This document shows, piece after piece, positions 1-64,000 of a stretch of 64,000 nucleotides of DNA. Origin of the DNA: Macrostomum hystrix (lineage: Eukaryota; Animalia; Platyhelminthes); assembly GCA_950097015.1 (NCBI GenBank), contig CATNEN010000010.1, positions 1,178,001-1,242,000 on the forward strand. The letters are read 5' to 3'. The translations under genes and the position numbers were made by a program. Numbering within the stretch: position 1 is the first letter of the stretch; the number at the start of each line of letters is the position of its first letter. The notes below the pieces were generated by a model. That model ran no database searches. It saw only the letters and a list, made by a program, of their open reading frames with translations, and had not been told where the DNA came from.

Positions 1-639
1 GCAACCCTTCCTCACCTGGCAACCCTTCCTCATCTGGCAACCCTTCCTCACCTGGCAACCCTTCCTCACCTGGCAACACTTCCTCACCTGGCAACCCTTC
101 CTCACCTGGCAACCCTTCCTCACCTGGCAACCCTTCCTCACCTGGCAACCCTTACTCACCTGGCAACCCTTCCTCACCTGGCAACCCTTCCTCACCTGGC
201 AACCCTTCCTCACCTGGCAACCCTTCCTCACCTGGCAACCCTTCCTCACCTGGCAACCCTTCCTCACCTGGCAACCCTTCCTCACCTGGCAACACTTCCT
301 CACCTGGCAACCCTTCCTCACCTGGCAACCCTTCCTCACCTGGCAACCCTTCCTCACCTGGCAACCCTTACTCACCTGGCAACCCTTCCTCACCTGGCAA
401 CCCTTCCTCACCTGGCAACCCTTCCTCACCTGGCAACCCTTCCTCACCTGGCAACCCTTCCTCACCTGGCAACCCTTACTCACCTGGCAACCCTTCCTCA
501 CCTGGCAACCCTTCCTCACCTGGCAACCCTTCCTCACCTGGCAACCCTTCCTCACCTGGCAACCCTTCCTCACCTGGCAACCCTTCCTCACCTGGCAACC
601 CTTCCTCACCTGGCAACCCTTCCTCACCTGGCAACCCTT
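1..639. repeat. 18-bp minisatellite (CCTGGCAACCCTTCCTCA), about 35 units, intron 11
   Basis: Near-perfect tandem units; runs off the left edge. Confidence 0.97.
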
Positions 640-703
640 GCTCTGGACAGCTTTCTACGCCTTAGCAACCCTCTTAGCAGCGCTGCAGCTCGAATTCACC
701 CAC

Positions 704-941
704 CTCTGTTGCACCAGTCTCCTGTGAAGGTGGTGGCCTCGCAGTTGCAGACGAGGCGGTCCCACTGCTGCAAGCAGACGCCGCCGTAGTGGCAGACGCC
801 CTGCCAGCATTCGACTTGCGGCCTCTCGCACCCTGGCGTCAGGTCGCGCTCAAACTGCGGCCGGTTGATGCGAAGCTCCAGCACGTCGGCGGGAGGGCCT
901 TCGTCGGACTCGTCGTAGAGTCGAACCGAGCCAAGGCAGCC
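704..941 (-). CDS. NRXN1: Neurexin exon 11: end of LNS5 and EGF3
   Basis: [12 protein letters not shown]...[44 protein letters not shown]; donor G|gtgggt, phase 1; the gene continues past the left edge. Confidence 0.92.
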
Positions 942-2907
942 CTGCAAGGGGGTGGGTTTAATATCGGCTTGTAGGTAACCACATGGTTGTAGGGTTCATC
1001 CTTCACAGGGTTGCAGGGTTCTTCGTTCGCAGGGTTGTAGGGTTCTGAGTTTGCAGGGTTGAAGGGTTCTTCGTGTGCAGGGTTGTAGGGTTCTGAGTTC
1101 GCACGGTTGTAGGGCTCAGAGTTTGCAGGGTTGCAGGGTTGAAAGTTGCACAGTATTTGTGGCTATTTATCGCTGAATATTATTGTATGCCATTTACTTT
1201 TAGAAGGCTTTCAGTTTCAATGCCCTTTGTTGCTATTCAAAGACTTCTCGGCTCACCTGAAACCCGGCTGCAGACAGGACGTCACCCTTGTGGCCCTGCA
1301 GCACCTGCGGCGGTGCGCCGCCCAGCCGGAGGTTGTTGCTGTGCACATTCACGTTGAGCCCGGCGCTGCCGGCCCTCGGCGGGGCCCGAATGACAGCGGC
1401 CGGACCGGCCGGCTGGCCGTCCACGCGGAACATCAGCCGGTCCGTGGCCAGGCGGCGAATCTCCACTCTGTGCCAGGCGCCGTCGTTCAGCCGCGAAGTC
1501 GGGTTGCCGATGCGCCGCTCCAGCCTGCCGGAGCCGGCGTCCAGGGCCAGGCGGAGCTCGCCTGCCACCAGCTCCAGGAGGAAGAAGTCGGAGGAGTGCG
1601 AGCCGCCGGAGTTGTACAGCAGGAGGCCGTGCGCCTGGGGGGAATATATTTCTGTGGTTTAGGAGCTTTAGGGTTTCAGAGTTCGGGGATTTCAGGATTT
1701 CAGGATTCGGGGATTTGGGTTTCGAGTTTCGGGATTCGGGGATAGACGGTTTCAGGATTTCAGGGATAGACGGTCTCAGGATTTCAGGGATAGACGGTTT
1801 CAGAATTTCAGGGATAGGCGGTCTCAGGATTCAGGATTTGGGATTCTGGGACAGACGGTCTCAGGACATGGAGATGATGGAGATCTTGTTTTCGGGCAGC
1901 ATCATGCCTGTCTCAGCCCACCTGTCCTGTGCGGAAGTGCAGCTGCAGGCTGAAGTTGGTGTACAGCCGCAGCGGCGGCATCTCAGCGTAGGCCGTGGGG
2001 CTGCGCACGGTGAAGGGCATCAGCACCTCCACCGGCGACTCGTCGAACTGGGCCGTCACCTCCACGGTGGTTGCCGAGCTGCTGCCGTCGCCAACGTTGG
2101 CCGCGTCCAAATAGTCAACGCCATTGAAGCTGAAGTGCGACACGTGGCCGACAAAGAGGCCGGCGTCTTTGATGCTGCCGCGGCTGTTGAAGTGCTGGCC
2201 AATGGTGAGCTCCGAGGTGCCCAGCAGCTTGAATTTGCGGTCATTCAGCACGCCTGCAAGGGGGGGGGCGGGGCGGCGGGGGGGAGGAGCGGTGGAGTTA
2301 AAAACAATCGGCGGCACTTTTGAAGTTTGAAGCAGCAGCAGCGACAGTATCGGTTGGTGGCACAGCATTAAATGTAAGAATATTCTGCTTGGCAACCGTC
2401 AGTTTATCCTGGATACTTCCTTATTTGAATTTACAAAATTTCAAATTCTTTGTCAACCAACGTCACATCTAACAATTTCTTTTTTTGTATCCAAGGTAAA
2501 CACGTTGGTTGCTAAGCACGACTGTTTTGCTCCGGAATTTCTTTCCGAAGGATCTCCAAAGTTCAGGGAGATTGGTCTCGCGGTCACAGCAGAAGGTTGG
2601 TTGTTTAATTATTATGTCTATGGTAAAACCTAGTCACTATTCACTGCGGGAGGTTCTGGGCTAAAGCTAATCAGCCGTCTCATGCGCCTGAATCTGAAGG
2701 TTCGAATTTAAGCATTGGGAGATTTTGTCTGGGATAAGCCGAAATTTATGGGTTACCTTTTTCCTGATTAAAGGTCCTGTGTTTCAATATAGGCCGACAG
2801 ATAGACAGACACCCAGCACAGACAGTCAGACACCCAGCACAGACAGTCAGACACCCAGCACAGACAGGAAGCCACCCAGCGAAGACACACAGCACAGACA
2901 GACAGCC

Positions 2908-2952
<45 letters not shown>

Positions 2953-2968
2953 CCGAGCACAGACAGAA

Positions 2969-3001
<33 letters not shown>

Positions 3002-6000
3002 CCTAGCACAGACAGACAAACAGACAGACACCCAGCACAGACAGACAGACACCCAGCACAGACAGACAGACACCCAGCACAGACAGACAGACACCCAGCA
3101 CAGACAGACAGACACCCAGCACAGACAGACAGACACCCAGCACAGACAGACAGACACCCAGCACAGACAGACAGACACCCAGCACAGACAGACAGACACC
3201 CAGCACAGACAGACAGACACCCAGCACAGACAGACAGACACCCAGCACAGACAGACAGACACCCAGCACAGACAGACAGACACCCAGCACTGTCTGTCTG
3301 TCTGTGCTGTCTGTGCAGACAGACAGACAGACAGGCAGCTGCTAATCGCAATTAAATACTATTTCTTTATCTCAAAAAGCAGAGTAAATGCAAAAGCAAC
3401 ATCTAGAAAGCTGGTTCAAGCACCTGATTTGCCCGTGCTCAAACCAGGTGACAGCTAGGATTCCCATAGTGAGTTACGCAGCTCACAGAATAGCTTCAGC
3501 TACAAGTTGATTTCATATTCGGCTGCAGAGGAAATCAGAGGAACTTAAAGCAAGGCGGAACAGGCCGACCCAAAACTGGCGCATTGCTTAGCTGGCCCCG
3601 ACTATTCACATTGGCCCCAGTGTTCCAGGCCAAATAAAATTAATTTCCGCGTTCAAACCGGTGCCCTGATAGTTGTGCGCAAAAACGTTGGGTGTGTGAC
3701 TATGAAAATATAGAGATAGAATAGATAGACGGATAGAATATTACGAAAAGATAGAAAGAGAGTTTAATCAGCGGCTAATTCAGAATGACTAAAGTTAAAA
3801 CAAAGACTTTGTGCATGCACACTGATTGAAAATAAACAAAGAAAACTAATATGAGATAACAATGAAATCGGGTTTACCGTACCGACATAGATGGCATTAA
3901 TAACTAGAGTCCGGGCCAGTCCAACTGACCCTAGGCCTGAAATTCGCGGGTCAAAGTGGAGACGCGGGCGGAGATGCGGCGAAGCTGTTTTCCGGGTTTT
4001 GTTCGTTGTTTTGTTTTACTTATTCGGTGTTTTATTAGCCAGCCACCCGCTAGGCCAGTTGCAGGCGAGTGAGATTAAATAACAGTTTGAGGTTAACAGG
4101 CTGAGCACTTCTCAGCTGGTTCAGTGTGTCACTATTGACGCATGCGACTTTCCGAGTTTAAACAGTGGCAGAAATCAAATTGGCTGATTAAAAATCTATA
4201 CAAATACGCTTAGCCTTCTACTCGTGAGTAGCATATCAATCAAACTAGTAGCTAAAATAAAAGTCAGTTCAAAATCAGAGGGCAACGCGGAGAAGTTTGT
4301 TATAATAGTTTTGTGACAAAAACAAAAAACCAATTAATCAAATAAATATTTTGGTTTTCATTTTTAACTCAACAAAGGCGTAAGCGAGCATCTTAAAGTA
4401 CTTTTTTACACTGTGTGGCTAACAGGTAGAGCTGAGCATAACAAAATGAAAGGGATTAGCAATCACAAGTCTTGGGCGGTATAATTCAGATATTGCATAA
4501 TCAATTGCAATTTCAGTAAATAGCCCGGAACCGCAGAGCTCCACATGTTACCAAAGATACTTGGGCCAAATTGGGGTACGCACCATGTCTACTAACTCGA
4601 GCAGCATTGGTAGAATCCCATAGCTGTCCTCATTTCTCATTGTTGCCTATCAGTGGGGATCTATGGAAGATCTTTGCCCTGCTTTTTATATTCCTAAGAC
4701 TGGCAACTTGCAGGCTGACACCGTGATTCTTGCTCCTAAAGAAGCGATTCTTGCCTGTCAATTGGAATCGACAGTTGCTATAGGGGAAGTGGAACAGGAA
4801 TTAATAGGGCCGGGGGAATAAAGTTATCAGTTGGGCGATTAGCAATGCAAATCGCTTGGATTGGTGAATTTTTTGCAGCGAGGTGCAGCCGGCTGGTTGC
4901 CAAGGAACAAGAAACGGCGTTGTGAGAAGCCTCCTAATTGGAAGTTATTAATGGACAAAAATATTCGGACTACAGAAACTGAGCCAGGGAATCCAGCTGG
5001 CATCTCTTGATTTATCCCCAGCAGTGGGCGACTACTCACTTATGACGAATTTCGGTTCGCGATCTAGCACCAGGTCCAGGGTGGTGTCCCGCCGCCGCAC
5101 CACAATGGTGTGCCAGCGACCGTCGTCCAGGCGGGTCAAGCCGGCCGGCAGATTCTGATGAGGTTGAGAATAGATTGTTTTAGTGACTGAATGATTTATA
5201 AAAATTCTAACTGAATCCGTCTTGGAGATTTTTGGAGTGAGGTGTGTGCTGGAGTGAGGTGGGTGCTGGAGTGCGTTGGGTGCTGGAGTGAGGTGGGAAT
5301 CTAGTGAGCCGGGTGCTGGAGTGAGGTGAGTGCTGGAGTGGGGTGGGTGCTGCAGTGAGCCGGGTGCTGGAGTGAGGTGGGTGCTGGAGTGAGGTGGGTG
5401 CTGCAGTGAGCTGGGTGCTGGAGTGAGGTGGGTGCTGGAGTGGGGTGGGTACTGGAGTGAGGTGGGTGCTGCAGTGAGCTGGGTGCTGGAGTGAGGTGGG
5501 TGCTGGAGTGAGTTGGGAATCTAGTGAGCCGGGTGCTGGAGTGAGGTGGGTGCTGGAGTGGGGTGGGTACTGGAGTGAGGTGGGTGCTGCAGTGAGCCGG
5601 GTGCTGGAGTGAGCCGGGTGCTGGAGTGAGGTGGGTGCTGGAGTGGGGTGGGTACTGGAGTGAGGTGGGTGCTGCAGTGAGCTGGGTGCTGGAGTGAGCT
5701 GGGTGCTGGAGTGAGGTGGGTAATGTAGTGAGGTAGGTGCAGGAGTGAGGTGGGTGCTGGAGTAGGGTGGGTGCTGGAGTGAGGCTTCAATGTCGGTTTC
5801 AGATGCTACTTCAGTAACTTAGTGGAATTAGGTGTCAGTTCTCTTCTGTAGGTACTTAGAGTCAGAGCCTAACACAATTCGATATTCAGTCTTGCTTTTA
5901 CGAGTATAATTGTTCTTTGTCGCATGCTCGGAGGGCTGACAAGACTTTCGGGCCGGGTAGGAAGGCCGCCTGCAGCTACAGAACTTGCTAACTGGACTGG

Positions 6001-9000
6001 TAGTGGGTCGGCGGCCCTGATGGATGGAAGGCGAGCCAGCCAGACGGGCTGCAGCCGACAGCGGCACTTTGTTTGCAATTTCGGGCGTCACATTTGGGCC
6101 GCAGCAGGGCGCCCCGGCCGGAGTGAGACGGCGCGCCGCCCTCCCCCACCCCAGAAAGTTGCTGATGGACTTTTTTTCCCTTTTATCATTCCTTTAACAA
6201 AAATGTGCCAACCCGAATCCTAGATCCTCATTTTTCCTCTCGATTTCTACCGCAACTCCCCTTCGCTCACTTGGCAGGGCAGGGGGGGGGTTGGGATCTT
6301 TGAATGGCTCAGCGAGGGATTAATATGAAAGCCGCTCTTTCACCCGGCAGCCAGATCCCAGATCCCAGATCCCGCAGGGCAAGGTGGCACGCCGAACCCC
6401 TCGGCGATGGTGGATTAGCGCTGGCGGCCAGGGAAGAGAGATTTCGGGATATTAGCGATTTAAGAAGGCAGACCCGGAGGGGAAGGGGCCACGCCCCGCT
6501 AAGAAGTCAGGCAAGAAGAATGGGATGCGGCTTATCAGATCCCAGCGCGGGCGGCCTTCATGTTTGCTTGGTGGCAGGCGGCGAGGGGGTGCCAAACGAG
6601 GGCAGGGGAGAACAGGTAAGAAGAATTGCGCCGAAAGTGCTGCTGCCAAGTGGGAGCAAATTCTTTTTATTGTTCTCATCTTCAGTCCGGGCCGGGGGCC
6701 GCACCTTGACGGCCAGCCGCCCTCCCTTCAGCCCGCGTGCCAAGATCCCCTGCGGTACCGGCCTTCTAATTATTCCCAACGGGAAGGCTGAAGGGTTTTG
6801 AGTGGAGCAGCAGGCAGGAAGAAGAAGACACGGAGGGACGCGGGGAGATCAAGTGTAGGAGGCGGCACCGGGGGGTTGAGGGCTAGAAAAGTTAATTATG
6901 AGCTCTCCTAATCACTGTCCCAGCTAACAACCCCCGCTGGGGTTCCGCGTCTGCCGCAGAATAAAATCCCCTCCACCCGCCAATACACACTTTTCCTTGC
7001 GCAGCCAGAAATCTACAAAAAAAATTTCCAGAACGTTCTGCTCAGCTCGAGGAGCGGCAGGCGCGGCCTAATTGAGCAGAGTGAGAGGCAAAGGGACAGA
7101 GAGCAGAGACAGTCTCTGAAGCTGCCTTGATCCCGGCTGCCTCAGTTGGTATCGCACGCAGATGCTTCCAGTGTCCGCTGCTGTTGGCTCTCCCTCTTTC
7201 CTTAGGGGCTCAAATTCTCATATAATTTAGGAAATTCTCCGACTCAAAGTTCTCTCCTTAGAAGCCGGTTCCATCGATCGGTGGCAGCCATGCTGGGAAC
7301 CTGCGGCAGCGCCGCCAACCCGTTCCGCTGAACTTTTAAAATCTGCGGCTTGAAGCGGACAACAGCCTCTCTTGGTCTGGCCGTGGCCTCTGAACTATTA
7401 ACACCACTCCGTCCCACCCTGCCCACTTTGCCCGCCTCCTGTCAGCGGCCTGAACACTTGGCTGCCCACTCCGCCTCTCTCCAGCTTGTCACTTTCTGAC
7501 GGAGCCAGTCCCGTTTCTGACCGGAGTTTTCTCCCGCGGGTGCCACCGCTGGAGGGGCGCGGACTTTTTCTACCCAGTTACACTTTCCTGCCACCGGAAT
7601 TGTTGCTGACTGGGGCCTGCGGAAGCCAGGCTTTGTGGGAGCCATCAACAGTCAAGGGAGAGGAGAAAGAAAGGAATGAACTGGGGATAGAAGAGAGGGG
7701 AGAAGAGGGTAGAGAAGATGGGGAAGAAGATAGGGGAGCAGGAAGAGAAGAAAGGAGATACGAGGGCAGTGAACAAGAAAGACATTCTGCCAGCCATGAA
7801 GCTATAAATTGCTGTGCTCCAGAGTGACAGAAAAGAACAGGAACATTCCGATGGAGTTTATCGTCCTAAAATGCATTTGAATAGCCCATTCTCAGAACCC
7901 GATACCCGGTAGCTACTCAGCCAGCTGGCTGATACTGCACAATGGACGAGCGGCCGCTTATCACGGTCGTGATAATTGTTCTATGCACTGATTAGCTGTC
8001 TGTATGCTCGCCAGCCAAGCGCATAGGCCACTTCAGTTGCCAATCATTTGGACACTTTGGGTGCCAACTAAAAGACACAATGCTGTGTCCGTCATCAAAA
8101 ACAGCTGGATAATTCGCCTAACCAATGCATGTGGGTTCAGCAGACTGATTATGCTCAATTCTCTCATCACCTTTGCCACAACAATGCTCCCCAAACTTAG
8201 GCCCATCCGCCCCCAAACTTAGGCCCATCCGCCCCCCAAACTTAGGCCCATCCGCCCCCCAAACTTAGGCCCATACGCCCCCCAAACTTAGGCCCATACG
8301 CCCCACAAACTTTGGCCCATCCGCCCCCCAAACTTAGGCCCATCCGCCCCCCAAACTTAGGCCCATACGCCCCACAAACTTTGGCCCATCCGCCCCCCAA
8401 ACTTAGGCCCATCCGCCCCCCAAACTTAGGCCCATACGCCCCACAAACTTTGGCCCATCAGCTCCGAAACTTAGGCCCATACGCCCCCAAACATTGGCCC
8501 ATCCGCTCCCAAACTTAGGCCCATCAGCTCCCAAACTTAGGCCCATCAGCTCCCAAACTTAGGCCCATCAGCTCCCAAACTTAGGCCCATACGCCCCCAA
8601 ACTTTGGCCCATCCGCTCCCAAACTTAGGCCCATCAGCTCCCAAACTTAGGCCCATCAGCTCCCAAACTTAGGCCCATCAGCTCCCAAACTTAGGCCCAT
8701 CAGCTCCCAAACTTAGGCCCATCAGCTCCCAAACTTAGGCCCATCAGCTCCCAAACTTAGGCCCATCAGCTCCCAAACTTAGGCCCATCAGCTCCCAAAC
8801 TTAGGCCCATCAGCTCCCAAACTTAGGCCCATCAGCTCCCAAACTTAGGCCCATCAGCTCCCAAACTTAGGCCCATCAGCTCCCAAACTTAGGCCCATCA
8901 GCTCCCAAACTTAGGCCCATCAGCTCCCAAACTTAGGCCCATCCGCCCCCAAACTTAGGCCCATCAGCTCCCAAACTTAGGCATATCCGCCCCCAACCTT

Positions 9001-12000
9001 TGTCTATCAGCCCCTCATCTTGGTCCCCCCCTCATCATCCGGCCCCCACTCACCTTTTTCCCATCCGCCCCCTCACCTTGGTCTCATCCGCTCCCCTCAC
9101 CTTGGTCCATCCGCCGCCCTCACCTTTGTCTCATCCGCCCCCTCACCTTGGTCTCATCCGCTCCCCTCACCTTGGTACATCCGCCCCCTCACCTTTGTCC
9201 CGATGCCGTAGTTCACCGAGCAGGACAGCAGCCCGCGCCGCAGCACCAGCCGCATTGAGTCATTTGAGGCAGACTTCCGGTCCACCGTGGCTAGCAGGAT
9301 GCCGTCGGAGGTGTTTGTCCGAAGTCGCAGGACCAGATCCTCCGCCTGAGTCCTCAGCGGTGCGGCGAATCGAACCCGGAGCCAGCCGCTGCCGTCAAAC
9401 TTCAGCATCCGCGCTTCTGTAATTTATTTTAACCGTTTTTTATTTCGAGAGCCTTTTCGCAAAAAAAATTAACTGCTCTTTAAAAACAGACCCCATGTAC
9501 ACAGCTGTCTAAAAATAGTCCCAATTTACACAGCTTTTTAAAAATAGACCACATGCACAAAGCTGTCTCTATATCGACACAAACAAAAAATTCGCAGGCA
9601 CTTAATTATTCCGCTCGACATAGTGAACTGGAATAAATTATTTGCCTATTCAACAAGTTGTTGCAATCAGTTTCTAACTGGAGTCTTCAATTAATGAATT
9701 GACAGGTCCGCTTAATGACAGACGCTAGCAGCAGAAGCAGAAGATGGAGACTCAAAGTGAAAGTTAGGAGCCCCAATGCCAAGACTCATCAGGCGATCGG
9801 TCGGATGAAAAGTGGACATTTTTCTGCCACGATGATGAAATGGGGCAGAATCGCGAAAATGTCGGATGACGGGCAGCTAGGGAGGCGGCAGGCACTGGCA
9901 GGGCCTGACATGACCGGCGGGCCTGATTTGCATGCAAATTAAGTGCCCGCCGATTCGCCATGACATCCCAGCTAGCCGGCCAGCGCATGGCCTTGTCTTA
10001 CCAAAGTCTGGGCCGCACAGCGCAGAGGAGCCGCAGGGCACAGCTAATCTTTGGCGCCAAGTGCAGCCAATGATTGGATAAAGTTTCATGCCGAACAAAT
10101 TACCGGGCTTGATCCGCGGGATTGTTTCACTCGCGACTCTTACTCCAAAGTGTAGTGCTCGGGGACCCTCCCAGCCTCCACTGGGCGCCTCCATCTTTCC
10201 ACTTGTCCTTTCGCTATTTTCAGATAACCCCATGACTCCAGTTATCCTCATGACTCCAGTTATCCCCATGACTCCAGTTATCCCCATGACTCCAGTTATC
10301 CTCATGACTCCAGTTATCCCCATGACTCCAGTTATCCTCATGACTCCAGTTATCCCCATGACTCCAGTTATCCTCATGACTCCAGTTATCCCCATGACTC
10401 CAGTTATCCTCATGACTCCAGTTATCCTCATGACTCCAGTTATCCTCATGACTCCAGTTATCCCCATGACTCCAGTTATCCTCATGACTCCAGTTATCCT
10501 CATGACTCCAATTATCCCAATGACTCCAGTTATCCTCATGACTCCAATTATCCCAATGACTCCAGTTATCCCCATGGCTCCAGTTATCCCAATGACTCCA
10601 GTTATCCCCATGGCTCCAGTTATCCCAATGACTCCAGTTATCCCCATGGCTCCAGTTATCCCAATGACTCCAGTTATCCCCATGGCTCCAGTTATCCTCA
10701 TGACTCCAATTATCCCAATGACTCCAGTTATCCCCATGGCTCCAGTTATCCCAATGACTCCAGTTATCCCCATGGCTCCAGTTATCCCAATGACTCCAGT
10801 TATCCCCATGGCTCCAGTTATCCTCATGACTCCAGTTATCCTCATGACTCCAGTTATCCCCATGACTCCAGTTATCCCCATGGCTCCAGTTATCCTCATG
10901 ACTCTAGTTATCCTCATGACTCCAGTTATCCTCATGACTCCAGTTATCCCCATGGCTCCAGTTATCCTCATGACTCCAGTTATCCCCATGGCTCCAGCTA
11001 TCCTCATGACTCCAGTTATCCTCATGACTCGAGTTATCCTCACGACTCTAGTTATCCCCATGACTGTGATTTCCCCGTCTCTCCCTCATCTTGGCCTATC
11101 AGATGTAAATAGGTAAAATGGACGCATTAAAAAAGTGCTTCTCGATTTCCTGGGTCCCGCTTCTTTATAAATATGACAGCGGCATCGGAAACTGCCCACT
11201 CGAAAAATGCCCGCCCATCTCCGAAAGCCTCCCCGCTGTTCTGTGAGCAGGTAAGTGGTGCTTCAGCATTCCGGGGAGTGAGCACTTCAACCAGCTGAGC
11301 TCACTGAACTCCCCTTCTGAGTCTGAGAAGGCGCTGAGATGAAAAGGCCGGAACTGACCGGCCCTCCGACCTCGGTCAGCAACAGAAATTGCATATTCGA
11401 ATGCCAATCCTCTGGGACTTCTCTGGAAACACAAACTCGAGGGAGACAACTCCAGAGCGCGGATTTGCCTGGCAAGATTTTCGCCTCCGCGCTCCGCGCT
11501 CTGCCGGCCCCAGACTCCGGCTCCGGACGGTTTAATCCACTTTGGAGCATTGGACCAATTTGCCAGCCTGCCGTGACTCAGCTCCTGCTCGTTCCACAAC
11601 AGCGCCTCATCATGGGCCAGGTTACCTGTGTCCTTGGCCTGCCAAGCCTTGGCCTTGTGAGGAATAAAATAGATATCGAACATGACAGATAGACGCGGGG
11701 ATACTCAAATTATCAAACTGGCAGGAAATAAACGACTCAAGCTGCATCAAGAGAGCCTTCCTTCCCAATATCCCAGTGTCTCTCTTCTCAAAATCCTCTT
11801 TTTAGCAGCTCAAAGCCTCAAAGCCAGCATCTCAACTCGCTGGGCCCGGGGCCCGGGGCTATTCAGCAGAAATTAATCAGCTCCCAGAGACAAGAGTGAG
11901 TACATTCCTGTGAGCAGCCAAGCTGGGTGTCCTCTTATCTATGGTCAGCGGACAGTCAACAGCGGGCCGCCGTGGACTGATCGGCCTTGAAGGACTTTGC

Positions 12001-15000
12001 TCGAGTAGAAATTCTTGGAAAATGTTCTTGCGCTGAACTAAAGCTGGAGATATTTTTTATAATGAAAAAAATAGATAGGGATTAAGGGATTTTGAGAAGA
12101 GAGAGTACTCACTCTCTGAGCAGGTGTCCCCGCCGAAGTCCGTGAGGGAGCAGTCGCACACGAACCGGTCCCATCCCTCCCGGCACTGACCGCCGTTGCT
12201 GCAGGGCCGGCTTTCGCAGTGCTGACGCCGTCGGGGCAACCAAGGCGGCGACGGGATGTCAATCAGGCCGTGCCGTCCGCCGGTCCTGCCTGACAGGACC
12301 TCCTGGACAATGTCAACTCCTTCGCCGTTGATGCTTAGGCCGGCCATCAGGCCGACGAAGCCGTACCCCAGCGTCGCCGACTGCAGCTCCGGCGGGGTCG
12401 TGAACCGCTTCGTTGAAGGCAGGCCGCCGAGGTACAGCCTCGGTCCGAGGTCCAGTCGGTGGAATGAGCGCTGCTGCTGCTGCTGCTGATCGAGGCGCAC
12501 CGTCAGCTTGTTATTCAGTGTGACGATGTGGCCGCTGCCGTCCGAGTCGTCGATAGTGAAGCTGACTGTGTTGAAGTTGGAATTGTTCAGGCGGTACTGA
12601 TAGTTCGTCACCTGCAGAGGTAGGGATGTCTGATTTGTAATCAAAGCATGGCTCACACGTGTTTCCTATCTACCCTCGTGCCTCTAAAAATAGCAACACA
12701 GCAACTCGCTTGAGCCATTCAAGTTTGGAAGGCTGATTGCAGAGTGCGAATTTGGCTTCTCCACTCACCTGCCGCTGCGCCGCACCAGCGCCGGCGTCGC
12801 TGAGGAAGTGCAGCTCGCCGCCGCGCAGCTCGAACGCTAGAAAGTCGCCGCTCTCGCCGCCGATGTACAGCAGCAGCAGGTCTGGCTCGTTGGTGGCAAA
12901 GCTGAAATCCAGCCGCGTGACGGTCTGACCAATCTTGGACCAGGGACCACCGGTGTCTCGGCGGACAGCCAGGTAGCCGCCGGGCGCACGAAAGCGGACA
13001 GGCTCGGCCACGTGCGGATCGGCGCACCTGTCGAACGCATCGGCCGGCATGCCGGAAGTCCGCACGCCGTGCTGGCCGTGACGGCCGTAGAGTAGCAGGT
13101 CGAAGGTGGCGTCCTCGGATTTTACGCGGGCCTTCGGCGGGAAGAGAGGGAAGATTAGAATAAGTCGGGGCTTAATCTGGCGTTGACTCAAGGTAAGGAA
13201 TTCCATGAGTGATTGTTAATCATTGATAAACATAGTAATGTCACTAGCGCGCAGTAGTACTTCTTCGTGCTGTTGAAACCATAATTAATAATTCAATGAG
13301 TCATAGTGAATTAGTCGATGAGTCATAATTAATAATTCAATGAGTCATAGTGAATCAGTCGATGAGTCATAGTGAATCAGTCGATGAGTCATAGTGAATC
13401 AGTCGATGATTGATGGTGAATCTAAAAATAAGCTACCGAGAATCGTCTGATTAGTCACTGTGAATTGTCAGCTAGCTTTTTTTAAAGTGATAATTTATTG
13501 GAAATATCTTTGCATCTTTGTAAGTCAGCTGCTGGGTCATAGTAAATTTTTTTAAGTCTAACTAGCAGCGGGGTATAAGTCACGAGGAGTCAATGTCGCG
13601 ACAAGTTCGCCAACGACGAAGGTTTCGCGTTTGTGTTTTTTTGTCTGGCCCCTCCCTGACTGCACCAAACTGGTTCCGAAATTGAAACTTTCAATTAATC
13701 ATGCGGTTAAGGATACGCGCGAGCCATTTCAAATCCGTTGAAAATAGTTGACCAAAGGGCAAGCCGCACAGTTTGTGCATTAGTGCACCAGGAAGCAATA
13801 AATACAGCTCCAAAAAGAGAGGCCAGATTTTTAATTCGAAACTTTTCTCTCGCCCCCCCAGTTAGCCGCCAGCAGCTCGAATTATATTTTTTGTATTTGC
13901 TATTTAAGAATGTTCGAGCTCACACGACAGTCATCGAGTTCTGTGTACAGAATGTCTAGCGATTCCGAGAAACTTCTAATTTCATTCATAATTCATCGAT
14001 TTTTTTCGTTTAAGTCTAGATAAGTTTTAAAAAGAGGTTAGAACTGTTTCTAAAAATAGCAACAACTCTTTGTTCCACCTAGCCAATCAAAATTGACGGG
14101 CTTTTCAATTTCTCTCTAAATGTTGAATTTCTCCACACAGATTGCGCAATGAAGTTCTACTGTAGCTTGCATTCAAGGGACATGAAATGTACACATGCTG
14201 GGCTAGAGAGTTTGCATTCAAGGGACATGAAATGTACACATGCTGGGCTAGAGAGTTTGCATTCAAGGGACATGAAATGTACACATGCTGGGCTAGAGAG
14301 TTTGCATTCAAGGGACATGAAATGTACACATGCTGGGCTAGAGAGTTTGCATTCAAGGGACATGAAATGTACACATGCTGGGCTAGAGAGTTTGCATTCA
14401 AGGGACATGAAATGTACACATGCTGGGCTAGAGAGTTTGCATTCAAGGGACATGAAATGTACACATGCTGGGCTAGAGAGTTTGCATTCAAGGGACATGA
14501 AATGTACACATGCTGGGCTAGAGAGTTTGCATTCAAGGGACATGAAATGTACACATGCTGGGCTAGAGAGTTTGCATTCAAGGGACATGAAATGTACACA
14601 TGCTGGGCTAGAGAGTTTGCATTCAAGGGACATGAAATGTACACATGCTGGGCTAAGTTAGATTTTAGCGGGTGAAAATTTAGTCACGTGTTTGAGGTTT
14701 GGACAGATAAGGGCTTGTCCTGGAGTGTGTACACTGCGATGAAAGAGATGCCGACAGTAAAGTATAAAATGGCAGGGGGTAGGTTCGATGGGACAGCTAA
14801 AAAAGAAAAGTAGTTTTTTGAGTCTAGCAGTGTACAGAAAGGGTCTTGAGAATGAATCACTTGATAGAAATCAATTACGAGCTACTACTGAGACTATACT
14901 GTTAAACTTCGAAAAAGTGTCGAGAAAGTTAAAAGATTCCGCCTTTATTAACCATTGTTCCCACGCGATGCCAAAATTGATAAATTTCGTTTGCGCAGTG

Positions 15001-18000
15001 AAATTTCGCAGAACGGTAGCTGCCTCCAATGCTCAGTAGATATCGATCGAGGGGCCGGTCGGGAGGGTCGCAATGAAGTATCAAGCTAAGGGGCAGTATT
15101 CATTATAATGACCAAGCGCGGACAAGCATTGTGCCTGGCAAGCCTGACAGCAGTAACTGGGGGATCAGGCGGGTCAGTAAGGAGCAGTTGGTATGAAATG
15201 CAAGTCCGTTATGACTGAAAGAGAGCTTCTGAAAGAGAGCGCCAGATAAGAGAGACAGCTGATCTAGCCTGGAGTCCGTGCCGAGACGCTCCAGCTAAAT
15301 TTTGGTTGGAGTTGGGCAAGTTTTCCCCAATTTTTATGCTTTCCGCTGCGCCCCACCTCTGTATTCCTGCCACCTATCTGCTTCCTCCAATGCAGTGAAA
15401 AGAATAACTTTGCCCCCCGCCCCAATGACTCGGGCAATCTCATTGCTGCCGTGTGAAAGGAAGTCAAACATATTGTACTCAGCACAGTCATCACCCGCAT
15501 GCTCCCCCCAGACATGCGTGAGAGACATTGTGACGCGCTCCTAGGAAGGGAGACTGCAGTAGCCCTGAAGGACTCAGAAAGAGATTATAGGAGTCCCTGA
15601 AGGACTAGTAAGGGAGATTATAGAAGTCCCTGAAGGACTAGGATGGGAGATTATAGAAGTCCCTGAAGGACTAGTAAGGGAGATTATAGAAGTCCCTGAA
15701 GGACTAGGATGGTAGATTATAGAAGTCCCTGAAGGACTAGGAAGGGAGATTATAGAAGTCCCTGAATGACTAGTAAGGGAGATTATAGAAGTCCCTGAAG
15801 GACTAGTAAGGGAGATTATAGAAGTCCCTGAAGGACTAGGAAGGGAGATTATAGAAGTCCCTGAAGGACTAGGAAGGGAGATTATAGAAGTCCCTGAAGG
15901 ACTAGTAAGGGAGATTATAGAAGTCCCTGAAGGACTCAGAAAGGAGATTATAGGAGTCCCTGAAGGACTAGGATGGTAGATTATAGAAGTCCCTGAAGGA
16001 CTAGTAGGGGAGATTATAGAAGTCCCTGAAGGACTAGGATGGTAGATTATAGAAGTCCCTGAAGGACTAGTAAGGGAGATTATAGAAGTCCCTGAAGGAC
16101 TAGGAAGGGAGATTATAGAAGTCCCTGAAGGACTAGTAAGGGAGATTATAGAAGTCCCTGAAGGACTAGGAAGGGAGATTATAGAAGTCCCTGAAGGACT
16201 AGGATGGTAGATTATAGAAGTCCCTGAAGGACTAGTAGGGGAGATTATAGAAGTCCCTGAAGGACTAGGAAGGGAGATTATAGAAGTCCCTGAAGGACTA
16301 GGATGGTAGATTATAGAAGTCCCTGAAGGACTAGTAAGGGAGATTATAGAAGTCCCTGAAGGACTAGTAAGGGAGATTATAGAAGTCCCTGAAGGACTAG
16401 GAAGGGAGATTATAGAAGTCCCTGAAGGACTAGTAAGGGAGATTATAGAAGTCCCTGAAGGACTCAGAAAGGAGATTATAGGAGTCCCTGAAGGACTAGG
16501 ATGGTAGATTATAGAAGTCCCTGAAGGACTAGTAGGGGAGATTATAGAAGTCCCTGAAGGACTAGGATGGTAGATTATAGAAGTCCCTGAAGGACTAGTA
16601 AGGGAGATTATAGAAGTCCCTGAAGGACTAGGAAGGGAGATTATAGAAGTCCCTGAAGGACTAGTAAGGGAGATTATAGAAGTCCCTGAAGGACTAGGAA
16701 GGGAGATTATAGAAGTCCCTGAAGGACTAGGATGGTAGATTATAGAAGTCCCTGAAGGACTAGTAGGGGAGATTATAGAAGTCCCTGAAGGACTAGGAAG
16801 GGAGATTATAGAAGTCCCTGAAGGACTAGGATGGTAGATTATAGAAGTCCCTGAAGGACTAGTAAGGGAGATTATAGAAGTCCCTGAAGGACTAGTAAGG
16901 GAGATTATAGAAGTCCCTGAAGGACTAGGAAGGGAGATTATAGAAGTCCCTGAAGGACTAGGAAGGGAGATTATAGAAGTCCCTGAAGGACTAGTAAGGG
17001 AGATTATAGAAGTCCCTGAAGGACTCAGAAAGGAGATTATAGGAGTCCCTGAAGGACTAGGATGGTAGATTATAGAAGTCCCTGAAGGACTAGTAGGGGA
17101 GATTATAGAAGTCCCTGAAGGACTAGGAAGGGAGATTATAGAAGTCCCTGAAGGACTAGGATGGGAGATTATAGAAGTCCCTGAAGGACTAGTAAGGGAG
17201 ATTATAGAAGTCCCTGAAGGACTAGGAAGGGAGATTATAGAAGTCCCTGAAGGACTAGGATGGTAGATTATAGAAGTCCCTGAAGGACTAGTAGGGGAGA
17301 TTATAGAAGTCCCTGAAGGACTAGGAAGGGAGATTATAGAAGTCCCTGAAGGACTAGGATGGTAGATTATAGAAGTCCCTGAAGGACTAGTAAGGGAGAT
17401 TATAGAAGTCCCTGAAGGACTAGGATGGGAGATTATAGAAGTCCCTGAAGGGCTAGTAGGGGAGATTATAGAAGTCCCTGAAGGACTAGGATGGGAGATT
17501 ATAGAAGTCCCTGAAGGACTAGTAAGGGAGATTATAGAAGTCCCTGAAGGACTCAGAAAGGAGATTATAGGAGTCCCTGAAGGACTAGTAAGGGAGATTA
17601 TAGAAGTCCCTGAAGGACTAGGATGGGGGATTATAGAAGTCCCTGAAGGACTAGGATGGGATATTATAGAAGTCCCCGAAGGACTAGGAAGGGAGATTAT
17701 AGAAGTCCCTGAAGAACTCAGAAATGATTTTATGAGTCCCTGAAGAACTCAGAAAGGATATTATATCAGTCCCTGAAGGACTTGGAAGGGAGATTGCAGG
17801 AGTCCCTGAAGGACTAGGAATGGAGATTGCAGGAGTCCCTGAAGGACTTGGATCTCATTGGCGGAAAAGGAAGGCATAAAAGCTGTAAACCCCGAGTGAT
17901 TGGGGTGTCCGCAGCGAGTTTTTGTTAGTTTTTCCCCGCCTCAAGCGGGGAAGCTGCCTTATAGAACTGAGCAGAGGAAGTGCAAAGAAATCTTCACATC

Positions 18001-21000
18001 TACTTAACCCGAGGCTCGTTACTGGGCAGAGGTGGCAGTCGAGTTTGATGAGGGCAAGGCAGGACAGGTGAGAATCCCCAGTGCTTAATTTGTGGGATTA
18101 ACGCCGCACGGCTCATTGAATAATCAATTCTTCGCATTCGAAAAGCTTTTTTGTAAGTCCAGCGAAGTTTGCCTCTCCCGCTCCCCAGCTCCCTGTTGGG
18201 GATAATTCTGTTTGGGAATTCCCAGTTGCAATTTCCTTAACGAAATCCCAAAATAAAGGACAAGCGGCAGGCCGAGCCATGCAATTAATCAGATTTCGAC
18301 TGGGATCTTGAAGGAAGTTGTATTTCCTTTGGCAAACCATTTTGCATGGTGCTGATCGCTTTGTCCTAGTTTATTCAATAGCAACCTGAGACCATTCTCA
18401 GATGGCAAGAGCGAAATCAATTGGAAACGGTGCGTCTTGAAGACTCGCCTCTTGAGAAGGAATGAACTCTATCACTAGGTATCTTGGACAATGAAAACAT
18501 TTCGGCCTGAGTACAGTTCAACACGGGGAAGAATGCACTGAGGTCCAGAGTTCGTATCTAACGAATTTCATCGGGACTTGTCATGCAATCTGCGCCCTGC
18601 CGCAAGGCACACTGAGACTGCAAACTGCCTGACTATGACAAAGTCAGGGCAGATGTACATGCCCTATGTGTGTTTGTACAGGGCTGTTTGTACGATGGGG
18701 TCGACTGTCACCCACTGCAGATGTGCATGTACACTCAGATGTACACTCAGATGTACACTCAGATGTACACTCAGATGTACACTCAGGTGATGCAACTCAC
18801 CTCCCGCATGCAGCCGCGGAAGAATTCCAGGTCGCCATAGTGATGCAGCACGGAGCGGTGGCCGCCCAGGTACAGAGTTCGGCTGATCAGCTGAGCGGGC
18901 TGCTGGATGGTCAGCATCTTGATCACCATGTCGTCGAATAAAACGTTCACCTATTTTCAAATTAGGATTATTAGGGAAGGTGATTAATGAACTCAACTGA
19001 AAAAGCGAACGCAAACTCGCCAGTTCCTTAAAGTCGGTCGAGTGTCACTGCAAATTTGGCATGCTGGATTTGCCTTTGGTTAGGAAGAATTTAGCTGTGA
19101 GCGAATCAAAAATAATTCCAATTTTCCTTTCCATTTGAGAAAACTCAGCGCTGCCACTACTAAGAACTAAATGGCGGGCACTACTAAATGTTATTCCAGC
19201 AAAGACAAGTTGTGCTCAGGTAACTGTTGTGAACAATAATACAAAGCACTTTTTAGTGTAACAGTAGCGAATTGCGACTAAATTTCATAGTAAAGGGTGC
19301 CGTCAGAGGTAGAACAGGTGAGTGCTGTTTGTTCCTATCTGTGCTGGGTGTCATGTGTTTGCATTCCGTGTTATTGAGGTCGCAGCGACTTCAAAATCAC
19401 AATAGACAAATTGAGCAGTGTAATGCCACACTCTTGAGATCATCAAGACTGATCTCTGGTGCCGGCTTGGCCCGCTCATGCGGCTAAGGAGCTTCAAGCC
19501 AACACCCCGCCTGGATGCACGGATGCACAGAAAAACAGAAGAACAGAAGAACCGAAGAACAGAAGAACAGAATAGAAGAACAGAACAGAAGAACAGAAGA
19601 ACAGAAGAACAGAAGAACCGAAGAACAGAAGAACAGAATAGAAGAACAGAACAGAAGAACAGAAGAACAGAAGAACAGAACAGAAGAACAGAAGAACAGA
19701 AGAACCGAAGAACAGAAGAACAGAAGAACAGAAGAACAGAACAGAAGAACAGAACAGAAGAACAGAACAGAAGAACAGAACAGAAGAACAGAACAGAAGA
19801 ACAGAACAGAAGAACAGAACAGAAGAACAGAACAGAAGAACAGAACAGAAGAACAGAACAGAAGAACAGAACAGAAGAACAGAACAGAAGAACAGAACAG
19901 AAGAACAGAACAGAAGAACAGAACAGAAGAACAGAACAGAAGAACAGAACAGAAGAACAGAACAGAAGAACAGAACAGAAGAACAGAACAGAAGAACAGA
20001 ACAGAAGAACAGAACAGAAGAACAGAACAGAAGAACAGAACAGAAGAACAGAACAGAAGAACAGAACAGAAGAACAGAACAGAAGAACAGAACAGAAGAA
20101 CAGTAGAACCGAAGAACAGAACAGAAAAACAGAAGAACAGAAAAACAGAAGAACAGAAAAACAGAAGAACAGAAGAACAGCATAGAATAGGATAAGGTGA
20201 GGACAGAAAGAGACAAGCGCATGGCACATTAGTGAGCGCTAGTTGGTGAGCGGTACGTTAGTAAGGTGCGGTCGCGTCTCTGAGAAAGCAAAAACCATCG
20301 CAAAATTTAGGGGAGGCTTCTGAGCAGCTGATTGACAGCTGATTGACAGCTGATTAACAGCTGATTGATAGCTGATTGGCGGCTAAGCACTCTGAGCTGC
20401 ATCGTCCATAGTTACCTGAATCTCTGCCTTGTCCTTTTAAAGGAAAGGGAAAGAGGAGAGGAGCGAGTTGAGGGGTTCTCGCCTTAATAAGCAACGGTGC
20501 AAGCAAGCTATGTACACACTGTGTTAGCTGCAAAATTAAAAGCTCGTTTGAGCCATATTAGTAGACACTTATACGCATATAATACTGAAGCGCATAAATA
20601 GCAATATGACAATACGAGTAATGTAAGACGAAAAGGTCTTGGGAAATCTAAATCAAATTAACGATGTTGAGGAACATAACAGCTCGTTTCTGTGGTATCA
20701 TAAGACGGACTTCAGTATTTAGATAGTTCAGTAGCACGGTAAGGACCTGCAAACATTATCCGAAAGACAACCAGACTGCAGGACAGACAACCAGACTGCA
20801 GGACAGACAACCAGACTGCAAGGCAGACAACCAGACTGCAGGACAGACAACCAGACTGCAGGACAGACAACCAGACTGCAGGGCAGACAACCAGACTGCA
20901 GGGCAGACAACCAGACTGCAGGACAGACAACCAGACTGCAGGACAGACAACCAGACTGCAGTACAGACAACCAGACTGCAGGACAGACAACCAGACTGCA

Positions 21001-24000
21001 GGACAGACAACCAGACTGCAGGACAGACAACCAGACTGCAGGACAGACAACCAGACTGCAGGACAGACAACCAGACTGCAGGGCAGACAACCAGACTGCA
21101 GGACAGACAACCAGACTGCAGGACAGACAACCAGACTGCAAGGCAGACAACCAGACTGCAGGACAGACAACCAGACTGCAGGACAGACAACCAGACTGCA
21201 AGGCAGACAACCAGACTGCAGGACAGACAACCAGACTGCAGGACAGACAACCAGACTGCAGGACAGACAACCAGACTGCAGGACAGACAACCAGACTGCA
21301 GGACAGACAACCAGACTGCAGGACAGACAACCAGACTGCAAGGCAGACAACCAGACTGCAGGACAGACAACCAGACTGCAGGACAGACAACCAGACTGCA
21401 GTACAGACAACCAGACTGCAGGACAGACAACCAGACTGCAAGGCAGACAACCAGACTGCAGGACAGACAACCAGACTGCAGGACAGACAACCAGACTGCA
21501 GGGCAGACAACCAGACTGCAGGGCAGACAACCAGACTGCAGGACAGACAACCAGACTGCAGGACAGACAACCAGACTGCAGTACAGACAACCAGACTGCA
21601 GGACAGACAACCAGACTGCAGGACAGACAACCAGACTGCAGGACAGACAACCAGACTGCAGGACAGACAACCAGACTGCAGGACAGACAACCAGACTGCA
21701 AGGCAGACAACCAGACTGCAGGACAGACAACCAGACTGCAGGACAGACAACCAGACTGCAGGACAGACAACCAGACTGCAAGGCAGACAACCAGACTGCA
21801 GGACAGACAACCAGACTGCAGTACAGACAACCAGACTGCAGGACAGACAACCAGACTGCAGGACAGACAACCAGACTGCAGGACAGACAACCAGACTGCA
21901 GGACAGACAACCAGACTGCAGGACAGACAACCAGACTGCAAGGCAGACAACCAGACTGCAGGACAGACAACCAGACTGCAGGACAGACAACCAGACTGCA
22001 GGACAGACAACCAGACTGCAAGGCAGACAACCAGACTGCAGGACAGACAACCAGACTGCAGGACAGACAACCAGACTGCAGTACAGACAACCAGACTGCA
22101 GGACAGACAACCAGACTGCAAGGCAGACAACCAGACTGCAGGGCAGACAACCAGACTGCAGGACAGACAACCAGACTGCAGGACAGACAACCAGACTGCA
22201 GTACAGACAACCAGACTGCAGGACAGACAACCAGACTGCAGGACAGACAACCAGACTGCAGGACAGACAACCAGACTGCAGGACAGACAACCAGACTGCA
22301 GGACAGACAACCAGACTGCAAGGCAGACAACCAGACTGCAGGACAGACAACCAGACTGCAGGACAGACAACCAGACTGCAGGACAGACAACCAGACTGCA
22401 GGACAGACAACCAGACTGCAGGACAGACAACCAGACTGCAAGGCAGACAACCAGACTGCAGGACAGACAACCAGACTGCAGGACAGACAACCAGACTGCA
22501 GTACAGACAACCAGACTGCAGGACAGACAACCAGACTGCAAGGCAGACAACCAGACTGCAGGGCAGACAACCAGACTGCAGGACAGACAACCAGACTGCA
22601 GGACAGACAACCAGACTGCAGTACAGACAACCAGACTGCAGGACAGACAACCAGACTGCAGGACAGACAACCAGACTGCAGGACAGACAACCAGACTGCA
22701 GGACAGACAACCAGACTGCAGGACAGACAACCAGACTGCAAGGCAGACAACCAGACTGCAGGACAGACAACCAGACTGCAGGACAGACAACCAGACTGCA
22801 GGACAGACAACCAGACTGCAAGGCAGACAACCAGACTGCAGGACAGACAACCAGACTGCAGGACAGACAACCAGACTGCAGTACAGACAACCAGACTGCA
22901 AGGCAGACAACCAGACTGCAGGACAGACAACCAGACTGCAGGACAGACAACCAGACTGCAGGACAGACAACCAGACTGCAGGACAGACAACCAGACTGCA
23001 AGGCAGACAACCAGACTGCAGGGCAGACAACCAGACTGCAGGACAGACAACCAGACTGCAAGGCAGACAACCAGACTGCAGGGCAGACAACCAGACTGCA
23101 GGACAGACAACCAGACTGCAGGACAGGCAACCAGACTGCAGGACAGACAACCAGACTGCAGGACAGACAACCAGACTGCAGGACAGACAGATTCAACCAG
23201 CCCACACTGAGCAAATTATCTGAAACTCCGCAAGCCAGCCTGGGGCCTGACTCCAGAAAGAGGAAATATGACTTGCTTCATCCGGATGGAAGATCGGAAA
23301 ATTACCAGCGGGAACTAAAATTTGGGCCAGGGATCAGATGCGGAAGAGCTGCGGGCTATGGGCTTACAGGGGCCTCAATGTGCGCAAAATGGTTGCCAAT
23401 TTTCTCTTTTTGGCTTCTCTTCTTAACCAGCTCCTCCCCCGCAATGGGAGAATTTCCCGTTTTTTTCCTTCCGCAGCTCCTCAAGATAAAGTGGGATCTT
23501 TGGCTTGGTCTGAGCAGCAAGCCTCGCCCTACGATTCCCAGCCACTCGCCGCATAGTTTGGCAGTTAATTAAAACAAAACCGCTCGACTTGGGAGCCAAT
23601 AATCGATTGGCACTGTGGCGCGCAGATGCAGCTGGATACTCGGGGCTTATGTGTATCCAAACCAAATAGCTCGCAGGTTCCTAACTGGCCTCTGTTGTGG
23701 GATAATTCTGGCTCAGCAGTAGAATTCGGGCACTGTTTGATGAGCAGAGCGGATTCCTCAGTACTAACAGAGCCTCTCATGATCAAACTGGAAGCCAGAG
23801 TGAACTCAGACAGTGTTAGAACACAAATTTCTATGGCAAAGTTACTGAAATTTGTAAACAGAAATAACTTACTCTGCGACGGGCGCCTCATTGCAAGGCT
23901 TTAAAGAAACTATTGCGTAGAACACGCTACTGACGGTGACTACAATAGAGGGGACTCAACGATGCTGCAGCGATCGGAGCAATGCCTATGCAACTTCCGG

Positions 24001-24011
24001 TCAGCAGCAGC

Positions 24012-24048
<37 letters not shown>

Positions 24049-26449
24049 CAAACCCAAGTCAAGCAGCGATTACTCACCCGTTCGTAGTTCCGTTTCACCA
24101 TCAGCCGGTGCCAGCGACTGTCGGCAAACTGCAGCGGATTGTCCTCAGCCGGCCGGATTGTCACATTGCGGCTAATCCGGTTAATGGACATGTCCAGGAA
24201 GAGGTTGCCATCGCGCAGGCTTAAGGCGATAAAATCCCGTCTGTCCTGACCCTCCGGAGGCTGACGGGCGGAGCCTGGGTGGGTTGAAGAGAAGGCGTTG
24301 AGGCGCTTCTCATCCGGACTGGAGCTCGGGTTGAGGTGTCAGGGGTTGAGGTGTCAGAGAGGGGCTCGGGTTGAGGTGTCAGGGGTTGAGGTGTCAGGGG
24401 TTGAGGTGTCAGGGGTTGAGGTGTCAGGGGTTGAGGTGTCAGGGGTTGAGGTGTCAGGGGTTGAGGTGTCAGGGGTTGAGGTGTCAGGGGTTGAGGTGTC
24501 AGGGGTTGAGGTGTCAGAGACTGAGGTGTCAGGGGTTGAGGTGTCAGGGCCCATTTCGCAAGATTCGAATGCGGCCTATCCAATTAGGTGACTCGAAAGT
24601 GAATCGGTATGACTGTCTATCTCAGCGAGCGCTAGTAAGCATTTGCCTCGGAGCAGATAGGCAAAATGCGCAGAACATAAACGCCAACGGCCGCTGCGCA
24701 GAAACAAGCCTTCGCTCCTGCTTCCATTCGCACCAACTTCCCCCAGCTCGCAGTTTCATCGCAGTCACGAACCCGAACTTCGTGGTTGATTTTTCGCGGC
24801 CAGCGGGACAGACGATGCAATAATGGTTTTCGGCTGTGGAAGTGGCACGCCCTGCTTGGGATTTCTCGCCCGGGATTCCGAGTTGATACTTTGCAGCTTT
24901 CAGGGATTCGATCATAAAAAAGTAGCGAAATTATCCCACAGCTCGGGTCCGGAGTGGGGGTGCCCGTCTTGCACGACCCTCGCCTCTCTTTCTTACTCTT
25001 CGATACTTTGAGAAATACTTTCCCTGCTCATAGAGTGGGGGAACTCAAAACCGCCTGTCTGGCCTGCTCACACTTCTCACACCCACCAACTCATTCCGGC
25101 GAGTTGCAGCAGCAGCAGCAATAACAACAGCAACAGCAGCAGCAGCAACGAAGGGAGGCCCGATGCCTTTACTGCCGCGCTTTCGTGCCGCTGTTTGAGC
25201 GATGCGTGGGGACTGCGGGCTGGCGGGATCTGCCAACCCGAACCCTCCGCGGCACCCTCCACTACCAGACTGAGGGGATCCGGGTAGAGGCTTAGAAGGC
25301 CCGACAGCTTCATCCCAAGTTTCCTGCCTCTGAAGCCCCGTCTCTCTTTCTGCCTTCTTTTCTCTTTCAGCTCAGTTTCTCTCGCCTCCCTTTTCTTCTC
25401 TTTTTCTTTGGCATTTTTCCCTTCGGGAGCTTTGGGCGCGTCTTGTTTGCCCAGCTGCTTCCTGTGGGACCTTCTGAGGCTTGCGGGCCGGGCGAGAGGA
25501 GGCAGAAAGTTCCCTTCATCTCCTGCTTTTTGCTAGATTTCCCGCCTTTCAGCTCTCGCCTTCCAGCTCTCGCCTTCCTGCTCTCGCCTTCCAGCTCTCG
25601 CCTTCCTGCTCTCGCCTTCCAGCTCTCGCCTTCCAGCTCTTGCCTTCCGGTTCTCGCCTCCGTTTCCCCGAGTCCCTGGCAACGCACCTGCGTAGATGAG
25701 GAAGGCCGACCTCTGCCTGGTCCTGTAGAGCAGGCTGATTGTGTCCGAATTGCCGTAGATGCCCAGCGCATCGGAGCCGAGGTCCAAGTAGATGAAGCCG
25801 CGGCCGTCAAACGTAGTCGGTGTCTCGTCGCGAACTGCGCATGAGGGGATGAGGAGGGAAAACTTTGCGGCTTGTTGCCGGTTGGCATGAAAGTCATTTT
25901 TTCAGTTCTTTCTTCCTTTGGCGCACCGTCATCAAACAAGGCCAGGCAAACACAGAGAGAGAGAGAGTTTGAAGGCGGTGCGGGGGAAAAAAGTAGCTCC
26001 GCACGCCAGGGGATAAAAGAATTGAAAAGGCCAGACAGAGACAGTCAGAAGCAGGGACAGCGAAGAGACGGCGGGGAAAGGAGCAGAGGAAAGTCTCTAA
26101 CACTCTCCTGGATGCTCAACGCATTAACGGAATTAATTCGAGGGGCGATTCCCCGCCGGGTGGCGGCTGATAAGGCCCACTCGCTTCCCCAACTCGTCCC
26201 TCGCATCCCATCTCGGCGGACACTTCCGCTAAGTCCACTCCTCTGAATGCCGCGTCGGTTTATTTCGCATTCTCAGCTCGGCTGTGCTCAAACTAAGCCT
26301 TCTAAACTTGAAAAATAAATATCCGTGTACGGGAAATCCCACGGCACCACAAGTTGGACTCGGCGCTTCCATCGCGGGTCTTGAATTATGGCCGGCCGAT
26401 TCCCAGACCGCACACAGACTCATCACTTTTCATATTTCAGTTCCCCCAG

Positions 26450-26490
<41 letters not shown>

Positions 26491-29400
26491 CGCCCTTGGG
26501 GATTTGAGGACCTAGTCCCCCGAAAAATACAAGCTGCTCGACACAGAGCGAGGGTCGACTGGCACAGAAAGTGCTCATGTGAGAAAGTAGCAGAAATTTT
26601 TTCCAGCCGGTTGGACTCAGAGGACTGGAAAAGTCAATCAGTTTGTCTGAGAAAGAGAATTTATATGGCGAATTTATGAATTGGCCAAGCAAACGGGAGG
26701 AAACAGATTTGCTGAGGTTTTTCTCTTGGAGACCACAGCAGCCCAAAGCAACTTTTTCTTAAAGACTTTTGTTATTCAATTAGGTTATGCGACAATGGCC
26801 ATCGACTGCAGCTAATTGAGGGCTCTGAGGCACAGAAAATATTTACTGAACATTTTGGATTTCTCTGATCTGCTGACTGCACCCTGCAAAACTCACCAGC
26901 CCTGCCTTCATCCCTGCTTTCATCCCTGCCTTCATCCCTGCTTTCATCCCTGCCTTCATCCCGGCTTTCATCCCTGCCTTCATCCCTGCCTTCATCCCTG
27001 CTTTCATCCCTGCTTTCATCCCTGCATTCATCCCTGCCTTCATCCCTGCTTTCATCCCTGCCTTCATCCCTGCTTTCATCCCTGCCTTCATCCCGGCTTT
27101 CATCCCTGCCTTCATCCCTGCCTTCATCCCTGCTTTCATCCCTGCTTTCATCCCTGCATTCATCCCTGCCTTCATCCCTGCTTTCATTCCTGCCTTCATC
27201 CCGGCTTTCATCCATGCCTTCATCCCTGCTTTCACCCCTGCTTTCATCCATGCTTTCATCCCTGCTTTCACCCCTGCTTTCATCCATGCTTTCATCCCTG
27301 CTTTCACCCCTGCTTTCATCCATGCTTTCATCCCTGCTTTCATCCCTGCTTTCATCCCTGCCTTCATCCCTGCCTTCATCCCTGCTTTCATCCCTGCTTT
27401 CATCCCTGCATTCATCCCTGCCTTCATCCCTGCTTTCATTCCTGCCTTCATCCCGGCTTTCATCCATGCTTTCATCCCTGCTTTCACCCCTGCTTTCATC
27501 CATGCTTTCATCCCTGCTTTCACCCCTGCTTTCATCCATGCTTTCATCCCTGCTTTCATCCCTGCTTTCATCCCTGCTTTCATCCCTGCTTTCATCCCAA
27601 ATCAAATAGCTTCCCAGTGTCTAATTGTATATCTCCCAGTGTCTCATTGTATATCTCCCAGTGTCTCATTGTATATCTCCCAGTGTCTCATTGTGTGTCT
27701 CCCAGTGTCTCATTGTATATCTCCCAGTGTCTCATTGTATATCTCCCAGTGTCTCATTGTATATCTCCCAGTGTCTCATTGTATATCTCCCAGTGTCTCA
27801 TTGTATATCTCCCAGTGTCTCATTGTGTGTCTCCCAGTGACTCATTGTGTTATCTCCCAGTGTCTCATAGTATATCTCCCAGTGTCTCATTGTGTGTCTC
27901 CCAGTGCGTATGTGCATATTTCAAATGAAGCTTCTATGAAACCATTATCGTATTCTCCAAAAACAGAGGGTCAGGTCTATTGGCTCATTAATTATCGCTG
28001 AGCAGTTTAGCAGGGCCTGTGCTCAGGTTTGTGCTCAAGTCTCAAAGCACAATGACTCGAGTTCCAAGTGAATCGCGGCCCCGAACTGACTGCCGCACAG
28101 TTTTATTGCAATTATAATTTTTTTTCTAAACTAAAAAGGAATCGGGAGTAAAAGGATTTTATCCAAATGTCGTCTAGAGACGGGGGTTGCTGCAGAGTCC
28201 GTGTATTTGGCCAGGACATCGTCAGAGATTGCATTATTCATTGGCTCTCTGAGCCGCCGCCTTACTGAGCCTTCAGTCCAAAATCAGTCAAATTGCTAGC
28301 TGAGTGAGGGCCCGACTGACTGCGGAGTCAGTTGCCACGGCTGCCGCCGGATGCAGGAGGAAGGGATGATTTTGGCTGAAACACTAACTGGGGAGCTCTG
28401 AGGCCAGGGCGGCCGCAGATATAAAGGGAAAAATTATCTGCTACAGCATGGCCAGAAAGTGATAAACAGGTGGAGAGGCCAATTGATGTGCGGCGATCAT
28501 TGGATGCACGGTTAAAGGAACAGAGGAGACTCACTGGGAGACTCAATGGGAGATTCACTGGGACACTCACTGGGAGACTCACTGGGAGATTCACTGGGAC
28601 ACTCACTGGGAGACTCACTGGGAGACTCGCTGTTAGACTCACTGGGAGACTCACTGGCAGACTCAATGGGAGACTCAATGGGAGACTCACTGGGAAACTC
28701 ACTGGGAGACTCACTGGGAGACTCACTGGGATACTCACTGGCAGACTCGATGGGAGACTCACTGGGAGATTCACTGGGATACTCACTGGGATACTCACTG
28801 GGAGACTCAATGGGAGACTCACTGGGAAACTCACTGGGATACTCACTGGGAGATTCACTGGGATACTCACTGGGATACTCACTGGGAGACTCACTGGGAT
28901 ACTCACTGGGATACTCACTGGGAGATTCACTGGGATACTCACTGGGATACTCACTGGGAGACTCACTGGGATACTCACTGGGATACTCACTGGGATACTC
29001 ACTGGGATACTCACTGGGAGATTCACTGGGAGATTCACTGGGAAACTCACTGGGAGACTCACTGGGAGACTCACTGGGAGACTCACTGGGAGACTCACTT
29101 GGAGACTCACTGGCAGACTCACTGTTAGACTCACTGGGATACTCACTGGGATACTCACTGGGATACTCACTGGGAGATTCACTGGGAGATTCACTGGGAA
29201 ACTCACTGGGAGACTCACTGGGAGACTCACTGGGAGACTCACTGGGAGACTCACTTGGAGACTCACTGGCAGACTCACTGTTAGACTCACTGGGATACTC
29301 AATGGTAGACTCAATGGGAGACTCAATGGGAGACTCAATGGGAGACTCAATGGTAGACTCAATGGGAGACTCAATGGTAGACTCACTGGGAGACTCACTG

Positions 29401-32400
29401 GGAGACTCACTTGGAGACTCACTGGCAGACTCACTGTTAGACTCACTGGGATACTCACTGGGATACTCACTGGGATACTCACTGGGAGATTCACTGGGAG
29501 ACTCACTGGGAAACTCACTGGGAGACTCACTGGGAGACTCACTGGGAGACTCACTGGGAGACTCACTTGGAGACTCACTGGCAGACTCACTGTTAGACTC
29601 ACTGGGATACTCAATGGTAGACTCAATGGGAGACTCAATGGGAGACTCAATGGGAGACTCAATGGTAGACTCAATGGGAGACTCAATGGGAGACTCAATG
29701 GGAGACTCAATGGGAGACTCACTGGGAAACTCACTGGGAGACTCACTGGGAGACTCACTGGGATACTCACTGGCAGACTCGATGGGAGACTCACTGGGAG
29801 ATTCACTGGGATACTCACTGGGATACTCACTGGGAGACTCAATGGGAGACTCACTGGGAAACTCACTGGGATACTCACTGGGAGATTCACTGGGATACTC
29901 ACTGGGATACTCACTGGGAGACTCACTGGGATACTCACTGGGATACTCACTGGGAGATTCACTGGGATACTCACTGGGATACTCACTGGGAGACTCACTG
30001 GGATACTCACTGGGATACTCACTGGGATACTCACTGGGATACTCACTGGGAGATTCACTGGGAGATTCACTGGGAAACTCACTGGGAGACTCACTGGGAG
30101 ACTCACTGGGAGACTCACTGGGAGACTCACTTGGAGACTCACTGGCAGACTCACTGTTAGACTCACTGGGATACTCACTGGGATACTCACTGGGATACTC
30201 ACTGGGAGATTCACTGGGAGATTCACTGGGAAACTCACTGGGAGACTCACTGGGAGACTCACTGGGAGACTCACTGGGAGACTCACTTGGAGACTCACTG
30301 GCAGACTCACTGTTAGACTCACTGGGATACTCAATGGTAGACTCAATGGGAGACTCAATGGGAGACTCAATGGGAGACTCAATGGTAGACTCAATGGGAG
30401 ACTCAATGGTAGACTCACTGGGAGACTCACTGGGAGACTCACTTGGAGACTCACTGGCAGACTCACTGTTAGACTCACTGGGATACTCACTGGGATACTC
30501 ACTGGGATACTCACTGGGAGATTCACTGGGAGACTCACTGGGAAACTCACTGGGAGACTCACTGGGAGACTCACTGGGAGACTCACTGGGAGACTCACTT
30601 GGAGACTCACTGGCAGACTCACTGTTAGACTCACTGGGATACTCAATGGTAGACTCAATGGGAGACTCAATGGGAGACTCAATGGGAGACTCAATGGTAG
30701 ACTCAATGGGAGACTCAATGGGAGACTCAATGGGAGACTCAATGGGAGACTCAATGGTAGACTCAATGGGAGACTCAATGGTAGACTCAATGGGAGACTC
30801 AATGGGAGACTCAATGGGAGACTCAATGGGAGACTCAATGGTAGACTCAATGGGAGACTCAATGGGAGACTCAATGGTAGACTCAATGGGAGACTCAATG
30901 GTAGACTCAATGGGAGACTCAATGGGATACTCACTTGGAGACTCAATGGGAGACTCACTGGGAGATTCACTGGGAGATTCACTGGGAAACTCACTGGGAG
31001 ACTCACTGGGAGACTCACTGGGAGACTCACTGGGAGACTCACTTGGAGACTCACTGGCAGACTCACTGTTAGACTCACTGGGATACTCAATGGTAGACTC
31101 AATGGGAGACTCAATGGGAGACTCAATGGGAGACTCAATGGGAGACTCAATGGGAGACTCAATGGGAGACTCAATGGTAGACTCAATGGGAGACTCAATG
31201 GTAGACTCAATGGTAGACTCAATGGGAGACTCAATGGGATACTCACTTGGAGACTCATTGGCAGACTCACTGGGAGACTCACTGGGATACTCAATGGAAT
31301 ACTCACTGGCAGACTCAATGGGAGACTCACTGGGAGATTCACTGGGAGACTCACTGGGAGACTCACTGGCAGACTCACTGATAGACTCACTGGTATACTC
31401 ACTGGGAGACTCAATGGGAGACTCACTGGGAGATTCACTTTTAGACTTACTGGGATACTCACTGGGAGACTCAATGGGATCCTCACTTGGAGACTCATTG
31501 GCAGACTCACTGGGAGACTCAATGGGATACTCACTTGGAGACTTACTGGGAGACTCACTGTGAGAACCCCTGGCAGGCACACTGAAAGACAATCGATAAC
31601 ACTGTGAGCAGCTGGTGTCATCGGTTCTGTTTATTCAGGCCAGTCTGCAGAAAGATAGTTGAAGCCCTAGCAGGTATCCCATAACACTGAGCGCGCAGTG
31701 TCTTCAAAATCTGGCGCAGCTCTCGCGCAGGTTCAGTTTTGGAGGAGAATCGTTTAACCCTGGCATCCCCTGAGCTTCGGCCCAAATCCCTCTAGCTGCT
31801 GGGCCGGATCGATTCCTCGCCCTGCCTGGGTGCCACCGGGGATTTCCCGCTACAGTCCCGCCTCTCAACGACCCATCCGCCCGCGATGTTTTAACTGTCA
31901 GATCCGGGGGCTGGCCCAGCTGCTACTGCCGCGCACTTTTAGCGGCAAATGAACTTCCACAACTTGTCTTGCTGGGAGAGCTGCGCTGCAATCCTTAGAT
32001 TGGGATTTATTTTGGGGAAAAATTAGTCTTTACTAGACATCTGTGAGGAGCTGCACCTGTCCCATTGTGTTTATGACGACTCCTTAGGTTGCAATGGGTG
32101 TGCAGATTGCACGCGTGAAGGATTGATTGATAACCCATAATGAGAGCGAAGTGGCGACAGTGTCAGCCTGACAGACTCAGTGACTGGCTCTCACGGATTC
32201 CAGGAAATCCTCTTGGCAAAAAAGAAAATCCCGACAAATGACTGGGAGATTCGCGCAATTCAGCATCCTCAAATTAGACGATAGCCGGGGCTGCCAGGTG
32301 CGGAGACGCGGGTACAATTAGCGAGCAAACAAACAGCGGGCCACAGTCTCCCGTACCAGACGCTGGGAAAGCACGGGAAGGATGGCCCAGCCAGCATCCC

Positions 32401-35400
32401 TGTCTGATAGATCCCCTGCAGGCCCGATCGCCATATGCCACTCCGTATGAAACTGGCAGTGGGGCAGCGCGGGAGTGACGGACGGGTCGGCCGCAGACAC
32501 TGCCCCTTCAAGAAGCAGAGGCAGCGGCAAGCAGAAATCGTTATGTCAAAAGCTCTTTGAGAAGCCAGCTGTGGGTTTCAATGAGTGAGGCAGACCCTTG
32601 CTCATTCTCAGTTGAGCTGACTGCCCAGCAACACCTCCTGCGCTGACAATGGGAACTCACTCCCTCCCAGAATAAAGAAAACATTTTATGGCACTTCTAG
32701 GAAAAAACTGCGCGGCTTTAACTGCCAGAACTGACGGCTTAAAGTGAATCTCCCAGTGAGTTTCCCAGCGAGTCTCCCATTGAGTCTCCCAGTGAGCCTC
32801 CCAGTGAGTATCCCAGTGAGTCTCCCAGCGAGTCTCCCAGTGAGTGTCCCAGTGAATCTCCCACTGAGTCTCCCAGTGAGTGTCCCAGTGAATCTCCCAG
32901 TGAGTCTCCCAGTGAGTCTCCCAGTGAGTGTCCCAGTGAATCTCCCAGTGAATCTCCCAGTGAGTGTCCCAGTGAATCTCCCAGAGAGTCTCCCAGTGAG
33001 TCTCCCAGTGAGTGTCCCAGTGAGTCTCCCAGTGAGTGTCCCAGTGAATCTCCCAGTGAGTCTCCCAGTGAGTCTCCCAGTGAGTATCCTATTGAGTCTC
33101 CCAGTGAGTTTCCCAGTGAGTCTCCCAGTGAGTGTCCCAGTGAGTCTCCCAGTGAGTCTCCCAGTGAGTCTCCCAGTGAGTGACCATCTGACTCAACTCA
33201 CCTGTTAAGGCTGCGGTCACAGATCCGATAAGAATGGCAGCGGCAAGCACAGCAGCGGGGCAGGAGTTCGGTCTCATGTCACTTCTCTCGTTTTGACATT
33301 TCTCGAATTTCAAAAGCAAACTTTAAAATTATAAGCTGGCTTCTGTATAAATTCTTTTTCACTTATCAAAACTATTTCTCTGTAGTGAAGTTGGTTAATA
33401 TGCGCGGGGCTTCCGTTCCTTATAGGGGGACATATCCTTTTTGGGGGGCCAGCTCGTGAGTGGCTCATTGATTCTCTAATTAACTGACCAATCCGATTGC
33501 GCCAGCGCTAGGCTAGTTCTCATTGGTTGGCTAACCGAAGCAGCAATTTTCTGTTAGATTTGCGTTAAACGCTCAGATTTTTTAGATCAGTTTTTTGTTG
33601 AATGGTTGCCTACGCAACCCATTCTATTCCTTTATGAATTGGATAGATTAGCAGCCCATTCGATTCCCTTATCAATTGGATAGATTAGCAATCCATTCTA
33701 TTCCTTTATCAATTGGATAGATTAGCAGCCCATTCGATTCCCTTATCAATTGGATAGATTAGCAATCCATTCTATTCCTTTATCAATTGGATAGATTAGC
33801 AGCCCATTCGATTCCCTTATCAATTGGATAGATTAGCAATCCATTCTATTCCTTTATCAATTGGATAGATTAGCAATCCATTCTATTCCTTCATCATTGG
33901 ATAGATTAGCAATCCATTCTATTCCTTTATGAATTGGATAGATTAGCAATCCATTCTATTCCTTTATCAATTGGATAGATTAGCAGCCCATTCGATTCCC
34001 TTATCAATTGGATAGATTAGCAATCCATTCTATTCCTTCATCATTGGATAGATTAGCAATCCATTCTATTTCTTTATCAGTTGGATAGATTAGCAACCCA
34101 TTCCATTTCTTTATCAATTAGATTTAAACCCCGATTTAATCCCATAGAACTGATTTGTTGCTATTTTTAGATAAAAATTGTGGAAACCCTAATTTGATCA
34201 CGTGCGATAAAGTTGTTGCTATTTTTAGATAGAAACATTAGGTAACCCCGATTTAATCACATAGGACTGATTTGTTGCTATTTTTAGATCAAAATTTATT
34301 GGAAACCCTGATTTAATCACATGCGATAAATTTGTTGCTATTTTTAGATAGAAACTTTGGGAAACCCTGATTTAATCACATAGGACTGATTTGTTGCTAT
34401 TTTTAGATCAAAATTTATTGGAAACCCTGATTTAAACACATGCGATAAATTTGTTGCTTTTTTAGATAGAAACTTTGGGAAACCCCGATTTAATCACCTG
34501 CGGCTGAGTTTTTGCCCCCGTATGCTATACAAATTTGCCCTTGAGACTATTCTATTATCTGTAAAACTAGAACACAAGCCTATTCAATTATCGGACCAAC
34601 AAGCCACACAAAATATTCTTAAACAGGAAGCAAATGATGAGTGTTCCGCAAGCCAGCCACCCGTTTAAACCCCGTCACTGTCACCATCCTGTCACCAAAG
34701 CCCAGTTCAGAAGTTGATTCATCATTATTTATTGCGTCAACTGACTGCAGCCACTTAAAGAGGGGAAGATGCTGACGTCACTGTTGTTTGCAAATCGCCG
34801 AAGTGGCAAATCGAAAACTTAACCTGCTTGTAGTTTCAGGCTTTCAGCAACAACAGACTGTACTGTGTGTTTTTGCTTGCCTCTCTTCTTCACTCCGAAT
34901 AAAAAAGTTGTACTTTTGAAGTCTCCTAAGTGCCAAAGCTTGTCCAGCCGAACTCCAGGTCATTGTTAGAGGTTAAGTGGACGGAATTCCACCCGATTCC
35001 AGTCCAGAAACACACCGCTTTGAATATAGTTTTTTTATTGTACAGCTAATCAACTACTCACTCTACTACTATCGTAAGTAGTAATGCGAGGTTGTTGAAG
35101 CAAGTTTATATAAATGCATTGTTAAAACATCGAATGCACTTTTCTTCTAAGCTGATGTCCTCTTTCAAGAACTTTATGGAACGAAAGCCAATTGGTGCCA
35201 GGGACAGTCAGTCATGGTTAAGAAAGATATTTACATCGCATTGCAGTGACAGCTGCTGACTGATGCCCAGATGGCCTGGCTGGTCAGCGGTTCAAGGGCT
35301 CTTGAAGGCCGCTCTATCAACGCCGGGGGGACATCCTGATGGCTGGCGATCGGCTCAGCTGCAGCGAAATTCTGCTGCCTATTCATTTTGACTTCTGGCT

Positions 35401-38400
35401 CATGTACTTTTGTTTCACATCAACTACAAGCCGGATGAGATCCTCTCATCCTCTCATTTTCCAGTTGAATGTACACTCATACCACCTCCCATGATCCTTC
35501 AGTGCCTCACTCATACCACCTCCCATGATCCTTCAGTGCCTCACTCATACCACCTCCCATGATCCTTCAGTGCCTCACTCATACCACCTCCCATGATCCT
35601 TCAGTGCCTCACTCATACCACCTCCCATGATCCTTCAGTGCCTCACTCATACCACCTCCCATGATCCTTCAGTGCCTCACTCATACCACCTCCCATGATC
35701 CTTCAGTGCCTCACTCATACCACCTCCCATGATCCTTCAGTGCCTCACTCATACCACCTCCCATGATCCTTCAGTGCCTCACTCATACCACCTCCCATGA
35801 TCCTTCAGTGCCTCACTCATACACCCTCCCATGACCTATCAGTGCCTCACTCATACCACCTCCCATGATCCTTCAGTGCCTCACTCATACCACCTCCCAT
35901 GATCCTTCAGTGCCTCACTCATACCACCTCCCATGATCCATCAGGGCCTCACTCATACCACCTCCCATGATCCTTCAGTGCCTCACTCATACCACCTCCC
36001 ATGATCCTTCAGTGCCTCACTCATACCACCTCCCATGATCCTTCAGTGCCTCACTCATACAACCTCCCATGATCCTTCAGTGCCTCACTCATACCACCTC
36101 CCATGATCCTTCAGTGCCTCACTCATACCACCTCCCATGATCCTTCAGTGCCTCACTCATACACCCTCCCATGACCTATCAGTGCCTCACTCATACCACC
36201 TCCCATGATCCTTCAGTGCCTCACTCATACACCCTCCCATGACCCTTCAGTGCCTCACTCATACACGCTAGCATGAGCCTTCAGTGTCTCACTCATAAAC
36301 ACGACTATGACCCTTCAGTGCCTCACTCATACACCCTCCCATGATCCATCAGTGACTCACTCATACAACCTCCCATGATCCATCAGTGCCTCACTCATAC
36401 ACCCTCCCATGATCCTTCAGTGTCTCACTCATACCACCTCCCATGATCCTTCAGTGCCTCACTCATACACCCTCCCATGACCTATCAGTGCCTCACTCAT
36501 ACCACCTCCCATGATCCTTCAGTGCCTCACTCATACCACCTCCCATGATCCTTCAGTGCCTCACTCATACCACCTCCCATGATCCTTCAGTGCCTCACTC
36601 ATACCACCTCCCATGATCCATCAGTGCCTCACTCATACACCCTCCCATGACCCTTCAGTGCCTCACTCATACACGCTAGCATGAGCCTTCAGTGTCTCAC
36701 TCATAAACACGACTATGACCCTTCAGTGCCTCACTCATACACCCTCCCATGATCCATCAGTGACTCACTCATACAACCTGCCATGATCCTTCAGTGCCTC
36801 ACTCATACACCCTCCCATGATCCTTCAGTGTCTCACTCATACACCCTCCCATGAGCCTTCAGTGTCTCACTCATACACACGACAATGACCCTTCAGTCTC
36901 ACTCATACACCTTCCCATGAGCCTTCAGTGTCTCACTCATACACACGACAATGACCCTTCAGTCTCACTCATACACCCTCCCATGATCCTTCAGTCTCAC
37001 TCATACACCCTCCCATGACCCTTCAGTGTCTCACTCATTAGCACTACGTTAGTTGACTGATAAAATATTATCCCATAATTCGCAGCCTTAGTGTTGTTTT
37101 GACGGCTGTTAAGCAGGCCTGAGCAGAAGTGCATCCCTGATTGCTCGGCACGGCTGTCTGCTCTGTCGGCAGCTGCATCGCCGCTCGGATGATTTAGCAG
37201 CCCTGTCAGAATTTGGGCTGCCTTGGCAACAGTTTTCCACGAAACTGTTCGGCGGGAGAGTTTGCCAACAAGCGGATGCGGAGCAAGGCGTGTCCCAGAC
37301 TCCAAGTGTCAGTTTCTCCAGTCCCAAAATCTGCCGCATCGCTTTCTCTGTCTTTCTCTCTGTCTCGCTGTGTCACGGTTGCCAGGGCTTGCGGGGGATT
37401 TGGCACGAAATGAGCAGCTCAACAGAGGCCGGGAAGCTCGAGGGGAGAATCGGGACATTGGGCATGGCTTGGAAATGGGAAGAAATAGGGATGCGACTGA
37501 GGGGAAGCGATGCGCGGTGGAAAATAATAAGGAAATCTTTGCCTGGCAGCTGCGGGAGGGGTTAGCCGGCGACTTGCTGAGGCTTCAGGTCTGAGCAGTT
37601 TGAGCACACATCGGAAATGGAAGCAGCGGGGACTACGGCGGTGGCTTGGGGGTGGAGTTGGCATCTAATTTTATTGCCGTCTCAAGCGCTGTGAGGCGCC
37701 AGGCGTTCCACCGTTCCACCGGGCGAGGAAGCCTTTAAAAGACGGGTCGAGAGCACAATGATGCTCAAATTGCTGCTGATTTGACTGGGAAATCTCATTT
37801 TTCAGCTGCCTGAAAGACCGAATTCTGCTCCGGAGTCAACAGCGACTGGAGCTTCCTTAACTCCAATGACCGCAGCAGGCAATGATGTCACTGATGGGTC
37901 ATGGGTGACTAGCTCTGTGGGTCACTGATGGGTCATGGGTGACTAGCTCTGTGGGTCACTGATGGGTCATGGGTGACTAGCTCTGTGGGTCACTGATGGG
38001 TCATGGGTGACTAGCTCTGTGGGTCACTGATGGGTCATGGGTGACTAGCTGTGTGGGTCACTGATGGGTCATGGGTGACTAGCTCTGTGGGTCACTGATG
38101 GGTCATGGGTGACTAGCTCTGTGGGTCACTGATGGGTCATGGGTGACTAGCTCTGTGGGTCACTGATGGGTCATGGGTGACTAGCTGTGTGGGTCACTTA
38201 TGGGTCAAAAGTGACTGGCTGTGTGGGTCACTGATGGGTCATGGGAGTCTGGCAGTGTGGGTCACCGATGGGTCATGAGTGACTAGCTGTGTGGGTCACT
38301 GATGGGTCAAAAGTGGCTAGCTGTGTGGGTCAGTGATGGGTCATTATTTACATGCCCTGTGGGTCACTGGTGCGGCAATTATATAAATTTCTATTTTTCG

Positions 38401-41400
38401 AATACACTTGGCGTAAAAATACATCAAAATTATCTATGCTTTGTCATTTCCTATTGGTTTTATTACTCGGAAATAAAAATAATGAGTACGCTTGTTCAGA
38501 CTACTCAAATTCTTGGAGCAGCTTTCTTGGGGGAGGAAATCCTAGGATCCTATTCACTGTCACAGCCTCAGCTCCTAGCTGAAGGATATTTTCTTTCTAA
38601 TTATTTCAACCAAAAAGGAATTCATTATCCCTCGCACAGCCAGGCATGGGGATAAACTGGAATCGGAATTGGATAATAAAAGAACTTGGTGCTTGTGCCA
38701 CTACAGATGGGATTAGACTAGCTGTCCTGGCTGCAAATCCCAGTCCTGGATTGGAAATCTTATTAAAGGTAAGCTGATTAACCTACAGTGGGACGGATTT
38801 CTTTGTGTCTGTTTTCAAAAGCAACTCGACTTTGTCTTGTGAAAAACTTCACCTCGACAAATTTACAAAGACCATTCTATTGCATAATGGAAAAATTGTT
38901 TTTCATGAATGGTCATTCTCGAGTGAAGGATCATGGGAGCGTGTATGAGTGAGACACTGAGGGTCATGGGAAGGTGTATGAGTGAGGCACTGAAGGCTCA
39001 TGGGAAGGTGTATGAGTGAGACACTGAGGGTCAGGGGAAGGTGTATGAGTGAGACACTGAGGGTCATGGGAAGGTGTATGAGTGAGGCACTGAAGGCTCA
39101 TGGGAAGGTGTATGAGTGAGGCACTGAAGGCTCATGGGAAGGTGTATGAGTGAGGCACTGAAGGATCATGGGAAGGTGTATGAGTGAGGCACTGAAGGAT
39201 CATGGGAAGGTGTATGAGTGAGGCACTGAAGGGTTATGGGAAGGTGTATGAGTGAGGCACTGAAGGGTTATGGGAAGGTGTATGAGTGAGACACTGAGGG
39301 TCATGGGAAGGTGTATGAGTGAGGCACTGAAGGGTTATGGGAGGGTGTATGAGTGAGACACTGAGGGTCATGGGAGGGTGTATGAGTGAGACACTGAGGG
39401 TCCTGGGAAGGTGTATGAGTGAGGCACTGAAGGCTCATGGGAAGGTGTATGAGTGAGACACTGAAGGATCATGGGAAGGTGTATGAGTGAGGCACTGAAG
39501 GATCATGGGAAGGTGTATGAGTGAGGCACTGAAGGCTCATGGGAAGGTGTATGAGTGAGACACTGAGGGTCATGGGAAGGTGTATGAGTGAGACACTGAG
39601 GGTCATGGGAAGGTGTATGATTGAGACACTGAGGGTCATGGGAAGGTGTATGAGTGAGACACTGAGGGTCATGGGAGGGTGTATGAGTGAGACACTGAAG
39701 GATCATGGGAAGGTGTATGAGTGAGACACTGAAGGATCATGGGAAGGTGTATGAGTGAGACACTGAAGGCTCATGGAAAGGTGTATGAGTGAGACACTGA
39801 AGGGTCATGTGAGGGTGTATGAGTGAGACACTGAAGGCTCATGGGAAGGTGTATGAGTGAGACACTGAGGGTCATGGGAAGGTGCATGAGTGAGGCACTG
39901 AAGGGTCATAGGAAGGTGTATGAGTGAGACACTGAGGGTCATGTGAGGGTGTATGAGTGAGACACTGAGGGTCATGGGAAGGTGTATGAGTGAGACACTG
40001 AGGGTCATGTGAGGGTGTATGAGTGAGACACTGAGGGTCATGGGAGGGTGTATGAGTGAGACACTGAGGGTCATGTGAGGGTGTATGAGTGAGACACTGA
40101 AGCAGCATTAGCAAGTTAAATTCCTTAAAAGCCAATTTCTAGGAACTGATTGATATTGCCATGGGACTCAATGTTTGCACCTTGAATTCACCTCACTAAT
40201 TATCATTGCAGAACCTGTATTGCCATGACAAGCTTAGCTAGCCAGGTCAGAGCATTATTATCCCAGCTGCAAGCGGTTGGCAGCAACTTCCGCAAGCTGT
40301 TTTGAAGTGTGTTTTGAGTTTCTTTTGTAATGAGCTTCGCATTCACAGCTGGCAGTGTGACCTCAGTGTCAGCCATCGCTCGTAACACGGCCTCTAGCAG
40401 GCTGAGATTTATCAAAAAACGAGCTTAATTACAATTTCACTGGTAATTAGCCGGATTCTGGGTCAGCTCAGGCACGAAACCTTCTTGGGTACACTGATCC
40501 CATTGAGGGACAGTTTTCGGAAGGGGAGTCAGATAAGATAGGGAACTAAATCTTTATCGCCCTGCAAATAAGCCGCGCAGCCCGGCCTATCAAAAATACC
40601 GGACAGTTAGGGGATGAAATCGAAGGCTCTGGTTGCTATGGGCCAAGTCCTGATGAGTCGAATGGCCCCAAGCGATAGCTTGTGTACAACCTGCCCATCA
40701 ATTATTGACTGCTTAGACAGCGGGTGGGGAGACCAGGTCGCGGCAAAGCTTTGAACAGTGCTTTGAGCCTCAAAGGCAGGTTTTAGGTCAGGGCAGATAA
40801 CAGACGGTTACCGACCATTGTTGCAATGTCTCTGATGAGCATTTTGGCCTTTTAATTGCTTCATTTTCTTCGTCCTTTTGATGTCAAAATTAAAAATGCT
40901 TAAAATATTTTTAGAAACAGGCAAAGGTGATTTCAGTTGACAAACACAATACCCACTCGCCTGTCCATCAAACTGTACTGAAACCCACTCGCCTGTCAAT
41001 CAAACTGTCTTGAAACCCACTCGCCTGTCAATCAAACTGTACTGAAACTCACTCGCCTGTCAATCAAACTGTCTTGAAACCCACTCGCCTGTCAATCAAA
41101 CTGTCTTGAAACCCACTCGCCTGTCAATCAAACTGTCTTGAAACTCACTCGCCTGTCAATCAAACGGTCTTGAAACCCACTCGCCTGTCAATCAAACTGT
41201 CTTGAAACCCACTCGCCTGTCAGTCAAACTGTCTTGAAACCCACTCGCCTGTCAATCAAACTGTACTGAAACTCACTCGCCTGTCCATCAAACTGTACTG
41301 AAACTCACTCGCCTGTCAATCAAACTGTACTGAAACTCACTCGCCTGTCAATCAAACTGTACTGAAACTCACTCGCCTGTCAATCAAACTGTACTGAAAC

Positions 41401-44400
41401 TCACTCGCCTGTCCATCAAACTGTATTGAAACTCACTCGCCTGTCAATCAAACTGTACTGAAACTCACTCGCCTGTCAATCAAACTGTACTGAAACTCAC
41501 TCGCCTGTCAATCAAACTGTCTTGAAACCCACTCGCCTGTCAATCAAACTGTACTGAAACTCACTCGCCTGTCAGTCAAACTGTACTGAAACTCACTCGC
41601 CTGTCAATCAAACTGTACTGAAACTCACTCGCCTGTCAATCAAACTGTACTGAAACCCACTCGCCTGTCAATCAAACTGTCTTGAAACCCACTCGCCTGT
41701 CAATCAAACGGTCTTAAAACCCACTCGCCTGTCAGTCAAACTGTCTTGAAACCCACTCGCCTGTCAATCAAACTGTACTGAAACCCACTCGCCTGTCAGT
41801 CAAACTGTCTTGAAACCCACTCGCCTGTCAATCAAACGGTCTTAAAACCCACTCGCCTGTCAATCAAACTGTACTGAAACTCACTCGCCTGTCCATCAAA
41901 CTGTATTGAAACTCACTCGCCTGTCCATCAAACTGTCTTGAAACCCACTCGCCTGTCCATCAAACTGTACTGAAACTCACTCGCCTGTCCATCAAACTGT
42001 ACTGAAACTCACTCGCCTGTCCATCAAACTGTATTGAAACTCACTCGCCTGTCAATCAAACTGTACTGAAACTCACTCGCCTGTCAGTCAAACTGTACTG
42101 AAACTCACTCGCCTGTCAATCAAACTGTACTGAAACTCACTCGCCTGTCAATCAAACTGTACTGAAACTCACTCGCCTGTCCATCAAACTGTCTTGAAAC
42201 CCACTCGCCTGTCCATCAAACTGTCTTGAAACTCACTCGCCTGTCAATCAAACGGTCTTAAAACCCACTCGCCTGTCAATCAAACGGTCTTAAAACCCAC
42301 TCGCCTGTCAATCAAACTGTACTGAAACCCACTCGCCTGTCAGTCAAACTGTCTTGAAACCCACTCGCCTGTCAATCAAACGGTCTTAAAACCCACTCGC
42401 CTGTAAATCAAACTGTACTGAAACCCACTCGCCTGTCAATCAAACGGTCTTAAAACCCACTCGCCTGTCAATCAAACTGTACTGAAACTCACTCGCCTGT
42501 CAATCAAACTGTACTGAAACTCACTCGCCTGTCAATCAAACTGTACTGAAACTCACTCGCCTGTCAATCAAACTGTACTGAAACTCACTCGCCTGTCAAT
42601 CAAACTGTACTGAAACTCACTCGCCTGTCCATCAAACTGTCTTGAAACCCACTCGCCTGTCCATCAAACTGTCTTGAAACCCACTCGCCTGTCCATCAAA
42701 CTGTATTGAAACTCACTCGCCTGTCAATCAAACTGTACTGAAACTCACTCGCCTGTCAATCAAACTGTACTGAAACTCACTCGCCTGTCAATCAAACTGT
42801 CTTGAAACCCACTCGCCTGTCAATCAAACTGTACTGAAACTCACTCGCCTGTCAGTCAAACTGTACTGAAACTCACTCGCCTGTCAATCAAACTGTACTG
42901 AAACTCACTCGCCTGTCAATCAAACTGTACTGAAACCCACTCGCCTGTCAATCAAACTGTCTTGAAACCCACTCGCCTGTCAATCAAACTGTACTGAAAC
43001 TCACTCGCCTGTCAATCAAACTGTACTGAAACTCACTCGCCTGTCAATCAGACTGTCTTGAAACCCACTCGCCTGTCAATCAAACGGTCTTAAAACCCAC
43101 TCGCCTGTCAGTCAAACTGTCTTGAAACCCACTCGCCTGTCAATCAAACTGTACTGAAACCCACTCGCCTGTCAGTCAAACTGTCTTGAAACCCACTCGC
43201 CTGTCAATCAAACGGTCTTAAAACCCACTCGCCTGTCAATCAAACTGTACTGAAACTCACTCGCCTGTCCATCAAACTGTATTGAAACTCACTCGCCTGT
43301 CAGTCAAACTGTACTGAAACCCACTCGCCTGTCAATCAAACTGTCTTGAAACCCACTCGCCTGTCAATCAAACGGTCTTAAAAGCCACTCGCCTGTCAGT
43401 CAAACTGTCTTGAAACCCACTCGCCTGTCAATCAAACTGTACTGAAACCCACTCGCCTGTCAGTCAAACTGTCTTGAAACCCACTCGCCTGTCAATCAAA
43501 CGGTCTTAAAACCCACTCGCCTGTCAATCAAACTGTACTGAAACTCACTCGCCTGTCCATCAAACTGTATTGAAACTCACTCGCCTGTCCATCAAACTGT
43601 CTTGAAACCCACTCGCCTGTCCATCAAACTGTACTGAAACTCACTCGCCTGTCCATCAAACTGTACTGAAACTCACTCGCCTGTCCATCAAACTGTATTG
43701 AAACTCACTCGCCTGTCAATCAAACTGTACTGAAACTCACTCGCCTGTCAGTCAAACTGTACTGAAACTCACTCGCCTGTCAATCAAACTGTACTGAAAC
43801 TCACTCGCCTGTCAATCAAACTGTACTGAAACTCACTCGCCTGTCAATCAAACTGTACTGAAACTCACTCGCCTGTCCATCAAACTGTACTGAAACTCAC
43901 TCGCCTGTCCATCAAACTGTCTTGAAACCCACTCGCCTGTCCATCAAACTGTCTTGAAACTCACTCGCCTGTCAATCAAACGGTCTTAAAACCCACTCGC
44001 CTGTCAATCAAACGGTCTTAAAACCCACTCGCCTGTCAATCAAACTGTACTGAAACCCACTCGCCTGTCAGTCAAACTGTCTTGAAACCCACTCGCCTGT
44101 CAATCAAACGGTCTTAAAACCCACTCGCCTGTAAATCAAACTGTACTGAAACCCACTCGCCTGTCAATCAAACGGTCTTAAAACCCACTCGCCTGTCAAT
44201 CAAACTGTACTGAAACTCACTCGCCTGTCAATCAAACTGTACTGAAACTCACTCGCCTGTCAATCAAACTGTACTGAAACTCACTCGCCTGTCAATCAAA
44301 CTGTACTGAAACTCACTCGCCTGTCAATCAAACTGTACTGAAACTCACTCGCCTGTCCATCAAACTGTATTGAAAACTCACTCGCCTGTCAATCAAACTG

Positions 44401-47400
44401 TACTGAAACTCACTCGCCTGTCAATCAAACTGTACTGAAACTCACTCGCCTGTCAATCAAACGGTCTTAAAACCCACTCGCCTGTCAATCAAACTGTACT
44501 GAAACTCACTCGCCTGTCCATCAAACTGTATTGAAACTCACTCGCCTGTCCATCAAACTGTCTTGAAACCCACTCGCCTGTCCATCAAACTGTACTGAAA
44601 CTCACTCGCCTGTCCATCAAACTGTACTGAAACTCACTCGCCTGTCCATCAAACTGTATTGAAACTCACTCGCCTGTCAATCAAACTGTACTGAAACTCA
44701 CTCGCCTGTCAATCAAACTGTACTGAAACTCACTCGCCTGTCAATCAAACTGTACTGAAACTCACTCGCCTGTCAATCAAACTGTACTGAAACTCACTCG
44801 CCTGTCAATCAAACTGTACTGAAACTCACTCGCCTGTCCATCAAACTGTACTGAAACTCACTCGCCTGTCCATCAAACTGTACTGAAACTCACTCGCCTG
44901 TCCATCAAACTGTCTTGAAACTCACTCGCCTGTCAATCAAACGGTCTTAAAACCCACTCGCCTGTCAATCAAACGGTCTTAAAACCCACTCGCCTGTCAA
45001 TCAAACTGTACTGAAACCCACTCGCCTGTCAGTCAAACTGTCTTGAAACCCACTCGCCTGTCAATCAAACGGTCTTAAAACCCACTCGCCTGTAAATCAA
45101 ACTGTACTGAAACCCACTCGCCTGTCAATCAAACGGTCTTAAAACCCACTCGCCTGTCAATCAAACTGTACTGAAACTCACTCGCCTGTCAATCAAACTG
45201 TACTGAAACTCACTCGCCTGTCAATCAAACTGTACTGAAACTCACTCGCCTGTCAATCAAACTGTACTGAAACTCACTCGCCTGTCAATCAAACTGTACT
45301 GAAACTCACTCGCCTGTCAATCAAACTGTACTGAAACTCACTCGCCTGTCAATCAAACTGTACTGAAACTCACTCGCCTGTCAATCAAACTGTACTGAAA
45401 CTCACTCGCCTGTCAATCAAACTGTACTGAAACTCACTCGCCTGTCAATCAAACTGTACTGAAACTCACTCGCCTGTCAATCAAACTGTCTTGAAACCCA
45501 CTCGCCTGTCCATCAAACTGTCTTGAAACTCACTCGCCTGTCAATCAAACTGTACTGAAACTCACTCCCCTGTCAATCAAACTGTACTGAAACTCACTCG
45601 CCTGTCAATCAAACTGTCTTGAAACCCACTCGCCTGTCAATCAAACTGTACTGAAACTCACTCGCCTGTCAGTCAAACTGTACTGAAACTCACTCGCCTG
45701 TTAATCAAACTGTACTGAAACTCACTCGCCTGTCAATCAAACTGTACTGAAACCCACTCGCCTGTCAATCAAACTGTCTTGAAACCCACTCGCCTGTCAA
45801 TCAAACGGTCTTAAAACCCACTCGCCTGTCATTCAAACTGTCTTGAAACCCACTCGCCTGTCAATCAAACTGTACTGAAACTCACTCACCTGTCAATCAA
45901 ACTGTACTGAAACTCACTCGCCTGTCAATCAAACTGTACTGAAACTCACTCGCCTGTCCATCAAACTGTACTGAAACTCACTCGCCTGTCCATCAAACTG
46001 TATTGAAACTCACTCGCCTGTCCATCAAACTGTCTTGAAACCCACTCGCCTGTCCATCAAACTGTCTTGAAACTCACTCGCCTGTCCATCAAACTGTACT
46101 GAAACTCACTCGCCTGTCAATCAAACTGTACTGAAACCCACTCGCCTGTCCATCAAACTGTATTGAAACTCACTCGCCTGTCAATCAAACTGTACTGAAA
46201 CTCACTCGCCTGTCAATCAAACTGTACTGAAACTCACTCGCCTGTCAATCAAACTGTACTGAAACTCACTCGCCTGTCAGTCAAACTGTCTTGAAACCCA
46301 CTCGCCTGTCAATCAAACTGTACTGAAACTCACTCGCCTGTCAATCAAACTGTACTGAAACTCACTCGCCTGTCAATCAAACTGTACTGAAACTCACTCG
46401 CCTGTCCAACAAACTGTATTGAAACTCACTCGCCTGTCCATCAAACTGTCTTGAAACCCACTCGCCTGTCCATCAAACTGTCTTGAAACTCACTCGCCTG
46501 TCCATCAAACTGTACTGAAACTCACTCGCCTGTCAATCAAACTGTACTGAAACCCACTCGCCTGTCCATCAAACTGTATTGAAACTCACTCGCCTGTCAA
46601 TCAAACTGTACTGAAACTCACTCGCCTGTCAATCAAACTGTACTGAAACTCACTCGCCTGTCAATCAAACTGTACTGAAACTCACTCGCCTGTCAGTCAA
46701 ACTGTCTTGAAACCCACTCGCCTGTCAATCAAACTGTACTGAAAGTAAGAGAGTGGGGAGTGGGGAGTGGAGAGTGGAGAGTGGAGAGTAAGAGAGTGGG
46801 GAGTGGAGAGTGGAGAGTAAGAGAGTGGGGAGTGGAGAGTGGAGAGTGGAGAGTAAGAGAGTGGGGAGTGGAGAGTGGAGAGTAAGAGAGTGGGGAGTGG
46901 AGAGTGGAGAGTAAGAGAGTGGGGAGTGGGGAGTGGAGAGTGGAGAGTAAGAGAGTGGGGAGTGGAGAGTGGAGAGTAAGAGAGTGGGGAGTGGGGAGTG
47001 GGGAGTGGAGAGTGGAGAGTGGGGAGTGGAGAGTGGAGAGTAAGAGAGTGGGGAGTGGGGAGTGGAGAGTGGAGAGTAAGAGAGTGGGGAGTGGAGAGTG
47101 GAGAGTAAGAGAGTGGGGAGTGGGGAGTGGGGAGTGGAGAGTGGAGAGTGGGGAGTGGAGAGTGGAGAGTAAGAGAGTGGGGAGTGGGGAGTGGAGAGTG
47201 GAGAGTAAGAGAGTTAGACTAGCAGGGTCAGGAAGTGGGGAGTTGGTGCGGGAATCAGGCGCAGCGCAGAAGCAGAGCGGAGGGGAGCCTGGAAATCCCA
47301 GCTTGAAATTCTGCGATAATCGTTTCTCCCCAATCCTTGGAGGAACTTTCCGTTGCGAAACGGGCAGGCAACCAAATCCGTTAAGAATTGGGATCTCGGC

Positions 47401-49448
47401 TCCAGGCTTCCCAGAGCTGCCAATTCATTTATTTGTCGGTCGGTCCTTGTTTATCAACCTGAAACATTTCCTAAACTTGATGGACATTGGCCAAGGCCCG
47501 CAGTGTCTGGTCGCTCTCTGGCATTTGCTAAAAATCAGTTGCTAAATCACTCCCAGTTGGGACAAGCGGAACTTCTAATACCTGTGTTTGCCTCATCAGT
47601 GTGTGCGTGTGAGTGTGTGAGTGTGAGTGCTTGTGAGTGTGTGTGTGAGTGTGAGTGTGTGTGTGTGTGAGTGTGTGTATGGTTGCAAATTGACAAGCAA
47701 TGCCTACAAAGCGGGGCTTGTTCGGCCAAAAAGTTTTCCGAATAGCAAGTCAGACTCATTGGTAAGAGAATCGGCAGCCATTGGTGCAAAATGACCTCGA
47801 AGGACAGCTCCGATTGACTTGTGTTCGATTGGGTGCCCTATGAATTGGTGAATAAATTTTCTGCCCCATCAAGGTCAGTGGGGAGCCCGCGCTGTTTTGA
47901 AGTGCAGTTATAGAAAATAGTGTTGCCGTAGACGCGCCCAATGACTTGTCTGCAATCGATGGGCAGCCAGCGAATATTCATCGATTTGTTCTCTGGCTTG
48001 CTGGCACAGCAAGTCGCCAAATGGAATCTGTAATTGTCGATAGTTTCATGCTTATAAGCTGCCTCGTTAGGCTATTGGAATGATGGGATTACTGTTTCCG
48101 GGCTTTTGCGGAATTTCGCGAAGGATAAAAGTACGATTCGACCGACATTGGGCAGAGGAACTATAAGTTGAGAATAGGACAGGGGAGGCGATTAAAGCGA
48201 GGAGAAAGGAGAGGAGGAAAAAAGGACGAGTTGGAGAACACAAGATGAGAAGGAGAAGGAGAGGGAGGAGGCAGGAGAGGGAGAAGGCAGGAGTGGTAGA
48301 AGGCAGGAGAGGGAGAAGGCAGGAGAGGGAGAAGGCAGGAGAGGGAGAAGGCAGGAGAGGGAGAAGGCAGAAGGGGAGGGAGAAGGCAGGAGAGGGAGAA
48401 GGCAGAAGGGGAGGGAGAAGGCAGGAGGGGAGTGAGAAGGCAGTAGGGGAGGGAGAAGGCAGGAGAGGGAGAAGGCAGTAGGGGAGGGAGAAGGCAGGAG
48501 AGGGAGAAGAACACAGCGATGTGAAACGAACTTGCTGAATTGAGTGCGCGAGAAGGCCAGGACAGTAGACTGATAAAGATCTAATTCATAATGGCTGCTC
48601 GGGAAATAATGGGAGATTAATAAATTAGAGATGAGCAATAGCGATAAGACATTGAGTGAAGACAAAGTGACTGGCTGCTTGGCGGATCAGTACCAAAGAG
48701 GTCTTAATTGGCAGGCCAAAGCTCCTAAGAGAATACACGAAGTGGAGAGATCAGTCCACAGATGCCCCAGACGATGGTGACCGCACCGCATCCTCTCATT
48801 CAGTTCCCTGCTCATGTTTTGATGCTGCACTAATCCCCAACCCAGACAAGTCCCCCCTGACCTCTTCAAGGCTAGTCCAAGTCACTTCTGCTTTGGCATC
48901 TGCAGCTCCCTGACTTCTTGCCGCTAGGCGGGGATGGCCGATAAATAATGCACGCAGAGCCTGCCTGGTGAGTTCTGGACTAGCGAAGGTCAGCGGGCAG
49001 TTGGTCGCTCCTAATGTGCCTTCAGTGTTTGCTATGCTGTGTGTTTTTAGAGATTAAAATCACAGCGGTATTGAGTTTCCAATTTCAATAAAAGTTCGTG
49101 TCCATTTGTAGCTTGGCTGGAAACCAGACACCGATCGAAAAATGGCTGGCAAACACATCGCAGCGATGATGGAATTGGTCTAGCAGAAGGCTGGTCGCAT
49201 GAAATGCTATATTTTATTACAGTATTGCATTCTGAGGATGGCATGTGCGGGAGGCGTTTAATAATTAACGAATTTGTTCGCACCGCGGGTATGCTGGGGA
49301 ATTTCTCCCATTCAAGTTGGCGTACAGGATGAGAGCAGCAAGGGGAGCGTCGATGTTTGAGCACGTCCGTGTAGCCCTACTTGCGCCTCACATTGAGTCC
49401 TCATCGCCCAGTGTTCTTTGTCCGTGAGAACTGGGTGCATCTGGTTCC

Positions 49449-49479
<31 letters not shown>

Positions 49480-52400
49480 GGATTATAAACGAAGACGAAA
49501 GTATTTTCGGAAGCCGAATTTTCTTACAGACGGGCGCAGCCAGTCTCTGAGTTAGTGTTTGCCCTTTTCATTTCCGCTTTCTTGGCGGACTCGTTCTCAT
49601 TTTTCTCTCTCTTTATTTTAATTCTGCGGGCACTCTCTGAGTCAAGCGCTCAAGGCTCATGTGGCTTCCCGGCTGGGAGGGGGGTGGGTGTGAGACACGG
49701 CAGCAGCTGCGGCCGCTTTGACGCCATCGGCCAAGAACTTATTAAGCTCGCCCCGTAGGCTCGATAATTTCGGGCCCATCTATTTTTTCCGACGAATCGG
49801 CAAAACATCTCCTAGGAGGGGAGGTGGGGTGGGCAGTGGCTTGGGAGCTGTTGCCAATGGCTTAATTAACTCCAGTTCCCAGCTGGCGGGGTGCTGGTCA
49901 CGCTGCTGGGCAGGTCTGGGATAAAAGTCCCCCCTCACAACCTGGCGCCGCCCTCCGCGTCTTTGAAAGGTCCAGCAGAGGCCGTAAGCAGAATCTGGAA
50001 AGCAATGGGCAGCGCTGGAATCCGGGCAGGCAGCGAGTGCACTTTGATTTTTTTCCAATTTCACTTCTCGCCACTTTTCCAACCACCACGCGGAAGGCTC
50101 GGCTTATTCATTGGAGCTGAGCACGCCACAATAACCTGCCTTCTCGCATTTCAATCCTGACTGCGTGTGCGAACTTGGCGATCCCAGTCAAAACACTTGC
50201 TGGGACTGTTCTGTTCTCGCGCGAAAGATTTTCCAGGGATTTCGCATGGGTCCAGGAAGGGGACTCCGCTCCTGCTGCACCGGCGCTCAAGCTAATTCCT
50301 ATCAAGCTAAGCCGCCAAGCCAGCGAAAGAGGATTAGTGCTTATGCGGATCTTGTCCAGAGTGACAGCCTAGCGATCGGGATTTCAGAACAGGGAAGATC
50401 CCGTAAGGGGAGTTGGGAGAAATCAGAGGGGATCCAAGAGCAGCGAGGCTAATAATTGAAATCGATGAATTGCGTGCCACCATTGTTATCAGTTTCATTA
50501 GGTGCATTTCAGTGACTGAGACTGCCACCATTGTTATCAGTTTCATTAGCTGCATTTCAGTGACTGAGACTGCCACCATTGTTATCAGTTTCATTAGCTG
50601 CATTTCAGTGACTGAGACTGCCACCATTGTTATCAGTTTCATTAGCTGCATTTCAGTGACTGAGACTGCCACCATTGTTATCAGTTTCATTAGCTGCATT
50701 TCAGTGACTGAGACTGCCACCATTGTTATCAGTTTCATTAGCTGCATTTGAGTGACTGAGACTGCCACCATTGTTATCAGTTTCATTAGCTGCATTTCAG
50801 TGACTGAGACTGCCACCATTGTTATCAGTTTCATTAGCTGCATTTCAGTGACTGAGACTGCCACCATTGTTATCAGTTTCATTAGGTGCATTTCAGTGAC
50901 TGAGACTGCCACCATTGTTATCAGTTTCATTAGCTGCATTTCAGTGACTGAGACTGCCACCATTGTTATCAGTTTCATTAGGTGCATTTCAGTGACTGAG
51001 ACTGCCACCATTGTTATCAGTTTCATTAGCTGCATTTCAGTGACTGAGACTGCCACCATTGTTATCAGTTTCATTAGCTGCATTTCAGTGACTGAGACTG
51101 CCACCATTGTTATCAGTTTCATTAGCTGCATTTCAGTGACTGAGACTGCCACCATTGTTATCAGTTTCATTAGCTGCATTTCAGTGACTGAGACTGCCAC
51201 CATTGTTATCAGTTTCATTAGCTGCATTTCAGTGACTGAGACTGCCACCATTGTTATCAGTTTCATTAGCTGCATTTCAGTGACTGAGACTGCCACCATT
51301 GTTATCAGTTTCATTAGCTGCATTTCAGTGACTGAGACTGCCACCATTGTTATCAGTTTCATTAGCTGCATTTCAGTGACTGAGACTGCCCCAGCTGCCC
51401 CAGTTGTTATTGTTTATTAAGAGCTATATCATATTGATTATATTGTTTAAATATTTATTAAACCAATATGGATTCGCCATAAACCCATAAACCAGATTAA
51501 ATTATTTTGCCTTTTTGCTTCAATTCTACTTGCCAGTTAATTTCCACGATTGTCGTTATTGAAGAAATAAATCCGGAAAGGAGAAAGTGCTTTCCTGGTT
51601 AATTTCCGGGACCAATGCCCGACACTGCTTTCAGCTAAACCGTTTCTTCTGACTGCAACTGAATGTGATAAAAAAAGATAAGTTCATTCAGAGTTGCTGC
51701 CTTGCAAGATATGAAAGTGAATGTTATTTTATACAGGCAACTCCGGTCGAAGCGGTCGAAGTCAATAAAAAACTTTTTGCCAAAGGTTTACATGCTGAAG
51801 GTTCCAGAGAAACAAAAAAAATTGCGAGTCATGGCAACGATATATCACAATCAAGCTGTAATTTAACTGTTTCCGGTGGAAATTAGACTTCAATCTTTCC
51901 CCAAATCATGGATTTAATTTCCATGTAATACGAGCCGTAATTCCTAGGGAGGACTAGAGTGGATTATATTTTCCTTTTGGACTGGAAAATGAAATGATCT
52001 GCAAATTAGTGCGCCAGACAGCACAGCCAACCCGCCATCAGCGGTGCCGCAAAAGCCAAGAAAAGCAACACAAGGAAGAACCTGCAGCGGCAGGCGTTGT
52101 CGCGTGTTTCTGCGCAATTTTCGCATCACCAGCTGGGGCTGCGGCTGTCAACTGTCTCTCTCAGTCACCGCGCTGGCTGGCTTAACAAGCAAATCTCCAT
52201 TCAGCATTCACTGCAAGGGCCCAGAACGGCCCAAGTTTTTCTGGCCATTCACCTTCCAAGCCGTGCCCTGAAAATGAGGATTTCTGGCTGGATGCAGCCG
52301 CATTCCCTGTACGCTTTCATACACACGCATTCCTTCTCGATATCCTCCTATCTGTAGTTTCCCATTAAATGAGGAATAATATACGGCAGCGGCTGTAATC

Positions 52401-54080
52401 CGACACGAGCTCCGGTCTTGAAGACAAACTGTTCCGCCACCCTCAGCGGTAAGAATTCATCAGCTTTAGCCACCTCTGCTGGCCGGGCCAAAGGTCAGCT
52501 CAGATCTTTCTGGCCAGATTAATGCGCTGCTCGGTTCTGGTTGCTAGGCCCGTTTTTTTTTATTGAACAGTGACCGCCTTTTGTCAGATGCCCTGTTCAA
52601 TCTATTTATCGGAATCATTTTCAAGGACTCATTAAACATATGCGGAGATGAGGCCAGTTGTGAGTCGTGCTCAGGGCGGCTGTTCAAATTAGGCCTCATT
52701 TTGTATTTTGAAAATGTGGAAATGTAGGTCGTGCTCATGGATACTTTACATTTCCATGTGATGAATTATGCTGTTACTGATAAAAAACTACATGTTTTGA
52801 AAAAGCTGAATTTAACTAGAAATGTAAATTTAGACACATCATTAAATTTTGGAAATGAAAGGACGGAAGCAAAGCGTTGCTTTGCTGAAGAGAATGGAAA
52901 TAGAACTGGCCCAGTCGGTATGTACAGACAAAGGCTGCGTACAGCTTTTCAGTCCGTACCTGGGGAGCGAACACACCCACCAGAGTTACTACCCTCCCAC
53001 TTTATGCTTATTTCTTCCTATGATTCAATTATTGTCACATTGAATCAGGTAGATCGACAAAACAAAATCTCAAGCAACTTACAAGGCAAGCCATTGCACT
53101 GATCGTTTGGGCTCTCATTCATGGGTGCGTGCTCAGCGGAGTCAGCGGAATGGGCAGACGCCCAGTCTGCAGCAACTGTTACTATGGCTACTATTTCCAC
53201 TATTCCCCCAGCAACAAGGCCACTCACTCCTGTCGCACCGGTCGCCATCGAAATCGGCCTGACAGAGGCAGCGCAGCTCCTGCGGATCGTCGACTGCCAG
53301 GCAGACGCCGCCGTTTCGACAGGCGTCGGCGCCGCCCTGGCAGCCGGCTGGACTCAGGACGCCGCCAGCCCCGGCTGCTGACAGCGGCTGCGGAGCGCGG
53401 GCCAGCAGATGCGACGCCAGCGCGGTGGAGGCGCCCGCCAAATCGTCACCGCAGTCGGAGTAGACAATGTTGCGCAGCTCGCCTTGCAGGGCGCCTTCGA
53501 AGGCCGCCATGAAGACGGTCCGCTTGGAGGCGTCCGACGCCAACTCGGGCGGCAGGCCGCCGAAGTGCAACGGGCTGGCCGGCGCCGAGACTCTGGTGGC
53601 CCTCGGCCCGGACAGCCGGCGCGTCTCCGTCCGGTTGCCGAAGGTCATGCGGACGAAGTCCCGACCGGCCAGGATGCCGACTCGAGCGAATCCCCGCGAC
53701 CCGACGGCCGCCTGTGCGAGCCGGCCCAGGCTGACGATCTCAGGAGGCTGCGAGGCCAGGCGGGCCGGGTTCAGGCTGAACTTCACCTTCAGCTCGCCGT
53801 TGACCAGGCTGGCGTGGAGAAACATCACGGCCTTCTGGCTGGCGTTGGCTCCGGGCTCGTGCAGCTCGCTGTAGAGCAGCAGTGCCGAGTGGTTGACTGT
53901 GCTGAACTCGAACTCCAGGCTGGCATTGTGGCAGGGCTGCCAGGCTGGCAGGGTCAGGAAGGAGTGCGGCCGGCTGCCGCTGAGCCGGATGGAGTAGCCG
54001 GTCGTGACCGCGGCGGCGGAGCTTGCGGTGCAGGCCAGAATTCCGGCTGCGCAGACCGCCAGCAGCGCTTGAGCCGACAT
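704..54080 (-). CDS. NRXN1: Alpha-neurexin (neurexin-1-like), multi-exon, 3'-partial: join of 54080-53228, 25834-25688, 24274-24078, 18950-18801, 13131-12769, 12611-12113, 9416-9193, 5154-5040, 2253-1922, 1634-1257, 941-704
   Basis: Manual splicing gives one continuous frame (3496 nt) with all GT-AG introns and matching phases. Domain order SP-LamG-EGF-LamG-LamG-EGF-LamG-LamG-EGF is that of alpha-neurexin. Neurexin-like motifs include [55 protein letters not shown] and [18 protein letters not shown]. The symbol is by family resemblance; orthology was not computed. Confidence 0.92.
985..1141. repeat. Degenerate GCAGGGTTGTAGGGTTC-based tandem repeat, intron 10
   Basis: Repeated agggtt motifs. 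Confidence 0.7.
1257..1634 (-). CDS. NRXN1: Neurexin exon 10: LNS5 core
   Basis: [36 protein letters not shown]...[13 protein letters not shown]...LRLGGAP...AAGFQ; donor CAG|gtgagc; 378 nt, phase 0-0. Confidence 0.92.
1665..1866. repeat. Degenerate tandem repeat (TTCAGGATTTCAGGGATAGACGGT), about 24 bp, intron 9
   Basis: Visible tandem copies. Confidence 0.8.
1922..2253 (-). CDS. NRXN1: Neurexin exon 9: end of LNS4 and start of LNS5
   Basis: Acceptor cccccttgcag|; (S)[19 protein letters not shown]...[17 protein letters not shown]...[32 protein letters not shown]; donor CAG|gtgggc; 332 nt. Confidence 0.9.
2796..3335. repeat. 21-bp minisatellite (CAGCACAGACAGACAGACACC) with ACAG microsatellite and a short inverted segment
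   Basis: Tandem copies; inverted tgtctgtctgtctgtgctgtctgtg at about 3290-3316. Confidence 0.95.
5040..5154 (-). CDS. NRXN1: Neurexin exon 8: LNS4 middle (absent from the ORF track)
   Basis: Acceptor tctcaacctcatcag|; [38 protein letters not shown] (LamG LDD..WH motif); donor A|gtgagt; 115 nt, phase 0-1. Confidence 0.88.
5233..5785. repeat. 17-bp minisatellite (CTGGAGTGAGGTGGGTG)
   Basis: About 32 tandem variant units. Confidence 0.95.
8187..9200. repeat. 22-bp minisatellite (CCAAACTTAGGCCCATCAGCTC) grading into a 22-24-bp CATCCGCCCCCTCACCTTGGTCT repeat that overlaps the exon 7 donor
   Basis: Tandem copies with a shared catccgcccc core. Confidence 0.93.
9193..9416 (-). CDS. NRXN1: Neurexin exon 7: start of LNS4
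   Basis: Acceptor aaattacag|; (K)[74 protein letters not shown]; donor AAG|gtgagg; 224 nt. Confidence 0.9.
10228..11064. repeat. 18-bp minisatellite (CCCCATGACTCCAGTTAT)
   Basis: About 46 units. Confidence 0.96.
12113..12611 (-). CDS. NRXN1: Neurexin exon 6: LNS3 C-terminal half and EGF2
   Basis: Acceptor ctctgcag|; [16 protein letters not shown]...LYLGGLP...[15 protein letters not shown]...[35 protein letters not shown]; donor A|gtgagt; 499 nt, phase 0-1. Confidence 0.93.
12769..13131 (-). CDS. NRXN1: Neurexin exon 5: LNS2/LNS3 boundary and LNS3 N-terminal half
   Basis: [19 protein letters not shown]...[14 protein letters not shown]...[48 protein letters not shown]; 363 nt; donor |gtgagt. 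Confidence 0.9.
13290..13410. repeat. Short 22-bp repeat (GAGTCATAGTGAATCAGTCGAT)
   Basis: About 4-5 partly interrupted copies. Confidence 0.75.
14167..14655. repeat. Perfect 45-bp minisatellite, about 11 units
   Basis: Unit TGCATTCAAGGGACATGAAATGTACACATGCTGGGCTAGAGAGTT. Confidence 0.97.
15541..17850. repeat. 33-bp minisatellite (GTCCCTGAAGGACTAGTAAGGGAGATTATAGAA), about 70 units
   Basis: 33-nt period measured between 15791 and 15824. Confidence 0.97.
18717..18786. repeat. 12-bp repeat (GATGTACACTCA) just after the exon 4 donor
   Basis: About 5.5 copies. Confidence 0.9.
18801..18950 (-). CDS. NRXN1: Neurexin exon 4: end of LNS2
   Basis: Acceptor aaaatag|; [50 protein letters not shown]; donor |gtgagt; 150 nt, phase 0-0. 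Confidence 0.9.
19528..20190. repeat. 13-bp CAGAAGAACAGAA repeat built on AGAAC
   Basis: Tandem copies. Confidence 0.96.
20765..23189. repeat. 20-bp minisatellite (GGACAGACAACCAGACTGCA), about 121 units
   Basis: Exact 20-nt period, with variation almost only in the first three bases of the unit as written. Confidence 0.98.
23995..24048. repeat. (CAG)n trinucleotide tract, intron 3
   Basis: Seen directly; similar tracts at about 25105-25148, 26450-26488 and 49449-49478. Confidence 0.9.
24078..24274 (-). CDS. NRXN1: Neurexin exon 3: LNS2 core
   Basis: Acceptor ttcaacccacccag|; [32 protein letters not shown]...[17 protein letters not shown]; donor |gtgagt; 197 nt, phase 1-0. Confidence 0.9.
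24325..24548. repeat. 15-bp minisatellite (GGGGTTGAGGTGTCA)
   Basis: Tandem copies. Confidence 0.95.
25545..25650. repeat. About 15-bp repeat (CCAGCTCTCGCCTT(C))
   Basis: About 7 copies after the exon 2 donor. Confidence 0.85.
25688..25834 (-). CDS. NRXN1: Neurexin exon 2: start of LNS2
   Basis: Acceptor ccctcatgcgcag|; (I)[48 protein letters not shown]; donor G|gtgcgt; 147 nt, phase 1-1. Confidence 0.9.
26897..27598. repeat. 12-bp minisatellite (CCTGCTTTCATC)
   Basis: About 58 units. Confidence 0.96.
27611..27905. repeat. 22-bp minisatellite (CTCCCAGTGTCTCATTGTATAT)
   Basis: About 13 units. Confidence 0.95.
28527..31560. repeat. 12-bp minisatellite (GGAGACTCACTG), about 250 units
   Basis: Exact 12-nt period with recurring variants. 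Confidence 0.98.
32745..33181. repeat. 12-bp minisatellite (CTCCCAGTGAGT), reverse complement of the 28527-31560 array
   Basis: About 36 units in inverted orientation. Confidence 0.96.
33202..33277 (-). CDS. Candidate alternative first coding exon (1b) of neurexin, encoding a signal peptide
   Basis: ATG 33277 gives [25 protein letters not shown]+G, then a CAG|GTGAGT donor in phase 1, in frame with exon 2 (G|TT CGC GAC = V R D). CCAAT boxes lie 210-250 nt upstream. Confidence 0.7.
33488..33530 (-). promoter_or_regulatory. Paired CCAAT boxes upstream of candidate exon 1b
   Basis: CCAAT at 33488-33492 and ATTGG at 33522-33526, 210-250 nt upstream of ATG 33277. Motif match only. Confidence 0.35.
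33618..34115. repeat. 37-bp minisatellite (AATTGGATAGATTAGCAATCCATTCTATTCCTTTATC)
   Basis: About 13 units. Confidence 0.93.
34120..34498. repeat. AT-rich 59/60-bp alternating tandem repeat (about 119-bp dimer)
   Basis: Units sharing gatttaatcac...ttgttgctatttttagat...aaaccc alternate between ataggactga and atgcgataaa variants. Confidence 0.88.
35474..37038. repeat. 34-bp minisatellite (ATACCACCTCCCATGATCCTTCAGTGCCTCACTC), about 46 units
   Basis: Tandem copies. Confidence 0.97.
37887..38370. repeat. 34-bp minisatellite (GGGTCACTGATGGGTCATGGGTGACTAGCTCTGT), about 14 units
   Basis: Tandem copies. Confidence 0.95.
38921..40100. repeat. 33-34-bp minisatellite (TGAGTGAGGCACTGAAGGATCATGGGAAGGTGTA), inverted relative of the 35474-37038 array
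   Basis: About 35 units; reverse-complement match. Confidence 0.97.
40951..46744. repeat. 32-bp minisatellite (ACTCACTCGCCTGTCAATCAAACTGTACTGAA), about 180 units, 5.8 kb
   Basis: 32-nt period measured between 41431 and 41463. Confidence 0.98.
46745..47216. repeat. Purine-rich GAGTGG(G/A)/GAGTAAGA repeat
   Basis: Directly abuts the 32-bp array. Confidence 0.93.
47600..47680. repeat. (GT)n/GTGA microsatellite
   Basis: Seen directly. Confidence 0.85.
48245..48510. repeat. Purine-rich 16-bp repeat (AGGAGAGGGAGAAGGC)
   Basis: Tandem variants. Confidence 0.9.
50475..51390. repeat. 48-bp minisatellite, about 19 near-perfect units
   Basis: Unit CCACCATTGTTATCAGTTTCATTAGCTGCATTTCAGTGACTGAGACTG. 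Confidence 0.97.
53228..54080 (-). CDS. NRXN1: Neurexin exon 1: signal peptide, LNS1 and EGF1
   Basis: ATG at 54080 gives [24 protein letters not shown], then LamG ([24 protein letters not shown]) and a 6-Cys EGF (CRNGGVC...[12 protein letters not shown]). Donor is AGGA|GTGAGT, phase 1. Confidence 0.9.
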
Positions 54081-54238
54081 AGACTGGTGGCAGGCTGCTG
54101 TAGTGCTGGACTGCTCTGTGGCGATGCTTCTCAGTCCTGGCTCGGTCACGCTTGTCCCAGAATTCAGCGCGACTGCAAGGGAGGAGCCAGGAGTTTATTT
54201 TCTTCCCGGAACCAGGTCGAACTTTCGACCTGTCTGCC

Positions 54239-54263
54239 ATTGGCTGAGGCCCCGTTATCCAAT
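54239..54263 (-). promoter_or_regulatory. Paired CCAAT boxes upstream of neurexin exon 1
   Basis: ATTGG at 54239-54243 and CCAAT at 54259-54263, 160-180 nt upstream of ATG 54080. Motif match only. Confidence 0.35.
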
Positions 54264-55105
54264 CAGGATGGAGCATTGCCTGTTGTGATTAGAGCTCCTT
54301 AATTTTCATTGTCTAAGTTATTTTCTTTAGTTATCCTTCAGCTGGGAGAACTAATGCAGTGCGCAGGAAAACACTTAGCGAATGGAATTGCTCAAGGACA
54401 CAAGTCGTTACCCTTGGGCTGAGATTCGAAGTCCCGACCTATTATTTAGAGTCAAGGCAACTGGTCTAGCTGGGCTTCTGTTTACCCAGCTGTAAAATTG
54501 GAAGCTTTCGAAATGAAAGGCAAAGCGGTGACGACTTCAGAAACTACAAGTTTCATCTTGTTAATCCCCGACCAAAGGAGAGATTGCCAACTACTCAAAT
54601 AACTGGCCAGCGAGGCCTTGATGCCGCCGCCGAGGCGCCGGACACTCGAGAGCCGTTGTTGAAGTCGAAAGTGCAAACCCGCCGCCCCTCTGTGTTTCTG
54701 TGTTTCCCTGGCGGGCCTCTATAAGGGCTCTTTCTAGCAAGCTCAGCTGAAGCAAACTCTAACTGGGGGGGGGAGAATGGCTGCTTTGCGTGTTGATTGC
54801 ATTTGGCAACGGAGCTCGCACGGGCTGCGGGCGACTTCGCCTGACTGATTGGTGAAATTACACGCTTGCCGGAGCAAGTGCGAGACAGCCAGCACCGCCC
54901 CAGACAAGACTGCTTGAGATGCATCGGCCTGCCGCTGTGAAATAAAAGAAAGTAGGCGAGGCAGAATGGCCGCCTGAGAACTGCTCGTTAGGACCTTGCG
55001 AGTGCTTCTAGAAGAGACTCAAGATGGTTGCTAGCGAGTCTCTAGAATAGCGATGCCTGAAATGTGTCTTGAGTGAGGCGCTTGATCAGTTATTTGGACC
55101 AACTA

Positions 55106-55669
55106 ATGTCAGCTGAGGATCATGTGAACTGACTGAATCATGTCAGCAGAGGATCATGTGAATTGACTGAATCATGTCAGCTGAGGATCACATGAATTGA
55201 CTGAATCATGTCAGCTGAGGATCATGTGAACTGACTGAATCATGTCAGCTGAGGATCATGTGAATTGACTGAATCATGTCAGCTGAGGATCATGTGAAAT
55301 GACTGAATCATGTCAGCTGAGGATCATGTGAATTGACTGAATCATGTCAGCTGAGGATCATGTGACTGACTGAATCATGTCAGCTGAGGATCATGTGAAT
55401 TGACTGAATCATGCCAGCTGAGGATCATGTGAAATGACTGAATCATGTCAGCTGAGGATCATGTGAATTGACTGAATCATGTCAGCTGAGGATCATGTGA
55501 AATGACTGAATCATGTCAGCTGAGGATCATGTGAAATGACTGAATCATGTCAGCTGAGGATCATGTGAAATGACTGAATCATGTCAGCTGAGGATCATGT
55601 GAAATGACTGAATCATGTCAGCTGAGGATCATGTGAAATGACTGAATCATGTCAGCTGAGGATCACATG
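55106..55669. repeat. 34-bp minisatellite (GTCAGCTGAGGATCATGTGAATTGACTGAATCAT), about 16 units
   Basis: Tandem copies upstream of neurexin. Confidence 0.96.
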
Positions 55670-56183
55670 AAAATAGCAAACTATATCTTAATTGTGTGTC
55701 TTTTGAAATGAGCAAATTACGTATACTGAAAGTGAAAATTTAGAATATGTAAACGCAACTGGAGAGTGAATGGAAATGAATTGCCATTGTGCCAGCCTTG
55801 CATGAAAACTTCTTCGCAGGTTTGACATCCTCATTTGACTGACACCTGAAGTTTCGACTAGTCATTCGTCTGCGCGGGCTAAAACGGTTGGAAACTTGTG
55901 ACAGAGGCGCTGCAGAAATCAGCAATGAGGAAGAGAAAATGCTTGAGGAATGAAAGAACTACAGATCTCACTCCACACATGCACAAGCAATTGGCACTGA
56001 GTCTATAAATAATCCAGTTTGGCACTCACTTAGCAATATTAATTCTTTGCACTTGGTTGTATTCAGACGTATTGAGGAATGAGGCTTGCTTAAGAATTTT
56101 GGAAATTCTCCCACACACTGTGACAGTAAATGAAAACTTCCCAATTAAGTGACGCCTGGCAGACACACAGGCGAGTTAGACGT

Positions 56184-56184
<1 letters not shown>

Positions 56185-56230
<46 letters not shown>

Positions 56231-56238
56231 TATAGATA
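56185..56238. repeat. (GATA)n microsatellite
   Basis: Seen directly. Confidence 0.95.
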
Positions 56239-56689
56239 AGTGAATGAATAGTTGCAAGATCAAAGAATTGTTACCTGCTGTCTTGCTGGTGCTTTGGCAC
56301 TGCTACCCGATTTTAAGAAAGTTGTTAGTTAACCTGCAGTCCAACCTGGGTTTCGTGATTTGGCGAGCTTTGAAGAATGGGAAGAAAGACACGATGAACG
56401 AGAGTTGCTACGGCAACAACGCAGTGGCAGGACTTTCATTCATCATCCATTGATAGCGGGACCTGGCGGCAAGCGGCCTTCAAAAGCTGCACCGGAATGG
56501 AGCCAGTGGGGCGAAGGTGCTGGGAAACAGTTTGGAACTTTCCCGACCTTTCCTTCACCAACTTCCCCCTCGGCGACTCGTCTACCCCCCCAAGCAAGTA
56601 TTTGCACACATTAGTCAGTTCTTTCACTCGAGACAAAGTTCAAGCCGGTCTGTTTAAAAAATATGTGCGAACAGGTGTTCCGCTGGGAG

Positions 56690-56885
56690 AGAAGAAGGAG
56701 GGAGAAGAGGAGAGGGAGGGAGAAGAGGAGAGGGAGGGAGAAGAGGAGAGGGAGGGAGAAGAGGAGAGGGAGGGAGAAGAGGAGAGGGAGGGAGAAGAGG
56801 AGAGGGAGGGAGAAGAGGAGAGGGGCTACATCAGGTGAGAAGAGGAGAGGGAGGGAGAAGAGGAGAGGGAGGGGAGGAGAGGGGG
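56690..56885. repeat. 18-bp purine repeat (GAGGGAGGGAGAAGAGGA)
   Basis: Tandem copies. Confidence 0.92.
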
Positions 56886-57412
56886 TAAAGGAGTTAGGGT
56901 ACAACTCAAGAACTGAAAGTCAGCAGAATCGGCGTATTCGAGCCAGGGCCACCCCCAGGGCTAATGGCCGACCTGCTGCGGGGAGGCTGAAGTCCGAATG
57001 GAATGTGGGATCAGGGAGTTGTGGGGCAGTGCACTGGAATCTACCATCGATCCTTGCAGGTAATGAGATGAAGATGAGAGGCGCTGAGGAGAGCTTGTGA
57101 GGGGATCAATTATGGGGGGACAGAAAAATATCCCACAGTGAAATCGGCGGTCGCTTCGAATCCTCTTTTGTGTTTTATCCCATTAGGGCCGGCCGGCAAC
57201 TTGTATGAGCTGGGCTATAATCTCCTGTGCGTGCGGGTCCCCTTCTGAGGCAAGAACGCAATGCCTCATCATGCCGGGCTCGGGTGGGGGGGCAGAACTC
57301 GGTTGAGCCCACGCGACAGGCTTGCAGAAATCAAGGAAAAACCAGTGGCATTGGAGGCTAGAAGGGGCAGACGGCAATATCAAAGCACCTCTCTAGGTGC
57401 AAGGGAGGCATG

Positions 57413-59072
57413 TGGGACTCTAGACTCACTGGGCTACTCAGGTGAGACTCCAGATTCACTGGGCTACTCAGGTGGGACTCCAGACTCACTGGGCTACTCA
57501 GGTGAGACTTCAGATTCACTGGGCCACTCAGGTGAGACTCCAGATTCACTGGGCTACTCAGGTGAGACTCCAGATTCACTGGGCTACTCAGGCGAGACTC
57601 CAGACTCACTGGGCTACTCGGGTGAGACTTCATGCAGATTCACTGGGCTACTCAGGTGAGACTCCAGACTCACTGGGCTACTCAGGTGAGACTCCAGACT
57701 CACTGGGCTACTCAGGTGAGACTCCAGATTCACTGGGCTACTCAGGTGAGACTCCAGACTCACTGGGGCTACTCAGGTGAGACTCCAGATTCACTGGGCT
57801 ACTCAGGTGAGACTCCAGATTCACTGGGCCGCTCAGGTGGGACTCCAGACTCACTGGGCTACTCAGGTGAGACTCCAGATTCACTGGGCTACTCAGGTGA
57901 GACTCCAGATTCACTGGGCTACTCAGGTGAGACTCCAGATTCACTGGGCCACTCAGGTGAGACTCCAGACTCACTGGGCTACTCGGGTGAGACTCCAGAC
58001 TCACTGGGCTACTCAGGTGAGACTCCAGATTCACTGGGCTACTCAGGTGAGACTCCAAATTCACTGGGCTACTCAGGCGAGACTCCATGCAGATTCACGG
58101 GGCTACTCAGGTGAGACTCCAGACTCACTGGGCTACTCAGGTGAGACTTCATGCAGATTCACTGGGCTACTCAGGCGAGACTCCATGCAGATTCACGGGG
58201 CTACTCAGGTGAGACTCCAGACTCACTGGGCTACTCGGGTGAGACTCCAGACTCACTGGGCTACTCAGGTGAGACTCCAGACTCACTGGGGCTACTCAGG
58301 TGAGACTCCAGATTCACTGGGCTACTCAGGTGAGACTCCAGATTCACTGGGCCGCTCAGGTGGGACTCCAGACTCACTGGGCTACTCAGGTGAGACTCCA
58401 GATTCACTGGGCTACTCAGGTGAGACTCCAGATTCACTGGGCTACTCAGGTGAGACTCCAGATTCACTGGGCCACTCAGGTGAGACTCCAGACTCACTGG
58501 GCTACTCGGGTGAGACTCCAGACTCACTGGGCTACTCAGGTGAGACTCCAGATTCACTGGGCTACTCAGGTGAGACTCCAGACTCACTGGGCTACTCAGG
58601 TGAGACTCCAAATTCACTGGGCTACTCAGGCGAGACTCCATGCAGATTCACGGGGCTACTCAGGTGAGACTCCAGACTCACTGGGCTACTCAGGTGAGAC
58701 TTCATGCAGATTCACTGGGCTACTCAGGCGAGACTCCATGCAGATTCACGGGGCTACTCAGGTGAGACTCCAGACTCACTGGGCTACTCGGGTGAGACTC
58801 CAGACTCACTGGGCTACTCAGGTGAGACTTCATGCAGATTCACTGGGCTACTCAGGTGAGACTCCAGACTCACTGGGCTACTCAGGTGAGACTCCAGATT
58901 CACTGGGCTACTCAGGTGAGACTCCAGACTCACTGGGCTACTCAGGTGAGACTCCAGACTCACTGGGCTACTCAGGTGAGACTCCAGATTCACTGGGCTA
59001 CTCAGGTGAGACTCCAGACTCACTGGGCTACTCAGGTGAGACTCCAGACTCACTGGGCTACTCAGGTGGGAC
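57413..59072. repeat. 30-bp minisatellite (GGTGAGACTCCAGACTCACTGGGCTACTCA), about 55 units
   Basis: Tandem copies with 31-bp variants; shares the AGACTCACTGGG core with the 12-bp array. Confidence 0.97.
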
Positions 59073-59667
59073 CTGTCAAAAAGTCGCTCTACCGATCTGA
59101 TCCAAGATCTTATTTAGCCGTGCCAGAGTGGCTGATTGTAAATCTAAAGTAGTTTCAACTGTATTGGATTTCAAATTGCTATGAACTAATTAATTACGGT
59201 CAGTAGATGTTAAAGTGGTTTTGACTGTATCTCCAGGAGATGCTGGAAATCTAAAGGCCGTTTAATCAGCTGACATTTGCCGACTTTAATTCACACTTTG
59301 CCTTTGATACCGGAGTCAATGAAGCAATGTTGAATTCATTTCTGCTTTCGCTATGCTTTTGTTTAATTTCTTAATAGGTATTAATTAATAAAATATTGTT
59401 TATATTTTTCAGACACCAAGGTTCTTCAATGCACCTGAAGAGGAACAGAAAGTTATATTTCGAGGAATTTCTTTTCAAACTACTGGTAGTAGTAGTTGTG
59501 CGATTACTCAGTGGTATGACTAAGACATTTATAACCAGTCGCTGTCTTTCAATTTAAATTTTCCAAGAAAATTTTCAGATCTAATCATTCATTTTCAGGG
59601 GCCTCAGTTGTAATTTGTTTCTCGGCTTGTTTCCCTAGCAACAAACCTTGCATTTCTGCTCGAGTTT

Positions 59668-60408
59668 TCAATCGAACGGTGACAGACATTCAGCCACAGC
59701 GCCGTTGTAAAATGCCCAACTGGGATTGTCGCTGATAAATGGTAGCGCGTAGTACAGGGAGACCACATTCTCTGCTGAGCCATAGTTGTTTGGCTCGCCG
59801 TTCTGCCACAGGCTGCTGTTCATGATGATGCTGTTACCGCAGCTGGCCCAGATCCATCCGCCGGCGGGTTCCGGACTGCCCGGAGGCTGGAATCCGCCAA
59901 GCAGCAACATAGTCCAGCCGTTATTGAAAAATGAGAACACGTGGTTTAGCTCGCTCGCGCTGTCAAGATCGGCCATGATGACGAGGCCCGGCTGGCTCTC
60001 GATGTCACTCTTGATCTGGTTCCAGCTGCTGATGCTGCTGAACACTTTGTACTTGGTGCCGCAGAAGTCGTTGGCGAAGCCGCTGGGGCACAGGCTGGCT
60101 CCGGGCTGCACGCCGGCCGGCTTCCTCTTCATGAACAGGCGGCCCCGACGGCTGCAGCTGCAGTCGCGGACGAACTTGCTGCATTTGTCGAACACGAACA
60201 GCTGGCAGGGTCCGTCAGCCACGCTGAAGGCCTGGCAGCGCCAGTTCTCATTGCAGAGGAAGGCGCAGTGACGCTCGGAGGCCACTTCGAGGCGCGTCTC
60301 TGTAAACTGGGCACGCACGCAGAGGAAGCCGTTGTCCACGGTGGCGAAGTCCTGCGCCAGAGTCGTGGCGAGAACGGCGATCAGGACAGTCGAGAGGCAG
60401 ATCTTCAT
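59668..60408 (-). CDS. Secreted PAN/apple + C-type lectin domain protein, single exon, 246 aa
   Basis: Start context gccgtcATG; signal peptide MKICLSTVLIAVLATTLA; PAN pattern HCAFLCNENWRCQAFS...CQL; CTLD features CPSGF, W-x6, LLGG and WQNGEPNNYGSAEN (EPN motif); GC-rich codon usage like the neurexin exons. Confidence 0.88.
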   Translation of the reverse strand: MKICLSTVLIAVLATTLAQDFATVDNGFLCVRAQFTETRLEVASERHCAFLCNENWRCQAFSVADGPCQLFVFDKCSKFVRDCSCSRRGRLFMKRKPAGVQPGASLCPSGFANDFCGTKYKVFSSISSWNQIKSDIESQPGLVIMADLDSASELNHVFSFFNNGWTMLLLGGFQPPGSPEPAGGWIWASCGNSIIMNSSLWQNGEPNNYGSAENVVSLYYALPFISDNPSWAFYNGAVAECLSPFD

Positions 60409-61069
60409 GACGGCTGCGGGGCTGAGGGCTGGAACGATGCCGCTGACACCCTTGGCGCTTCTCGCTTCAGATCTCTTGCATCATTTTATAGAATGGAGAA
60501 TCATCCGTCTAGAATATATTGTGTTGTCTAGTTTTTTTTGTCTAATTCTTCCTTTTGTCTAGTTTTTCCCATTGTCTTGTTTTGCTTGTGCCCCAGTCTG
60601 TGCCTTGTCTCGTTATTTATTCCAGCTCGCAGTAGTTTTTTTCACTCAGCTCCATAAATTCAATGAAATTCTATTTCAAAGCGAAAAAACAATAGTTCAA
60701 GCTTAATGGTGCAAATCAAATGGCGCAAGCTTAAGGATGACTAACTAGCAGAAAGGACAATGTGTGCAGGTCGGCTGAGCTCACATAACACTATTGCAGA
60801 AGGCTTGCAGAAAAGCCAGAGAGATTCGAGGCGAGAAAGGCAGAAGGCAAAATCAAAGCGCTTATCGCTAGGTGCGGGGAAGGCAGGTGAGATATTATTC
60901 TTCACTCAGCTTATGACTAAGGCATAAATTCCAAGAAATCTTTATGACTGATCCTGGAAAAGCTCAAGGGAGCTGTAAATACTCTCATAGAAAGGAACAA
61001 TACTAAAATTCGCAATGTCAGACCCTATCCCCATCTACATCATCAAGACAGCACCATCACCACATGTCT

Positions 61070-61495
61070 TAAACTGATATTCGCGCCTTCGAAGTCGATT
61101 CTCCGTAGTATTGGGCGCTGCAGGAATGTCGGCGTCTCGGCTCAGACATTTCAAGGTGAAAAGCTGCATGTCTAAAGCTCGACTGATTATAGCAGCGCTG
61201 ACTTGAAGGCCTTCAAATCTGCCTTGTACAGATCGTGCCATCTCTGCCAGCGTCATCATTGGGCTCCGGTCAAGTTGTTGGACCAGCCACTCTGTCTGTT
61301 CCTCGCCCATCCTTGCCCGCGTGTTCCGCCACACGGACGCCGATGTCGCTGTCCTGTCGTCTCGCATCGCTTCTGAATGGAGTAGACGGTGTTTTTGTTG
61401 AGCTGCATTTAGCGCGCGATATCCGCCCGTCGCTCGACTCTTTCTAAAGCATCCTCAACGAAGTTGTACCGCTCATCGCTTGTTCTGCAGCGCAT
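61070..61495 (-). pseudogene. Degenerate Tc1/mariner-IS630-type transposase, N-terminal HTH region only
   Basis: From ATG 61495: MRCRTSDERY...ADIAR*MQLNKNTVYSIQKRCETTGQRHRRPCGGT, frameshift near 61320, then RMGEEQTEWLVQQLDRSPMMTLAEMARSVQGRFEGLQVSAAIISRAL...TLK...PNTTENRLRRREY. In-frame TAA at 61409-61411; no recognisable DDE domain follows. Confidence 0.7.
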
Positions 61496-62113
61496 GCGTT
61501 CTGCCACTTGGTGTTAAATTGAGTGCTCGCAGTGTTTAATTGGATGCAAAAAAATTGGATGCACTACGCTCGTACACCTTAGCATCAAAGACTTTGAAGA
61601 ACTTTAATAGAAGCAAAGTTGTTTCAAAAGAAACTTAACCACGACAACAGATGGAGTGAGTGAGTGAATAAATTAATCAAAAAAGTAAGTTAATAAATGA
61701 GTAAAAAAATAATCAAATTAATCAACAGAATGAAACAAGACAGCTCTCAGCTCCATTTCGCCGAGTTGAACAAACGAAACCTGCTACCCATCAATGGCTT
61801 GCCGAGCCAGGCACCGTGGCACGTAAGTGAACACGTACTTAAACCAAACACGTGGTTAAACTTTCATTTTGAAAGTCATTCGCATCGTATTTGCCATCCT
61901 TCACCATGAGATCGTCTGCATCTTCTTCGTCGATGTCAGCAAACATGTACTACAGATTTTTTTTACTTTTTTGAAAGGGAGCATGTCGTTTTTACCTTTC
62001 GACTAAGCCAAGCCAGTCACTTATAGCAACAGCCCGCCCGCTGCTGTTGTCTATGGTCGAATGCCATAGATATGCACTCATGCGCTAACAATTAGTTTAT
62101 ACAAGTTTATTTA

Positions 62114-62899
62114 TTACTCATTTGGCGTCTCGTCAAGAATGATGGATTTCATTGTTGTTGGATTGTCAGCAGAAATCGCCTTCTCAATTCTGGTCTTCAT
62201 CACGTCTACGTACCGCACACCGTCATACTCTTTGATTTGCAGGTCTCTCTTGCTCAATCCACGCAACCATTTACGTCCTCTAAAACCGAAACCATACACG
62301 ATCTTAAAAAGCACTTCCATCTGCAGCCGCGTCGAAGTCGACCGGTCAAAGTACGAGCGCAAGCGCACGAAGTCGTAATACTCAATCGGACAGTAGGTAC
62401 TAGCACCTGCTAGTTTCTTCTCCTTATGAGCAGCAGACAAGCACGCCTTAAACGATGCAAACAGTTCGTTTCCAATGATCGTGAGATCCATTCTCTCGGA
62501 AATGAAGCGATGAATCGACGCTCGGAAGCAAACTAGAGAACGAACGGCGTAGGATTTGCCATCGGCCATCTTTAGCGACACAAACCATAGCCTGAGGTAT
62601 GCGCACAGATAACGCACGGGGATACTCTCGATGTTTTCCGGCAACTTTTGGTCAGGCAAGAAATTCTTTAGTCGTTTCACGTGCACTTTCATTTGCTTAA
62701 CGGTCGACTCACGCATCGCTTCATCTTCCACACGCCGCAGATCGCTCTCCTCAGTCTCACTGAGCTCTCGCAGAAGTGATGCATCATCTATCTCAGACGG
62801 ATTTTCCAGCTCGGCATCTATCAGTCTCTGATGCGCAGCCGTCAAGCCAGACCATTGACTAATCGCTTGATCTGGTTCGCGACGTCCAAGGCGCGTCAA
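62114..62899 (-). mobile_element. Crypton (CryptonA/DUF3504-type) tyrosine recombinase, N-terminal two-thirds, truncated (copy B)
   Basis: RESTVKQMKVHVKRLKNFL..NIESIPVRYLCAYLRLWFVSLKMADGKSYAVRSLVCFRASIHRFI and LRSYFDRSTSTRLQMEVLFKIVYGFGFRGRKWLRGL match the CryptonA/KCTD1/ZMYM YR pattern, including the first catalytic Arg. The HxxR, H and Y region is absent. The track's start codon is not an ATG. Confidence 0.8.
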
Positions 62900-63379
62900 A
62901 AAAATCTAGCTTATCAGAGCTTAGATCGCTAATATCGTCCTCTAGTATTGAATCGTAATCCAACATGTCGACGCAGTAAAAAGAATAGATGGCTAAACAA
63001 CACTCTTTATTACTAAAGAATGTATTTTCTCGCAAGAGCTTGAAAGTAATCCTTGTACAACGCTCGAGCGTGCAGATAACACCTATGTCTATGTTAAAAT
63101 CCTATAGTCAATCTATTCAAAAAGCGTGCTGATCAAGGACAACTTAATAACTCTCGTTATTAAGTTAGTTATTAAGTTATTAAGTTATTAAGTTTTCCTT
63201 GGTGCTGATAATAAAGAAACGTGCAGATAATTTATGTCCATGGCAAAGCTTTAACATGGTTTATCAGTGTATATATTTTAAGTAACAACAACAGCCGAAA
63301 CAACAGTACAGCAAAGAACTGTATGAGAGGCCTGCGTCACTTTCGCAGTATTGTTCATTTTAAAGTAGATGTAAAAATG

Positions 63380-64000
63380 TTATTTCGGCAAATTAAAGGT
63401 GCACCTTCTCACGTTTCCATTAAAGTTGAGTGTCAAGGTGACCTGTCGTGGCTCGGCATGGTTGCCGCTGTTAGCCACAGCGCGCTCTGCTGGCATAGAC
63501 GTCTCCATTTGATTTGTGTCGCCCATGGATGAGTTAGCTCCATGCAGCGATGAATGCAGTGCGCTGCACATGGCCCGCATCTCGGATGTGCGTCGAATTC
63601 CGAATTGCAGGTACCGTTCGACTGTTTTCACCTGCTTGTGACCAGTCACCTTACAGATATCGGCATTCGAGTAACCAGCATCAGACAGCTCCTTGATGAC
63701 AGTCGGACGGACACAATGGGCCGTGTAGCGCTTGCTGAAACTGGCAGCCTCCAATATCTTGGTCATCATGGTTGCTAGGGTGTTCACACCAAGCGCTTGC
63801 GAAGCGCAATACCAGTTCGAGTTCTTCCACCTGGTCGTTTTTGGTTTCAATAAAAACTGTGCAGTGCACGTTGAAGCCGAACTTCCAGGCAAAGACTCGC
63901 GCCGTTCGTGCCTACATTCTTGACTTTGCCAGCCAACAGGCGCACTGCTTGCTTACCATCCGACATCGTCTCAAACACCAAGCTGTCTTCCTTCAGGTCC
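63380..64000 (-). mobile_element. Second Crypton tyrosine recombinase, C-terminal catalytic half, 5'-partial (copy A)
   Basis: NWYCASQALGVNTLATMMTKILEAASFSKRYTAHCVRPTVIKELSDAGYSNADICKVTGHKQVKTVERY carries HxxR, GHK and the Tyr nucleophile. An upstream segment DLKEDSLVFETMSDGKQAVRLLAGKVKN (63999-63916) lies in another frame. Confidence 0.82.

Follow-up and report, generated by a model that had tools for sequence, protein, structure and literature searches.

Neurexins are central organisers of synapses, and their diversity has been attributed to alpha, beta and gamma starts together with splicing (PMC12665717). One such additional start is that of vertebrate beta-neurexin, whose first exon lies within a large intron of the alpha gene, encodes a signal peptide of its own and is spliced in frame to a shared exon (PMC12665717). 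A second 5' end within a single neurexin gene is also used for gamma-neurexin, as in the short form of C. elegans and Drosophila and in mammalian Nrxn1-gamma, and a 2025 review lists alpha and beta forms in mammals and only alpha and gamma forms in invertebrates (PMC12665717). To these a 2024 study added the cnidarian delta and epsilon neurexins, together with alpha-like neurexins carrying four or five LNS domains in early-branching animals (PMC11294457). Our search of the literature found these alpha, beta, gamma, delta and epsilon forms, and no natural neurexin form that starts at LNS2. The ectodomain of alpha-neurexin has the order SP-LNS1-EGF1-LNS2-LNS3-EGF2-LNS4-LNS5-EGF3-LNS6.

A form starting at LNS2 is what a neurexin gene of the flatworm Macrostomum hystrix appears to encode, through an alternative first exon within its first intron. 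Like the beta-neurexins, this receptor would share its transmembrane segment and tail with the alpha form while being shorter at the N-terminus. However, whereas the beta exon joins just before LNS6, adds a beta-specific stretch and drops five LNS and three EGF domains, the Macrostomum exon joins before LNS2, drops LNS1-EGF1 only and adds almost nothing beyond a signal peptide. We saw no homology in sequence to beta exons, nor would any be expected, and by the position of its predicted join, at the start of LNS2 and not upstream of LNS6, the Macrostomum form is not a beta-neurexin. Gamma-neurexin provides an invertebrate precedent for a second start in one gene, but gamma forms are without all LNS and EGF domains, whereas the form proposed here keeps five of the six LNS domains. 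The delta, epsilon and four- or five-LNS alpha-like neurexins also have fewer than six LNS domains, but are encoded by separate genes rather than arising as second-start isoforms. The LNS2 start would follow the logic of beta-neurexin at a different join, and its counterpart in Macrostomum lignano is an unnamed database entry for which we found no matching isoform in the literature.

The host gene lies on the minus strand of the window, by which we mean the whole 64-kb stretch of DNA that was analysed, and has the following parts.

53228..54080, minus strand: alpha-type exon 1, encoding a signal peptide, LNS1 and EGF1 (Pfam); donor GGA|GTGAGT, phase 1
25835..53227, minus strand: intron 1 of the alpha transcript; 27,393 nt, mostly minisatellites
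25688..25834, minus strand: exon 2, the first LNS2 exon; 147 nt, phase 1 to phase 1
699..24281, minus strand: common downstream exons, LNS2 to about EGF3; approximate blocks from a tblastn search of M. lignano PAA54791.1 against the window
24281-24051, 18950-18786, 13134-12763, 12614-12099 and 9417-9190, minus strand: the first of these tblastn blocks
5232-5038, 2251-1919, 1637-1257 and 947-699, minus strand: the remaining tblastn blocks

As far as the window reaches, the Laminin_G and EGF Pfam matches follow one another in alpha-neurexin order; the gene runs on past the window start, and its 3' end lies outside. Exon 1 shares 62-64% identity with the LNS1-EGF1 exon of M. lignano, and intron 1 is colinear with a 17.3-kb intron 1 in that species. 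The M. lignano protein PAA54791.1 contains five Laminin_G stretches, a partial LNS1 and EGF (Pfam), and its best PDB matches are to neurexin-1alpha, with the alignment running from LNS2 onward; the M. lignano ortholog also has a Pfam Syndecan match at 1345-1380 and the C-terminus ...KKRDIKEWYV. This domain order identifies the predicted host gene as an alpha-neurexin. A search of the entire 64-kb window yielded no Rfam match.

The original prediction placed, deep within intron 1, an alternative first exon with its own signal peptide, which would be spliced to exon 2. A reading of the minus strand recovered each of its coordinates (the ATG at 33277, the 25 codons, the CAG|GTGAGT context, the exon end at 33202 and the phase, 1), giving two features 19.95 kb from the 5' end of the intron.

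33202..33277, minus strand: putative alternative first coding exon; 76 nt, made up of 25 codons from the ATG at 33277-33275 plus 1 nt; phase 1
33196..33201, minus strand: its candidate splice donor, GTGAGT; context CAG|GTGAGT

The pyrimidine-rich acceptor of exon 2 (...gcgcag, at 25834) is common to exon 1 and the alternative exon, and the phase-1 donors of both join exon 2 in frame. The spliced translation is continuous, in line with the phase-1 join to exon 2 at 25834 that had been predicted. Scored with a generic metazoan matrix, the donor at 33202|33201 reaches 8.2 bits, a value that should not be over-read, the real exon 1 donors of both species reaching only 1.6-1.9 bits with the same matrix because of their exon sides.

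The 25-residue peptide encoded by the exon resembles a signal peptide. It has an n-region with an Arg, a 13-residue hydrophobic core (the best 10-mer has a Kyte-Doolittle mean of 2.98) and small residues, V20 and A22, at positions -3/-1. The uncharged stretch of the peptide is long, extending over 22 residues. We used a heuristic filter for signal peptides, which accepted peptides whose n-region is not negatively charged, whose uncharged hydrophobic core spans 8 residues or more with a Kyte-Doolittle mean of 2 or higher, and whose -3/-1 positions are occupied by small residues. The peptide passed this filter and its M. lignano counterpart has the same profile, in agreement with the n-region, core and small-residue cleavage region first proposed for it. 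When all ATG-initiated ORFs of 15-60 codons ending at a donor of at least 4 bits were enumerated on both strands of the window (128 kb in all), this exon was the sole match to the filter. It was again the sole signal-peptide-like phase-1 candidate in intron 1 under a plain GTRAG donor rule, and the same rule leaves a sole such candidate within intron 1 of M. lignano. Dinucleotide shuffling of intron 1 produced at least one phase-1 signal-peptide-like candidate in 3% of 300 shuffles. Taken alone, the uniqueness of the exon in the window and the shuffle result are suggestive rather than decisive. A 37-nt array and a 12-nt array bound the 432-nt unique island that contains the exon; an origin of this island from a mobile element or repeat was considered and rejected, there being no other copy in the window.

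The main support is comparative and comes from M. lignano. An exhaustive profile search against 1.84 billion representatives, with the LNS3-EGF2 exon as query, returned as its best match M. lignano PAA86589.1 (BOX15_Mlig002077g3, a 'hypothetical protein'; UniRef A0A267GMS1) at 70% identity, the next matches having 44% or less. PAA86589.1 opens with a signal peptide of 25 residues, which is followed immediately by the same exon 2, while its cluster mate, PAA54791.1, carries the alpha join, with exon 1 leading directly to exon 2. The first exon of PAA86589.1 is present in two copies of the M. lignano locus, referred to here as L001 and L002.

L001, 10001-10076: M. lignano signal-peptide exon; ATG...AAATC|GTGAGT, 76 nt, phase 1; exon 2 from 16609
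L002, 23039-23114: second copy of the M. lignano signal-peptide exon; GTGAGT donor; exon 2 from 27601

The two copies are 94-99% identical, and their signal-peptide exons differ by one synonymous change. The exon lies 6.5 kb upstream of exon 2 in L001. The LNS1-EGF1 exon of L002 ends at 10312 (AAATC|GTGAGA), and the signal-peptide exon follows 12.7 kb downstream of it and 4.5 kb upstream of exon 2, therefore lying inside intron 1 of an alpha-type gene, as in M. hystrix. PAA86589.1 is an orthologous or paralogous counterpart that shares the exon, its join, the flanking arrays and a CCAAT box, and its first exon supports the idea of an alternative exon with its own signal peptide joined to exon 2.

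RNA-seq underlies the M. lignano annotation, which combined STAR mappings processed with StringTie and TACO, a de novo transcriptome and TransDecoder (PMC5730564); the junction between the first exon of PAA86589.1 and exon 2 is therefore transcript-derived rather than ab initio. PAA86589.1 measures 687 aa, its 3' end runs into an intron and gives a junk tail, and the M. lignano support consists of this one transcript-derived model. Word-indexed protein searches, which are length-limited and weak, returned only PAA86589.1 itself for its residues 1-110, no match for its residues 1-150 and only distant cadherin-type proteins for residues 60-260 of PAA54791.1, and reached no protein from the M. 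hystrix genome or from a third species. The transcript behind PAA86589.1 may be rare or immature, and StringTie models can begin at noise within introns. Although it had been suggested that the isoform was undescribed, and we found no paper that describes it, it is already present, unnamed, in the public M. lignano annotation.

We compared the exons of the two lineages of the genus covered here, M. hystrix and M. lignano, the latter with its two copies. In an ungapped codon alignment 37 of the 76 nucleotides are identical (49%), evenly over codon positions, as are 8 of the 25 residues. Kept in both are the ATG, the exact length, the open frame, the Arg-containing n-region, the Ala/Leu/Ile core and the GTGAGT. 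The motif S19-V20-x-A22 is also kept in both species, and provides the best -3/-1 cleavage context in each. When neutral substitution was simulated at 50% divergence, about 4e-5 of the trials retained this set of features (joint rate in the simulation 5e-5), and a looser hand estimate puts chance retention at about 1e-3 or less. Working signal peptides usually show a free sequence with a fixed physical profile, and we read the predicted peptide in this way; the signal peptide of the alpha form is likewise unalignable between the two species. When conservation was checked, as the original prediction had proposed, the exon was found at a colinear place in both M. lignano copies, with the same length, phase and GTGAGT.

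The place at which the exon joins the rest of the gene was mapped on solved neurexin structures. Through the ortholog, in which residue 27 corresponds to the first full codon of exon 2, the start of this exon was placed at residue 229 of neurexin-1alpha in 3R05/3QCW, at residue 3 of 2H0B (LNS2 in isolation) and at residue 5 of 3POY (LNS2-LNS6). By this alignment exon 2 begins exactly at the LNS2 boundary of the solved structures, and the join that had been placed between EGF1 and LNS2 indeed falls at the first LNS2 residues of the crystallised constructs. Compared with the LNS2-LNS6 core of 3POY/3QCW/3R05, the predicted mature Macrostomum form starts within about 4 residues of the construct N-terminus, and its ectodomain would cover the same portion as the 3POY LNS2-LNS6 construct. 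However, 3POY, 3QCW and 3R05 are engineered mammalian fragments, unlike the natural isoform proposed here. A suggestive comparison in the ESM Atlas, given no weight here, found ortholog residues 1-230 to resemble secreted proteins such as SHBG, whose matches have Laminin G domains alone.

The flanks of the exon bear on how a transcript beginning within intron 1 might acquire its 5' end, and contain the following features.

33278..33613, minus strand: unique 336-nt stretch from the satellite to the ATG; candidate promoter and 5' UTR, or candidate trans-splice acceptor; single copy in the window
33522..33526, minus strand: CCAAT box GCCAACCAATGAG; precedes the ATG by 249 nt and follows the satellite by 88 nt
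33279..33299, minus strand: upstream ORF MSKREK-stop; ends 1 nt before the main ATG
33614..34123, minus strand: 37-nt tandem array of 13.8 copies, 24-nt core GGAATAGAATGGATTGCTAATCTA; borders the candidate promoter on its upstream side
32743..33181, minus strand: 12-nt satellite GGGAGACTCACT (gene strand); begins 20 nt after the donor

The unique stretch at 33278..33613 aligns with M. lignano colinearly but weakly, the unique flank outside the arrays and the CCAAT box being about 50% identical. In M. lignano the CCAAT box, GTCAGCCAATCAG, is separated by 243 nt from the ATG downstream and by 84 nt from the satellite upstream; this satellite is a 40-nt array found at the same place, with an identical 24-nt core. 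On the other side, the M. lignano exon is followed by a related 12-nt array, CTGGGAGACACA. TATA-like motifs (TATAAGG in M. hystrix and GATAAAGG in M. lignano) were not counted as conserved, since their distances to the CCAAT box and to the ATG differ. Short upstream ORFs occur in M. lignano too, within about 125 nt of its ATG; the MSKREK upstream ORF would be relevant only if the 5' end of the transcript lay upstream of it. A further array of intron 1, with a 32-nt unit, has the conserved core TGATTGACAGGC, which contains the PREP1-PBX1 decamer TGATTGACAG; the 12-nt core of this array is present in 113 exact copies in M. hystrix and in 11-25 in M. lignano.

Taken together, we consider it likely that the ORF at 33277-33202 is real and has been maintained in evolution as an alternative first coding exon of the Macrostomum alpha-neurexin gene. 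In the mechanism we propose, transcripts would start at or just upstream of the alternative exon, and its GTGAGT donor would be spliced to the exon 2 acceptor at 25834, with the reading frame kept because the alternative exon and exon 1 both end in phase 1. The conserved S-V-x-A motif is the predicted cleavage site of the signal peptide, with the cut falling after residue 22. About 4 residues would then precede LNS2-LNS3-EGF2-LNS4-LNS5-EGF3-LNS6, the stalk, the transmembrane segment and the tail, giving a receptor without LNS1 and EGF1. A conserved isoform starting at LNS2 is probable, the M. lignano annotation being the source from which its transcription and junction are known. Our analysis reads the sequence features, their conservation and the place of the domain boundary directly, whereas use of the exon in M. 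hystrix, cleavage of its signal peptide and any functional departure from the alpha form are inferences. As to the 5' end, we lean, within this reading, somewhat towards a separate promoter some 150-250 nt upstream, for which the conserved CCAAT box would be the marker.

The same exon and isoform could instead be made without a separate promoter, if alpha pre-mRNA were trans-spliced to a spliced leader just upstream of the ATG at 33277, so that one primary transcript would yield either the alpha form or a form in which the spliced leader, the alternative exon and exon 2 follow one another. Trans-splicing is common in M. lignano: it affects 38.8% of genes, and several trans-splice sites occur in about 7% of transcriptional units (PMC5730564). 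There are also AGs after T-rich stretches upstream of the ATG in both species (tttgcttttgaaattcgag in M. hystrix; ...ctatcag and ...ctattag in M. lignano), and an acceptor near the ATG would take away the upstream ORFs as well. However, the CCAAT box, which is conserved in both sequence and spacing (-249/-243) and has the array 84-88 nt upstream of it, fits a promoter better, and we regard this route as unlikely. We hold a broader proposal to be similarly doubtful, namely a regulated two-start system set by the arrays of intron 1 acting as multi-site enhancers, or a second 5' end generated by spliced-leader trans-splicing within the intron, which would be a novel route to N-terminal isoforms of a receptor. 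Two arrays are meant here: the 32-nt array, and the 24-nt-core array (13-18 copies) located upstream of the CCAAT box at a distance of 84-88 nt.

More improbable still is an exon that is transcribed at a low level but idle, as intronic noise or an unproductive transcript, without a stable LNS2-start protein. This would accord with the one supporting transcript model, shortened by intron retention, with the upstream ORFs before the ATG and with the fact that weak, length-limited searches of protein collections found no fragments with such an N-terminus. Noise nonetheless leaves unexplained why the ATG, the frame, the length, the hydrophobic profile, S-V-x-A and the donor have all been kept despite change at half of the nucleotides, and why intron 1 of each species contains this sole such candidate.

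We disfavour, as very improbable, the reading of the exon as a chance ORF beside a minisatellite, in which GTGAGT would be a by-product of the 12-nt repeat and the Ala/Leu-rich peptide a product of local G+C-rich composition: short hydrophobic ORFs are common in the repeat-rich intron 1, and the satellite found 20 nt from the donor contains GTGAGT on its opposite strand, AGTGAGTCTCCC, but the repeat does not read GTGAGT on the gene strand, shuffles yield such a candidate in just 3% of trials, and chance cannot account for an RNA-annotated orthologous M. lignano exon of the same length and phase. An internal cassette exon between exon 1 and exon 2 was rejected as less likely because PAA86589.1 starts at its ATG, unflagged as partial, and the alpha model joins exon 1 to exon 2.

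The preferred reading, an alternative first exon maintained in Macrostomum, spans one genus, with indirect RNA support by way of the M. lignano annotation. M. lignano is ready for transgenesis, and upstream fragments of up to 2 kb were enough for tissue-specific reporters in the genes tested (PMC5730564), making promoter reporters and isoform-specific knock-downs directly feasible. The head that the short form would lack, LNS1-EGF1, has been implicated in other animals in the binding of IgSF21 and, together with LNS5, of the calcium-channel subunit alpha2delta-3 (PMC12665717). If the reading is true, a conserved start that removes LNS1-EGF1 only would constitute a fourth kind of neurexin start, and would offer a naturally occurring test of what the flexibly tethered LNS1-EGF1 head does.

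Comparison of exon ends across the two species revealed that, in the second, alpha-type M. lignano copy (L002), alpha exon 1 and the alternative signal-peptide exon share a common end, AAATC|GTGAG (L002 10305-10318 and 23107-23120), and both forms therefore encode Asn-Leu where the exons meet. The corresponding ends in the window differ: AGGA| for alpha exon 1 and ACAG| for the alternative exon (33202-33277, minus strand). A third M. lignano model from the same gene family, PAA58033.1 (512 aa), lacks a signal peptide, its first residue being an internal Met close to where LNS5 ends; the model more likely reflects a transcript truncated at its 5' end than a beta-like form. The region upstream of the neurexin gene contains an intronless ORF (window 59668-60408, minus strand) whose 246-aa product has a signal peptide, is rich in cysteines and is a putative PAN-CTLD protein, together with two more ORFs of 261 aa and 170 aa (window 62114-63892, minus strand), putative tyrosine-recombinase genes.

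When intron 1 of the alpha transcript (window 25835-53227, minus strand) was set against its L002 counterpart (10313-27600), nearly all of the alignable non-coding sequence was found to consist of tandem-repeat arrays in the same order, while the unique sequence gave hardly any alignment. The colinear arrays have units of 12, 32, 37/40 and 12 nt and are 67-81% identical by blastn between the window and L002. Arrays in this intron seem to outlast unique sequence. The arrays, including those of the M. lignano PAA86589.1 locus (L001), are as follows.

Tandem-repeat arrays in neurexin intron 1
Window 40954-46744; L002 16748-17286; L001 about 3770-4720: 32-nt tandem array, position conserved
Window 33614-34123; L002 21985-22713; L001 about 9000-9680: 24-nt-core tandem array, just 5' of the alternative exon
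Window 28525-31565 and 32743-33181: 12-nt satellite, two arrays in opposite orientations

The 12-nt satellite (GGAGACTCACTG and its complement) lies directly after the alternative exon (32743-33181) and again, in the opposite orientation, 3 kb downstream (28525-31565), where the gene strand of the long array reads CAGTGAGTCTCC and so places about 250 GTGAGT donor-like sites within the intron. The 32-nt array has the core TGATTGACAGGC, within which lies TGATTGACAG, the frequent PREP1-PBX1 decamer (PMC5240567). Exact copies of its 12-nt core number 113 in the window (181 units), 11 in L002 and 25 in L001, and the array measures 0.5 kb in L002 versus 5.8 kb in the window, an about tenfold growth.

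The array that precedes the alternative exon is built around a 24-nt core, GGAATAGAATGGATTGCTAATCTA, common to the window and M. lignano, which is letter-perfect in 8 of 13 window copies and 14 of 17 L002 copies among those listed, and which has no further occurrence outside its array in the whole window or L002. Outside this core, the repeat unit differs between the species in both sequence and length (37 nt in the window versus 40 nt in M. lignano). Because the constraint covers part of the repeat unit, the sequence pattern points to a candidate array of binding sites and not to a satellite that simply drifts.
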